In this document: piece after piece, positions 1-64,000 of the stretch | Numbering within the stretch: the first letter of the stretch is position 1 | Layout: each line of letters opens with the position of its first letter | NCBI GenBank assembly: GCA_044892525.1 | Contig: CM097885.1 | Coordinates: 3,164,001-3,228,000 of the forward strand | DNA: 64,000 nucleotides | Direction of reading: 5' to 3' | Source of the DNA: Schmidtea polychroa | Taxonomy: Eukaryota | Notes under the pieces: model-generated | Database searches by the model: none | The model's input: the letters and a program-made list of their open reading frames with translations, nothing else | What the model was told of the DNA's origin: nothing | Made by a program: the position numbers and the translations under genes

Positions 1-207
1 GAGTGACTTTGGGAGAAGATTTCATTCGATTTGGAAGAAGCAATCCTTTGCAGAAAAAGTATATTAGATTTGGAAGAAGACCATATTCATTTAATTAATA
101 TGTAAATATTTCTGATCTTAATTCATTATTGTCATTTGTTATGGGGAAATACAAACTAGTGACCGACCAATATGTATTTGCATTGTTAGCGTCTCTTTGT
201 TGTTTGC

Positions 208-394
<187 letters not shown>

Positions 395-1754
395 TTTGTA
401 TTTATTGAAAAGCTTGACTATGAATCAATAAATATATCGACGTTTTTGATATTCACAAATTTTCAGCACTGCCTTTTTCAAATGAATTTGATGCTATTTG
501 TCTTATGTTATTTTTTATAATTCTTTCTCAAACGTAGGTTCCAGCAAAGCGTGTTACACATGAACCATTTATCGAAAAAAATATGAAGGAAATGGAAATA
601 AAAATTCAAATCAAATCAAAGCTGAAAGATAAAATATTTCTACAGATAGTTCATTATGTAAAAGCATTGGTCAAAACTCGAAATTATTTTCATTTTTTTT
701 TGAAAATGTGAATGCCGACCCCTGAACACGTGTACTCTATTCAAAGACTTTCAAAGAAAAATATTCTTGGACGAGTTTACCAGATGAAGAAAGCTATGTT
801 TAGAAAATAAAGGCAAAATGAAACCATTCGGCGTATTTAGGACTGAATTCATCACCAATAAATGGCCATTAGAAACAGCTTTCGTGCTGTTTCGGTTACT
901 AATATAATTCATAATTGAACACGTTCGAAGATATATTTTTTAAAAGCAATTGTTCTTCAAAATAAAATAACCAAAAGGATCTTTGTAAAATATATTTCTA
1001 AATTTAGCGCGATTAAAAATCAATTCATTCAATCAAACATTTTACTCAATCAGACTGTATTTAATTATTGATTAAAAATTATGAAATATTATATTATGAA
1101 AATTTCATTCGTTTAAAATTGTCAAAAATGTTACAATGCAATGTTAGGAAAATGTTAGTTTAAATTATAAAATCTCAATGTTTCATAAATTCCATATAAA
1201 ACATCCTTACAGCGGGAAAGGACAAATACAAATTTTGCGGTTCATTCGGTAATATTTATTGCTAAAAGGGAATTTTAGATCTAGCGTATTGATACACAAA
1301 CAACCTGTTCTTATCCTAACAAATCTCTCCAAATCCCATGCAAGATACTTGACAACTATTTTATACACAAAACTGACAAATTCAGACGATATTTTCCTGA
1401 GAAGCGTCTTATAATTGCTGAGTTAACAAATTGAAAACTTTATAAACAAACTATATGATAAATTATTCTTTTTCACTCGAATTCCAAGTAAAATTATTTA
1501 TTTGTTTTCATTTTACCTTTGAGGAAAAGAGCAAAAATTTCCCCCCTTCTAACTTATATTTATTCCCCCTTTCATTAACTTATATTTTTGTGATAGTCCA
1601 CCCTCATTTATTTGAAATTATTTTATTGGTCTTGAACTTTCAATTTGTAACGCTGGTTACCATTTTGTCCCCCTGAAGATTATAGATTTTTACACTTTTT
1701 GTGTAAATTAATTTTGTATATTTTTATTTTCACTCGAACTTTCTGCATTGCTTA

Positions 1755-2273
1755 CAAGGGTGGCTCAAGAGATTTTGTCTAAGCTGAGCGCCGTAGGCAA
1801 ACTTTATGAAGCGCATACCTTAAAGAATATCAACTAGACATTTAAATTTCTTAATTCAACATGAAGGTATTACATAATAAATTTTTTATAGAGTGAAATA
1901 AAAAATCTGTTCATTTCTAAATATGATAATTTATAAATTTTCTTAGTACACAAATAATAATACAAATAATAAAGGAGTGACACTGTGAAAAAGAAAAATT
2001 AAAGATATCATTATAATTTTCATTAAAAAAAAGAAATGCATACTACTCTTTACCAGGTATCCCGATTGTTGCGTGACGTCACAAATTTTGAGTTAAATTC
2101 ACGATTAATTCGAAGATAAATTTATTATAAAAAATGCTAAATAATCAAACGCATATTTTAGTAAATAATTTTTATATATTCAAGAAATAATTTATAAAAA
2201 ATATTTTTACGCCCTACAAACTTTAGCGCACTAGGCGGCCGTCTATTTCGCCTATATGGTAGAGGTGTCCTTG
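1755..2273. mobile_element. Possible degenerate non-autonomous DNA transposon (MITE)
   Basis: GC-richer ends CAAGG... and ...CCTTG, with related GCGCCGTAGGC/GCGCACTAGGC motifs, around an AT-rich interior. TSD not resolved. Confidence 0.3.
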
Positions 2274-2804
2274 ATCACTATAGAATCTCACCACATTTCA
2301 TTTTGAACTTTTTAGAAAAATTAATTTGTTGGATTTTTTTCCTGTAATTTTATTTTTAATTTCTGAAATTTAAATTTGGTAACACTTTTTATTCTTTTCA
2401 TCTTTGATCTATTTTTGTTTTCATCTGTTTTATGAATTTCGATGAATATCATTAATCTAAAGACAAATGAAAATAAACGAAATATGTAAATATAATTTAA
2501 AACAGAGCTTCTCAAACTTTTTTTACTTAGCGACCCCATTAACCCTAGCAAATATTCTGGCGACCCTAAGTATAGACATATAAAAGATGAAAATAGTAAT
2601 ATACATTAAAATATTTATTATATTCAAAAAATATTTTATTTTAAAGCCAACCTATTGTTGTGTTGGTTTTCTGCGACCCCAAAAATTTAGTAATTTAGTA
2701 AATTTAGAAATATTTTTTTATTTAATTTTTGAATGTTAAAATATATTTATTCTTAAATAAGATTTTATAATTAATTAATGTTAGATTAATATTTGTTAAA
2801 TTTT

Positions 2805-2854
<50 letters not shown>

Positions 2855-3131
2855 TTATAATTTTTATAAACAATTCAAAATTACTTATCTGAATATGTAA
2901 TTGTTTTAATAAATCACCGTGTTTATTTGGCGGTAGCTCCTATCATCGAGTATACAAACACAATTTAAATATCTAATGAATGATTCAAGAATATTAACAC
3001 TAAGGAGTCCAGTTGAAATTAAAGAAAGGTTATTAATCATTTTATTTTATCTTCCTATTGTTGATAATCTATTTATTTAATATTGAAATCGATAAAATTT
3101 TGCATAATATATTTATATAACATTTTGTTGA

Positions 3132-6100
3132 ATGGGATTCTATTTCAGTGAAATACTTGACAAATATTTAGAGAAACGCGTAACAAATATAGAGAAATCA
3201 ATTAATGTTTTGACAAAGGAATTTGTTGGATATGCTCGTAGGACAGCTAAGTTACGAAATAATGGTTTGAGCATTAGTATAATGGAATTTCTACAATAAA
3301 ATACTTGCAGGAGATGAAGTTTCCAACATTTTGCGAAATTACACATTAACTCAGGAATTCAATGACACGTCTAATGATTCTCTCAATCATTTCACTAACA
3401 TTTTGTCGGTTGTGGAAGATTTCCGAAACACAGAAGTATATTTTAATTGACTAGCAAATGAATTGAGCTTTACCCGATTTCTCGGCTGTTCAGCTCGACA
3501 GAATCAAAGTCCATGTGATCCAGCCGTTGATCGAATGCACAAATCAGCTGAAAAATGTCAAAGTAAACAGAAAAAAATCCAATTTCAATTAAAATCGTGA
3601 ATGAATTTCTTTTCAGAAAGAAATCAAAAAAGATTTCGCAGCGAGGAAAAAAGAAATCGCAGCTCATGGGAAATTGGAAAAGAGCCAGCAATTGGGAGGA
3701 ACAATGACGCAATCTGAGGCTAAGGTAAATTGGAATATTATTATCAAGTTTGGCGGGGGGAGGGGGGCAAATCTATTTTTATTTCTTGATATTTGGCTGG
3801 TATACTTTATGTTTTATTAATTATTTGTTTATTTTCATTTATTTACATTTCTAGAGTCTGATTTTAATTAATTAATTGCATTTTATAATATTTATTGATT
3901 TTAATTAATTTTAATTTTATAATATTTATTGATTTTAATTTAATTTTATAATATTTATTGATTTTAATTAATTTGAATTTTATAATATTTATTGATTTTA
4001 ATTAATTAATTTGAATTTTATGATATTAATTGATTTTAATTAATTTGAATTTTATAATATTTATTGATTTTAATTAATTTGAATTTTATAATATTGATTT
4101 TAATTTATTAATTTGAATTTTATACTATTTATTGATTTTAATTAATTGCATTTTATTATATTTATTGATTTTAATTAATTGCATTTTATTATATTTATTG
4201 ATTTTAATTAATTGCATTTTATTATATTTATTGATTTTAATTAATTTGAATTTTATAATATTTATTGATTTTAATTAATTTGAATTTTATACTATTTATT
4301 GATTTTAATTAATTGCATTTTATTATATTTATTGATTTTAATTAATTGCATTTTATTATATTTATTGATTTTAATTAATTTGAATTTTATAATATTTATT
4401 GATTTTAATTAATTAATTTGAATTTTATAATATTTATTGATTTTAATTAATTAATTGCATTTTATAATATTTATTGATTTTAATTTAATTTTATAATATT
4501 TATTGATTTTAATTAATTTGAATTTTATAATATTGATTTTAATTTATTAATTTTAATTTTATACTATTTATTGATTTTAATTAATTGCATTTTATTATAT
4601 TTATTGATTTTAATTAATTTGAATTTTATAATATTTATTGATTTTAATTAATTAATTTGAATTTTATAATATTTATTGATTTTAATTAATTAATTGCATT
4701 TTATAATATTTATTGATTTTAATTTAATTTTATAATATTTATTGATTTTAATTAATTTGAATTTTATAATATTGATTTTAATTTATTAATTTTAATTTTA
4801 TACTATTTATTGATTTTAATTAATTAATTTGAATTTTATAATATTTATTGATTTTAATTAATTAATTGCATTTTATAATATTTATTGATTTTAATTTAAT
4901 TTTATAATATTTATTGATTTTAATTAATTTGAATTTTATAATATTGATTTTAATTTATTAATTTTAATTTTATACTATTTATTGATTTTAATTAATTGCA
5001 TTTTATTATATTTATTGATTTTAATTAATTTGAATTTTATAATATTTATTGATTTTAATTAATTAATTTGAATTTTATAATATTTATTGATTTTAATTAA
5101 TTAATTGCATTTTATAATATTTATTGATTTTAATTTAATTTTATAATATTTATTGATTTTAATTAATTTGAATTTTATAATATTGATTTTAATTTATTAA
5201 TTTTAATTTTATACTATTTATTGATTTTAATTAATTGCATTTTATTATATTTATTGATTTTAATTAATTTGAATTTTATAATATTTATTGATTTTAATTA
5301 ATTAATTTGAATTTTATAATATTTATTGATTTTAATTAATTAATTGCATTTTATAATATTTATTGATTTTAATTTAATTTTATAATATTTATTGATTTTA
5401 ATTAATTTGAATTTTATAATATTGATTTTAATTTATTAATTTTAATTTTATACTATTTATTGATTTTAATTAATTGCATTTTATTATATTTATTGATTTT
5501 AATTAATTGCATTTTATTATATTTATTGATTTTAATTAATTTGAATTTTATAATATTTATTGATTTTAATTAATTAATTTGAATTTTATACTATTTATTG
5601 ATTTTAATTAATTGCATTTTATTATATTTATTGATTTTAATTAATTGCATTTTATTATATTTATTGATTTTAATTAATTTTAATTTTATAATATTTATTG
5701 ATTTTAATTTATTAATCGCATTTTTATAATATTTATCGATTTCTATTAATTTATTGTATTTATTGATTTTTAATTAATTGCATTTTATTATATTTATTGA
5801 TTTTAGTTAATTGATTTGAATTTTATAATATTTATTGATTTTAATTTATTAATTGCATTTTATTATATTTATTGATTTTTATTAATTAATTGCATTTTAT
5901 TATATTTATTGATTTTTATTAATTAATTGCATTTTATTATATTTATTGATTTTAATTAATTAATTGCATTTTATTATATTTATTGATTTTAATTAATTAA
6001 TCGCATTTTTATAATATTTATTGATTTTAATTAATTAATTGCATTTTTATAATATTTATTGATTTCTATTAATTAATTGCATTTTATTATATTTATTGAT

Positions 6101-8874
6101 TTTAGTTAATTGATTTGAATTTTATAATATTTATTGATTTTAATTTATTAATTGCATTTTTATAATATTTATTGATTTTAATTTATTAATTGCATTTTTA
6201 TAATATTTATTGATTTCTATTAATTAATTGCATTTTATAATATTTATTTTAATTAATTTGAATTTTATAATATTTATTGATTTTAATTAATTAATTGCAT
6301 TTTATAATATTTATTGATTTTAATTAATTAATTTTAATTTTATAATATTTATTGATTTTAATTAACTAAATAGAATTTTATAATAGTTATTGATTTTAAT
6401 TTATTAATTGCATTTTATAATATTTATTGGTTTTAATTAATTATACTTAAATTTATTATTAGCTATATATAAAATATTTTTATTAATTATTTTTAATTAA
6501 AATTTACTAATTTGTTATTTTATTTTTAATTGATTATACAAAAAAAATTTAATTAATTTATAATAAAATAATTATTATTTAATTCTATTTTAAATTTGTT
6601 ATTAGCTATATATTGATTTTTAATTAATTAAATTAATAATTACAATATTTTAATTTTTAATTAATTTACTTTAAATTTTGTAATTAATTGAATAATTATA
6701 AAATTATTATTATTATATAATTTTCATTTTAATCTATTATTAGCTATATATTGATTTTTAATTATTTTATAATATTTATTAATTTTTCATTTATTTTTAC
6801 CATTTAATTAATTTTTATATTTATTTATTTAATTTTTAATTTATTATTAAAATTAAATCGATATTGATATAATTGAAATTGATATAATAAATCGATATAA
6901 TAAATTTATATTGGAAAGTAGGAATATGTAGATTAAGTATTATTTAGTAGCAATCTATTCTAATTGAGCAACATTTTACTTATAAAATAGTTTATCTGAT
7001 ACAGTGCCGTTTCCAGGGTTGCTGGCAAATAGGCCGATCGCACTGGGCGCGTAGTCGCAACAGAAATTGTTGTATGCCAATAACTCGCTTACGAAATAGT
7101 TGTAAATGGTTAAATTAAAGATATAAACACCTACGCATGAATATTTCCACTATTGGTGCAAGTTTTTTATCGATTCGCCATTGTTTGACGTTGGGTTGCA
7201 TATTAGCTACTACCATACCAAGGAGAATAACATCATAAGAGACAGCGAAGGTTCAGCGCTTAGACTACTAAGAATAAACTTATTGCAACCAATAAAATGT
7301 TAGGAATTACGTGTTTATTATTTGGAGATGTCTTGAGGGGGGTCACATTACCTTCCTACGGCCCTAATCTCATACCATCTAATTGAACTCTTGTTTTCTT
7401 TACTCTATATTCTGATCCATAATTGAAGTCTAGGAAATGTGCCGACTATTTGTTTCTATTTTGTCTTATTGGATATCTTGTCAATTCTGCTGTTTCTACT
7501 TGTTCTCTCAATATTTCACATTTTACTTCATTTATTGTAGCTACCATATTAAACTTATAATGAAATTATGTATAACTTATAAACTTATAAACTATTAAAC
7601 TTATAAACTACCATATTAAATAACATATTAAACTCGCTTGCCAACTATATGTACTCGAAACCATTTTTATTTGATTATAATTTACGCTGAATTATTTTTC
7701 CATCCATTATACTTTGAAGGTTCATTGTCCAATCCTTTATTTTTCTATAATTTCATTCGGTTCAAACCTTTCCTTTGTTCAACTTTAACAAGAATCCAAT
7801 CTTCTTCCTCATCTGCTTTTATTGTAACTCTCTTTTGCTTTGTCTGACCTTATCTTAATTTCAAAAGTTAGGGCGTCTCAATTCTTCTTATTTCCTCGTC
7901 CATTCTCCATGGTTACCTTCCAAACATTTCAAAAGCTATATGCATCCTGTAGTTTTTATGCTGTTTTATATTTCTTTGTTTTGTGTTAGAAAAAAAGAAA
8001 TTTATGGGGGGGGGTTATCAAATAAAGGTACCCGCCCATTCTACCAAATGAAACGTTTTTTCAAGTCGGATGTTAGCGTAGGTCTTTCCTTGCGTTAACA
8101 TATTGTTTATAAGGCAGGATGTAACAAAACAGATAAATTTTGATAATATTATCGAGGAATTAGCAGTAAAAAAAGTTGGTACTAAATAAGAATAAACAAT
8201 ATTATGTTTGTATGTATATTATATTGAATATATTGAAGGAATCAATATTTCATTAAATAAATTGATAAAATTATGTTCATGTATCATTTCTTCCTTTTTG
8301 GGAAGGGGCCCCGAGGCCCCGCAACACTACAGCCAGCTCTTAATCATACCTTTACTTGCTATAAATGATGCCTACCACACAAGTATAAGTTGTATCCTAT
8401 CCTTATTGCATCCTATCCTTATTGCATCCTATCCTTATTGCATCCTATCCTTATTGCATCCTATCCTTATTGCATCCTATCCTTATTGCATCCTATCCTT
8501 ATTGCATCCTATCCTTATTGCATCCTATCCTTATTGCATCCTATCCTTATTGCATCCTATCCTTATTGCATCCTATCCTTATTGCATCCTATCCTTATTA
8601 CATCCTATCCTTATTACATCCTATCCTTATTGTATCCTTATTATTATTATTTATACAGTGCCGTTAAATTATCATCCAATTAAAATAATGTATTAGTTAA
8701 TATGGCTCCCTGAATTATATACTAACTCTAGATAGGTAATATGAAATTATGTCAGCTAAATGTTATTAAATGATTCTGGGCCTCACTTTATTCTATGAAT
8801 AATTATTTACATGAATAATGCATATGAAATTAATAATTAATTCACAAGATTGTTGATGTTGTTGACTGATCTAG

Positions 8875-8968
<94 letters not shown>

Positions 8969-9707
8969 ATCATTATCGTCAAAAATAAATTGGATCAATC
9001 ATTCAATTAGAAAAGTTGAATTAAAAATGTCATGTTATCGATTAAAGATAAAATTAATTATAAAATTAAAAAGTCAATATGCAATATAAATTTAAAAAGA
9101 GATCTAATTATGGCAGGCTCGCGTCAACTCACAGCTGGCAACTCTAGAGGCAACCAAGCAATCGGAACAACTTGGAAAAACGGTGACATCATTTGAGAAA
9201 TTGAAATTAGATACATTGCACAATGTCCTCCGGTCCTTCGTGCACATTGAGATGCTGTGGCACATGCGGGCTTTGGAGCGGCTTACAGAAGCATACAAGT
9301 CCCTCAATGGGATGGACACGATAAGTGATCAGAACCAGTTTATCGACTCGATCAATAAATACCATTTCAAGGAATATCTGAACCAGTCGACTAACAGCTT
9401 GAATCTCGCCGGGCGGCGTTCTCAGTCAATGACAAATCTCAAAACGACAAACTCATCGAGCCAAGGTGACCTGAGCAACAAGAATGAACTGAGGAACTCG
9501 GTTACATTTGAGGATCAATTTTCTCGTTCCAAGAGCTTCCAGAACGCGCCAAATAATAACGGAGGATCAATTATGCGCCAGGGCACCTCGCAGCCCAATG
9601 TCAACCAGAGCAAGCCTCCTGTGGCCAATGGGATCATCGTGCCTAGCAATCGCCCTGGAGATAGCGGGGATGACGATGAGGACGAGTATACTGATGTGAC
9701 TTATTGA
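3132..9707 (+). CDS. CIBAR1: FAM92/CIBAR-family BAR-domain ciliary protein, multi-exon (four short exons about 3132-3724, a long intron, last exon 9117-9707)
   Basis: Manual translation gives EKRVTNIEKSINVLTKEFVGYARRTAKLRNNG, VVEDFRNTE, LDRIKVHVIQPL and ATLEATKQSEQLGKTVTSFEKLKLDTLHNVLRSFVHIEMLWHMRALE. These match FAM92 motifs (YVRKTARLRDK; FERQK..DIK.IFSEF.TIEMLFHGKALE). GT-AG boundaries are present. The start (ATG 3132 or an upstream exon splicing to 3149) is uncertain; the symbol marks the family, not a resolved paralog. Confidence 0.82.
3860..6440. repeat. AT-rich minisatellite (about 33-40 bp unit TTTATTGATTTTAATTAATT(GC/TGA)ATTTTATAATA) in the FAM92 intron
   Basis: Dozens of tandem variant copies with longer-range block repetition. 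Confidence 0.95.
8392..8640. repeat. 16-bp tandem repeat CCTTATTGCATCCTAT (about 15 copies)
   Basis: Directly visible; explains the periodic ORFs 8208..8696. Confidence 0.96.
8878..8968. repeat. (TTA)n microsatellite
   Basis: Visible run. Confidence 0.95.
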
Positions 9708-11695
9708 TTTCTATTGGACACTCGTGCTGACCTTTCTCATTCAGGACTCCTCGTACACGGAGGACGAGAATCCCACCTCGCAAACGGCATCAGCAAGGAG
9801 TGCCAACCGCAACGCAAACCATCCGGTTCCCATCAAGCGTACAAAATAGAGTCAAAATCGATTATTTTTTACATTTATCGTTATATAGTTGATCAAATAT
9901 ATTATTATATTATCTTGACTTTTTATCATTATTATTATTGATTATTATTGATTATCATTATTATTGATTATCATTATTATTGATTATCATTATTATTGAT
10001 TATCATTATTATTGATTATCATTTATTATTATTGATTATCATTTATTATTATTGATTATCATTATTATTGATTATCATTAATTATTATCGTTATTGGTTA
10101 TTATTATTATTATTGATTATCATTACTAATTAATAATAATTATTGTTATTGTTCCACGCCCAAAACCTTCCATTTGAAACACTGGATCCTATTTGCTCTG
10201 CCCAAACAAATTGCACCATTCAGTCCTTTCGGTATTCTAGTCACACTCAGCAGAGCACCGTTACTGAAGGCTGCGTTTCCTGCCACCAGAGAAAGGCTGA
10301 GAATCTGATGTCAATACTGGAGGAATTGCCATTTCCTGAAACTATATAAATAATTTTAAATATTCATCTCTCATAAATTTATCCCTTGGAATGATAAAAT
10401 CTCCGTCAGTTTCTGCAATTCTTGCTTCATCAGTTTCACTATCTCCATGAACATGAGGCAACCTTGTCCATTTAAATAGAAAGAATGAATGAGGCGTAAC
10501 TAGAGCCTACTGATCCTGGAAGGGAGAAAGAATCAACAGCTATAATACATTTACTCTACAAAGCTTTCCTTTGCATTACTGGGCCCGAATGACTAGAAAG
10601 CTTTTAATCTCCTCCTTATCGAAGATCCTATAACTCAACTGACTTTCATATATTTACAACTTCGTAACCTAGAAAATTTATTTATCTAACTACAATAATA
10701 ACTAAAACCAGGAAAATCGCAAACAAAAAAATTATAATGAAACCTTTATTTTACTTCTAATACTATACAAGACTAGCAATAATTCATAGATGGAGTTACA
10801 GAAATTTGGATCGTCTAAATTGGCTTTAAGAAAAATATAAGGCTCCGGGGTCTGTGTGACGGTGGTTTGGACTGTATTCGTTGAAAGCACTGGATGGATC
10901 ATAGCGGCTAACTCGGCTAGCCTTAGCGCTTTTGTCCACTATCGACACAGTCTGAGGATCTTTGTATAATAGTTTCGATTTGAAGGAGGTGGTGCAATGC
11001 ATACTAGTTAGGGTATTGAAACTTGGAGCGTTTAAATAGGTTCATTAAGGCTGCTACTTGTGGGATTCGAGCTTCCAATTTTGGACAACTCGTGTTGTAA
11101 AAATGTATATAAATTCTAGAAATAATTTTGAGTTTTTACTTGTCCATAGTATTTACATTTAGCGCCATCTGAAATTTGTGTAACCTTATGTTGTTATACA
11201 TAATTTAACTCTCAAAACTGACATAAATTTAAAATTTCAATAATCAATGTTTTTATTTAACATAAATTTTCGGCATTGAATTTTCAAAATTTGAAGTGAA
11301 TTTCAAAAAAATTGTGTTTTAAATAAAAGTAATTAATCTATTGAAAAACAGAAAGAAAAATAAATGAAACTGAAACTAAAGTGAAATAAAAAATAAAGAA
11401 TTTCAGAGTTAAATTAAAAAATTTTCTATAAAAATTTACTTTCCATATATTATTTTATTATTATTTAAAAATTAAAAGATGTCAATTACTAAATATTTCA
11501 TTTCATTTTGTCATTGAATGATAATAGATCAATAAAATTCTTAAAGATAACAAAATATTTTAATTTCAATTAATGTGGAAAATTAAGATAAAATCTCTTA
11601 AAAAATTTTCATTAAATTATTTTAATTTTATTTTTAAAATTCTATCGGAAATTTGTTTGGTAAGTAGCTCATTTAAACATTATTTTTTTAATTAT

Positions 11696-13366
11696 ATGAG
11701 TCAAATGTCAGGACAGAAAGAGTTTCAAGAAGGAAAAGATAATTATGGAATAATAAAAAGGCTGCTCTCAGAGAGCCCACAAAATATTGGTCAAATTGCT
11801 CACAATGAAAATTTGGCTCCATATGATAAAATCTTAAGGGTGATTAAAAGTTTCAGAAATAGACTTAACGACTCAGAAAGTCAAATCAAAGATCTCTCAA
11901 TTGAGAATAAAAATCTTTTGGCAAATAATCAAGAGTTGACTGCTCAACTTGAAGAGAAAATAAACATAATCGTTATAAAAGACGAAGAATTGAAGAATTT
12001 GATGATTGAGGCGCAAAAAATTTATAACAAAATTCAAACCGAAGACCAATTGCAAAATGAGAGTCTAGATATAACCGATAAGGTATTTTACAAATCGTTT
12101 GAAAATCAAAACGAATTCAACCTAACCAGTCCGATCCATGCCACCAGATCAGAACTAGCCGAGCTAAACATTTTGAAGCAAAATCTCAAAGACCTTCAAG
12201 ACGAAAAAGATGAATTAGTTAAGAAAAATATTTCAATTAAGGTGAAAATTTGAAAGGTTACTTATTTTCATTATTGGTCAATTTAGAACGAATCTAGCAA
12301 CCAAATACATCTGTTGAAGCTTGCTCTCAAAGAGAAGGAAGAACAAACCCAAAGTGCTTTCCAAAATAGCAATAAAGATTTAATCTGTTTAAGCCAAGAT
12401 TTAGATCCTTATAAAAGGAAAGCCGAGGGTCTGGCTAGGAATTTGCAAATTGAAAAAGCTGAGAACTTGGACTTGAAGCTAAAGGTCCAAAATTTACAAA
12501 AGGTAATTTAATTTATTATAAATTTCTAGTAGTTATCATCATGTTTAAGAGGGTTGATGAGGGTGAAACCATCTTTTGGGACAATGAAAACCTTTCCGAT
12601 GAAGTCAAAAGATTAAATTTAGTAAAAAGACAATTGAAAGAAACCCTTAAATCAACAAATGATTGGAATCTAGATGTGGAAGTTGAGTTGGAAAACTTGC
12701 AAAGAACCCATAAACAAACCACTCAAAGTCTAAAGTACGAAATTGAATGTTTAAATGTTGAAAAGAAATTTGCTATGAAAGATCTGGATACCCTCAATAA
12801 CCGAGTATTAGAGTATAAGGAAGAAATCTTACAATTAGAACTTGTTAACGAGGAACAATGTAACACAATTGAAGATGATGAGAAAATAATAAGAATCATG
12901 AGAAGAGAGATCGAGAACCATCGTACTCTTGAAATTTACTACAAACAAGAAATTTCATCTCTGGAAATACAATTGGAAAAGACTAAATCGCTCTTACATG
13001 AAAAGACCAATGAGCTAGTCGAATTCAACCTTTTATACGACAACAATCAGAAAAGGTTCCGAAATGTTATCAAAGAATATTCAAATTCGTTGAGTTTATC
13101 ATGGGGAGAAAAAAGTGACCTAAATCGGGTCATTCGAAAATCGAACAGGAGAATTGATGATTTGATAAATGAGGTAATGAAATTCTTTTTTTTTTGTATT
13201 TTCATTCATCTTCTTTTAGATATCGTTCTTGAAGGTATGCAGAAATGATCAGAAAGTAATGTACGAGCGATATTATAAAAGGTATAAACAACTTACCAAA
13301 GAGGTATTAGAATTGGATGACAAAATTTATTCAATGAGATTAGAAAGAATGTTTATTTTGGAATAA
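11696..13366 (+). CDS. Uncharacterised coiled-coil protein, about 510 aa; exons 11696-12241, 12287-12502, 12550-13173, 13220-13366
   Basis: Three 45-47 nt GT-AG introns join the ORF-track pieces in frame (all phase 0). The product is E/K/L/N-rich with heptad character and stops at TAA 13364-13366. Confidence 0.78.
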
Positions 13367-13794
13367 ATTATTTTTATTTTTATTCAAGAGATCAGTTAAA
13401 ATTTTGCAACGTTTAGACTTTTGACCATAAAGTTGTCCATGAATACAAAATGTTAGGTCTGATCGACTCACAGGACCGCGAATATGTAGGTCTAGGGCAA
13501 TGGTTCCTAACCAGTGTTCCGGGAATATGGTCCAAATGTCCCGCGAAATTTCAATTTTAATTGTATTGAAAATTAGAAACTTAAGAAAGATACGAAAACA
13601 AAAAATCGTTAAATTTGAATTTTCTACTAGCAAAGCTGGCCTATCATTTTGTATTTATTACATGTGTTTCATTTCATATCATTCATTTTTATGTATAAAT
13701 AATTTTGTATGTTTTTTTTCTTTGAAGGGAAATTTTTTTTTTTTTTTTTTAAATCGTTGGTTGTGAAAGAATCATTTTATTTTTGATCATCGAT

Positions 13795-14915
13795 AGTAGT
13801 AGTAGGATGTGTCCCCGCCAGATCAGGTCCCCTCCAGATCACATATACCCCTCCCCCCCCCGGGAAAAAATTTTATTTTTTTTTAGAACGATGCCTAATA
13901 TTTTTAGAACTATTACGTAATCAATGCCTAATATTTTTAGAACGATGCCTAATATTTTTAGAACTATTACGTAATTTTTTTTTAAATTAAGTGATCCAGC
14001 GGGGACCTACTTTTTTTCTTCCCAAAAGTAATGTTCCCGCCAACAAATTTTATTAACCGATACCTCATCTTAAAGCTCAGTCCAAGACCTTTCGAATGAG
14101 CTATAGGTATCTTATATATCTTTAATAGTTTTAATGTTATTAACAATTGATGACCACCATCTTTTCAACGTTAAATTATTATTATTTTTCAAAATATTAT
14201 TAAGTGATCCAGCGGGGACCTACTTTTTTTCATCCCAAAAATTATTGTTCCCGCCAACATATTATATTGATCGATAGCTTATTTTAAAGCTCTGTGCAAG
14301 AACTTTCTAATGAGATATAGATTTTTATCATACGATGACTCATCACATTTTTAGAACAAAGACAATGACTCATCACATTTTTAGAATGATGTCTAATATT
14401 TTAGAATGATGCCAAATATTTTTAGAACGATGTCTATTATTTTTAGAATGATGTCTAATATTTTAGAATGATGCCTAATATTTTTAGAATGATTACGTCA
14501 TAATTTTAGAACGATGTCTATTATTTTTAGAATGATGCCTAATATTTTTAGAATGATTACGTCATACTTTTAGAACGATGCCTAATATTTTAGAATGATG
14601 TCTATTATTTTTAGAACGATTACGTCATACTTTTAGAACGATGCCTAATATTTTTAGAATGATGCCTAATATTTTTAGAACGATTACGTCATACTTTTAG
14701 AACGATGCCTAATATTTTTAGAACTAATACGTAATCAATGCCTAATATTTTTAGAACGATGCCTAATATTTTTAGAATTAATAATTTTGTTTTAATTATC
14801 GATGATTATATAATTTGTTTAAATCATTGATTATATAATTCTTCTGTTTTAATTATAGAATACGTAATAATATAATTTTGTTTAAATCGTTGATTACATA
14901 TTATTATTTTCTAAG

Positions 14916-15001
<86 letters not shown>

Positions 15002-15010
15002 GCATATATA
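13795..15010 (+). repeat. Left terminal inverted repeat of the Polinton
   Basis: Near-identical reverse complement of 28598-29965, apart from copy number of an internal repeat of about 21-22 bp and (ATT)n length. Confidence 0.96.
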
Positions 15011-15173
15011 CTCCTAGTTTATCCGACAAAATATTCTGTCCCCCTATGGGTACTGCACACAAATGTACTACTCACATTCAACAAGTCACAAGGGTACTGT
15101 TCACAAAATTACTGGTAAAAATATTCAAGACAAAACTTTCTAAATTCTAAATATTATTCTTTAAATATACACT
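15011..15173 (+). repeat. Inner, more diverged inverted repeat (left), partner of 28435-28597
   Basis: TATATA|CTCCTAGTTTATCCGACAAAATATTCTGTCCCCCTATGGG...; about 14 mismatches to its partner in the first 89 nt (manual count). Confidence 0.9.
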
Positions 15174-15417
15174 AAAATTTATTAACACATTCACATTCAT
15201 CATCTCCACAGTTCATAACATTTTCAACAACATGATCTATACAATCCCTATATACACACGGTTCAGTATCCGTAAATTCCTCCATAGGTTCATCAATTTC
15301 TTGAATGCTTTCCTCATCATCTTGAGTGTTTTCTTCATCTGTTTCAACATTAAAATAACTGTGAAAGTCTAGCAGACATAATTTTCCAAATTGGAGAATA
15401 CACATCATTATTATCAA
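15172..15417 (-). CDS. Small acidic, Cys-containing Polinton ORF (possibly a spliced or frameshifted terminal exon)
   Basis: ETDEENTQDDEESIQEIDEPMEEF...CGDDECEC; overlaps the end of ORF 15350..15769; preceded by an acceptor-like CTTTCACAG. Confidence 0.45.
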   Translation of the reverse strand: MIIMMCILQFGKLCLLDFHSYFNVETDEENTQDDEESIQEIDEPMEEFTDTEPCVYRDCIDHVVENVMNCGDDECECVNKF

Positions 15418-15769
15418 CTTTATATCCTTGGATTGTAATTGTTATATACCAATTTTCGTTTTCTTTGAAACTGATTTCATCAAAGGAATCATAAAATTTT
15501 GCATATCGGTTGTTGAAAAATGCATTTTGATTGCATGATAGATTTGTATTCAACCTTTTGAAAACATCATCTATGGTTTTAATATCTAACATTGAAAGCG
15601 TGCCGGTTAAGAATTGAAATTGGGTAGGAATTAGCTTGATCGGTGACACCAATTTCATATTGATTTCTTCTTTTAAAAAATACATTTTGTAGTTGTGGAA
15701 CATTTGAACAGGTTGTACAAGTTCTGGAACTACTTTTGGTTTTTCAGTGCTTGAAATTTTCTTGGTCAT
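15350..15769 (-). CDS. Polinton accessory protein, 139 aa, possibly an OB-fold ssDNA-binding protein
   Basis: ATG-initiated ORF with TATAAAA and a CCAAT box upstream. The C-terminal beta-strand pattern FYD...WYITITIQGYK...SPIWKIMSA is reminiscent of viral SSBs; the function is a guess. Confidence 0.6.
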   Translation of the reverse strand: MTKKISSTEKPKVVPELVQPVQMFHNYKMYFLKEEINMKLVSPIKLIPTQFQFLTGTLSMLDIKTIDDVFKRLNTNLSCNQNAFFNNRYAKFYDSFDEISFKENENWYITITIQGYKVDNNDVYSPIWKIMSARLSQLF

Positions 15770-15877
15770 TGTGAATTATGATTAAAATGAAATGGTACAG
15801 GGTTTTTATACCTTTGACAATTGTTTATCATCCAATCAGATTGCAGTATGTTTTTGTTTTAATTGAATGATAAATAA

Positions 15878-16342
15878 TTAATTAAGTGATAATAAAAAAT
15901 CTAAAAATTCTTTTCCTTCAATTATTGATTTAATTTCAGATATGATATTATCAACTATACATTTGTAATCAATATTTTTTATTCCAAGAATTACTATCTT
16001 ACCGCTAGCGAATATATTTACACACAGAGGGTTATATTTTATATATCTCAAAGCTGGAAATAATTCTGGTTCATAAAAGCATGGTATTAATTTAGCTAAT
16101 TTATTTAAATTACAAGAAAAACCTATATCGGAAGTTATGGTTATCGATTGTATTTCTAAATCATAAACATTATATTCACTAGCTTTGATTATTTCCTTAC
16201 ACCCCATAATTCTACATTTACCAGTTTTGAAATATATTATTGGATATTTATTACTTCTATTGATAAGTTGTTGTGGTTTCCCTATTGGAAATACCATTTT
16301 TGATACATCAGTTTTTGCCCTGTAATTTATATTTGAAAGCAT
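15878..16342 (-). CDS. TATA-binding protein (TBP)-like protein, 154 aa, Polinton-encoded
   Basis: Repeat 2 IQSITITSDIGFSCNLNKLA...YEPELFPALRY...VNIFASGKIVILG matches TBP IQNMVGSCDVKFPIRLEGL...YEPELFPGLIY...LLIFVSGKVVLTG. Repeat 1 is shortened (SNIN...IIYFKTGKCRIMG). Confidence 0.92.
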   Translation of the reverse strand: MLSNINYRAKTDVSKMVFPIGKPQQLINRSNKYPIIYFKTGKCRIMGCKEIIKASEYNVYDLEIQSITITSDIGFSCNLNKLAKLIPCFYEPELFPALRYIKYNPLCVNIFASGKIVILGIKNIDYKCIVDNIISEIKSIIEGKEFLDFLLSLN

Positions 16343-16446
16343 TTTAATGAAATAATTTTAAAAACTTTGATATATATAGGTATTTAAAAACAGAGTTCAT
16401 TTAAATTATCAATATAAACAATAATTATATAGTTTAAATTTAAAAA

Positions 16447-17085
16447 ATGGAATTACGAAATGATGCAGTATACCAAATCGTTGGTCCAAGTGGTAGCGGG
16501 AAAACTTTATTTGTTTGTAAATTACTAAAATCAAATTTGTTTAAAACAAAATTCAACAATATTTATTGGCATAGGGGCGCCGACGAAGAACACGGATTGA
16601 CGCAATCAAGTTTCTGTCAGTTGAAAAACATGAAAATAGTAAAGGGCTTTGATAAAAACTGGTCAAGTCGTTTGAAGAAAGATGATGTCATCATTATCGA
16701 TGATTTGTATCAAGAAGCCAATAAAGAAAAGGACTTTAATAATTTATTCACAAAAATCAGCAGACATGTTGGTGTAACAGTTATTTTCATAACACAAAAT
16801 CTATTTCATCAAGGTGGTGCACATCGAACACGTAATTTAAATGTACAATATTTAGTTATTTTCAAGAATCCTAGAGATGCAACTGTCATTGATTTTCTTG
16901 GACGACAAGCATACCCTAATAACCGTAATTTTCTTATCAGTGCATTTCAAGATGCCACGAAAATACCGCATGGGTATATATTTCTCGATTTCACACAACA
17001 ATGCCCTGATGATATACGGGTAAAAACAGATATTTTCAACCCAAAAGGTGCCATGGTATATAAACAAAGTTCAAAACAAAGTTGA
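16447..17085 (+). CDS. A32/FtsK-like genome packaging ATPase
   Basis: Walker A GPSGSGKT, Walker B VIIIDD, ISRH arginine motif, FITQN. Confidence 0.95.
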   Translation: MELRNDAVYQIVGPSGSGKTLFVCKLLKSNLFKTKFNNIYWHRGADEEHGLTQSSFCQLKNMKIVKGFDKNWSSRLKKDDVIIIDDLYQEANKEKDFNNLFTKISRHVGVTVIFITQNLFHQGGAHRTRNLNVQYLVIFKNPRDATVIDFLGRQAYPNNRNFLISAFQDATKIPHGYIFLDFTQQCPDDIRVKTDIFNPKGAMVYKQSSKQS

Positions 17086-17098
17086 AAACATATAAATC

Positions 17099-17593
17099 AT
17101 GTTTTCAAAAACAAGGATATCGGGTAAAAAACAACCAAAAGTTCCACCAACAACTAGTTATACTCCATCTAAAGATCTTATTACAGAAAATTTTCCTGCA
17201 ATGAATCTTATTTCGAAAAATCCTAAACCTAAACCTAAAAGTAAAACCACTAAGAAAGTAAAAGTTGTTAAAAATCATCGGAGTTTCCCGTTTTTCAATA
17301 CATTGTTAAAGGCACCAAGTATGAAAAGAAACAGTATTTTGCAATCTTTTCCAAATTATGTTGTCGATGATTTACTCGATATTATACTTAAAGTAGTCAA
17401 AGGCAAGATTAAAATCAGTAAATCTAAAAAGCAATTATTGAGTAAACATAGGAAACCTTTGCTATCATTAGTAAATAATAAAAATCGTCAACAAATGAGA
17501 AAAATTATATATAAACAACAAGGGGGATTTATCGGTGCATTGATACCTTTAGCAATATCATTATTAGGTGGAATAATAGGAAGTCGATCATAA
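17099..17593 (+). CDS. Basic virion core-like protein with a C-terminal QQGG/F hydrophobic tail (probable protease substrate)
   Basis: Lys-rich; ends KQQGGFIGALIPLAISLLGGIIG, resembling the GGF-hydrophobic tail of adenovirus pX-like precursors. Confidence 0.75.
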   Translation: MFSKTRISGKKQPKVPPTTSYTPSKDLITENFPAMNLISKNPKPKPKSKTTKKVKVVKNHRSFPFFNTLLKAPSMKRNSILQSFPNYVVDDLLDIILKVVKGKIKISKSKKQLLSKHRKPLLSLVNNKNRQQMRKIIYKQQGGFIGALIPLAISLLGGIIGSRS

Positions 17594-17596
17594 ACA

Positions 17597-17824
17597 ATGG
17601 GTGCTAATCCTTCATTACCAGACATTAAATTTAATATTAAATCTTCTTGTTGTAATGGAGAAGATTTGGACGAACCCGGAAGACGAAGCCGGTTTTGGTG
17701 GAGTGGCAAAATTAAGGAAAAGAGTTCCGAATTCGAAAAAGGAAACTCAGAAGTGGTTATCAGACCAGCTTGCGTACAGTTTGAACAAACCAATGCGGAA
17801 ACGATTCCCAACAAGAACATATAA
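17597..17824 (+). CDS. Small, putatively myristoylated protein overlapping the integrase 5' end
   Basis: ATG 3 nt after the previous stop in ACAATGG context; MGANPS fits MGxxxS; SSCC motif. Confidence 0.5.
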   Translation: MGANPSLPDIKFNIKSSCCNGEDLDEPGRRSRFWWSGKIKEKSSEFEKGNSEVVIRPACVQFEQTNAETIPNKNI

Positions 17825-18710
17825 AACATATGGAATAAATGATTTATGGCAAATGGATTTGATGGAGATGATACCCTATTCGAAAATTAACAATGGGTAT
17901 AAATATATTTTAACATGTATTGATGTATTCAGTCGGTTTGCCCGAGCAATACTCGTCAAGGCAAAATCTGCAGATGAAATGTCCAAAGCTGTTAATCATT
18001 TATTTAAAGATGGACATCCTAAAAACTTGCAAACTGATTTAGGTATTAATATTATTATTTTTATTATTATTATTATTATTTTAGGTAAAGAATTCTACAA
18101 CAGTAAAGTCAAGCAAATCCTCAATAAATTGAAAATAAACCATTACTCAGTACATTCTCAATACAAAGCTGCTCATGTTGAAAGATTTAACCGAACTTTG
18201 AGAGATAGATTAAAGAAATTATTCGTGCATCAAGGTAATAAAAAATGGGTATTGGTTTTACCAAAAATAATAACCAGTTATAATCACTCATCACATCAAG
18301 GACTGAATGGATTAAGGCCGATTGATATCACGTCAAAAACAATCTATTCTAAAAAACCTGAAAAAATTACAAAACCGAAATATAAAGTAGGTGACCATGT
18401 TAGAATTAGTAAAATTAGTGCATCACCATTTATTAAAAATTTCGATACAAATTGGAGTGATGAAGTCTTAGTAATTTCAAAAATAAATACTAAACAGAAT
18501 CCTGTAATGTATGTCATCAAAGACAATGATAACAATATTGTACAAGGAAAATTTTATGAACAAGAATTACAAGTTATTCCTCCCCCAAAAGTATTTAGAA
18601 TTCAGAAAATATTGAAAACTAAAAATAAAGGCAAGGATAAACAATACTATGTCAAATGGCATGGTTATCAAAACCCATCATGGATATCAGAAAAGGACCT
18701 AGTAAAGTGA
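17655..18710 (+). CDS. Retroviral-type (c-)integrase with C-terminal chromodomain; 42-nt intron 18043-18084; about 337 aa spliced
   Basis: DDE triad in WQMDL, LQTD, HVERFNRTL; splicing restores TDLGKEF; chromo-like YYVKWHGYQNPSWI. Likely start MEKIW at 17655. Confidence 0.95.
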   Translation: MEKIWTNPEDEAGFGGVAKLRKRVPNSKKETQKWLSDQLAYSLNKPMRKRFPTRTYKTYGINDLWQMDLMEMIPYSKINNGYKYILTCIDVFSRFARAILVKAKSADEMSKAVNHLFKDGHPKNLQTDLGINIIIFIIIIIILGKEFYNSKVKQILNKLKINHYSVHSQYKAAHVERFNRTLRDRLKKLFVHQGNKKWVLVLPKIITSYNHSSHQGLNGLRPIDITSKTIYSKKPEKITKPKYKVGDHVRISKISASPFIKNFDTNWSDEVLVISKINTKQNPVMYVIKDNDNNIVQGKFYEQELQVIPPPKVFRIQKILKTKNKGKDKQYYVKWHGYQNPSWISEKDLVK

Positions 18711-19723
18711 ATTTTTATACTATTTTACCAAGCAATAGTTGCCCGCTTATTCATCCAGATAATCAAGCCAGTAAATTCATGGTCAATCTCCAGAATCCGA
18801 TTTCTTTAAATGGTGACTGGGAAGTTGCACTGCAAGATTTTACATTCGTGTACAATACATTCCCATTTTATAGTCAATGTAAGATTGATTTCAAAAGGAA
18901 TGCTATGAAAACATGTAGTGGTATCTTTATTATCAGTAATTATGATAAAACATATCATATTCCGAATCAAATATTAGATCAGCATTGCACTATGTTTTAC
19001 AAAGATGGATTAAATATCAGTTGTGATTTTAAACCATTTACAATAACATTCGAATATATTGAAGATGCCAGACGAATGGGTTGCAATAAGTTGAAAAATG
19101 AAGTTATGGAAACAGAATATTTATTACGCTTTGATCTATTTGAAGCAAACAGTGTAATGAGAGAAGAAATCAAAATTTCAGTGTCGTATAATAATGAAGT
19201 TGAAGAATCATTCACCTTCGCTGACGAATTATATATTGATAAACTTGATGTGTTACTTAAATATTTAAAGTATAATTGTTCACACATATTTAAAAGTTTG
19301 GATATTGTGAAAGATTTGTTATTTACCTTCAGTTTGAATGATGACATTTGCGAAGTTACATTTGATAAAAATTTGACAAATACACTTGGATTAGAGAAGC
19401 AGCAATATCGGGAAAAATCGGCTGGTATACGTAAACCAAGAATACTTGAACATCATCAACAAATGTTCATATATACTAATATTATTGAGCCTATAATAGT
19501 TGGTGATTCCAGTGTTCCTCTATTGAAATCGGTGTGGATTGGAAAATATGAACATGATGAAGTTGTCAATATAAATATAGATAATCCCATGTATTTACCA
19601 ATTTCAAGCTCATGTATAAACAATATAGAAATAAATATTCGTGACGATAGTGGAAAACTTATAAACTTCCCAAAAGACTCAAAAACTCATTTGACACTAC
19701 ATTTTCGTAAAGTAGATGGCTAA
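18656..19723 (+). CDS. Minor capsid (penton-like) protein
   Basis: FYTILPSNS...F.VNLQNPISLNGDWEVAL and C-terminal MFIYTNIIEP.IVGDS..PLL...IEINIRDDSG...LTLHFRK are typical of Polinton minor capsids. The start may be 18680. Confidence 0.88.
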   Translation: MAWLSKPIMDIRKGPSKVNFYTILPSNSCPLIHPDNQASKFMVNLQNPISLNGDWEVALQDFTFVYNTFPFYSQCKIDFKRNAMKTCSGIFIISNYDKTYHIPNQILDQHCTMFYKDGLNISCDFKPFTITFEYIEDARRMGCNKLKNEVMETEYLLRFDLFEANSVMREEIKISVSYNNEVEESFTFADELYIDKLDVLLKYLKYNCSHIFKSLDIVKDLLFTFSLNDDICEVTFDKNLTNTLGLEKQQYREKSAGIRKPRILEHHQQMFIYTNIIEPIIVGDSSVPLLKSVWIGKYEHDEVVNINIDNPMYLPISSSCINNIEINIRDDSGKLINFPKDSKTHLTLHFRKVDG

Positions 19724-20078
19724 TTCCGATATTATTAGTATGTATAGTGATAGCCAATCTGGTGGTGAATTACCATATTTTATTGGTAAACAGTACGGAT
19801 CAGGTTGGTTAAAAACAATAGGGAGATTTGCACTTCCTATTCTTAAACGTATTGGTAGTTTTGGCATGAAAACTGCAAAAGATGTGATTATGAATGAACA
19901 GAAAATATTACCATCCCTAAAAACAAATGCTTTAGCGGAGTTAGGGAAGGTTCTACCCGGAGTTGCTGGTATGTTTCAAAAAGATACACCTCCAGTCCCA
20001 GCTCCAAAACGTAAAGGGCATGGAATATCGCGTATAAACAAACGAATGAAAGGACATGGAACTATATTTGCAAAATGA
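19716..20078 (+). CDS. Small virion protein with amphipathic helix (pVI-like membrane-active precursor)
   Basis: QSGG and QYGSG candidate cleavage sites followed by amphipathic WLKTIGRFALPILKRIG; basic tail; lies just before the major capsid gene. Confidence 0.72.
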   Translation: MANSDIISMYSDSQSGGELPYFIGKQYGSGWLKTIGRFALPILKRIGSFGMKTAKDVIMNEQKILPSLKTNALAELGKVLPGVAGMFQKDTPPVPAPKRKGHGISRINKRMKGHGTIFAK

Positions 20079-21298
20079 TTTGTGGTAAATCCGAATTATG
20101 TATATTTGATAGACCATCGCCCCAGGCAGTAATAGAATTTGGTGCCTTTGAGGAAGTTTTTCCTATGAATTCAATTACTGATAGTAGAAATGATATCGAG
20201 TTTTATATTAATGGTTCGCAAACTGAATATTTAGATTTGAACGATACTTTATTGACTGTTCAGATCAAGGTTGTAGATAAAGATAGAAAGGTTTTGGATG
20301 CCAATGCAGATGTATTACCAAACAATTTCATGTTTCATACTCTGTTTAAAGATGCAGTGTTGGGATTTAATAATATCAAGATTGAGGGTGGAAATAATAC
20401 ATTCATTCACAAGGCTTTGATAGAAACTATTTTAAATTACAATTCAGATACTAAAAATACCTGTCTTACACCTATGGGTTATGCAGCAGCAGATGATGAA
20501 AGAAAAAAGTGGGTTAAAGGTTCAAAAGTATTCACTATGTGCTCATCATTACAACTTGATTTTTTGGATCAACCGAAATATTTACTACCGGGAGTTAATA
20601 TACATATTAGACTGAAAAGGTCCGATTCTGCATTGTCTCTTACTAGTGCAACTGGTGCACCAATATGTCAATTAGTTGATGCAAAATTATTGGTGAGAAG
20701 AGTTCGAGTAGACCCGTCAGTATTAGCTGGTCATCAATTGGGGCTTAATTCAAAACATGCAATTTATCCTTTAAAAACAAAGGAAATTGTACAATTTGCT
20801 ATTGCTAAAGGTGCTTCATCATTCTATAAAGAACAAATATTTGGTGACAGAAGAATGCCTAATTTTATTCTGGTAACATTTCAAAGTGAAACGCAATATA
20901 ATGGATCGTATACTGCTTCCAGCTCAATTTTCAAAAATTTTGGTGTTACTTCATTGACTTTATCGAAAAATACTGATTATAGAGAAACATATACTCAAGA
21001 TTTCGAGAATGATAATTACTGTGCGACATATATGCAGAGTATTGTTAGAAATCTGGGTTATTTAGATAAAAACTTGAATTGCGGAATAACTCTTGAAGAA
21101 TTTAAAAGCAAATACCCATTTTTCACATTTGTTCTAGCTCCCGATTTTGATTTAAATCAGAGTCAATTACCACAAAACGGGAATTTACGACTGGATATAA
21201 AGTTTGCAAAGGCCATTACTGAACCAGTACATGTTATAATATATGGAGTATTTGAAAATGAAGTTCAAATTACTGCAAATAGAACCGTGCTAGTATAA
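20075..21298 (+). CDS. Major capsid protein (double jelly-roll, hexon-like)
   Basis: N-terminal KSELCIFDRPSPQ, IEFYI...EYLDLNDT, QPKYLLPGV.IHIRL, GNLRLDIKFA motifs of Polinton MCP; 407 aa. Confidence 0.92.
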   Translation: MICGKSELCIFDRPSPQAVIEFGAFEEVFPMNSITDSRNDIEFYINGSQTEYLDLNDTLLTVQIKVVDKDRKVLDANADVLPNNFMFHTLFKDAVLGFNNIKIEGGNNTFIHKALIETILNYNSDTKNTCLTPMGYAAADDERKKWVKGSKVFTMCSSLQLDFLDQPKYLLPGVNIHIRLKRSDSALSLTSATGAPICQLVDAKLLVRRVRVDPSVLAGHQLGLNSKHAIYPLKTKEIVQFAIAKGASSFYKEQIFGDRRMPNFILVTFQSETQYNGSYTASSSIFKNFGVTSLTLSKNTDYRETYTQDFENDNYCATYMQSIVRNLGYLDKNLNCGITLEEFKSKYPFFTFVLAPDFDLNQSQLPQNGNLRLDIKFAKAITEPVHVIIYGVFENEVQITANRTVLV

Positions 21299-21710
21299 AT
21301 GTATACAGAAACACCAAAAAGTTGTCATGGAGTAAGGTTTTCAATACTGTTTAATTTATTAAAGTAGTTCTGTTCAGGTCAATAGAATTGGAAAACAGAT
21401 ATTGGGAAATGAATTTGTAGGAGTTTTTCCTCTCGATAAAATCCCATATTTGAGCAATAATCAAGCCATAATCGTCAATACTCAATCGTCTCATCTTGGT
21501 GGAAAACATTGGATTGCTATATATGTGAAACCTAGTAATATATTCGTGTTCGATCCTATGGGTTTCTATTACCCTGCTTTGTTGGTATCAAAACTACAAA
21601 CAATGGGGAAACCTATTGTATATAATAAAACAATGTTTCAAAATCCCTTGACACAAACATGCGGTCAACATTGTTTAGCTTGGTTGTTGTATAAAAAATT
21701 TGATGATTAA
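21299..21710 (+). CDS. Adenain-like cysteine protease; exons 21299-21331 and 21378-21710 (about 121 aa)
   Basis: GKHW, FDPMG and Q...TCGQHC give the His/Asp/Cys triad. The track ORF lacks an ATG; a 46-nt GTAAGG...TTCAG intron links the ATG directly after the MCP stop in frame. Confidence 0.88.
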
Positions 21711-21734
21711 TAAATGTATTTTGTATCCTTTGTT

Positions 21735-22035
<301 letters not shown>

Positions 22036-22119
22036 TTTAATTAAATTTATTTTGAAAAATATTATTATCTAACTACACAAACATTGTGCATGCACAAAGA
22101 TATGCAATCCCATTTGATA

Positions 22120-22212
22120 CCATTTGATTGGCTGATAGAGGAAAAAGTATTCAGGAATGTGTCTTAATTCTGATTGGTTGAGACATGGAAATATTCCTGT
22201 TCTATATAAACA
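22120..22212 (+). promoter_or_regulatory. Candidate polymerase-gene promoter: two inverted CCAAT boxes and a TATA box
   Basis: GATTGG at about 22126 and 22172, TATATAAA at about 22203, roughly 60 nt before ATG 22269. Confidence 0.55.
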
Positions 22213-22268
22213 TTGACAATTCTAAAATTCGTCATAATTATTCTTAAATTTACAAATTTTAAATTAAA

Positions 22269-25200
22269 ATGGACGCTGATTTACACAAAATTTTGAATGC
22301 CATGTTGATGGGTGAAAATGGTAAATTATTTAGTTATTATTATTATTATTTTTATTTATTATTTTAGAGAATTTATGGTACCAAGTGACTGAAGATGATT
22401 CAATTTTGAATGTTGATAGGATTTTCGGTAAATTTAAATATTTTAATTTTTATGAAATTATTATTTTATTTAGAACCTATTATAATTAGCGACGATGATG
22501 ATGTCGTGTTTATTGGGCAAAATGATGCCCCGGATAATGATGCCTTATTTGTTAGGCAAAACAATGTTTTTAATGAACAAAGTAAATTTATTTTATTTTA
22601 GTATATTATTTTTTAAAAATCATTTTAGTGTTTAATGTTGACATGGACGCTGAAATCGATGTTCCAATTAATAATGATTCTATTGAGGAGATGAATAATG
22701 CACTGACTTCTATCGATGAGTTGAATTATGTGGATAATACAATCGAGGAGCTTGTTAATGTGGATAATGCCCTCACTTCTATTGAGGAGGTTGCTGATAA
22801 TGAATCAGATTCCGACATGGAATCACGATGTTAGTATTTATTTATTTTTATATATTTATTTATTTTTTAAAAACCTTGTAAATTTCTTAAATACTTTTTA
22901 AACATTTTCTTTAAAAACTTATTTATAAAAACTTATTATGAAAATGAAGAAAATATTATGATGAAATTGAAAATGTTATGTTGACTAAATGATGAAAATA
23001 TTATGATGATGAAGAAAATGATGAAAATAATATGATGAAGAAAATGATGAAAATATTATGATGAAGAAAATGATGAAAATATTATGATGAAGAAAATGAT
23101 GAAAATATTATGATGAAGAAAATGATGAAAATATTATGATGAAGAAAATGATGAAAATATTATGATGAAGAAAATGATGAAGAAAATGTTTAAAAAGTAT
23201 TTAAGAAACAATAGTTTTAAAATATTCCTTGTAGTTTGCAATGAGCAACTACATTAGTTAAAATAATAATAATAATAATAATAATAATATTAAAAATAGT
23301 AATAAAAATATATCTTGTAGTCTGCAGTGAGCATGCAGCTACATATCTCTTTTATTATGATTGCCCCAATAAATGTAGTCTGCAGTGAGAATGCAGCTAC
23401 ATATCTCTTTTATTATGTTTGCCCTAATAAATGTAGTCTGCAGTGAGCATGCAGCTACATATCTCTTTTATTATGATTGCCCCAATAAATGTAGTCTGCA
23501 GTGAGCATGCAGCTACATATCTCTTTTATTATGTTTGCCCTAATAAATGTAGTCTGCAGTGAGCATGCAGCTACATATCTCTTTTATTATGATTGCCCCA
23601 ATAAATGTAGTCTGCAGTGAGCATGCAGCTACATATCTCTTTTATTATGATTGCCCCAATAAATGTAGTCAGCAGTCAGCTGCATCAAATATTTATTACA
23701 TAATAAATACCATTTATTAAATATAGTCTGCATGCAGCTGCATCAAACTATTTATTACGTAATACATACCCTTTATTAAATGTGTCTAAATGCAGCTGCA
23801 ACAAACTATTTATTACGTAATAATTAACCCTTATTAAATATAGTCTGCATGCAGCTGCATCAACTATTTATTATGTAATAATTATAATCTTTAAATGTAA
23901 TCTGCATGCAGCTGCATCAATAATGATAATAATGATAATAATAATAATAATAATAATAATAAAATCACACATTTATAGTTTACAAGACTTTATTAATATA
24001 AATACAATTTCATGATTAATATTAATTGATAAATATAATTAACAGGCAAATTATATCCACATTACTGCCAGGCTTCAACTGGTCACTCAAATTTATGTCA
24101 CAAAGTGATGAAAAAATATTATGGTCGTAAATTTTATGGCATCAAGTACTATATATGCCCAATATGCGAGACTTCCCATAGCATTAAATATTTAGAGTTT
24201 TACAGTATACATAAATCCCATTTAAATCAGTTCTCTTTAAATAAAAAGGATTTATTTAACAAATTGCGAAATACCGCAAAACCTATAATTAAAACTAATG
24301 TAAATAATACAAAACCTGTAAATAATATTACAAAACCTGTAAATAATAATACAAAACCTGTAAATAATATTACAAAACCTGTAAATAATAATAATACAAA
24401 ACCTGTAAATAATATTACAAAACCTGTAAATAATAATACAAAACATGTAAATAATATTACAAAACCTGTAAATAATAATAATACAAAACCTGTAAATAAT
24501 ATTACAAAACCTGTAAATAATAATATAAAACATGTAAATAATATTACAAAACCTCTAATTAATAATGTTATTAATGTAAATAATAATTTAAAAAGACCTG
24601 CTGTTAGTATTGAGTCTGATGCTCCCTCTAAAATTAATAAATTAGAACAAATAACTGTGGTTAATAGTATTCAAGTAGGCGGTTCAGTCGATATTGACGA
24701 TGAACCTGAAATCGAAATTGATTTTAAGGGGGTTCGAAAGAATCTAAGATTTAATGAAGAAAAGGATAACATCGTTCAAATATCCATAACCGATAAAATC
24801 GTTAATAAGTTAAATCATGAAATAAACAGAATGGGGTCGGTGAAAATACAATTCTCTGTTTTGATTCAATTTGAAAAAGATGGTGAAATTAAAGATAATT
24901 TCTTCTCGAATAGGGCAGAGGCTTTTTCAGATAGTTTTCTAAGTGAGGGGGTTCACAAATTAAATAATAAAATAGAAAAATTCGCATATTTGGGTAGTGG
25001 ATGGCGGGTTGTTAAAATCAAAGAAATAGATTTTATATTAACAAAATTTACACATATGAATAGGCTAGCTGGACATAGTTATATCCCCACCCCATCATCT
25101 TTAAATTCTAAAAATGCAATAGTAAACGTTAAAAACACTGATGATATGTGCTTTATATATAGTATTTTAGCACTTTTAAAACGTAATGTCGTACATATAA

Positions 25201-28200
25201 ATAGAAATAGAGTTAGTTCCTATGAAAATTATCTCAACGAGTTAAATTTTGACCCCATTTCCGACTGTCCAATGAAACTATGTGATATTCCTAAATTCGA
25301 GATGAAAAATAAAGATTTAAATTTAGCAATAAATGTTTTAACTTATAGAACGACCCCTGCTAAGCCTTTTGAAAATATAGTTGACGATAATTATATTCCA
25401 CATCATCCTCAATTAGATATTATTCACCGATCTAAGGTTATAGGTGGTGAACCCTTATACTTACTTTTATTGGAAGATGGTGATAATTTTCATTATACTG
25501 CAGTTTTTAATTTGCAAAGATTAATGAACTCGCATCGTAGTAGCTCTTGTAGTGTTCAAATTAAAGTGAACTGGTGCCCCCATTGTCTCAATGGTTTTCG
25601 ACATGAAAAAGCATTTGATATTCACGTTGCCTTATGCAGTAAGAACCAGATAGGTACTACTTTATACACGCTACCCAATGATAAAAATTTAATTTTTCAA
25701 AATTATGCGAAAACCATAACCCCGCCATTCGTGATATATGCAGACTTTGAATCAATTTTACCGGGGGATATAATACACCATCAAAAGCATTTGCCAATAA
25801 CAGCAGGTTTATTATTAATAAATAATTATAATAACTCTAAATTTTATTATGAGTTTGTTGGGGATGATTGTATCTTATCTTTCTTGCGTAAGGTGGAGGA
25901 AATTGCTATGACAATTGTCCTGCCATATTACGAAATTAATGGGAAAAAGCCCATGCAAACCTTGTCTTTCGCTGAAGAGCGGGCCTTTCGTGATTCCAGA
26001 ACCTGCTACCTTTGTAAAAAATTTATTAGAAATAGAGTTAGGGATCATTGCCACTTCTCAGGTAAGTATCTTGGTGCTGCCTGTAGGAAATGTAATGTGT
26101 CTCGGCGAATTCAGAGACAGTTACCTGTGGTTTTTCATAATTTGAGGGGGTATGATCTCCATCATATTTTGAAGTACGGTCTCAATAATTTTCCTTCTTG
26201 GGAATTAAATATTATTCCGACCACTACCGAGAAATTCATCTCTCTCATCGCATACATTAACAAACTGTCTGTTCGTTTTATTGACAGCATGCAGTTTGTT
26301 AATTCGTCTTTAGCAAAAGCAGTTAAGACTCTTTCCGATCTGCCTTTAACTTCTTCTGTTTTTGATGGCGCAATTATTCGAGCCAAAGGTATCTTTCCTT
26401 ATGACTTTGCCACATCTCTTGAGGTTCTGGAATCGACTCTTGAATTGCCACCTATCTGGGATTCTGTGTCTAATGATGAATATGCATTAGCTCAAGTTAT
26501 TTGGACTCAGCAAAACTGCAACAACATGTTAGATTACATGCTAACTTACCTTAAATTAGACGTGTTTCTCCTCGCAGACTATTTCCAACAATTCCGTGCA
26601 AAGGCCATTGCTTACAATGGTCTTGAGCCTCTTAATTTCTATGGCATTCCCGGTATGTCATGGGCCTCTGCGCTTATGACATTAACGGAACCCATTGAAC
26701 TTTTGCAGGACATGGAAATGTTTAATTTCTATGAAGGAGGGATACGGGGTGGGTTAACATTTGTTAACAAACATTATGTTGCAAGTTCTGAAGACACAGA
26801 ACTCTTGTATATTGATATTAATAACTTGTATGGTTGGGCCTTAAGCCAAAATCTGCCTTATGCTGACTTTGTTTGGGTGTATGATGATCTTGATTCTGTC
26901 TTGAATGAATGTATGAATGCTGATATCGATAACCTTCCATATGGTTATACTATGGAGGTAGATATCGATATCCCTGATTGTTTGCATGACTTTCTGAATG
27001 ATTTTCCTCTTGCTCCTGAAAAGATGTGCCCGCCAAATTCTAAAGTTGAGAAGCTGATGCTCACGCATTGGCCGAAGAAGAACCATGTTCTTCATTGGCG
27101 ACTTCTCAAGTTGTATATAGAATTGGGGGCTATTATTAAAAATGTACATAGAGCAATCAAATTTAAGCATGCACCCATTTTTAAATCTTACATAGACAAA
27201 AACACTAATTTGAGAGCCAATTCGACATGCGAATTATATAGGGATCTATACAAATTATTTAATAATAGTCTGTATGGGAAATCCGTAGAAAACCTTAAAA
27301 AACGGATGAATTTGAGGTTATGCAATTCATCTGAAAAGATGATTGTATATGCTTCAAAGCCGACTTTCAAGAAATCTATCAAAATTGATGATGACTTGAT
27401 TGCTGCACATCTATATAAGGATTCTATATGTTTAGACAGGCCTAGTTACATTGGCCAAACGGTGCTAGACCTGTCTAAACTGAGGATGTACCAGTTACAG
27501 TATAAAGAATTGGCTAAATATAGAAATGAATTTAAATGTGAGATAAATATCGTTGCCGGTGACACTGACTCCTTTTTCTTAGAGATAAACCATTGTAAGC
27601 TTGACACTCTTTTGCCGGCAATGATTCGTGACAATCTTTTAGACACTTCCAACTATGACCCTGCACATCCCTTATACTCTAGAAACCTTGATTCGGTGAT
27701 AGGTAAATTTAAAGATGAAAGTAAAGGTCTAGGGTATAAGGAATGGGTTTTCTTAAGACCCAAGTGCTATAGTTTGTTAGGGGCTAAAGATCATTTAAAA
27801 GCAAAAGGAGTCAGGTTAATAGGTACAGAAATTAGGCACGATTCATATTTAGAATGCTACAATAACAACGTAGTATTTTCTGTGCCACAAAGTAGGATAG
27901 GGACGCGGAACCATCAATTGTACACATTTAAAAACAATAAAATCGCGTTGACAAACAACGACGACAAGCGGTTTTGGGTGGGGAAAAATTCCAGTCTCGC
28001 ATTTGGTCATTATTTAGCACTAGATGATATAAATGATGATCAAATATTTGAAGAAGTTGGGCCACTATTCGGAGGATTAAGTCCAGATTTTGTTTCTGGT
28101 GATGAGGAAGTGGGTCCACTTTTCAATGGTTTAAGTCCAGATTTCGATTCTGGTGATGATCCTAATGATAAAAGAGATATAGATGATATTTTATTGTCAG

Positions 28201-28205
28201 ACTAA
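22269..28205 (+). CDS. Protein-primed DNA polymerase B; predicted exons 22269-22320, 22368-22427, 22474-22581, 22629-22829, 24046-28205 (about 1526 aa)
   Basis: ExoI YADFES, ExoII FHNLRGYD, pol motifs YIDINNLYG, KLFNNSLYGK, AGDTDS; endonuclease VII-like RDHCH..GKYLGAACRKCN. The large exon is certain. The 5' exons are predicted from four GT-AG introns that are all phase 1. Confidence 0.9.
22990..23190. repeat. 26-bp tandem repeat ATGATGAAGAAAATGATGAAAATATT
   Basis: About 7 copies visible, in the predicted long pPolB intron. Confidence 0.9.
23316..23920. repeat. 58-bp palindromic minisatellite (6-7 copies plus about 4 degenerate copies)
   Basis: Unit ATGTAGTCTGCAGTGAGCATGCAGCTACATATCTCTTTTATTATG(A/T)TTGCCC(C/T)AATAA, starts 58 nt apart (23373, 23431, 23489, 23547, 23605). 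Confidence 0.93.
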
Positions 28206-28434
28206 ACTGTGATAAATGTTAATATATCTTTAATAAAACGTTTCTTCTACATTGTTGTATTATCTAAAATTTTTATTGAAAACTTGTTATAGTTTTCACA
28301 TTTCTTACAAATGTTAAACACTTGTATAAATATATTTATTAATATTGATAAAGTTTTTATAAATCATGTTTAACTATTGAAAGAAATTTTTATTTGAAAT
28401 GTATGTATGAGCTCACCACTACATATATGAGTTG

Positions 28435-28597
28435 AGTGTACATTTAAAGTATAATATTTAGAATTTAGAAAGTTTTACCTTGAATATTTTTACCAGTACC
28501 TTTGTGAACAATAACCATGTGACTTGTTGAGTGTGAGTAGTACCCTTGCTAGCAATACCCATAGGGGGTCAGAATATTTTGTCGGATAGACTCGGTG
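28435..28597 (-). repeat. Inner, more diverged inverted repeat (right)
   Basis: Reverse complement TATATA|CACCGAGTCTATCCGACAAAATATTCTGACCCCCTATGGG... matches 15011-15173. Confidence 0.9.
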
Positions 28598-28606
28598 TAT
28601 ATATGC

Positions 28607-28701
<95 letters not shown>

Positions 28702-29965
28702 CTTAGAAAATAATAATATGTAATCAACGATTTAAACAAAATTATATTATTACGTATTCTATAATTAAAACAGAAGAATTATATAATCAATGATTTAAAC
28801 AAATTATATAATCATCGATAATTAAAACAAAATTATTAATTCTAAAAATATTAGGCATCGTTCTAAAAGTATGATGTAATCATTCTAAAAATATTAGGCA
28901 TCGTTCTAAAAGTATGACGTAATCATTCTAAAAATATTAGGCATCATTCTAAAAATAATAGACATCGTTCTAAAATTATGACGTAATCATTCTAAAAATA
29001 TTAGGCATCATTCTAAAATATTAGACATCATTCTAAAAATATTAGGCATCGTTCTAAAAATATTTGGCATCGTTCTAAAAATATGACGTAATCAATCTAA
29101 AAATATTAGGCACCGTTCTAAAAATATTAGGCATCGTTCTAAAAATAATAGACATCGTTCTAAAAATATTTGGCATCGTTCTAAAAATATGACGTAATCA
29201 ATCTAAAAATATTAGGCATCGTTCTAAAAATATGATGAGTCATTGTCTTTGTTCTAAAATTATGACGTAATCATTCTAAAAATATTAGGCATCATTCTAA
29301 AATATTAGACATCATTCTAAAAATAATAGACATCGTTCTAAAAATATTTGGCATCATTCTAAAATATTAGACATCATTCTAAAAATGTGATGAGTCATTG
29401 TCTTTGTTCTAAAAATGTGATGAGTCATCGTATGATAAAAATCTATATCTCACTAGAAAGTTCTTGCACAGAGCTTTAAAATAAGCTATCGATCAATATA
29501 ATATGTTGGCGGGAACAATAATTTTTGGGATGAAAAAAAGTAGGTCCCCGCTGGATCACTTAATAATATTTTGAAAAATAATAATAATTTAACGTTGAAA
29601 AGATGGTGGTCATCAATTGTTAATAACATTAAAACTATTAAAGATATATAAGATACCTATAGCTCATTCGAAAGGTCTTGGACTGAGCTTTAAGATGAGG
29701 TATCGTTCAATAAAATTTGTTGGCGGGAACATTACTTTTGGGAAGAAAAAAGTAGGTCACCGCTGGACCAATTAATTTAAAAAAAATTACGTAATAGTTC
29801 TAAAAATATTAGGCATCGTTCTAAAAATATTAGGCATTGATTACGTAATAGTTCTAAAAATATTAGGCATCGTTCTAAAAAAAAAATAAAATTTTTCAGA
29901 CCGGGGGGGGGGTATATGTGATCTGGAGGGGACCTGATCTGGCGGGGACACATCCTACTACTACT
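28598..29965 (-). repeat. Right terminal inverted repeat of the Polinton
   Basis: Reverse complement of 13795-15010, about 150 bp longer because of extra internal repeat units. Confidence 0.96.
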
Positions 29966-30015
29966 GATAGTCAAGTGATTTTTTCTAAAAGTTGTATTTT
30001 TTTGTTTTTAAATCA

Positions 30016-30534
30016 TGTCAATATACAATGTTTTCATGATAAAAAAACTATATTGTAAAATAAAAAAACTATTTTGTAAAATATAAATACTATTATATAT
30101 AGACTTAATATATTTCATTCCACCTATAAAATGCAACAATTAAAACTAACTTTTCAAAGTTTTGTGTAAACACTAATAAATGAATTTTCAAAATAATATA
30201 ATTTCAACTTGATGTTCGTTTTTTCTTTGTTTATGTTGTTTAGATATTTTTTTATTTTAAATCATATTTTTATCGTATTTTCATTAAAAGACATTAATTT
30301 TTTTGGTTGATTTTTTTTTAAAAAAGACATTTTATAACCTCTAATCTATTATTATTTTAATAAAAAATTTAACCTTTTTTAAAAAATTGACCCCATTTTT
30401 ATTTTTTTCCTGTTTTAAATATTTAAAATTTTAACTATGGATATTTGACCAAGGTCAATTTTTCATAATATTTATAAAATAATTTTTTTATTTTACAATA
30501 TAGTTTATTATCATGGAAACCCTGTATTATTGAC
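30016..30534. repeat. AT-rich foldback/MITE-like segment with imperfect inverted ends of about 50 bp
   Basis: GTCAATATACAATGTTTTCATGATAAAAAAACTATATTGTAAAATAAAAAA versus TTTTTTATTTTACAATATAGTTTATTATCATGGAAACCCTGTATTATTGAC. Confidence 0.55.
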
Positions 30535-30619
30535 TAATAGAAAAATACCTCGTTCAATGTAATATCAATTTTATCTTAATATTTTAATCATCAATTTATT
30601 TTCGTATAATATATAAAAT

Positions 30620-30887
30620 TAAGGATGAACAAATTTCTAAAACGAAATTGCGGTTCTCAAGAAAATAATAATGATGGAGCAAGAACAAGTGGAAGTATCA
30701 GCCGTGTACTCGATACAGAAAAATTAAATTTAAGGTCTCGAAAACACAGTAATGTGCAACAAAATAAGAAAAAATTGACAGACAATATTTGATCGAATAT
30801 TTAAGTTTTGGGTTTAGTGTTAGTGCTCTGCGAGAAAAATATATACATAATTGTGTTCCGCGTCTTTGAAAAGGTTAAAAACTACTG
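30620..30887 (+). mobile_element. Degenerate hAT (Charlie/ZBED5-like) remnant
   Basis: MNKFLKR... then frameshifted RQYLIEYLSFGF; Charlie-like end AAAAGGTTAAAAACTACTG. Confidence 0.45.
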
Positions 30888-33800
30888 GTCTGGGGTTTCA
30901 CGATCAAGAGAGGCTTATATTCAAATTACACTATGCTAAAAATATTGAATACTGAAACACTGGAACGGAAATAAGGAGAAATTCTACGCATATGACTAAT
31001 AAAAAAACATTAAAAATTGTGTTTAATGAGTTATTGTTACAACTACTAAATATGGCGCTGAGAATAAATATCTAAATAAATTATCCTTGCCACATTTTTT
31101 ATAAAGGTTAGTACTAATCACAATATATTTCATTTTGCATATTGATGTATATCACAGTATTGATGTATTTTATTCTCTATTATGTAACACACAAACTTAA
31201 AAATTGATGGTGAAAGAGTCTCATAAGTGGAATAGCCTAAGGCTGCTTTTCATCTAAATCCAGCCCTTGCTGTAGCATATTCAATAATTTAGGTTTCTCT
31301 GTTTCAACTATTTCCCGTTGAAATTATTAGGCCTAAGTTGTACAGGCCTATCTATACATAATAAATATAAATACATCTCCGAAAACAGACCTTAAGTTGG
31401 TAGTTAGGTTATAAAACTCAACGAGAAACTAACATAAGTAACTCGCTATCCGCGAGGCGTTTCAAACCTGTACACAGTCTTGAACACCGAGTTTAGGTCT
31501 TGGTATAAACTCATTTCCATAACGTATATACATGAATATTTATCCACTTGTATCTCTTCCAGTAACAATATACTTCAGTGGAATACGTAATCATAGAACG
31601 ATTAGAGTATCCATGACCTAGATTATTAAAGATCTTTGTTTACGGAAAATGTATATTTTACTATCTAAATTAATTTTTACAATCATTTATTGTAATAGTA
31701 AAGAGTTTTTGTCAAAACGATTTTTATCCGACTAATCCGACAATCCCAAAATCGCGCGAGCGCTATTCTGATTGTATTTTGTAAATTGAGCTGATTTGAG
31801 TTAGACGAATTGAAATTATCATTTATGGGTAACTGACAAAACATACAGTAATGATCAATTTGTAAAATAAATATTTGGACTTTGCGTATGATGTTAGCCT
31901 TTAGACCTTTTTGTCAATGTACTCCAAGTTTTCCAAGATTATAAAGCAAAGCTTGTCTTCTCATCTTAGAATTTTGCAATCTTTGAAAGGTTAAGATTTA
32001 AACTGGGCACTCTTAACATTTTGTGTTGTTTTTGACATTCCAATTTCCATGCCAGGCTGCATAAACTATAGCCATTTTACATCCTCTTATTATTAGCAAT
32101 GCACTTTAGCTATGATTGTACTCCCGAAATAGCCACACCAAACAGCCTCATAAAAAACCGTCATAATATCAGATAAATGAAATAATATTACTTATTTACT
32201 TCAAGATTCAGGGGGTCCTGTACATGGTTTCATATCTATCTCAATATTTATTTATCCAGGCACAGTACTAGCCTCCAAGGCGTACCTATCGTATGGCAGG
32301 TTAAAATTGGTTTTAAATTTAAATTCTTTTCAACTAAGAGGGAACATTAATAAAAATGTTAATTTCTTTACTATGAGGATATTGAAATGAAATTTGTAAA
32401 TGATGTACTTATAAAATTTTATTTCGTGATTTTTTAAAAATGGCTGTTAATCAGTGTTCGTATTTAAAACATTATCATTTTCCGCAAATTGCAATTTATA
32501 AATAATTGTTTTCTTTTTTTATACTTTATAAAATAGTACCTGAGAATTGAGAACTATGAAACGTTCATTTGAGAAGAGGAAAGAAAGTGGCCCTGTAGGT
32601 CGAAAAAGACGCTTGTTAGAGGGAAAAGAAGTAGGAAAAAGGCGGCAAAATTTTTAATACGTTTTGGTACTTCCGTGTTATCTTACCCCCAAAAATTAAA
32701 TTAAAAAAGAACACATATAATTATTATATTTATTTTCTAAATCACAGTTACAAACTCAGCAAATGTTTGTAAAGAGTTTGTAAATGGTCATCCAGGTGGC
32801 CAGAAAACCACAATGTCGTTGAGAATAGTGTCGAACACATCGGCACTGTTGCTTAGAACACGTTTGCGCCACATAAACTCACATAATCACATATTCACAT
32901 AAATCACAGATAGCCTTAATAAATTCATGTTCAATAATGTTCAATAACGTCATCAATAATGTATTCTCTCATTTTTTATATTGTTATTTTAATTGTATTT
33001 TATAATTTAATTTTTGGGGGTAAGATAACACGGAAGTACCTACATTTTTTAGAAAATCAAGCACAAACACGATTTCTTCAGAATGTCCTGAAAATTCTGC
33101 AAATTCTAGAGAATTGAAAGATGCTGGGCCAAGTTCAACCGAGAAAGAATTTGATACGACATCTAATGATGCAGAAAAGATAACTGAAAATATTTTGAGA
33201 AGGTCTTCAGAGAATTCTAATTCTAGAAAGTATGCTACTTCTGAAGAATTAGAAGATGGGTCTGACAAAGAAATAGATACTGATGACGCTGAATTAAATA
33301 AAAACTTGATGTCCAAAGACGCAGAAAATATAAAAAATCCCATATCTAGAGCGCTTGAAGAACATGAAATTGGTCTTCTTAAGTTTAGTGGGGAATCGGG
33401 AAAGGCCATTGTAACTGATGCGTTGAGAATAGAAATAATAAATCTCGGTTCTAAGTATTTTCAAAACAGCGAGGAACCTTTTTACCCACTAACAATCGTT
33501 CTATGAACAAAACTTGGTTAATAAAAAATAGGAAATGGTCTTGGTGAGCAAGTGATGCCCTCATGGTTAGTTTATTCACCTTCCAAAAAGTTTTGTATTT
33601 GGTGTCTTCATTTTCCGGTTCGATAACCAATTTAGTTTGGAGCAAGAAGGCGGATTTAAGCAATGGGAAGCACTTGAGAGAATGAGTGTTCATGAAAATA
33701 CCAAAAATCATTGACAATGCCTTACTCAGTGGAAAGAAATGAAAAGAAATTTACTTACCAACAGAGGCATAATTGATGCAGAACTTCAAGAGCAAATTAA

Positions 33801-34719
33801 AAGAGAAAGTCAGAAGTGGTCAGATATTTTGAAAATACCTTGCGATACAAAACCTGGCTTTGCGAGGCTATAGAGAGTCACTTCAGTCAGATCTTAATAC
33901 AGGAAATTTACTTGGTTTGTTGAAACTAATTTCTAATTTTGACCCTTTCGTAAAAGAAAACATAAGAATTGCGGAGAGCCATTCTGGATTCACTTCATAT
34001 CTTTCACCAAAGATACAGAACGTGTTTATTCACACCATGGCATCTACTGTTCGTGATAGTTTGCTAGAAAGAATAAGTAAAGCAAAGTATTATGGACTCA
34101 TGTTTGACTCGACCCCTGATCAAGCTCATCGTGAACAAATGTCTGAGGTAGTCAGATATGTTGATATAAATTTTGAGAAAAAAATTGTTCAGATTAAAGA
34201 GTCATTTCTCGGTTTTGTACCAATAAGCGATAAGGACGCTGCAAGCTGCTGTCAAGATATATTGAAGCAGTGAGAGAAAGACAATATGAATTTAGAAGAT
34301 TTTAGGTCACAGTGCTATGATAATGATGCTGTTATGGCTGGACACAAGACTGGTGTTCATCAAAGAATCAAGAAAATAACAACATGGCAATATTTGTGAA
34401 TTGTGATAATCATTCTCTCAATTTGGTAGGCGTCCATGCAGCCAAAGAAGAAGTAATGATGGTAACCTTTTTTGGAACCATCGATGCACTTTATGTTTTC
34501 TTTTCTCGTTCAACACAGCGTTGGGAAAAGCTCAAACCTGTTGTACCTGTGGCTTTAAATTCTGACTCCGATACCAGGTGGAGCGCTAAAACGGAATTTG
34601 TAAAACCTCTTAACAAATATCTTGAGCAAATAGTGGAAGTTCTCCAGAAGATAACGGACGATGAAAGCTCGACTAGTAAAACTAAAAGCGGCGCAAAGAA
34701 ACTTTATAATCGAATATTA

Positions 34720-36737
34720 CAGGGTTACGCAAATCTATATACCCATTTATTCAAATCTATTTGCCCATTTATGCAAATCTATATCCCCATTTATGCAAAT
34801 CTATATACCCATTTAATAAAAATATATAAATATGAGGGTTGAGAGATAAAAAATTAAAAACGCCATAAATATATTTCAAAGGATCATTTATTATATAAAT
34901 TTATTATATAAATCGAAAGTAAGGAATTAAATGTTCACGTATAAACTCGATAAATAGAGATTGGTTATATGAACCAGTTCGATATTGATAGGCAACTATA
35001 CGATTTATACCAATCACACACATTAAATTTCTATTCACATTTCTGTTAGCAGGAACTTGGATAAAAGCTTTTGTGTTTATAGGAGAATACCCGTATGCCC
35101 TACTTGTGTGCAGATTGAAGCCCGTTTCGTCAAGAAATACCAAGATCCTTAATGGTAGAATTTGGTTTTTTGTAAGAATTTATTACACGATCTCTAAGTT
35201 CTTTGTTGAGTGTTGTCCTTGCTTTGCGAACCATAATGTGGGGTTATTTTTTCAAAACTTTTAATTAAAAAGGTATATAGATTTGCATAAATGGGCATAT
35301 AGATTTGCATTAATGGGCATATAGATTTCAGTGGCGGATTCAGATTTTGGTGCGTGGGGGGGCGAGGAAAATTTTCAGGGGGCGCCATAAATTATGAAGA
35401 CGGTACTACTTATTTTCGCGAGTATTGAGTGAATACTAATATTATTAAAAAGTATTATATTCAGTAAATTTATTCTAGTAAATTTATTGATGTAACAAAC
35501 ATACAAGTTTATTTATTATTTAAATTGCTTCTTGCGTGATTTCATTGAAGCAAAACGATTTATAGTCGATTCAAAGTCAATGTTCTCAGCCAGTTCGCGT
35601 TCTATTGAAATTAATGCTAATCCAGACAGACGTTCGTTTGTCATTGTTGATCGCAAATAATTTTTGATGATTTTCAGTCTACTGAAACTTCTTTCAGCAG
35701 TAGCAGATGTAACAGGAAGAGTTAAGTTACAAGATAGATTACAAGATAGTACTTGCTCATCTTCAACAAGAACTTCAGATGATGTTTCTGTCTCAGCAGG
35801 CTCAGCACAGGAACTCGAATGCGTAGATGGGTGTTGATCATGAAATACATGCTCATTTTTAGCAGAAACTTCAGTTGATTGAACTACTGGCAGTTTAGAC
35901 TGTTTAGTTATAAATGATGTTAACTTAATATATTTGCTAGCATCTGCCTTGAGACTGGCTTCCTTTGCCAATTTACGCCTAGATGATCCACTTAATTTGG
36001 TAACTGCTTTGCTTTTATTAGTGTCATCAGCTGACTCAGCCATGGCTATAATTTAAATTTTATTTTAATTCAATATTGAATATTATTTTAATATTTCAAT
36101 AGTGACGCAATAATTTGTTTGTCAAAAAAGTTCAAATTGACAATAATTATTATGGTTAGATTTATGTACAAACACTATACAAGCTTAAAAACTTCAAACA
36201 GTCGCTCTTCACTGGAGCTATGTAATATTATTAATATGATGCAGCATAACAGCTGGAGTTGCTTAAATCCAGTTGAACTTTGTACACAGACAAAACTGTA
36301 ATAAGAGATAGGCCAGGCCGTCTGGTTAGTGGCAGTCTCAGCACTGCTGAGTAAGCAGTAATCTGCACTACTGAAGAATATGCCTGCTGCTGTGCTGCAT
36401 CAACTATGTTTAACAACATAGCAGAGTAATAGGTACTATCAATAATAATAATAATAATCTATAAACGGTGACTCTGAGCAGCTGTATGCTGCAGTGATAG
36501 TAGAATACATTTCAATCCATTTAGCTGTTCCAAATCAAAGATATATTAAATTGTCAGTGTCAGTGATCGGATTAATCTTAATACTTGTACACATTCATAA
36601 AAATTATCTTTGGGGGGGGGGCGCCAATTAGGATTCAACAGGGCGTGGAGGGGCGACTCGCCCCCCCCCCCACGCCTATAGCTAAATCCGCCACTGATAG
36701 ATTTGCATATATGGGCATATAGATTTGCATAACCCTG
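34720..36737 (-). mobile_element. Deleted Tc1/IS630-like element nested in the hAT
   Basis: TA|CAGGGTTACGCAAATCTATAT ... ATATAGATTTGCATAACCCTG|TA; subterminal repeats of about 23 bp; transposase remnant VFLDETGFNLH at 34904-35143. Confidence 0.88.
35329..36696 (-). mobile_element. Non-autonomous hAT inserted in the right TIR of the Tc1-like element
   Basis: TIR CAGTGGCGGATT, perfect 8-bp TSD ATAGATTT; ORF 35516-36043 ends in a hAT dimerisation domain (TLPVTSATAERSFSRLK). Confidence 0.93.
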
Positions 36738-37997
36738 TAACATATAACTTTCTAACGTTGCTAGGGTTTCAGAACCAGATATTAATTCGTATTGACCGCG
36801 TTCAAAAGAGGTTGCAGGACCCTTAAATGAACTTTCATGAAGCAGCTTGAGATTTAAAAGCCCTCCAAAATTGTTTTCATGATGAAAGAGAAGTGTTAGA
36901 TAGTGACTCACTAAAAGAAGGAATTCGAATTTGCAAGGAATGGGACATTGAATTTGAAAGCGACATAGAAGAAAGAAAAGAATGGATGGTGAAACATCGA
37001 GAGATGCTGGTTTATCAGCTAAAGATGAAATGGAAAGAGGTATGAAAGGGACTGTCGACAGTCTATTTAATGAATTACAAAGTAGAAGCGTTCGTTTACA
37101 AGAAATTGATGAAAAATTTGGATTTCTTCTTGATATGGAAGGGTTGTTTAAAGCCAAAACAAGCTACTTGAAAGAGCGTTGTGAAAAATTTGCAGAAGCC
37201 TACAGTTGTGATGTGGATGGGCAAGAATTATATGAAGAAAATTTGGATTTTAGAACGCTGTTAACAAGCCGTACCGAAAAATGATCAAGCCCGGAACAAT
37301 TACTTAATTTTATAGTTCAATATGGAGATGAAAACGTTTTTCTCAATATGCGTATAGCATTGCAAATATTGCTGACAATTCCGGTTCCTATTGTCAGTTG
37401 CGAAATATCATTTAGCAAATAAAAATTTATACTTTTATATTTGAGAGCCTCAAAGGACCAAAGTCGAAGAAATTGACTTTGATAATATAATTAAACAATT
37501 TGTGTCGGCTAAAGCAAGAAAATAAATTTGTAATAAAGTGTTAATATATTTAACTTGGGTTTTTTTACCTAGTTCTAAAGTAGTTTTTAGAAAATAAAAC
37601 GTAAGTAACCCATCGTAGGAGAGGGGCGCAAGATTAGTGTTTGCCTTAGGCGCCATTTACCCTAGGTATGCCACTTACTAGTCTAGCAAATATGACTACA
37701 GTCAAGTGAATACAGCATGGATATGATATTAGCCCTTTTTACAATAATTATTAATCAAAACATAATTGAAAATTTAATTAATGCTCAATTGGATGGAAAC
37801 AATAGAATCTCTGTAACAGATTGCACACAACAATTCATGCGGTAACGCTGCAACAACATTATTTCAACCAATCAGAAATCAGACAAACGCGCTTTTTATT
37901 CTTTGATTGATTGTTATTCATTATCAGATTTGCTGATTCATTATAGAAGATATTTAATCGCAATTCTGAGATTTCCACAGTTTGTCGACTCAAATTC

Positions 37998-39854
37998 ATG
38001 GAAATCACAGACAATTCAGATGAGATGTCAACAGTGGTGAGGAATTCTCAATACAAAGCACTCAGGGACAAATTTCAGGTAAATGCTTTATATTATTATT
38101 ATTGTTGATAATAATTATTATTATTATTGATTACTAATTGATATTGACTATTATTGATTATTATTGATTATTATTATTGACTATTATTGATTATTGATTA
38201 TTATTAATTATTGATTATTATTATTATTGATTACTAATTGATATTGACTATTATTGATTTTTATTGATTATTATTATTGACTATTATTGATTATTGATTA
38301 TTATTGATTATTATTATTGACTATTATTGATTATTGATTATTATTAATTATTGATTATTATTATTATTGATTACTAATTGATATTGACTATTATTGATTT
38401 TTATTGATTATTATTATTGACTATTATTGATTATTGATTATTATTGATTATTATTATTATTGATTATTAATTATTATTGTTGACTATTATTATTGATTAT
38501 TATTATTGACTATTATTGATTATTAATTATTATTGTTGACTATTATTATTGATTATTATTATTGATTATTAATTATTGATTATTGATTATTATTGATTAT
38601 TAATGATTTATTATTGATTATTATTGATTATTTATTATTATTGATTATTATTATTGATTATAATTGACTATTGATTATTATTGATTATTATTATTTATTT
38701 TTATTGATTATTATTATTGATTATTAATTATTATTTTTTAATTGATTATTATTATTGTTATATAATAATTTTGCCAGGTATTATGTGATGCCCAAAAAAT
38801 AGCAACGAACGATGACAAATTCAAGACGGTAAAAAATATTGAAATTTTTATGAACAACTATAAAAATTTCACGCTTCAGAGGAGGCTGTTTCAAAGTTGC
38901 AAATCTTTCAATCAAGTGTTTGAAAATAGTGAACTGGTGGAGAAAAAGGAAGTATGCATTTATTATAATAAATTAATTACAATTTGAACTGGCCTGAAAG
39001 GATCGCGAAGGGGGTGTCGGCAATATAAAAACAAACGAAATTATGGAAATGGTAAGCTTGTCATCCAATAATATCATCATCAATTCGGTTAGAAAAGGAA
39101 TGAATTTAAGAAAAGTAAGTCACTGGATTCCTATATTGAAGTCGGCGGTGAGGAATTCACTGGAAAACAGGATAAATTGCTAGACCAAACCGCCGAAGAA
39201 ACTGATAAAATCCTTCATATTCCAACTCGGTCCCAATTCTCATACAAAAATGAGCCGTAAGAACTGATGATAACTGAAATAGCATTTATTCATAAACAGG
39301 GTGGCTACTGAAAGAACGGTCCAACGCTTGAAGGAGAAGCTCAACAATAGAGACATACTCGTGATGAAATTGCAAACAAATGAAATGATCATGAAATCTG
39401 AACTGGCAAGTTGTCAAGTAAAGATCGAAATGCTAAGCGACCGTTTGATCAACGAAAAGTTGAAATTGGAAAGATTAGAAACTTTGGTAAGATCTTGTTG
39501 TGGATTTATGGGATTCTTTATTGAATAATGAGCTGAATAATGAGACAAGCGCCTCAAAGATTAGAGAAACAAAACTAAAAACTACCGAAGGTGAATATCA
39601 GTTGCTGATGAAGGATGTCAAAGCGCTGGAAGATAAATTGCGGCAGAGTGAATTCGATAGGGTGGCTAAAGAGAAAATGGTAGATCGCTTGGAACGCCGG
39701 CTGGCTGATATGCAGAATTTGGTATTGAGTTTCCATTATTATTTCTGTAGCCTTATTGTATTATTAGAAACTTGCACAGTCGGATCTGATAGGGAACTTG
39801 CAGCATGACCTCGCTTTGTCGAAGTCAAAGATTTTTGAATTGAAAAATATGTAA
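37998..39854 (+). CDS. Uncharacterised multi-exon coiled-coil protein
   Basis: ATG 37998 exon ends CAG|GTAAAT; further exons from 38778 with short GT-AG introns; heptad-rich ORFs 39301 and 39500; stop 39852-39854. Internal exon boundaries not all verified. Confidence 0.6.
38090..38760. repeat. ATT/ATTG low-complexity intronic satellite
   Basis: Visible. Confidence 0.9.
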
Positions 39855-40949
39855 ATCAACTGAAGAGTTTTCATTTTGCTATGATTGAATGTCTTGACAT
39901 TTCTTTATTTTTATTTCTTTATTTCCATTGGATTAGACTTGTCATGTTGCTACTTTATATGCATTTCAATTCCTTGAATTAGGACGCTTATTTCTCAGTA
40001 TCCAAAGACCATAGCAAATAATTATGAAGGAGAATGCCTTGACCTGTTTCTCATGACGTATAGAACATATGAAATGCACATCATGACAGTTATTACGGTT
40101 CATTGTGACAGTAATTAAGGTCTGGCCAATAAGAATTGAAATTTTTATTAGGCTATAAATGTAAAAAAATGCATGTTGTATTATATTTAGTAATTCAAGG
40201 AGGTTTGCAAATGGGACCATTGAAATAGTTTGGGTTTTTGCTGTCCCTCTCAATGCATAAAGTATACTCAAACAAATAGCGACAGAAAGATTTTTCTATG
40301 CCTTAGACCAAGTTAATGGCGAGTTCTTTCTAAATAATTGAAATGGTAAAGTAGTATCATTCCTTCTAAGTTGCGCGTGTGTAGCCACGCAGCAGTTTCG
40401 AAAGTCCCTCGCGGTTATCACAAGTTATCGTGCATGCCAAAAATCACCAGACAAAACAAAACATTTACTATTTGAATTAATTCTAAATTTTCTAAAATAA
40501 AAACAAATGAAATTTGTATAAGTGCCAAAGTTATGTTGCGCTTGCACATTTGGTGATTGTCTTAGTGTGAACGTTGGTTATGAACTTTTTACTTCTTCAG
40601 TGAAAGTTTGGATTTATTAGAAATAGGCTTAGCAGAAAAAATGGAAAGAAAAATACAGAAATTATTATTTCATATAACAGGAGTATTTTCATTGTCGGAA
40701 CATTTTCAGAATAAGATTATTTGGAAAACTATTTGATACCTTACTCGGGTAAGTTTGTCATTGAAATGAGATATTAACAACTAGTAATCGAACTCCATGC
40801 GTGCTATAATCATTGACAATAATTTTATAGAGAAACACAAAGTCAACCTTATTTTCCCATTTGGCTTGTTAAACCATTCATGAAAAACAGAACGATCACA
40901 TATTTAATAACTTGTTCGGAAATCATTGGTAATACGAAGATTTATCTGT

Positions 40950-41400
40950 TTTGAAAGCATTTGAAAAAGCTAAGTTAACACTTTCGAATATCTAATCACT
41001 TCACTTTCCTAACGGCGACTTACCATTGAGTTTTACTACTGACGCACCCAATGGTGCCATTGGTGCAATTTTACATCAAAAACATAACAGCATTTTCAAA
41101 TCAATAGAATTTTTCACACAAAAGTTGTTTTCTAATCAACAGATATATTCTACCTTCAGTCGAGAACTAGGCAAGTACCTTTCAATTAAATACTTTAAGA
41201 GCTTGCTTGAAGTTCGTCCTTTCATCATCTACACGGATCAAAAACCTTTAATCTATCTCTTTGGGATGAAAGACCCTTTCCACGACAGCAGAGACAAATC
41301 AGTTACATTTCGAAATTTTCATGCAAAATATGCTATATTATTGAACAAGAAAACATCTTAGTGATTTGCAAACAGATGTTAATGCTGTAACGGATGAAAA
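40950..41400 (+). mobile_element. Ty3/Gypsy RT-RNase H remnant
   Basis: FTTDAPNGAIGAILHQ...FFTQKL...YSTFSREL...FIIYTDQKPL; stops and frameshifts. Confidence 0.85.
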
Positions 41401-41829
41401 TCCTAATAATCGGGTTCCGGGTTCCCTTGTGCGCCGCGATTTCCCTTGAGGCTGATGTAGTGAGTCGTTGGACAGTCTTATCAAAATCTATATAAATCTC
41501 ATGCCTTAGAGAATACAAATAATTGGGCGACATCTGTTGCATATTCCTCGCCAATTAGTGCCAGCTTAGCTATTCTACATTCAATCTACAGTTGAATTTC
41601 TTTTCTCAACAAATACCTAAGAGAATTCGCAGAAAAGTAAAACATTCCAATAGTGAACAAATAATTATTTCTTCTAAATTAACCAAAGCTAACTTAGAGT
41701 TCATTTTCCCCGCATTCCATTTCTATCAATCGTAGAGCTCAATGTCTCCAGATGCTTTGAAGATGTATAAAATACATTTCTCAAATGAAACAATTGAAAT
41801 ATTTATCGTTACAATTTAATAATTTATTC

Positions 41830-42078
41830 CAGCCATGGCCACCCGGTGGCCCGCGAAGCGTTTTGATGTGGCCCGGACACAATTTTAAACATCAAATCAA
41901 TAATTGTCTTTTTTAGAATTCATATTCGAATTAAGCATGTTTTTAATTTAAAAAATTGATTCTAAGTGTACTTGAATCGTAAAAACGAGTTATATTTATT
42001 TAAATGAATTTATTGTGGCCCGTGATAGTATTTTTCCGAAAATTTGGGCCTTCGATTGATTTGGGTTGGCCACCACTG
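41830..42078. mobile_element. hAT-type MITE
   Basis: Ends CAGCCATGGCCA / TGGCCACCACTG, internal TGGCCCG repeats, 8-bp TSD ATTTATTC/ATTTAATC. Confidence 0.75.
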
Positions 42079-42336
42079 ATTTAATCAATGATGACATTCG
42101 CGTGTGTGTATTCACGCGTGTGTGCATTTGCGCGTGTGTGCATGCTTTTTATTCATTTATGTGTGCATTGGGGTGATTGTTCAACGTTTTAAAATAATTG
42201 GAATTGAATTATAATTTGATAGTTATATTTGATTTGAAATATTAATTTCGAAATTTGATGGATTTATTAACCAAACCAATCACAAGAATATTTAGTGTAA
42301 TGATTATCTCATTTGTTTAAGTAAGTGTCGAATTAA

Positions 42337-42573
42337 CCCTTTAATGGGCAATGACGTGTATACACGTCATACTACTGCGTTCTGTTGGGACATGCCGTGT
42401 ATACAAGTCAAAAATTATTTTGCTAATAAACGAGGACTTTAGTGTCCCCGAATTGTGCATGACGTCTGTTTCCGTCAATGTCCATGGAAATTTGTTCAGT
42501 ATAAAAAAAAGTGTCCCAGATATGACAAGTGACGTCTGGGAACAGCAACTAAAAAAGTGCGTCCGCGAAAGGG
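42337..42573. mobile_element. piggyBac-type MITE
   Basis: TTAA|CCCTTT ... AAAGGG|TTAA. Confidence 0.75.
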
Positions 42574-42942
42574 TTAAACAGAGACAAAATGGTTTCAAAT
42601 AAAGGGTTGGATAAAATTTGGGAATAAAAAATTTGAAAAATAATTTGTTCCCAGAATTTATATCAACTGAATGAGGCGATATTTTACCAATTTGATAGTT
42701 TTTTTAATTGGGTTTGTCTAAATTAACTACATCATTTAATAACGGTAATAATATTAATAATTATAAGAACTTCTTTTGATTTTCACCTCAGATTTCGTTT
42801 TCAATTGGCATGATATTTATTAAAATATTGAATATGATTCAATAAAGATATCGATGTTTATTTTATATTCACGAATTTTTGGCAGTCTTTTTCAAATGAT
42901 TTTAATTAATAATAATTATAATATGAATTATTGAAAGTCTTA

Positions 42943-44463
42943 TTAGTCCCTTATTTCAAACGAATATTCATTTACCGAGCAGACCCGAATAACTCCATCA
43001 TTACCACGAATGACAGAATGATAATCGCAATCAGAAAGAGGCTTTGCAAATTGAATTCGAAATCTTTGTAGAATAGTGATAAAAAATATAAAGAATTCCG
43101 TTCTTGCTAATGATTCTCCCAAACATTGGCGTTTTCCCAAACTAAATGGAATCAATTCTTCCCTTGGAGTATACTTAAGTTCCCCGTCAGAATTCTTTGA
43201 GAGGAAATGATTTGGAGAAAACTCGTTTGGAGAATCCCATATTTTAGGATCATAATGGCATGCATAAATGTTTGGAATTACTAACGTATTTTCTGGAATA
43301 AAATATCCGTCTAAAACGGCATCTTTCGTTGTTCTATGAATGACAGCCATCGGTGCTACTGAACTCATTCGCAGAATTTCATCAATCACAGCTTGTGTGT
43401 AGGTCAAAGATTTCTTATCATTCAATGTTGGTAACCTTTCCCTTCCTATCTTATTCATTATTTCATCGTATACCATTTCTTGTATCTTTTGATACCTTGC
43501 CATAAACATCATGCTCCAAATAAGAGTGGTTGCTGTTGTGTCGAATCCGGCGACAAACAATTCCAATGAGTTCCGAATGAGTTGCATGTCTGTAAAGGTT
43601 TTCGCAGATTTTCCTTGTTGGACCAGTTGGTTTTTCTTCACTAAAAATCTTTCTATTAAATCTTCACCTTCACAACTGAAGTCGATATTTTTCAAATGGT
43701 CTTCAATGACTTCTTGCCATTTAGTATGAATCCTGTCAAAGAGTCTTTGACGAAACGTTATGAAAACGAAGAATCTATTGAACCAGTCCCATTTATCAAA
43801 TATTGGAAACATTAACAAGAAAAACTGAACAAAATCCTTTTGTTTAACAATTCTGTTTTGCATGTCCTTCATGAGGTTGAAAAGCTTTTCCATCGATGTA
43901 ACGCGCTTGTTCATTACAAATTTAGCAATGACATTGGCTGTAGAATCATGAAATAACTTGGTAACATCAACCGACTGACCATCTCTCTTAACTAAATCAT
44001 CCAAAAGCACTAGACATTCAGATTGAGCGATTTCGACAGATTTGAAATTTCCCATTCCAAAATCACGAAGGACTTTGGAAACAAAAGGTCGTTGAACGTT
44101 CCAGACATGATTATCTAAAAAGATCATTCCGGAATTCTGACAGAGAAAAGTATATTTCTGTGTTGTAGATCTGCCAGAAAATGAATCTGAATTGCTGACC
44201 AATGCTTTCCTCATCAAGACGTCATCATTCAGTATCACCATCTCTCTCATTCCAAACCTTACTCGATATATTGGTCCGTATGTCTTGGCCAAATTCATAA
44301 AAAACTCATACATTGGAGCCTTTATTTGCGGCAATATCCCCACAATTGGCCATGATTTTACCAGAGGGCATTCTTTTAATCCTTTTGGTAAGTTCTTTTT
44401 GAAATAAAATGCCCTGAGATAAATGAGAAAACACAACACAAAAAGAATTATTAAAATGTACAT
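42943..44463 (-). CDS. Cytochrome P450, CYP2-clan-like, intronless, 506 aa
   Basis: N-terminal TM anchor, WPIVGIL, I-helix AGFDTT, ExxR (EILR), heme loop PFSLGKRQCLG. Confidence 0.96.
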   Translation of the reverse strand: MYILIILFVLCFLIYLRAFYFKKNLPKGLKECPLVKSWPIVGILPQIKAPMYEFFMNLAKTYGPIYRVRFGMREMVILNDDVLMRKALVSNSDSFSGRSTTQKYTFLCQNSGMIFLDNHVWNVQRPFVSKVLRDFGMGNFKSVEIAQSECLVLLDDLVKRDGQSVDVTKLFHDSTANVIAKFVMNKRVTSMEKLFNLMKDMQNRIVKQKDFVQFFLLMFPIFDKWDWFNRFFVFITFRQRLFDRIHTKWQEVIEDHLKNIDFSCEGEDLIERFLVKKNQLVQQGKSAKTFTDMQLIRNSLELFVAGFDTTATTLIWSMMFMARYQKIQEMVYDEIMNKIGRERLPTLNDKKSLTYTQAVIDEILRMSSVAPMAVIHRTTKDAVLDGYFIPENTLVIPNIYACHYDPKIWDSPNEFSPNHFLSKNSDGELKYTPREELIPFSLGKRQCLGESLARTEFFIFFITILQRFRIQFAKPLSDCDYHSVIRGNDGVIRVCSVNEYSFEIRD

Positions 44464-47400
44464 TTAGAAAAATCAAAATATTTTCTCCTTGATCGCTTAT
44501 ATGATCTAGCAAATGATCATCATGAAATGTAAATAATGTCGTCCAGTTGACCTTTGGGACGTCAATTATGATGACATCAGTGATGCGTATCCGTTATAAG
44601 GTCACTGGCATCCTGTTTTTATTTGATTCAATTTTTACAGAATCCTTCATCTTGGAAACGAACGAAAATTTAGTTTTCTTAAAATTTTTCAAATATTTGA
44701 CTAATAGCTTTCAGCTTTCCACGGTTGACTTACGCCATTTGAGGTCCTGTCAGTCGAATAAGATGCTAGAATTCGTGATTAATCACAATGACTAAAGGGA
44801 CACCCTGCAAGTTGAAATAGATTTTATACAGAAATATGAAAGCCTCATCGAGTTTAGGTCTATGTAAGGACATGCAATTACAATATTATCAAATGCACGA
44901 GTCGCTGTAGCAGATGGGCACATAACTACCCTAGTAAGGTTCTTAGAAGGACCCCATTTAAGACATATTAGTGTATAAACAGGAAAAGAATCACATAAAG
45001 AACCACAAGACAATTCAAGATGTGGATGTACTGGATTCATCAAGAATGCACAATCTCAACACTCCTCTTATCTGTGAAGGTATCAACGAAGACAACATAC
45101 AGATTACTCGCATTTCTTGCTTAGCCTTCTTAACATTTGATGAAACATTAAAATTTACCAACAATATGTCTGTGACTGAGACTAATAAAATTCCATCTTT
45201 CTAATCCAGCTTTCAGAATTCAGCCCTAGAGTAAGGCAAGTAGGCATGAGGACCATACCTATGTGAGCACCTAGCATAAATTCTGATTTTTCATTGTATA
45301 ACTATAGGAACATATTCAAAGCCAATACTCAGTCACAACTTAAAGCAATATGAACCGAAATACCTACGTAGGCCTTCTGCTGTTACAATAACTCATAGCT
45401 TGTTACCATTATTGTCGATCAAATCCCTATGTTGATTTCCAACTTCCCATTTGGAGAAGGATAAAAACATAGAATTGTACTCATTGGTGCTTTCAATCAG
45501 TAACGGGATTTATCCGTATGGCTACCTCATTCGGTTATATTTCATTTAATCACTCCTTCAATTACAAAGATCTTTGGATTAGGTTCCTTTAACCATCCGT
45601 TTAGTTACGTGGACCTGGGGGTTATATCTCACTTAATCACTTATCCAGTCATTTGGACTGATAAATTATATTTTATGAATTTATCCATTTATTTGTTTAT
45701 TTCTTTAGTTGCGTGTTTGTTTAATTTTATATACATTGGCTTTATAAATATGTGGTCGGGGTTTGTATGAATTAGGTTCAATGATACAATTGTATGGGTC
45801 ACAGGGTACGCTAATAGGTCATTTTAACTTGATGAAAGGTATGATGACGTACCCCTAAGTAAGGGATGTATAGATAGATATGAATGTGTGAGTATATATC
45901 AATGATCAGCAGGTATATGATAACAGCTGCACAGACCGCGACGCGTCCGATTCAATCATCAGTAATAAGCGAAAGATTGAATCAACGCCGTAACCAGGAT
46001 TATCTGATAGCCATGCCGAATTCACGAGTAAAACCCGGGCGAACAGTGAAGTAGATAACCATGTGAAGCTTCTAGCAGTTATAATGTAGAGAAATTAGAT
46101 GCACATAGTCTTTGGACAATGCGATGTAAGACGTAAATGATATGCTGGCTCACCCCAAGTGAATAGAACATTAGATAATTGAGTCCAAGATCCCCGTTAC
46201 AAACAGAGAGTTGTGACACCTATTTGGCAAGGCTTGACAGAAGGATTTGGACAAGGTAGTTGCTCTAGGCGTAATTCTGCCGGAGGGCTGATGGATAACC
46301 CAAATGTTGAAAGACTGTAAAATGATTCAGTATTTTTTTTATGATAGAACTACATTATTTTTGATTATTATTTCTTTTCTTTTCTATTTTTAATTGCTAT
46401 TCTGTGGATAACCTTTATGAACTGTGATTCGACATTAAAGTGCTATGATATTTGGGGATAATCTTCAACAAGTACCTTCCCAATTCGATATGGTGAGAAC
46501 TTTATAAAGTTTGTAATGAAAACAAGGCATGGAGTTATAAATGGGTGATGATAAGCTTTTTAGGGAGGAAAGAGCAAAATTATTATTGACAAATGCTGGG
46601 AAATTTAGCTGTGGTATGGGCATTGATAATAACTACTCATAACTACTCATCACTTGATTTATGTATTATTTTTGTCTATTCTTCATTTGAGAATATTATT
46701 GATGGATTCAGATTAAATTTTGGTTGGTTGGCCAAGAAAACTGAGTTCTACCATCACGAAGCTGAACGGTTGAAGTTGAACTGCCGAGAACAATAGATAA
46801 CTTCGTTTAAGCCAGAAGCGATTTATTTTCAGAAAAGGCAAAACTAAAAGAGCATGCAAGATAAACATACAATCATTGACGTATAAAGATCTTATACCGC
46901 CCATGGCCGGGTTAAATTTGACACCTCCAAGACCTACAAAATAAAGACGTAATGACTAACGTACTAGAGGTTGTGATAAGTTTGTCAGCCTTGATATATC
47001 CATCCCTTTCTTGCACATACACAAAAGGTGTATACAAACTTTTTCGACAGAAAATAAAAAAGATTGAAAAACCTCCAATAAATTGGTGGACAATAAGAAC
47101 TGCACTGACCAAAAAAAGTAAATATATAATGCATTGCTTGTGAGTGACAGAAAGAGGAGCCTTTGCATAGACTTTCAGATACGGTAAGAAGTATTTTATT
47201 TAACATGACAAGGAACCAATACGACTGAATTAAGAAATGTTAAGTGTGGAAAACGAAAGATTTCATTAGAATAATCTGTTATTATGGTGATATGCAATAT
47301 GATGCAGTAAACGTCACATTTCGTACAATGTCCTTAATTTTAATTTCTTTTCAGACTATCGATCAATATTTTGTTCTATATTTCCCGGAATTTGTCTGAA

Positions 47401-47612
47401 TTATTGCAATTATTTTCACCCATTTGAATTTATCATCGAGTAATGAATAATTTTCTCACTTTAATGAAGATTCTTACCACCTTCATTGTTAATTTTATCA
47501 AAGTTTAAAGAATATTTCTCTTTTCATTGCTTACCACTTTAGAATTTTTATCAAAATTTATGATAATTTGACTAATTCAATGATAAATTTAATTAATATA
47601 TATTAATATATA

Positions 47613-50600
47613 CTCTGATTTTATCCGACAAAATATTCTGTCCCCCTATGGGTATTGCTCACAAGGGTACTACTCACATTCAACATGTCGCAAGGGTACT
47701 GATCATTTAATGCTTTTATTTGAATGATTATTTAGGCAAATTTGTTGTTTAAGGCATTGATAATTTTTAGAGTTGATGGTTTTAATAAATATTCAAGTAA
47801 ATTTCTATCATTTTTGTGAATTTTTATCGTTTTTTGTGAATTTCCATCATTTTTGTAATTTTCTATCATTTTTATGAATTTCTATCATTTTTGTTAGTTC
47901 TAAGCTATATTTAATTAATTTCTTGATAATTGGATGTATTTTTATTGACTTGTTTTTAAATAAAAATTAATTTCAATGACAATTAGGATCAAGTGATAGG
48001 ATAAATTTTTATGAGGATATTGAATAATTTTCTAAGAATTTCATGTTGACTGATTTAAAGTTTTAATGGTGATAAATTTAATTAATTTCTTGATAATAAG
48101 TTGTATTTTATTGAATAGTTTTTAAATAAAAATTAATTTCATTGACAATTAGGTTAATAATTAAGTGATAGAATAAATTTTTGATGACTTTGTAATGCAT
48201 TTGAATAAATAATTTTTTTCAATAATTTTCTAAGAATATTTACACATTGATGAACTTTAAAAAACAATCTAAGAAACCAGTTAACTTTACCAAGGACTTT
48301 AAATTTACTTGATAATTGTTGTAGGATATACAGAAATTTAGTTTGATGTTATTGCTTGAAAATTATTGGTTGAATAGCTGAAGAATTATGATCAAACAAT
48401 ATATATATCATCTCCAGTATTTGATGGTAAATATTTGTAGAAATTTTTAGTGAATTTTGATCTTTTAGTGGGCTCTTATTATTTGTCTGGTTCTATAACA
48501 ATTAATTAAAAGTCATATTTTTGAAGTTCTCTGAGGATTTTAAGAGGATTGATATATATTAAAGGGCTCAAGTGGGTGGAATCTTTAGGGAAAATAAGGG
48601 ATATAATCGGATAGATGTTTAAAAGGGTAGAAATATTTGCTGAGAGATCGGATAAGATGGGATATTGTCGGTTAGATTTAATGAGAAATCGGTTAAGATG
48701 GGAAAATATGATCTTTTAAGGGGGATATAGTCGGTTAGATTTAATGAGAGATCAGAAAAGGTGGGAATATATGATTTTTTAAGGGTGATGTTGGTAAAAT
48801 ATCAATGTTTTAAAGGAAATGCCAATACATTAGTCAGTTATGAATCAATAATAATGTGAAATTATATCGTTTTATTAGGTTGTGAATCACAACTTGTGAT
48901 TAATGCACAGTAAATTAATTTAGAACAATGTTTTATTAAGTAGGGATAATGATCGTTTTACTTGGTTTTGACAATGAAATCTTTATAGATAATTGGGATT
49001 GATATCAACTTTAAATTATTTTTATCTTTATTTAGGCGGAAAATGACAAAAGTTTAGAAATATGGACTTAAAACATCGACAACAACTAAATAAAATTGAT
49101 CTTTATTGGAAGAAATCTTGATTTTAATTAGTAATTAAATCGGTTGAATATCGGTAAAAATGATCATTTGAAGAAATATATTTTATTGAATGGATAAATT
49201 TGATCTTTCAATGGGACCTAGTCAGTTATATTGTACAGTAATATTTATTTAAAAATATTGAGTACAGTGAATAACAAAAATTTAATTATAACTGGTTTTA
49301 TCAATAGATTTTATACATTATTTAGGGTTAATGACCAATTTATTTTACATGTTTTATAGGGAAATATTAGTGATAATATGAATTAAAGTTAGAATTATAG
49401 TCATTTAAAGGGGATTTTAAGCAATCTTATTAGTCAGAGGTAAATATATAACCTTTTAAGGATATTTATCGATAAAATACTAATCTTTAAAGATAGAGTT
49501 ATTTCAGGGAAATTTGATGCTTTTTAGATGATTTTAGTGAATTATTTGTAATAATATGGATTAAGGGTAGAAATATAGTCATTTAAGAGATTTTAAGGAA
49601 TCTTGCTAGTTTGAGGTGAATATATGATCTTTAACAACTACTTATCGATAAGATACTAATCTTAAAAGATAGAGATATTTCAGGGAAAATGATTCTTTTT
49701 AGATGATTTTATTAGAGAATTCGCTTGAATATACCAATTATTGTCATTTAAATGAATTTACTGGTTTGTTTGATGTTATCATTAGTTTTCTAGTCTCTCT
49801 TGGAATTTAATGATAATTATTTTTATTGTAGATAGACGACATTGATAATGGTAATGAATTTATATTGAGAAATTGAATATTGAATATATTGAGAAATCAG
49901 TTAATCAATTTGAGTACATGTATTACTTTTACAAAAATAATTAAAATTAATTTTATTTCAATTAATTTATTCAATCTAGATCAATTATCTACTAGATTTT
50001 ATTTCAAAAATTTTTATTAATTTATTATCTTAGTTGATTCAACTTGAATGATCAGTATTTTTTTTTAATTTACTGGATGATTAATAATTAGAATTTTTTC
50101 TTGTCCATTAATTACATTTTTTTAATAATTATTTGGTATATTTTGAATAATTTAAATTTTTACAATAATTTAATCAATTTTTACCTAGTTATTGATGCCT
50201 TCAGTTCAATTAATTTTCCATCTAATTTTTCAAACGATGAGTATTTTTCTTTTAAAGATCAATTTGTTAGTACATAGTTGTTGGTTGTAAGTAGTTGGTT
50301 GACTTTTTAGATTTTGATAAGAAAATAGTGTATGTGATGAAGAATATTTTGTATTTAATTGCTATTATTTTTATGTGTCGTTAGTTGATTGTTGGTACTT
50401 GGTATCTAGTTGATAGTATTTTGCTGATAGTGCTTGGTAACTTGTTGTAAGTACTTGGTATATAGTTGAAAATCCGTGTTCGTAAGTTACTGGTTGTTGG
50501 TACTACGTTGTTGGTATCTTGTACTTGGTAGTTGGTGCGATGTTGTTAGTATCTATTTGTAGGTTGATATTTGTTAATTTCTCGATAGGTTTTGATGGTG

Positions 50601-50801
50601 GTTGTTAGTATGTGGTTGTAAGTGTTTAGTATTTAGTTGTTAGTATGTGGCTGTCAGTTGTTGTTTGAAACCTAGGGGTTAGTACATGGTAGCTAGTTAA
50701 TGGGTAGGTGGGGGGTTGAGTGTTAGCAATATCCTTACGACCAGTACCCTTACGACCTGTACCCTTAAGGGGTCAAAACATCCTGTCGGATAAACTCAGA
50801 G
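47613..50801. mobile_element. Non-coding 3.2-kb element with TATATA-flanked inverted ends related to the Polinton inner inverted repeats
   Basis: TATATA|CTCTGATTTTATCCGACA... and ...TGTCGGATAAACTCAGAG|TATATA; no ORF-track ORFs inside; degenerate internal repeats. Confidence 0.8.
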
Positions 50802-51066
50802 TATATATAATAAAACTGATCAACAATAAGTATTTATTGAATGTGATTTTTACTTTGCAATAATAAGTCAGTAGTTATCATTTAAAAGAAGAATGTTTTG
50901 TAAATTAGAATTCATTAGTATTTCATTGTAATTTAAATTATCCTCCTTTCCACGTGGTGTTTTAAAGTGGTTGAGTTGTGGTTTTTTGATGAAAATCAAC
51001 ATTTTTGTTAAATTTAGACATTTTGAAAAGGTTTTTCTACTGATTGTAATTAAAATTATTATAGAA

Positions 51067-53325
51067 CAGGGGTGCCCATAATGTCGATCGCGATATACCG
51101 GTAGATCGCGAAGGATTTTTAGTAGATCTTCATAAAAAAATATTTTTTATATAAATTTAGATTTTATATAAAATTTCTGTTTTATGCTTAAATTTTTGTG
51201 TAACAAAGTGAAAAATTTTCTTAAGCTTTTTTGTTAAATTAATTTTGTTTAAAAATGCTAAATAAAAAAGCCAAGACTTATCATTATAGCGAAGAAATGG
51301 AGAAGGAGTACTTTTTTGTAATGATTAAAGGTAAATGTTGTTGCTTAATTTGTAAAGCTACTATTTCATTACCAAAAAGAGGGAATTTGGAAAGGCATTT
51401 CAAGACAATTCATAAGAATTTTGCAGTTGATTATCCACTTGACAGTGAACTACGCAAGTCTAAAATCATGGAACTGAAAACATGCATTTCTTTTCAACAG
51501 TCATTTTTTACGAAGCTAACATCCAAATCAAAGTCAGCTACAGCTGAATCTTTCCGAGTAAGCTACATTCTGGCAAAAAATAAGAAATCTTTTAGTGATG
51601 GAGTAATTGTAAAAGAAGCATTTTTAGAAGCGGCAGAATCATTATTTTGTGATTTTAAAAATAAATCAGATATAATTTCTGATATTACTGATATGCAATT
51701 GTCCCTTAATACAGTTACACGGAGAGTCCAAGAAATAAGTACCAATTTAAAAAATCAGTTAATGTTAGACATAGGAAATTGTACCGCATTTTCATTGCAA
51801 GCAGACGAATCAACTGATGCGGTTGATATTTCGCAGCTTATAATTTTTATTCGAATGGTCTTTAAAGATTTTTCTACGAAGGAAGAATTATTAACAATAA
51901 TACCACTCAAAAGTAAAACTCGAGGTGAGGATATATTTCAGAATTTTAAAGCTTATGCCAACAGCATTCAGCTCCAAATTTGTAAGCTTGTATCAATAAC
52001 AACAGATGGCGCACCAGCTATGACAGGGCGTCACAACGGATTTATAGCATATTGTAGGAATGATTGTGAATTCCCAGATTTTCTTTCCTACCACTGTATT
52101 ATTCATCAACAAGGCTTGTGTGCTAAAATTCTGAATATGAGAGATATTATGGAAATAACATTCAAAATTGCTAACTCGATTCGTGCAAGAAGTCTTCAGA
52201 GACGACTTTTCAAATTACAAATTGAAGAAAGTAATAGCGAAGGTCCTGCTGAATTACTGATGCATTCAGATATAAGGTGGCTAAGTAGAGGAAAATTCTT
52301 ACAAAGATTTAGAGATTTGCTTTCTGAGATTAAGTTGTTCCTTGCCGCAAGAGGTGATGAGTTCAACCAATTGGACGATGATGTTTGGCTCTTGGATTTG
52401 GCATTTTTAGTAGATATTACTGCAATTCTGAATGAATTAAATCTCGACTTACAAGGTAAGGATAAATTGATATTCGATATGATAAGTTCAATCAATGCAT
52501 TTATACAAAAGCTTCATTTACTTATTACCAAACTAGAAGACAAAAATTTAAGTTATTTTCCAAATATGTTATCACAATTAAAAGAATCTGAAAATGTCAA
52601 CTTTAATATTACGAGATATGCGGAACAGATCAAAATTTTGGTTTTAGAGTTCGAGAGACGTTTTCAAGACTTCAAGAAACTTGAAATTGTGGCTGCATTT
52701 ATGTCCTTTCCGTTTAATCCAAAAATAAAACCAGAAATTGTTGCAGATTCAATTTCAACTTAGTTTAAAATGGATATCCCTATACTTGAAATGGAAATAA
52801 TCACACTTCAAAATGATATCTTCATTAAATCAAGATCTTCCGAACCAAATGTATGGAAATATCTATCAGAGGATAAATATTCAAACTTGAAAAAATGCTT
52901 CGAAAATTTAGTATCATTTTTTGGTTTAACTTATTTATGTGAGTCTGCATTTTCACATATGAAAATTATAAAGTCAAAGTACCGAGCAACATTAACAGAT
53001 GACCATTTGGAATCCAGCCAAAAAGAAGTTGTCTTAGCACTTATATCCCAAACTACAAAAATCTAGTGGATTCAACCCAATGTAGAGCATCAACATCGAA
53101 AAGTTCTATATAAAAATAATTTTCATTAAATTTGATTTCCTAAGTTACATTTTTTTATAATAAATAGTTATATAGTTTAATTTTCCATATTTTGACATAT
53201 ATTTGTTTTATTGTGATGAATTTATTGCATTGTAGGTAAATATTATGTAAGTATTAAAAAAGTAGATCGCATACACATTTTGGATGTGAATGTAGCTCTC
53301 CTAGAAAAATTAGTGGGCACCCCTG
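51067..53325 (+). mobile_element. Buster-type hAT (GTF2IRD2/SPIN-like transposase), full length but inactivated
   Basis: TIR CAGGGGTGCCCA, perfect TSD TTATAGAA with central TA. Motifs CLIC..NLERH, FSLQADESTD, TTDGAPAM, HCIIHQ, IRWLSRG, TYLCESAFS. In-frame TAG at 52761-52763. Confidence 0.95.
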
Positions 53326-53629
53326 TTATAGAAGCTGTATAAAAAAATATTAATTTAAAAAAATACAATTCATAAAATACAATAAAGAATATTTAGTTGA
53401 TTGTAAGTATTTATTGTAAATATAAATATAATCCTTATTTTCATATTTAACCAATAATTTCATGTGGTCATTGATTAATTGACGAAGATTTGCATCTAAA
53501 ATTAACATTGAAAATCCCAGAAAACTTTCATCTTAAATTGACTTTAACTTTAATATTTTAAACCATTGATTACTTAATTTTAAAATTAGACATTATTTTA
53601 TCTATTTAACCAATAATTTCATGTGGTCA

Positions 53630-54400
53630 TCTGGTTGGTATCTAGTTGACAGTGCTTAGTACTAGGTAAGTTACTTGGTTGTTAGTATCTAGTTGTAGGT
53701 ATCTGGTTGATGTTGGTTGTATGTACTTGGTAGGTAGTAGCTAGTTGTTAGCTGGTTGTAGATAGTTAATGGGTAGGTGGTTTTAGGTACTTGGTATCTA
53801 GTTGTTAGTATCTAGTTGTAGGTATCTAGTTGTTAGTATCTAGTTGTAGGTATCTAGTTGATGTTGGTTGTAAGTAGTTGGTAGGTGGTTGTAGGTACTT
53901 AGTAGTTAGTAATTAATGCTTAGTACCTGGTTGTTGTCGGTTGTTAGTACTTGGTATCTAGTTGGTTGTAGGTACTTAGTAGTTGGTTAATAGGTAGGTG
54001 GTTGTAGGTACTTGGTATCTAGTTGTTAGTATCTAGTTGTAGGTATCTGGTTGATGTTGGTTGTATGTACTTGGAAAGTGGTAGTTAGTTGTTAGCTGGT
54101 TGTTGTGGGTTGTAAGTACTTGGTACCTAGTTGGTTGCTTGTTTTTGGTTGTTAGTACATAGTTGTAGGTTGTAAGTATTTCGTATCAGGTAACTAGTTG
54201 TTAGTAACTAGTTGTAAGTACTTGGTATCTGGTAATTGGTTGTAAGTATCTGGTTGTTTGAGAGTTAGTTAGTACGTGGTATCTAGTTGTAAGTACTTGG
54301 TAGGTGGTAACTGGTTGTTAGTAACTAGTTGTAGGTATCCAGTTGTAAATACATGTTCGTAAGTTACTGGTTGTTGGTACTAAGTTGTTGGTTTGTTGTT
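53630..54400. repeat. GT-rich degenerate tandem repeat (TAGTTGTAGGTATC-like)
   Basis: Visible; shares GTTCGTAAGTTACTGGTTGTTGGTACTA with about 50478-50505. Confidence 0.85.
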
Positions 54401-54519
54401 GAATTATTATTAAAATTATTAAAATATTTCATAAAAATTTCCATTAAAAATTAACTTAAAAAATTATTCCATATAAATTTTCATTGAAAAATTTCAATTT
54501 CAACTTTTTGTTAATAAAT

Positions 54520-55170
54520 TTAAAAATCTTACTTTAATTTACTTATTACATTACTTTAATTTACTTATTTAAAAATTATTACTTTAATTTACTTATTTAA
54601 CTTTAATTTAAAATTTTTTTTACCATTGATTACTTAATTTTAAAATTTGGACCTTAATTAACTTTAATTTAATTTTTTAGAACCTTAATTTAGTTATTTG
54701 AGCCCATTCATTACTTTAATTTAAAATTTCGGACCTTGATTTACTTTAATTAAAAATTTGAACCATTATTTACTTTAATTTAAAAATTTGAACCTTAATT
54801 TAGTTATTTGAGCCCATTCATTACTTTAATTCAAAAATATGAACCTTAATTTACTTATTTAGACCATAATTTACTTTAATTGAAAATTTGGACCATAATT
54901 TACTTTAATTTAATTTTTTAGAACCTTAATTTACTTTAAGTTAAAAAATTTGAACCTTAATTTACTTATCTAGACCATAATTTACGTTAATTTAAAATAT
55001 TTGGACCATTGATTACTTTAATTTAATTTTTTAGAACCTTAATTTACTTTAAGTTAAAAAATTTGAACCTTAATTTACTTATCTAGACCATAATTTACTT
55101 TAATTTAAAATATTTGGACCATTGATTACTTTAATTCAAAAATCTTAGCCCATAATTTACTGTAGTTCAA
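54520..55170. repeat. AT-rich tandem repeat (TTACTTTAATTTAAAAATTTGGACCAT-like)
   Basis: Visible variant units. Confidence 0.85.
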
Positions 55171-55177
55171 TTTTTAG

Positions 55178-56576
55178 ACTACTTAGACATATATTATTTT
55201 TTGCATAAATAATATTTGAATTCTTAGGTTTTTTAAAAATTAAAATACGACATAATTTTTAGCACACTTTAAAGATTTTTAAGTATTAATAATTTTAACC
55301 TATTTTTTTATACTACTTTATATGATTTTAATGTTTATAATAATTTTAGAATTGATTATGAGATCTCCAGATTTAAAGAAAGTTGCTATAAAGATGAAAC
55401 AGGAAGGTAACAGTTATGGTGCAATTGGCACCATTTTGGGCATGTCTAGATATGCTGTTAAGAATTTAGTCACCTACAAATATGTGTTACATAAACGCAA
55501 ACGTGGAAACAGAAGAAAAATAAGTAAAGCAGACGCGTTATCCATCAAAAGAGAAACTGCACGGATAACGAGAGCACAGGAAAAAGTAAATTCGCCCAAG
55601 ATCAAGAGAAATTGTGGGCTAGCTGTATCAACAAGGACAGTACAAAGGTATATGCAGCTTGCTGGTATGAAATACGCAAAAAGTTATCACGAAATCATCC
55701 TATCTAAGAAACACAAGGAAGAAAGAATGAAAGTGATAACAGAATGGATTTCGACCAATCACATTTGGGAGAATACTATATTCTCAGACGAAAAAAGGTT
55801 CACACTTGATGGACCAGATTGTTGGATGACATATATTCCGAAAACATCAAAATATGTGCGTAATATTCGGCAATGTCATGGAGGTGGAATTATGGTCTGG
55901 CTGATGATCCTTCCTAACGGACTTCTATCTTTCCACATGATAACTGGCAAATTTAAGTCGACCGATTACATTACCCTATTGAAGACCTTTGCTGTGCCAA
56001 TAATGAAAGTTAACGTAAAGAGGAATTTTTACTTCCAGCAAGACAATTGCACAGTACACAAAGCACGGATTGTCCAAGATTATCTGAAATCAAGTAATAT
56101 ATCAACGATTACATGGCCGTCACGAAGTCCAGACTTGAACATAGTTGAGGATGTCTGGAAGATGATTTCAGATATGGTTTATGACGGACCGCAGTTCTTA
56201 AACATAGCTGTTTTAGAAAAAAAAATTACGGATGTCATATCTCTTATCAACTGTACCAGGAGACATAAAATTTTGGATTTCTATGCATCAATAAGATTGA
56301 GACTGTGTAAAGTTCTGAGTAATCACGGAAATTTGTATAATTGTTAAGTATTAGTGTGTATAAATAAAGTGTGCTAAAAATTGTGTCGTATTTTAATTTT
56401 TAAAAAACCTAAGAATTCAAATATTATTTATGCAAAAAATAATATATGTCTAAGTAGTGATAATTATTAAAAGTATTACTATATTAATTACAATCATACA
56501 AAATTTATTTCATTTATTACATTATTCATGATTTTGTAACGAAATTTCTTACTGTGCTAAAAATAGTGTCGGACAG
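55178..56576 (+). mobile_element. Tc1-family transposon with IR/DR ends; left TIR truncated
   Basis: 55178-55271 is the inverted copy of 56365-56458. The right TIR runs to ...GTGTCGGACAG|TA and has two GTGCTAAAAAT(T/A)GTGTCG direct repeats. Confidence 0.9.
55322..56347 (+). CDS. Tc1-like transposase, DD34E, intact ORF
   Basis: FSDEKRF, FQQDN, WPSRSPDLNIVE with 34 residues between D and E; N-terminal HTH region. The true start may be 55358. Confidence 0.93.
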   Translation: MILMFIIILELIMRSPDLKKVAIKMKQEGNSYGAIGTILGMSRYAVKNLVTYKYVLHKRKRGNRRKISKADALSIKRETARITRAQEKVNSPKIKRNCGLAVSTRTVQRYMQLAGMKYAKSYHEIILSKKHKEERMKVITEWISTNHIWENTIFSDEKRFTLDGPDCWMTYIPKTSKYVRNIRQCHGGGIMVWLMILPNGLLSFHMITGKFKSTDYITLLKTFAVPIMKVNVKRNFYFQQDNCTVHKARIVQDYLKSSNISTITWPSRSPDLNIVEDVWKMISDMVYDGPQFLNIAVLEKKITDVISLINCTRRHKILDFYASIRLRLCKVLSNHGNLYNC

Positions 56577-56599
56577 TATATATATATAGTGCTGATTTG

Positions 56600-57430
56600 T
56601 GCACTTTTTTCAAGTGTTCGTGATAATTGCTGGTTTTGCTCTTGACGTGTTCGTGAGTCTTGTTTTGAACGTTCTATGTGTTTCACCTATGTACGATGCG
56701 TCACATCTCGTGCAAGTAATTAGGTAAACGATGTTCTGTGAGAAGCAGAAACATTTGGTGGAAGATTGGCATATACAATCTCGATGAAATAGGTCTGATG
56801 TTAGAGATTTTTGAGATTTACGAATCTGTGATTTTAAGCTCTAATTGTGTTCCATGTCCTATTGCTTAAATAGGGAAGCGTATGTATATTACTCGCTTAT
56901 TGACATGTTCATTTTTTTGTATTATGTCTATATGAGTTGTATTCAGTCAAGAAATATTTTTCTACGAACTCCTTTGGGTATCCATTTTGTAAAAACCGTG
57001 TTTTAAAGTTTTCTAAGGTTTTTTTGTGTTTTCGTTTTGTCAGAACAGTTCCGTATTGTTCTTTTTCTCTCTTCTACTAATAGAGCGATTTTTCGTTGGA
57101 GTGGAACGTGACTTTCCCAAGGAAGAATGTGCCCACTGTGTAAACTTTTGGTGAATAAATCTGTCTTGAATGTGAGCGTGTTTGGACCTTCAGGAGGACT
57201 TACCATGGTATCTAAGAAAGTAATCTTGCCTTCTGGGTCAGGTATTTCAAGAGTGAATTGTATATTAGTGTTGGTGGCGTTTGTATGTGCCAAGATTATA
57301 TTGAGAGGTACTATGAAAATGTCATCAATGTATCTTTTCCACATCAGGATTTTATCTCCAAAAAATTATCTAATATTTGTAATATAAGACATCTCTTCGC
57401 CATATTGCTCACTGAAATACGACATATCAA
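56600..57430 (-). mobile_element. Penelope-like retroelement remnant (RT C-terminus plus GIY-YIG endonuclease)
   Basis: WKRYIDDIF, ITFLDT; downstream CTRCDASYIGETHRTFKTR on the minus strand. Confidence 0.85.
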
Positions 57431-58095
57431 ACATTCATTATCTTCCATATTTCACTAAGGCCGAAAATTCAAAAACAACCCGAATTACCAAAATTATAAA
57501 TCAATTCTAAAAAACTTCCAGAATTCGAATCATATATCCAAAATCGATAGAACCATATATTTTTCAAAAGAACAGGAATTCAAATTCAACAATCAATTTC
57601 TGGAAAACACAAAGCCACAAAGCAAAATTCAAATCAATTCTTTAAAACCACAATTCGAGAAAACATTACTCTAGCAATTCGAAATCGATCCAAAAAACTC
57701 TGACCATGATAATATTCACAATTGTCCGCGTCTGTGTGTGCACACAAACACAAACCACATCTCATAATACAACGCGCACACAGGCGCGAATTACCCTCAT
57801 AATTTACCAGAATGAGTCAATTAAATCCAGCAGATCGATCGATTGGATTGGATCATAGATCTGGATCAATAAGAGGTGGATATGAATAAAAATATAATTC
57901 AATAAATGAACGGGGCGAATAACAACAATATAAATATGAAAGTGTGCTGCACCTGTTCCGGATGGAGCAATTGTCACAGCCCAAAATAAATCCGCCAGCA
58001 AGCGTGCAACTAGAACTAGAACTATATATATATATATAACTATGCATAATCAGTAGTGCACACTCGCCATAGACCGGATCAGTGCTATCACCCGA

Positions 58096-61000
58096 TCAAT
58101 ATCTCAGATCAATGGCAACACCGAATTGTTCACTAAAACTCTGCAATTGCTTCTCCAAATATGAAATTCTTTCTTTGGCTTTGTTATATCGGAACTTTAA
58201 TTCTTCAAGTTTGGAGGAATCGGGATTCTGATTGTGCTAGATAATCAATATTGATTATTATTATTTTATTATTGATTATTTCTATTATTATTGATTGTTA
58301 TCACTATTATTGATTATTATCACTATTATTGATTATTTCTATTATTATTGATTGCTATTACTATTATTGATTATTAACATTATTATTGATTATTATCAAT
58401 ATTATTAATCTATGTCACTATTGATCATTATTACTATTATTGATTAGTATCACTATTATTGACTATTGTCACTATTATTGATTATTGTCATTATTATTGA
58501 ACATTATTACTATTATTGATTATTGTCACTATTATTGATTATTAACATTATTATTGATTATCACTATTATTGATTATTGTGACTATTATTGCTTACTGAT
58601 CATTATTATTGATTATTGTCACTATTATTGATTATTAACATTATTATTGATTATTAACAATATTATTGATCATTATTAGTATTATTAATTATTATCACTA
58701 TAATTGATTATTATTAACCTTATCTTTTAACTGGGATTGTAAATTTTCGATAATTGATGAGAGCTTCCTATTTTCGTCCTGAAGTTCCTTGTTCGCAATT
58801 CTCGAAACATTTTGTCGTCCTCGACTTTCCGCGATTGCCAATTTGCTTTCCAGATCTGCATTTTTATTTTCCAATTTGTCAACTTCACGGGCCATTTGTT
58901 TTAGATCAATTCTCGTTTTCTCGTGCTCATCTGTTTCCTGGAGGAAATCAATAATCAAATATAGATGACAGAGTAATCCATATGAATTCTTACCCGTCCC
59001 AAATCCTTTCTCAATTTCTCATAATCGCTAACAACTCTTGCTATCCCGCGCTCCTTCGCATCGTATCTCTCAGCCAGTTTCTGTCCCACCTGTTCCTTCA
59101 GTGCTGCCAGTTCCAATTTCAAATCGGCATTCTCGGCGCGCACTAACTGCATTTGCTCATTCATTATCACGCCGGGGGCCTCTTTCAATCGCTCGTTTTC
59201 CCGCTGCGTTTTCTCCACCACCTTTTTCATCCTCCCGATCACCTTTTCTAGCTCCTTTGTCGATTTGCCGCTGTCCCCGATCTGAATCTCAGCCACCATC
59301 GATTAGCAATAAATCGATATCCAAACGTTACCCGCTTGATATTGCTGATTGTACTTGCTGACGATTCCAAAGATCGATTAGATTTCCCCTCCAGCGCGTC
59401 TTTTTCTGATTTGAGTAAATCGATAAATTTCTTTTGATCTGAGACCTTTTCCTGAACAAATCAATAAATCAATTAATAATTCAACCAACCAAGGCTTCCG
59501 TTAAATTAATCAAACAAAAAATCGATTAATAAATCAATCAATAAATCAATAATCTTAGCAAATCCATCCTTAGCAACGGTTGCTATGATTACCTTTAATC
59601 TCGGGATTTCTTTTCTGGCGGCCTCCGCCTCAAATTTCAGCTCCAGATTGTCGCCATTCAGTCTCATTATCTCCTTCTGCATCGCCTTCTCCTTCTCCAT
59701 GCTGATAACAGATGTGCTACCTGATTGCGTCAGTCTCCTCTCGAGATCTTCAATATTTCTCTGTAGGATCCGATTGCGCATTTCCGCCTCCTGATTCGGT
59801 GAATGAAAATCAATCAATGAATCAATAAACCGATATTACCTTCAGTGCAACATTATTGAGAGTCTTGCTGTCGGAACTGTCGGCATTCCTCATCAGCCGA
59901 TCGATTTCCTTTTCCAACTCGCCATTCCTCCGCCTCAGCTCATCAATATCAGTGTCCGATCGATTCGGTTGAGTAGCAAGCAACGGCTTCCTAGTCTGTG
60001 CAGATATCCGTTCGATGTCCTCATCAATGTCCAGCAGTGCTCCCGGTCCCCATTTATCCGTCAATCGATTCTCAACGGCTTGCTTCTCCCTGAACAATCA
60101 ATTATCAATAAATCAATCAATAATGATCAATAAATGATCAAATCAGCTGATATATACCTTCTCATCCTATCAAGAGCCTTCGTAGTCGTGTCAAGCTGCT
60201 TTCCGAGATTCACAATTTCATTCTCTTTCTCCAATAATTTCTCCTTCAGTTTATCCTGCAATTTTTGATTCTTCTTCCCCTCTTCCCAATTATTCACTTT
60301 CTCCTGTGAATCTTGCTTGCTGTTCGCCAGTTTTGCTGGATTTCTCTTCAGTTGATTGTTTTCTTCCTCCATCAAACGCAGCTTGATCTTCATGGCCTCC
60401 AATTCTTGCTTTATTGCATCATTCGAGGACAAATTCTGAATTCCAATTCTCGATTATTGATATATGATATTTGATACATAATTTATTCATTCTCAGCCTT
60501 ACTTGGTGAATGAATGAATGAATGAATATGTGAATAATTTATCCATTTTACCAACCAGTGCAACCCTTCGCCTTTTAATCACTCGTTTAAGCAATTTCGT
60601 TAAATTACAATATATAATTTGAAAATTTAAATTTATTTTAGATTTCGGCACGAATTTTAAATTTGCAACTTTTTAAAAATAAAATTAAAATTTTTTTTAA
60701 ATTTTTGGAGCGTTTAAAAAGTCTCCTTAATTGTTTTAGAAGTCTTGTGCCTTATTTTCGGCTTCCTGTGAATGCTGCAGGGTGAGTTGCATGACTGAAA
60801 TAGCAATAAATGGATTTGAACCGCTGGAAACCAAATAAGAAGTCAACAACCCGCACTGCTACGCCATCCGGCAGTGATTACAGTTACGTAATAAAAAACA
60901 TAAAGTTGAATTTGTATCTGAATAATATTTTAAATTCAATAAATCCCATCAATAATCGATAAATCCAATAAATAATCAATAAATCCAATAAATAATCAAT

Positions 61001-63776
61001 AAATCCGATAAATAATCAATAAATCCGATAAATAATCAATAAATCCAATAAATAATCCAATAAATCCCATAAATAATCGATAAATCCAATAAATAATCGA
61101 TAAATCCAATAAATAATCAATAAATCCAATAAATAATCAATAAATCCCATAAATAATCAATAACCTAACCCGTAAATTTTTGATTCGCTGTAACTGATTT
61201 CGAAGTTCATCGCATTCCTGTTCTAGCTTATTTTTATCTGTTTTCAATTTCTTGGCTGCAGATTCCTTGTGCCCAGAATCAGCTTTCAGCCCATCGAGCT
61301 CGATTTGTATTCGTTCCTTGTCGGCTCTGGCTGATCGCAACTCCCGCTGGTATTGTAATATTTGGTCACGATTCGCCTCCAACTCGTTGCTGAGATCTCG
61401 AGTGTGTTTGTCAAGGATCTTCTGAATATTGTCCTGGTTCGCCATCTCATTCTTGGTCATCCGCAACGCGTCCATCGATTGGTCGGCAATAGTTCTCTTA
61501 ACGTCAGCCAGATTGGCCTTGAGGATTTGCAGCTGTTTCTCTTTGTCCCGCAGCTGTTCATTCAATTTCACCATCGCATTCTTCATCTCGACATTTGGTG
61601 ATCTCGTGACGTCACCTTTCAATCGTGATATTTCCTGATTCTGGAATTCGATCTGGCTTTCTTTCTCATTTAGTTTGCGCTTCAAATTGTTCATGTTCTC
61701 CTTGAGGTCGATAATCTCGTTTCTGAATTGATTTACTGGTCAATCGGTTTGTTACTTATTGATTGGATGTTTATTTTATTGATTAATTGAGTGATTATTG
61801 ATTAATTAATTATTGATTGAATGTTAATTTTTGGATAATTATTAATCGATAAATCGGTAAATGATTACTCGTTCTTTATTTCTGTCTCCTTCAATCGGGA
61901 TTGATTGATTTTATCGGTTGTTTCAATTTTCTGTTTCTGAATCGATAATTGGTGTTGAGTGTCTGCCAGCTTCAGCTTCAGATCCTCATTGGTTCTCGTT
62001 TGAATCGCCAACAGATCCCGCAGCTCGTTGTTTTCCCGGTACTGATCACTGGTTGCTATGGCGGTGTTTGCCATTGGCAACGGGCCATTATATCCAGCCC
62101 TCCTCGTATTGGCCGTCTCAGCGTTCAGTTTCTCTCTCAACAACTGAATTTCTTCTCCGTGTTTTTGATTGCTGGCCACCAAATCCTCCCGAGCTTCCTT
62201 CAGCAGCTGCTCATACCGCATGAGGCTCTCATCCTTGGCTCGCAACCGTTCCTGGAGCCCCGAAAGAGTGGTTTGAGCAGCCCACATTGTCTTCTCGTCT
62301 ACATAATTGCTCTTGTCAGCATTCAGCAATGACGTCACTGCCGCATCAGAAATCTGGCTTATTTGTTGCGGTCTGTCTTCGGATGCTGGCAGTCGCAGCC
62401 GTAACTCATTTATATACCTTTCCCTTTTCAATAATGCGCCTTCCAATTCCCGGATCTTATTTTCGTGATCTTTCCCGTGCTGAAATTATAAATAAAATGA
62501 TTAAGATAATTTACCGATAAATCGATTTATTGATACTAATCAATTGATACTCATTATTATTATTATTATTATTATTGATGAATAAATAATAAATAATTGA
62601 TAAATAAATAATAAATTAATAATTGATAAATTATTGATTAAAAATATTCATTATTGATTAACCTTCTTCAGCGCCTTATTTTCGTTCTCCTTGTCAAATA
62701 TAACTCGAATGTGCTTTTTGATGGTGGCCATGGCTTGATCCAATTGATTAGGCAGCGGGGCGCTGGGATCTGGCATCGTTCCCAGATATTGTTCCTTTTG
62801 TGTTCCTGTTGCTTGTTGGAATGAACTGGCTGCGATGATAACTTCCCCTTGAATATTTTCCAGGTTGACAATGGTGCGCTCCAGCTCATTTTCACGCTGC
62901 TCCCATAGCAACTGCTTGTCCTCGTGATCCCTTGTGACCCTGGCAATATCCTCATCGACCTGGGCCAGCTGTGACTCCTGGCACTTGATCACACTCTCCA
63001 GGTGCTCCACCTCGTGCCGCAGCAAATCACACTAAATCAATACCGATCGATCAATACCAATTGAATGGATATATCGATTATTTCTCACCTGGCGTTTCTG
63101 CTTCAAGCTTTCTAATCTCAGCGCTTCCATCTTGTTGCTCCACGACTCCAGCACGCTTTTCTCATTCCGCTTGGTTCCCATGGCCTCTTTCAGTTCCTTC
63201 TCGGTTTCCTTGGCGATATTAGCAGCCTCGAATTCCGTTTCCATGTCGAATTTTGCGCGAAGGGTTAGCTGGAGCTCCTGATCCAGTTTGACCTTGTCCT
63301 CCGTCAGCCGGATCAGCGTGGCGGTGAACCGCTCGTGCCGCGACAGCGGGATGCTGCCTGAGAACTGGCTGCGCAGCGACTGGAACATGAGAGATAGGTA
63401 ACCATATCGGTAGCCATAGCAACCAATGCAACTAACATTGATTGTCTCCCTCAAGTGTTTCACTCGGGTCCGCCCGTCCAATCGCGTCTGATACAAATTC
63501 TGATCCTTCTCGTCACAATTCTGCTCCGTCCTCAGCAGCTGGGCCTCCAATCGCTTCTGGACCCGGTGCATATCATCCAGCTTCCTCAATGCTGATGTTT
63601 CTGACATTTGCAATAGGATGATGTGCCGATGCAGCTTGCCTATCAGGCTCTTCTCGTCGCTCTGGCACTGGATGTCTGATAATTGCTGTCGTAATGATGA
63701 CGTTTCCTTGTCCCTTGATAGCTGCTGCTGTTGCAATGCATTTGTCTGCATCGTGGCGATCTCCGCTATTTCCTGA
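58096..63776 (-). CDS. CEP290: Centrosomal/transition-zone protein CEP290, 3' exons (the gene continues beyond the window)
   Basis: QSDEKSLIGKLHRH, SLRSQFSGSIPLSRHERF, PDPSAPLPNQLDQA, WEEGKKNQ, KTTKEL-like KSTKELEKVIGRMKKVVEK, and last exon LEELKFRY...SEQFGV (stop 58096-58098) follow CEP290 in order. Confidence 0.92.
60812..60872 (-). other. tRNA-derived SINE head or tRNA pseudogene in a CEP290 intron
   Basis: Minus strand GCCGGATGGCGTAGCAGTG...GGTTCAAATCC has A-box-like and B-box motifs; no good cloverleaf. Confidence 0.45.
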
Positions 63777-63844
63777 CAATCACAATCATCATCATCATTC
63801 ACTGTATCCAATAATCAATCAGCAAATCAATAAATTAATTCATT

Positions 63845-64000
63845 AACCAATAAAGCAACAAGTCAACCAATAAAGCAACAAATCAACCAATAAAGCAACA
63901 AATCAACCAATAAAGCAACAAATCAACCAATAAAGCAACCAATCAACCAATAAAGCAACCAATCAACCAATAAAGCAACAAATTAACCAATAAAGCAACA
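63845..64000. repeat. 20-bp tandem repeat AATCAACCAATAAAGCAAC(A/C)
   Basis: About 8 copies to the window end. Confidence 0.93.

Follow-up and report, generated by a model that had tools for sequence, protein, structure and literature searches.

Vertebrate Polinton/Maverick elements have an AGT end motif, a 6-bp target site duplication (TSD), and terminal inverted repeats (TIRs) of 46-1,447 bp, according to the account in PMC8097293. A 64,000-nt stretch of the planarian Schmidtea polychroa genome (contig CM097885.1, positions 3,164,001 to 3,228,000), referred to here as the window, contains an element that resembles them in its AGT ends, 6-bp TSD, TIRs of 1.4-1.5 kb, integrase, ATPase, and size, here 16 kb. 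Unlike known Polinton/Maverick elements, it carries a TBP-like ORF, and many gene-less palindromes of 9-20 kb reiterate a single module from the interior of its TIR. A literature search found no description of such a reiterated Polinton TIR module. The original description of Polintons is said to mention non-autonomous copies.

In adenovirus, as described in PMC4404914, IVa2 binds a packaging domain made of seven A-repeats that lie inside the left ITR (nt 220-400). The planarian module may be compared to it, as in both cases short repeated motifs stand slightly inward of the tip of a linear genome that is protein-primed and codes for a packaging ATPase. The planarian motifs, however, are part of the TIR at each end, 1.2-1.4 kb away from the tip, and the comparison is an analogy only. 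The gene-less palindromes may likewise be compared to the snap-back defective genomes of AAV (PMC8235507), and to defective-interfering genomes generally, as palindromic, helper-dependent derivatives of one parent end; unlike the AAV snap-back genomes described there, they are 9-20 kb long and mostly gene-less, sit integrated between 6-bp TSDs, and are inherited. Teratorn, according to PMC6431247, similarly has another inverted pair within its long arms, which surround a viral core; its inner TIRs serve integration as genuine transposase ends, whereas the inner pair here was not found to bound any insertion. Tc1/mariner-type transposons and MITEs share with the module a TA at the 5' edge and facing pairs a few kb apart, but the planarian flanks are fixed, with no TA-bounded insertions and no transposase found between the pairs read.

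The Polinton and its inner inverted repeat

The element is a Polinton/Maverick by its long AGT-ended TIRs, 6-bp TSD, integrase, and packaging ATPase (Table 1). GATAGT flanks it on both sides (13792-13797 and 29966-29971); with this TSD, the left end reads two AGT units and the right end three. A search within the window aligns the arms in one piece, 13795-15176 against 29965-28432. The rve match of the integrase ORF sits at the Pfam curated cut-off. At least 102 near-identical open copies of the 407-aa ORF are present in the genome. The 1365-aa ORF shows polymerase-like motifs and is presumably a family B polymerase. The Pfam profile search left the 407-aa ORF and a 355-aa ORF without a match, and found no protease among the ORFs scanned.

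Table 1. Features of the window (positions counted from its first nucleotide).
Feature	Position	Strand	Basis or remark
Polinton/Maverick copy, family A, AGTAGTAGGATG ends	13798..29965	.	16.2 kb; AGT-repeat ends, rve integrase, A32-type ATPase
Left terminal inverted repeat, takes in inner module	13798..15176	+	alignment and binned identity
(ATT)n tract of left arm, adjoins module on outside	14920..15001	+	sequence
Left inner module	15005..15176	+	TATA-like box, TATCCGACA core, imperfect 16-bp palindrome, ~15-bp repeats
TBP-like ORF, 154 aa, candidate module binder	15878..16342	-	Pfam PF00352, E 5e-15
Packaging-type ATPase	16447..17085	+	Pfam Pox_A32, E 2e-7
Retroviral-like integrase with chromodomain	17655..18710	+	Pfam rve, E 1e-7; Chromo, E 4.5e-4
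Presumed major capsid protein, 407-aa ORF	20075..21298	+	label from size and place; no Pfam match
Presumed protein-primed family B polymerase	24108..28205	+	label from polymerase-like motifs; Pfam match Endonuclease_7 only
Right terminal inverted repeat	28432..29965	-	alignment and binned identity
Right inner module	28432..28603	-	88% identical to left module
Mirror (ATT)n tract, right arm	about 28607-28697		sequence
Truncated half of gene-less family-B palindrome	47397..55178	.	matches to family-B loci; AGT end outside window
Family-B inner module copy, internal, fixed flank	47607..47705	+	1,560 copies with same flank
Family-B outer module copy, internal	50743..50807	-	fourth copy in window
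Insertion with hAT-like ORF, interrupts family-B half palindrome	about 51067-53550		

A preliminary description of this locus had reported an inverted repeat that begins at TATATA just inside the (ATT)n tract of each arm, with an abrupt drop in identity between the arms at that point, and both observations hold. Read inward from 15011 and 28597, the arms differ at 14 of 89 nt and at 20 of 163 nt. In the two bins immediately outside the module (14798-14997) the arms are 100% identical; the figure falls to 86% and 83% in the two bins inside it, and is at background past 15176; the inner repeat is matched within the window at E 1.7e-60. The first ~55 nt are the best-conserved part of the left module. 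The leading TATATA is indeed present in the Polinton arms; it is not a fixed feature of the module, with CATATA in its place in 1,418 copies.

Genomic contexts of the module

Exact matches to a 22-nt core of the module number 15,762 genome-wide, against none for the reversed control. Seven disjoint classes, each with a fixed flank, take in 13,185 of these, and 2,577 (16%) fall outside them; the flank analysis draws on 95 loci together with exact-pattern counts and listings. Recurring flanks, with classes read by eye, were seen in 99 of 100 core matches taken by position, a sample that covers the first 3 Mb of C1 only. At least 1,834 module copies have an ATT-type flank. Loose contig ends before 15003-15005 repeat known flank classes.

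Two inner copies bracket all genes of the Polinton, and both start with TATATA. Together with the reported use of internal TIRs for integration by Teratorn (PMC6431247), this arrangement speaks for a composite element, as had been proposed, whose core could also use its inner ends to move, with TA duplications. As far as exact-pattern searches can tell, that proposal is refuted, and we consider it almost certainly wrong. Inner ends linked to the Polinton core lie behind the (ATT)n of an arm in every case, 87 of 87 on the left and 25 of 25 on the right, and a search for cores bounded by inner ends alone thus found none among the 112. All 30 left-end loci, a set that includes the one in the window itself, continue further out with at least 340 nt that match the outer arm, and 10 of them have an AGT end within 1.5 kb. 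A pattern search for the module core behind (AAT)4, the reversed tract that a TA insertion into (ATT)n would leave on one of its sides, returned no matches; this search had no positive control of its own, the gapped pattern syntax having worked in a different search. A Pfam search of the core ORFs found no second transposase.

Gene-less palindromes of two families

The copy at 47613 had been taken for the terminus of an independent element. Its similarity to the left copy is as described (9 mismatches in 89 nt), but it is no terminus: 29 of 29 other copies share its outward flank over 200 nt, most of them over 400-500 nt, and the copy is internal to a family-B palindrome. Loci of family B match the window at 47397-49031, 49191-51066, and 53555-55178, and no ORF of 100 aa occurs in 44464-51254. 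In two intact family-B copies, 3.7-4.3 kb separate the AGT end from the counterpart of the minus-strand copy at 50743-50807, which the preliminary description had overlooked; the outward flank of this copy is common over the full 1.5 kb at 25 of 30 loci.

Of the first 16 facing end pairs of family B, 15 show a perfect 6-bp TSD and one agrees at 5 of 6 positions; family-A palindromes with AGT ends and a TSD are also among the examples listed. Nearly half of the positional sample (45 of 100 matches) lies between AGT ends with a 5-6 bp TSD, as judged with an end pattern that, having a high control count (5,069 against 2,582), was used only for listed places. For the class with a duplicated 15-mer, the AGT-end search did not find the ends of the class itself and showed further AGT-type ends instead. 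A 14.3-kb family-A copy contains, in the 6.7 kb of sequence examined, no 70-aa ORF and no match to nine core proteins, and none of nine family-B centres has an open stretch of 70 aa. The gene-less locus L095, whose arms are 99.6% identical, carries the module plus cargo common with family B (about 67%). Module copies number two in the coding Polinton and four to seven in the gene-less derivatives. The palindromes of families A and B are non-autonomous Polinton derivatives, with AGT ends, a 6-bp TSD, and no coding core in the parts examined. The module always lies within arms, and its carriers end in AGT repeats with 6-bp TSDs, the mark of the Polinton integrase. Among the options raised at the outset, it is the reuse of a Polinton cis element by satellite-like derivatives that is supported, the module being reiterated in AGT-ended, gene-less palindromes with 6-bp TSDs in two terminal families.

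Each family-B arm has two facing module copies of the same allele 3.2 kb apart. Such pairs, the sharp 5' edge of the module at (T/C)ATATA across unrelated flanks, and a likeness of its internal ~15-bp repeats to subterminal binding sites would fit a transposon fossil: the end of a TA-targeting DNA transposon that entered ancestral arms on one or a few occasions and has since spread purely as a passenger. We consider this quite improbable. Three flank classes share flank beyond TATATA (20 of 25 nt, and 70-78% over 100 nt), and therefore arose by duplication across the edge; no ORF was found between the facing copies read; and the one unique flank among the 100 sampled matches occurs only once in the genome. 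Because the duplications carried flank across TATATA, the related suggestion that a transposon end was captured into one TIR and copied to the other has little support. The end of a TA-targeting cut-and-paste transposon or MITE was rejected, as homology runs past the end, flanks are fixed, and the (AAT)4 search showed no paired ends that interrupt one target. A Helitron 3' end (a palindrome followed by CTAG, on the minus strand) was also rejected: the CTAG is not conserved among variants, and flanks are fixed.

A candidate cis signal

Fixed flanks, copies behind (ATT)n, and the internal position of the 47613 copy in palindromes identify the module as an inner block of the TIR. It is the innermost ~170 bp of the long Polinton TIR rather than a transposon end, and probably a protein-binding cis signal, multiplied in the derivatives. 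Between the two families, the first 50 nt of the module are 88-90% identical and adjoining bins 60-78%, while other bins of the same alignment also reach 88-94%; over eight contexts, 35 of 55 module positions are invariant. Folding of seven module sequences as RNA gave z of +0.5 to +1.3 against shuffles, which is no signal, none of seven pairs showed a compensatory change, and Rfam gave no match on the module, so a structured RNA gene was rejected. Since RNA structure is lacking and the module is better conserved than its flanks, a double-stranded protein-binding signal is likely. The higher identity could also come from gene conversion among thousands of copies. A search of viral and metagenome collections gave no match to the motif, which says little for an animal repeat.

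A module without selected function would be no more than the edge at which the TIR ends inward. The (ATT)n/TATATA junction next to it would be slippery and a preferred point of template switching, so that the module would travel at the head of duplicated pieces, and conversion would keep its copies alike. Most flank classes do break at or near TATATA. One locus (L007) shows tandem duplication through (ATT)n, with three units of (ATT)n plus module in a row; one flank class carries a 15-nt duplication of the module head, part of the class being a tandem satellite; and one module class has a hairpin-forming junction (z -2.9). Alleles also move between arms, right-arm alleles being present in left modules at 28 of 30 loci. 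The module nevertheless recurs in both orientations, also in contexts other than (ATT)n, and in the comparison of two families it is kept better than anything around its position, so that we regard absence of function as rather unlikely.

For the module as a cis signal, the following course may be proposed. Protein-primed strand-displacement replication, running from the ends inward, would homogenize the arms; their inner edge would lag, which could have let the two inner copies drift apart to 88%. Left-left, right-right, and gene-less palindromes would result from template switching and from fold-back copying, and these would also have duplicated the module together with its flank. The coding element would use the module as a double-stranded, protein-bound signal made of a TATA-like box, a palindrome, and ~15-bp repeats, and extra copies might help derivatives compete for helper proteins, as in defective-interfering genomes. 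Most likely, the module is a putative double-stranded protein-binding cis signal, either a TATA-type promoter or a packaging/replication site. We rate a packaging or replication-enhancing site and an inward-firing promoter, served by host TBP or by the element's TBP-like protein, as about equally probable. An inward promoter would in addition drive antisense transcription into the TBP-like and polymerase genes at the two ends, and would yield fold-back RNA from the palindromes. A more specific proposal is tentative and may well not hold: that the module is the cis signal by which the helper, through its own TBP-like protein or its packaging machinery, recognizes this Polinton group, and that large numbers of gene-less, palindromic satellites of the defective-interfering type, in at least two terminal families, were selected to carry four to seven copies and so to outcompete or damp the coding element.

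The striking claim of a virus with two routes of mobility is thus not upheld. For annotation, the TATATA-led repeat carries a warning: in more than 15,000 places it would be miscalled as the end of a MITE. To our knowledge, the cis requirements of Polintons past the terminal few bases are unmapped. Natural gene-less derivatives reveal what must stay for copying and integration, and a module that both families have kept and multiplied offers itself directly as a candidate promoter or packaging site.

Repeated module in the Polinton arms

The arms of the coding Polinton form a single alignment block (13795-15176 against 29965-28432), whose inner ~170 bp, beginning at TATATA, had been described preliminarily as a second, inner pair of transposon ends. 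The inverted repeat itself stands, but not that headline reading. The reported mismatch counts were confirmed: the inner copies differ at 14 of 89 nt and at 20 of 163 nt, and the left one differs at 9 of 89 nt from the copy at 47613. So was the step in identity at TATATA, the arms being 100% identical over 200 nt outside it and 83-86% identical inside. A fourth copy in the window had been overlooked (see table). Genome-wide, a 22-nt degenerate core of this module has 7,922 + 7,840 = 15,762 exact matches in 781 Mb, against 0 for the control. The window itself spans G000:C1:3164001-3228000.

Features of the window
Feature	Position	Strand	Remarks
Polinton-type element	13798-29965		16.2 kb; AGT-repeat ends and GATAGT duplication
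rve integrase and A32-type ATPase	within 13798-29965		Pfam domain matches
TBP-like ORF	15878-16342	-	Pfam domain match; head-to-head with ATPase
Inner module, left	15005-15176	+	
Inner module, right	28432-28603	-	
Stretch in integrase ORF	18043-18084		42 nt, in frame, (ATT)-rich, bounded by GT..AG
Short inverted repeat	34731-35328		63-70 nt, ~90%; adjoins next feature
hAT dimerisation-domain ORF	35516-36043		
Cytochrome P450 ORF	42943-44463	-	intronless, 506 aa; Pfam E 2e-101
Truncated half of family-B palindrome	47397-55178		interrupted by insertion, then Tc1-type element
Family-B module	47607/47613	+	
Family-B module, fourth copy	50743-50807	-	
Insertion in family-B remnant	51067-53550		502-aa ORF; weak zf-C2H2_12 and DUF4371 matches
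Tc1/mariner element	55178-56458		94-bp TIRs (99%); open 341-aa DDE ORF

The Polinton core contains seven TATAAAC boxes, all on the forward strand (16413, 17059, 17510, 19615, 19660, 20033, 22205), several of them 34-56 nt upstream of ORF starts. The stretch inside the integrase gene resembles a mini-intron. Coding copies are numerous and young: the 407-aa ORF of the element has at least 102 near-identical open copies in the genome.

Modules also occur in tandem. One left arm (L007:1653-2029) holds three tandem units of (ATT)n plus module, and a tandem array at G000:C1:8682021-8730177 consists of ~1.02-kb units, each with (ATT)n and a module whose 15-mer head is duplicated (48 among the matches listed). 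This array, apparently a satellite grown from a piece of Polinton arm, is part of a duplicated-15-mer module class for which an end-pattern search found no element ends.

Flanks of the module and exchange between arms

The view of the inner module as a transposon terminus was not borne out, its flanks being recurrent and (ATT)n lying outside it in all core-linked copies listed. The 30 best matches to the left copy, the window's own included, all stand behind an ATT-type tract, and each aligns to 340 nt or more of the outer arm, with an AGT end within 1.5 kb in 10. A Polinton core bounded by the inner ends alone was seen in none of the 112 listed core-linked copies (87 left and 25 right, a subset because the patterns require exact spacing), all of which have (ATT)n outside. 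In a positional sample of 100 module matches (C1:72 kb-3.07 Mb), 99 were assigned by eye to recurring flank classes, and the sole unique flank occurs once genome-wide. Seven disjoint flank classes number 1,418, 1,318, 3,783, 1,834, 1,560, at least 2,487 and at least 785, together at least 13,185 of the 15,762 core matches (84%). Since a TA-targeting insertion into (ATT)n would leave (AAT)n at one end, an (AAT)n-flanked module was sought, with 0 matches genome-wide in a search that had no positive control; the ATT form of the pattern matched 20 of 95 loci in a separate search.

Upstream of TATATA, one pair of module classes is alike at 20 of 25 nt and another is 70-78% identical over 100 nt, so that duplications ran across the TATATA edge. 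The junction before one class of 1,318 copies consists of an imperfect hairpin of 36 nt that takes TATATA into its stem (z -2.9; L095:90-125, a gene-less family-A-type locus). The composite proposed preliminarily has a known example in the internal TIRs of Teratorn (PMC6431247), but its defining feature, insertion bounded by the inner TIRs, was seen in none of the 112 core-linked copies.

At 28 of 30 loci the left module has one or more alleles that also occur in the window's right module, nearly all within the first 70 nt, and among core-linked copies both ends carry the same module variants. The presence of right-module alleles in left modules indicates that exchange between arms extends into the module, fading inward; the identity step in the window copy is best read as the stopping point of the last arm homogenisation. 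Adenovirus-type replication, end-primed and strand-displacing, suggests by analogy that the arms would be copied from each other during such replication.

Gene-less palindromic relatives

The copy at 47613, previously taken for the end of an independent element, proved to be internal to a gene-less palindrome of a second terminal family (family B), with a fixed flank. The outward flank of 47607-like copies is common to 29 of 29 others over 200 nt and to most over 400-500 nt; for 50807-like copies, 25 of 30 loci have the flank in common along all 1.5 kb. Walking outward from two family-B modules, the AGTAGGTAGATAGT end was met at 3.7 and 4.3 kb. This end has 419 + 403 strict matches genome-wide, and facing pairs 8-20 kb apart show a perfect 6-bp duplication in 15 of the first 16 and a 5/6 match in the remaining one. 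No reading frame stays open for 70 aa in any of nine centres; one centre is in its own right a palindrome (99%). These ends, duplications and ORF-free centres make family B a set of palindromes devoid of genes, integrated in Polinton fashion; the copies listed have four modules each. The ORF of the insertion in the window's remnant is presumably hAT-like, and the Tc1/mariner element shows no relation to the module by BLAST.

Family A, to which the coding Polinton belongs, likewise has mirror copies, left-left and right-right (e.g., C1:51532993/51544647 and C3:94056882/94066059). A 14.3-kb derivative (C1:2860799-2875071) has a 6-bp duplication and seven exact modules; in the 6.7 kb read, its arms are 99.6% identical, the inner arm is ~67% identical to family B, and there is neither an ORF of 70 aa nor a match to nine core proteins. 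By eye, 45 of the 100 sampled module matches are enclosed by listed AGT ends that show a 5-6 bp duplication; the others, whose ends escaped the end pattern, are in the same flank classes. An 18.5-kb AGT-end pair (C1 2.30-2.32 Mb) encloses no exact module match, so this version of the module is absent from some AGT-end families.

Polinton-type elements are also nested in other Polinton cores (L092:54-221, L018, L020, L030, L076), with capsid-, integrase-, ATPase- or polymerase-like fragments directly outside their AGT ends, and further nested copies occur at G000:C1:2877357-2910904. Other AGT-type end families are found at G000:C1:684554, 1091559, 2297927-2316499 and 2835343.

Candidate functions and known systems

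Over eight contexts, mean identity in the first 55 nt of the module is 86%, and 35 positions never vary. Its parts are a TATA-like box, TATCCGACA, an imperfect 16-bp palindrome and repeats of 15-bp period. Folding was no better than for shuffles, with no covariation and no Rfam match. Between families the first 50 nt are 88-90% identical versus 60-78% in adjoining bins, in a noisy alignment in which some distant bins likewise reach 88-94%. The lack of RNA folding and covariation, together with the better-kept first 50 nt, fits a putative double-stranded binding site. A neutral alternative, in which the module is a template-switch point whose copies conversion has kept similar, we consider rather unlikely.

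One candidate role is that of a promoter, which would fit the TBP-like protein encoded by the element and the TATAAAC boxes of its core; the TATA-like box is one letter off TATAAAC and faces inward. The outermost genes run antisense to it, with their AATAAA signals immediately interior to the module (15183, 28232). The module may equally fit a packaging or replication site, being placed similarly to the adenovirus A-repeats inside the genome end, as outlined in PMC4404914. That helpers recognise it as a signal, and that selection acts on its copy number, is a tentative and somewhat doubtful proposal.

Non-autonomous Polintons as such are already known. Mobile Polintons without polB are reported from insects (10.1101/2025.02.07.637071), and planarian Polintons are described as piRNA-silenced (PMC8532177). 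The window element agrees with Mavericks in ends, TSD and TIR length, as far as these are described in PMC8097293, and snap-back AAV genomes, as sketched in PMC8235507, would be the nearest analogy for the gene-less palindromes. The accessible portions of 10.1101/2023.08.22.554363 and 10.1101/2024.01.15.575659 describe TIRs with no comparable module, and no description of a reiterated internal Polinton module was found in the literature searched, mostly outside subscription papers and Repbase. The genuine feature is an internal TIR module that the coding Polinton shares with related palindromes lacking genes.

Follow-up and report, generated by a model that had tools for sequence, protein, structure and literature searches.

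A compact TBP-like protein encoded by a Schmidtea polychroa Polinton and a positioned TATA-like motif in the same elements

A Polinton in the genome of Schmidtea polychroa encodes a compact, 154-residue homologue of the TATA-binding protein (TBP), and a strand-specific TATA-like motif, TATAAACAA, precedes the packaging and capsid-side genes of the same element. The data support the compact TBP as a gene of the Polinton itself, conserved under purifying selection across the whole clade. The strand-specific, positioned motif in these Polintons is new here. To our knowledge, Polintons are usually described as wholly reliant on host transcription, with their regulation essentially unknown; the sequence data suggest that this element partly runs its own transcription programme.

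The Polinton carrying the TBP-like gene is about 16.2 kb long (13795-29965) in the window, by which we mean the whole 64-kb stretch of DNA that was analysed. The element is a Polinton/Maverick: a protein-primed family B DNA polymerase (pPolB), an rve integrase, long terminal inverted repeats (TIRs), an A32-type ATPase and an adenain protease are all present. Its features, from left to right, are as follows.

13795-15173, no strand: left TIR, about 1.38 kb, with internal tandem repeats; terminus AGTAGTAGTAGG
15172-15417, minus strand: small Cys-rich ORF, 81 aa, no Pfam family, C-terminal CGDD.C.C
15350-15769, minus strand: orf139, predicted OB fold resembling viral ssDNA-binding proteins; adjoins the TBP-like gene in many loci
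15770-15877, minus strand: orf139 upstream region, with ATTGG (CCAAT box) at 15832-15836, TATAAAAA at 15803-15810 and TCATT at 15786-15790
15878-16342, minus strand: compact TBP-like protein, 154 aa, ATG start (Pfam TBP, AF2 model)
16343-16446, no strand: divergent intergenic region between the TBP-like gene and the ATPase gene (sequence motifs)
16447-17085, plus strand: A32-like genome-packaging ATPase (Pfam Pox_A32, 2e-7)
17099-17593, plus strand: orf164, conserved in related loci
17655-18710, plus strand: rve-type integrase with C-terminal chromodomain (Pfam rve 1.1e-7, Chromo 5e-4)
18656-19723, plus strand: orf355, assigned by synteny, no Pfam family
19716-20078, plus strand: orf120, conserved small protein, present in related loci
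20075-21298, plus strand: orf407, putative double-jelly-roll major capsid protein (ESM Atlas neighbour cluster)
21363-21710, plus strand: adenain-type cysteine protease fragment (Pfam Peptidase_C5, 9.7e-7), a 115-aa open frame lacking an ATG in this copy
24108-28205, plus strand: protein-primed family B DNA polymerase, 1365 aa (DNA_pol_B_2, 7.2e-28, C-terminal 834 aa)
28435-29965, no strand: right TIR (blastn against the left end)

In the blastn comparison of the left end with the reverse-complemented right end, 13795-14778 pairs with 29965-28989 at 93.6% and 14343-15173 with 29265-28435 at 89%. A first repeat scan had given shorter TIRs (14012-14521 and 29242-29751). The AGT repeats at the termini leave the 6-bp target-site duplication ambiguous; GATAGT (13792-13797 and 29966-29971) flanks the ends only with the left terminus moved one AGT unit inward. 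The ATPase gene adjoins the TBP-like gene and runs in the opposite direction. The integrase scores 32.4 bits with Pfam rve, just under the cut-off of 32.6, also matches rve_3 and Chromo, and is 34-64% identical to the integrases of related loci. The DNA_pol_B_2 match of the polymerase spans 25701-28202; the protein carries an N-terminal tandem repeat and an Endonuclease VII-like motif (Endonuclease_7, 5.7e-4), and its C-terminal part gave no match among PDB sequences. orf407 matched neither a Pfam family nor a PDB sequence, and the major capsid protein is a lead only, from an ESM Atlas neighbour cluster named 'Double jelly roll-like domain' in which 65% of the members have PF21738 (score 0.98). 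orf355 is a conserved Polinton gene, possibly for a minor capsid or penton protein. The protease fragment is followed by a simple-repeat tract (21.7-22.05 kb), and the CGDD.C.C motif of the 81-residue ORF is also found in an ORF of 122-132 residues after the TBP-like gene of subfamily B.

The AF2 model of the orf139 product (pLDDT 89) was compared using VIA with ASFV CP312R (Z 7.3), DUF2815 (7.1), Enc34 SSB (6.9) and T7 gp2.5 (6.9), Z values below 8 being moderate; the best Foldseek match is also Enc34 SSB (E 0.03). On this model, orf139 is likely to be a replication SSB. The elements upstream of orf139 resemble host-type promoter elements and would serve as such. A role for orf139 as a partner replacing the helices lost from repeat 1 of the compact TBP (see below) was considered and rejected, given an OB-fold model similar to viral SSBs, with moderate scores.

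The original prediction had described an intronless 154-residue ORF inside the TIRs, with a conserved second TBP repeat, a shortened first repeat and three of the four DNA-intercalating Phe residues of TBP; each of these points is borne out. The ORF has no internal stop, and no intron is required to read it. Pfam TBP (PF00352) matches it with an E value of 5e-15 and 55.5 bits, well above the curated cut-off of 22.9 bits, in a single stretch (residues 62-125) that corresponds to the second repeat. A profile of the compact TBP family matches the TBPs of the PDB with a best E value of 4.6e-24, with little difference between archaeal and eukaryotic proteins (4.6e-24 to about 1e-18). Aligning the family (74 sequences) with canonical TBPs (22 sequences) by hhalign gave a probability of 99.65% and an E value of 4.2e-25 over 149 columns, the whole length. 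Residues 1-142 match both repeats, and the gaps fall at the expected positions of helices H1 and H2 of repeat 1. F38, M46, E93, F95, N109 and F111 are invariant in all 74 sequences. TBP has four intercalating Phe residues, two per repeat; the compact protein keeps three (F38, F95 and F111), the predicted number being correct because the first canonical position is taken by the nearly invariant Pro23 (family alignment and hhalign). The set of four Phe residues is a mark of TATA-box kinking rather than of membership of the TBP family, as TLF/TRF2 lacks the Phe pairs too. The E-P-E-L stirrup sequence is present, with E91 nearly invariant, P92, E93 invariant and L94.

The structure prediction agrees with the profile matches. 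The AF2 model of the compact TBP (pLDDT 97, pTM 0.86) has only strands in residues 1-48 and one short helix at 54-57. All 44 PDB matches found by Foldseek at E<=0.001 are TBPs. The top 38 rows of the VIA comparison are likewise all TBPs (Z 10.5-12.7), after which the score falls to 6.2. Human and yeast TBP are both matched; with human TBP (7egb_P), the Z score is 12.7 and the rmsd is 2.5 Å for 142 aligned residues (28% identity), pairing model residues 1-142 with human residues 164-337. In the model, the compact TBP is a full TBP saddle of two tandem repeats, with repeat 1 reduced and lacking both H1 and H2; all ten strands of the DNA saddle are retained in the prediction, and the C-terminal repeat is almost canonical. 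Residues in the centre of the minor-groove surface differ from those of cellular TBP, Asn being changed to Ser66 in repeat 2 and Thr to Met46 and Leu119; residue-level contacts were taken from alignments only. Given these substitutions and the lost Phe, TATA-type binding could be weak or absent, as in TLF/TRF2. A complex prediction for the compact TBP with the host TFIIB core (a 169-residue open frame) scored 0.00; run without controls, it is evidence neither way.

The E-P-E-L stirrup of cellular TBP contacts TFIIB, and TFIIA, TAF1, Mot1, NC2 and Brf1 use the surface formed by the repeat-1 helices. A protein that keeps the stirrup and has lost these helices might act as a decoy or dominant negative, titrating TFIIB or occupying host TATA boxes without TFIID or TFIIA assembly and so damping transcription of the host or of competing elements. 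We give this reading little credence. Three of the four DNA-facing Phe residues and other saddle residues are invariant in the 74 sequences, and a pure TFIIB sponge would not need them; a matching, positioned promoter motif is present in the same elements; and a general block of host transcription would presumably be costly for an element with hundreds of genomic copies. A decoy fits the conserved DNA-facing residues less well than does redirection of transcription to the element's own promoters.

The TBP-like gene is not a solitary copy. At least 150 copies scored in the S. polychroa genome are open and 99% identical; a protein search had given 4133 first-look candidates and a DNA search 1282. 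Within this genome, sister subfamilies have the gene at the same place (57-93% identity). Each of the 80 metagenome loci that were fetched encodes a homologue, the identity falling to about 33%. Genes for the ATPase, integrase, PolB or capsid side are present as well in 38 of the 80; Polinton genes accompany the TBP-like gene in 21/24 loci of at least 4 kb and in 10/10 of at least 6 kb. The gene is also found in two unrelated left-arm modules, which have no blastn similarity left of 16412, the position at which similarity to subfamily B starts. A search of IMG/VR with the TBP family returned one locus (33% identity over residues 40-124) without Polinton gene matches, and IMG/VR searches with the ATPase, orf407 and the ATPase alignment found no relatives. 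Between subfamilies, dN/dS of the TBP-like gene is 0.16, 0.20 and 0.31, with dS saturated.

An origin as a host retrocopy was rejected: host TBP loci gave only weak tblastn matches (about 50% over 32-41 residues, E 1e-4), and the intronless two-repeat paralogues of the host (214 and 202 residues) gave no tblastn match to the compact TBP at E<=1e-3. The gene could still be a functionless passenger, a captured fragment of host TBP in neutral decay; Polintons do pick up host genes, and copies within a subfamily are too similar for a meaningful dN/dS. That it is open in every subfamily and in every metagenome locus, at such divergence and with its functional residues invariant, speaks against decay, as do the low dN/dS between subfamilies and the weakness of the host matches, and we regard a passenger as scarcely credible. 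Among the checks named with the original prediction, the Pfam match, the predicted TBP fold, homologues within Polintons and dN/dS, here between subfamilies, came out in its favour; the absence of a fold or profile match, or a one-off decaying retrocopy, is not what was found.

The second line of evidence is the motif. The plus strand has five copies of TATAAACAA between 16413 and 20041, compared with 3.9 occurrences expected for the whole window on both strands. One copy (16413-16421) starts 34 nt before the ATPase ATG, a second (17059-17067), inside the ATPase gene, lies 40 nt before the ATG of orf164, and a third (20033-20041), inside orf120, 42 nt before that of orf407. Upstream of the TBP-like gene, the minus strand has TATATATA (16371-16378) and TCATT (16346-16350). 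In 15 Polinton loci, the gene strand has 89 copies of TATAAAC and the opposite strand 11, where base composition predicts about 30 and 26. An ORF ATG is located at +25 to +60 of 41 of the 89 gene-strand sites; when sites were placed at random 2000 times, the mean was 4.2 and the highest count 13. Positions 8 and 9 of the motif are A in 32 and 31 of the 41 positioned sites, and AA, AG, GA and AC variants were seen within positions 7-9. The motif precedes all seven non-redundant ATPase starts and four of the five orf407 starts. It precedes none of the 39 starts of TBP-like genes, which have TATAWAWR (20/39) and TCAYT (21/39) upstream. The motif is retained across lineages whose proteins are only 27-40% identical. 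Several instances fall inside the coding region of the gene that lies upstream, as with I-N-K in orf120, and some of their conservation could therefore be at the protein level.

Host TBP could read the motif, since TATAAA is itself the core of a canonical TATA box. The compact TBP might then be a real TBP-like factor that acts generally, for example by reinforcing or replacing host TBP at every TATA promoter in the element, including that of its own gene, while YATAAACAA is read by host TBP/TFIID or by a forkhead protein. CATAAA is a known functional variant of the TATA box, ATAAACA within the motif also fits the forkhead core (RYAAAYA), and the near-canonical C-terminal repeat and the canonical TATA before about half of the TBP-like genes would agree with a general role. 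The counts at position 7 are harder to reconcile with it. A/T-rich DNA would favour A or T, yet C leads in the positioned sites (C 41, A 3, G 3, T 5). A strict orientation and a distance of 33-55 nt to the ATG are more in keeping with a core-promoter element than with a site for an upstream factor. Positioned cases begin with T (41) or C (18), and the usual forkhead core, GTAAAC, is positioned in only one of 44 occurrences. Retention of the motif among such diverged lineages also argues against a purely host-read sequence. We consider this reading unlikely, although it carries some weight.

The TBP fold bends DNA, and the gene lies beside the SSB-like OB-fold gene in the left arm, so the protein could belong to a replication module and act as an architectural DNA bender in replication, integration or packaging, for example at TIRs or origins, with no role in transcription. 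TATAAAC is absent from both TIRs, the positioned motif follows ORF starts rather than termini, and the conserved TFIIB-type stirrup would have no obvious role in such a protein; we give a bender very little credence.

In the reading that we favour, with moderate confidence, the compact TBP would be an element-specific initiation factor for the Polinton's own motif promoters, recruiting host TFIIB and Pol II. The protein would itself be made from a host-type promoter consisting of a canonical TATA and the TCAYT initiator-like element. It would then bind the core-promoter motif (T/C)ATAAACAA, which lies some 33-55 nt ahead of the start codons of the ATPase, orf164, the capsid-like gene and other plus-strand genes, and on this motif would recruit TFIIB and Pol II of the host. 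Cellular TBP binds the TATA box with its C-terminal repeat on the 5' half and its N-terminal repeat on the 3' half. In the compact TBP, the canonical C-terminal repeat would recognise TATA, the 5' half of the motif, and the remodelled N-terminal repeat would recognise the unusual 3' half, AACAA. Without the repeat-1 helices, the protein would escape TFIIA, TAF1, Mot1, NC2 and Brf1. DNA binding, motif specificity, TFIIB recruitment, an early/late cascade and escape from regulators are all functions that we infer for the protein. The original prediction had proposed a private basal factor that redirects transcription; its first part, a TBP fold encoded by the Polinton and under purifying selection, stands, the positioned motif is consistent with redirection, and the functional part is kept here as a proposal from sequence. 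Taken furthest, the data may describe a Polinton clade with a two-tier programme, in which a host-type TATA/Inr promoter drives a minimal TBP, stripped of all the repeat-1 helices that bind regulators, and this in turn reads a private word, (T/C)ATAAACAA, before the packaging and capsid-side genes, its remodelled N-terminal repeat specifying the non-canonical 3' half. We put this full scheme forward tentatively.

An element-encoded basal factor and a conserved, positioned promoter word give a testable model for the timing of capsid and packaging gene expression, and may also help to explain how Polintons escape host control. As a natural minimal TBP, predicted to have the saddle and the TFIIB stirrup without the TFIIA/TAF1/Mot1/NC2 surface, it would be useful for dissecting what a TBP needs to nucleate initiation and how TATA-box specificity changes. 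Genes and transcription units of this Polinton clade could also be annotated with the motif as a simple marker.

The compact TBP resembles cellular (eukaryotic and archaeal, PF00352) TBP in its predicted saddle over both repeats and in a near-canonical C-terminal repeat with both Phe residues and E-P-E-L. It differs in being encoded by a mobile element, in its size (154 residues compared with a core of about 180, and no N-terminal tail) and in repeat 1, which lacks H1/H2 and has Pro23 for the first Phe, as well as in the changes at Ser66, Met46 and Leu119. In animals, TLF/TRF2/TBPL1 is a diverged TBP paralogue whose DNA-contact residues are altered but which continues to work with TFIIB and TFIIA. 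The compact TBP is likewise diverged with altered DNA-contact residues; unlike TLF, which has both full repeats and no Phe pairs, it keeps three of the four Phe residues and has a truncated repeat 1.

Giant-virus TBPs serve a virus-encoded RNA polymerase. Those of the Nucleocytoviricota (Heterosigma akashiwo virus, mimivirids and ASFV B263R-like proteins) share with the compact TBP a virus-encoded TBP fold (BFVD Foldseek E 2.6e-7 to 7e-4). They are larger (186-547 residues among BFVD matches at E<=0.001) and only 8-23% identical to it, and, unlike in these viruses, no RNA polymerase gene was found among the ORFs of the 16-kb Polinton.

The only precedent that we found is a gene label, 'TBP', on the maps of MELD viruses in the Fig. 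5 legend of Starrett et al. (2021, Virus Evol 7:veaa055; PMC8502044), so the original prediction, which knew of no characterised example, was nearly right on this point. Like our element, those midsize linear dsDNA viruses or elements with an adintovirus-like PolB have a gene similar to TBP. In the accessible part of that paper, the label is a legend abbreviation that comes with neither a description nor sequence analysis and is connected with no promoter motif, and which element carries it is left unsaid in the text.

A functional analogy may be drawn with the herpesviruses. The late-gene TBP-like proteins of beta- and gamma-herpesviruses (EBV BcRF1, KSHV ORF24 and HCMV UL87) read a variant TATT box. 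These proteins are four to six times larger, act in a six-protein viral complex and have no detectable sequence relationship to the compact TBP; structural matches in BFVD are weak (BcRF1, E 0.012 and TMq 0.35; U58, E 0.0044). The proposed logic would nevertheless be the same, with an element-encoded factor, a variant TATA on late or structural genes and the Pol II of the host. If the two-tier programme is true, the compact TBP would be the smallest natural TBP known and the Polinton counterpart of the late-gene viral TBP of herpesviruses, and would provide a natural case of re-programmed TATA-box specificity in an element amplified to hundreds or more of near-identical copies.

The compact TBP gene lies at 15878..16342 (minus strand), as originally predicted, and encodes 154 amino acids from ATG to stop. 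The Pfam TBP profile (PF00352) matches it with an E value of 5e-15 (55.5 bits, cut-off 22.9) in a single stretch, residues 62-125, which is the second repeat. The AlphaFold2 model, calculated with an alignment of 74 family members as input, has a pLDDT of 97.0 and a pTM of 0.86. Residues 60-153 are modelled as a complete TBP repeat (S1' 60-72, H1' 79-85, four strands, and H2' 127-153); residues 1-48 form strands only (2-10, 25-28, 35-38, and 42-48), followed by a four-residue helix. In the PDB, every Foldseek match at E ≤ 0.001 (44 in all; best, 2z8u of M. jannaschii, 3e-9) is a TBP, and so are the top 38 rows of VIA-align (Z 10.5-12.7; next fold, Z 6.2). Human TBP (7egb_P) aligns with Z 12.7 and an rmsd of 2.5 Å over 142 residues, model 1..142 on chain 164..337. 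Alignment of the family with 22 canonical TBPs by hhalign covers the whole length (149 columns, probability 99.65%, E 4.2e-25), with gaps exactly at H1 and H2 of repeat 1. Alignment and model thus bear out the shortened first repeat of the original prediction.

F38, M46, E93, F95, N109, and F111 are invariant among the 74 members, and P23, R44, G47, S66, E91, P96, and G114-K115 are almost invariant. The invariant set includes the three of four intercalating phenylalanines expected to be kept (F38, F95, and F111), with Pro23 on the first position in the hhalign alignment; the YEPELFP stirrup, with its two glutamates E91 and E93, is intact. In the alignments, the residues that cellular TBP places at the centre of the minor groove are also altered: Ser66 replaces the Asn of repeat 2, and Met46 and Leu119 replace the two Thr.

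The gene is surrounded by a Polinton, bounded by terminal inverted repeats (TIRs) whose termini read AGTAGTAGTAGG.

Features of the Polinton
13795-15173 and 28435-29965, no strand: TIRs of an element of about 16.2 kb
Between the TIRs: A32-like ATPase (Pfam)
Between the TIRs: rve integrase with chromodomain (Pfam)
21363-21710, between the TIRs: adenain-type protease fragment
24108-28205, plus strand: protein-primed PolB (DNA_pol_B_2, 7.2e-28)
Between the TIRs: orf407, no known family; nearest ESM Atlas neighbour a double-jelly-roll cluster

For orf407, a double-jelly-roll protein is a lead only. Further conserved genes between the TIRs have no known family. A possible 6-bp target duplication, GATAGT, flanks the element but is ambiguous. 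In this copy, the protease frame lacks an ATG and continues into a simple-repeat tract of about 350 bp (poly-Ile, Leu, or Asn when translated), followed within 21700-24100 by about 2 kb without long ORFs and then PolB. At its N-terminus, PolB has a tandem peptide repeat (NNTKPVNNITKPV..., about 24250-24530), and its residues 629-664 resemble the Endonuclease VII Cys motif (Pfam 5.7e-4, below cut-off). The conserved neighbour of the TBP-like gene, orf139 (15350-15769, minus strand; homologs, e.g., L044:1788-2135 and L038:1699-2064 in fetched loci), matches no Pfam family. Its model (pLDDT 89) is an OB fold that most resembles those of viral ssDNA-binding proteins, with moderate scores (ASFV CP312R, Z 7.3; T7 gp2.5, Z 6.9; Enc34 SSB, Z 6.9; baculovirus LEF-3, Z 5.7). 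The predicted fold makes orf139 a likely Polinton SSB for protein-primed replication. A 75-aa ORF (17597-17824, plus strand) overlaps the 5' region of the integrase in another frame, its ATG directly following the orf164 stop within the word CATAAACAATG. Its start, MGANPSLPD, is N-myristoylation-like, and MG..(S/T)LP is kept in L114, L036/L037, and subfamily B. One metagenome Polinton (L037:5652-7684) has two tandem orf355 paralogs, 32% and 31% identical to that of the window. Outside the element are an intronless cytochrome P450 (42943-44463, minus strand, Pfam 1.9e-101), a Tc1/mariner-type DDE_3 transposase (55322-56347, plus strand), a hAT dimerisation-domain remnant (35516-36043, minus strand), and a 502-aa ORF (51255-52763, plus strand) with weak zinc-finger and DUF4371 matches.

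A database search gave 97 related proteins, 33-96% identical and mostly of 145-170 residues, all 97 annotated with PF00352. An exhaustive HMMER scan gave 1156 matches at E ≤ 1e-3, 104 of them at E ≤ 1e-10, and these shade into ordinary two-repeat TBPs. In the 781-Mb assembly of its own genome, a protein search found 4133 first-look candidates, and the 150 copies scored are all full-length, open, and 99-100% identical; a DNA search found 1282, the 40 scored all being about 100% identical. The TBP-gene-bearing Polinton has undergone a very large, very recent amplification in this genome, where several Polinton subfamilies lie side by side. The Pfam TBP model also detects many element-type copies with other open-frame lengths, the canonical intron-bearing host TBP (C1:244962231-244962740), and a few intronless two-repeat paralogs. 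Two of the latter, a 214-aa protein at L117 (G000:C2:182632500-182642400) and a 202-aa protein at L119 (G000:C1:195746500-195756400), give no tblastn match to the protein of the element at E ≤ 1e-3; in the L119 paralog, Cys takes the place of the first Phe of repeat 1. No host TBP locus exceeds about 50% over 32-41 residues, which rules out a recent host retrocopy, and the one-off, decaying retrocopy weighed in the original prediction is contradicted by the open copies and by sister subfamilies carrying the gene.

Seven of the 12 fetched genome regions are sister Polintons, with the TBP-like gene at the same position, adjoining the ATPase and divergently oriented from it. One of their proteins is 93.5% identical to that of the window, five are 55-58% (170-aa form), and one is 58% (156-aa form). 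A compact-TBP homolog is encoded in all 80 loci of a metagenome scan, which were probed by tblastn with the other proteins of the window. ATPase, integrase, PolB, or capsid-side genes occur in 38 of the 80; 13 more show only an orf139 neighbour and 29 (mostly 1-3 kb) nothing else. Polinton genes lie beside the homolog in 21/24 loci of at least 4 kb and 10/10 of at least 6 kb. Identity to the window falls from 75% to 27% for the ATPase and to about 32% for PolB; the association of TBP and Polinton is therefore old. IMG/VR holds essentially no members of this Polinton clade; its only relative of the compact TBP, on a 20.3-kb contig (L031), is 33% identical over residues 40-124, and the contig has no match to the other Polinton proteins of the window.

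Between subfamilies, Nei-Gojobori dN/dS of the TBP-like gene is 0.16 (A, that of the window element, versus B), 0.20 (A versus C), and 0.31 (B versus C), rough values since dS is saturated at 1.1-2.4; pairs within one subfamily have too few changes to be read. The TBP-like gene has a dS of 2.35 between A and B, compared with 0.66 for the ATPase, 0.35 for orf120, and 0.24 for orf355. In subfamily B (L112, L113, L116, L122, and L123), the ATPase is 93-95% identical to that of the window and the TBP-like protein 55-58%. Subfamily B lacks orf139 and has no nucleotide similarity left of 16412; blastn similarity begins only there, within the TBP-ATPase spacer. The dS contrast and the start of similarity indicate that the left arm is a swapped module with its breakpoint at 16412. 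The TBP-like gene is present in both versions of the arm, an argument that the element depends on it.

When the 120 nt preceding start codons were compared across loci, one word, TATAAACAA, was conspicuous. It occurs five times on the plus strand of the window element (16413, 17059, 17510, 19615, and 20033), with 3.9 expected in the whole 64 kb on both strands. It starts 34 nt before the ATG of the ATPase, 40 nt before orf164, and 42 nt before orf407. Over 15 Polinton loci (the window element and 14 others), TATAAAC is found at 89 sites on the gene strand and at 11 on the other (about 30 and 26 expected from composition), and is absent from the TIRs of the window element. The ATG of an ORF of at least 70 aa lies at +25..+60 of 41 of the 89 (random mean 4.2, sd 2.1, maximum 13 in 2000 trials). 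The seventh base is specific (positioned TATAAAC 41, TATAAAA 3, TATAAAG 3, and TATAAAT 5, in DNA of 28-44% GC). The first is T (41) or C (18) and seldom A (4) or G (3); A occupies position 8 in 32/41 and position 9 in 31/41 sites. Less probably, host TBP or a forkhead protein may be the reader of the motif; GTAAAC is positioned in 1 of 44 occurrences. The motif's nucleotides lie in the non-coding ATPase upstream region, at the 3' end of the ATPase, where they are read as Y-K-Q, and at the 3' end of orf120, where they are read as I-N-K. This speaks for a DNA-level signal, with coding constraint contributing at some sites.

With near-duplicates removed, the motif precedes 7/7 ATPase and 4/5 orf407 starts and none of 39 TBP-like gene starts. 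Upstream of the latter, a canonical TATAWAWR lies at -70..-20 in 20 cases, TCAYT within the final 30 nt in 21, and a CCAAT box in 12.

Upstream elements in the window
TBP-like gene: TATATATA at 16371-16378; TCATT at 16346-16350
orf139: ATTGG, TATAAAAA, TCATT
PolB: TATAAATA, TCACT

A second class of TBP-like-gene promoters (L033, L043, L048, L051, L065, L076, L078, and L081-L083) has no canonical TATA and shares two elements, TTGTTT(T/A)A(A/C)T near -55 and ATCATAATT immediately 5' of the ATG; its TTGTTTA, read as the reverse complement, is similar to the TAAACAA stretch of the plus-strand motif. By their upstream sequences, the left-arm and replication genes (TBP-like, SSB-like orf139, and PolB) resemble ordinary Pol II genes. 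For the ATPase and capsid-side block, we infer a private TATA variant.

When cellular TBP is bound to a TATA box, its C-terminal repeat covers the 5' half of the site, and its N-terminal repeat covers the 3' half. In the compact TBP, the C-terminal repeat is canonical, as is the 5' half of the motif (TATA); the N-terminal repeat departs from the canonical form, and so does the 3' half (AACAA). From these matched halves, we propose a role for the compact TBP as an initiation factor that is specific to the element and acts at YATAAACAA promoters. It would bind those of the element, and its retained stirrup would recruit TFIIB. The surfaces of cellular TBP for TFIIA, TAF1, Mot1, NC2, and Brf1 are the repeat-1 helices, and their loss would leave the compact TBP blind to all five. 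Less probably, the protein may be a decoy or have an architectural role.

The original prediction knew of no characterised example. In the main texts of openly accessible papers, neither a Polinton TBP family with a truncated repeat nor the TATAAACAA motif is described, and that statement holds except for a TBP label in the legend of Fig. 5 of Starrett et al. (PMC8502044), for MELD viruses with adintovirus-like PolB; the legend gives no discussion and does not specify the carrier element. Excerpts of a Cymbomonas paper (PMC10675990) place sporadic TBP genes in mirusvirus-like elements, not Polinton-like viruses, and excerpts of PMC10558129 list Polintons among piRNA-repressed planarian transposons and mention TATA boxes separately. 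Giant-virus TBPs match the model structurally, but they are longer and only 8-23% identical. The closest functional precedent would be the herpesvirus late-gene TBP-like protein, which reads a TATT box, although its structural matches to the compact TBP are weak.
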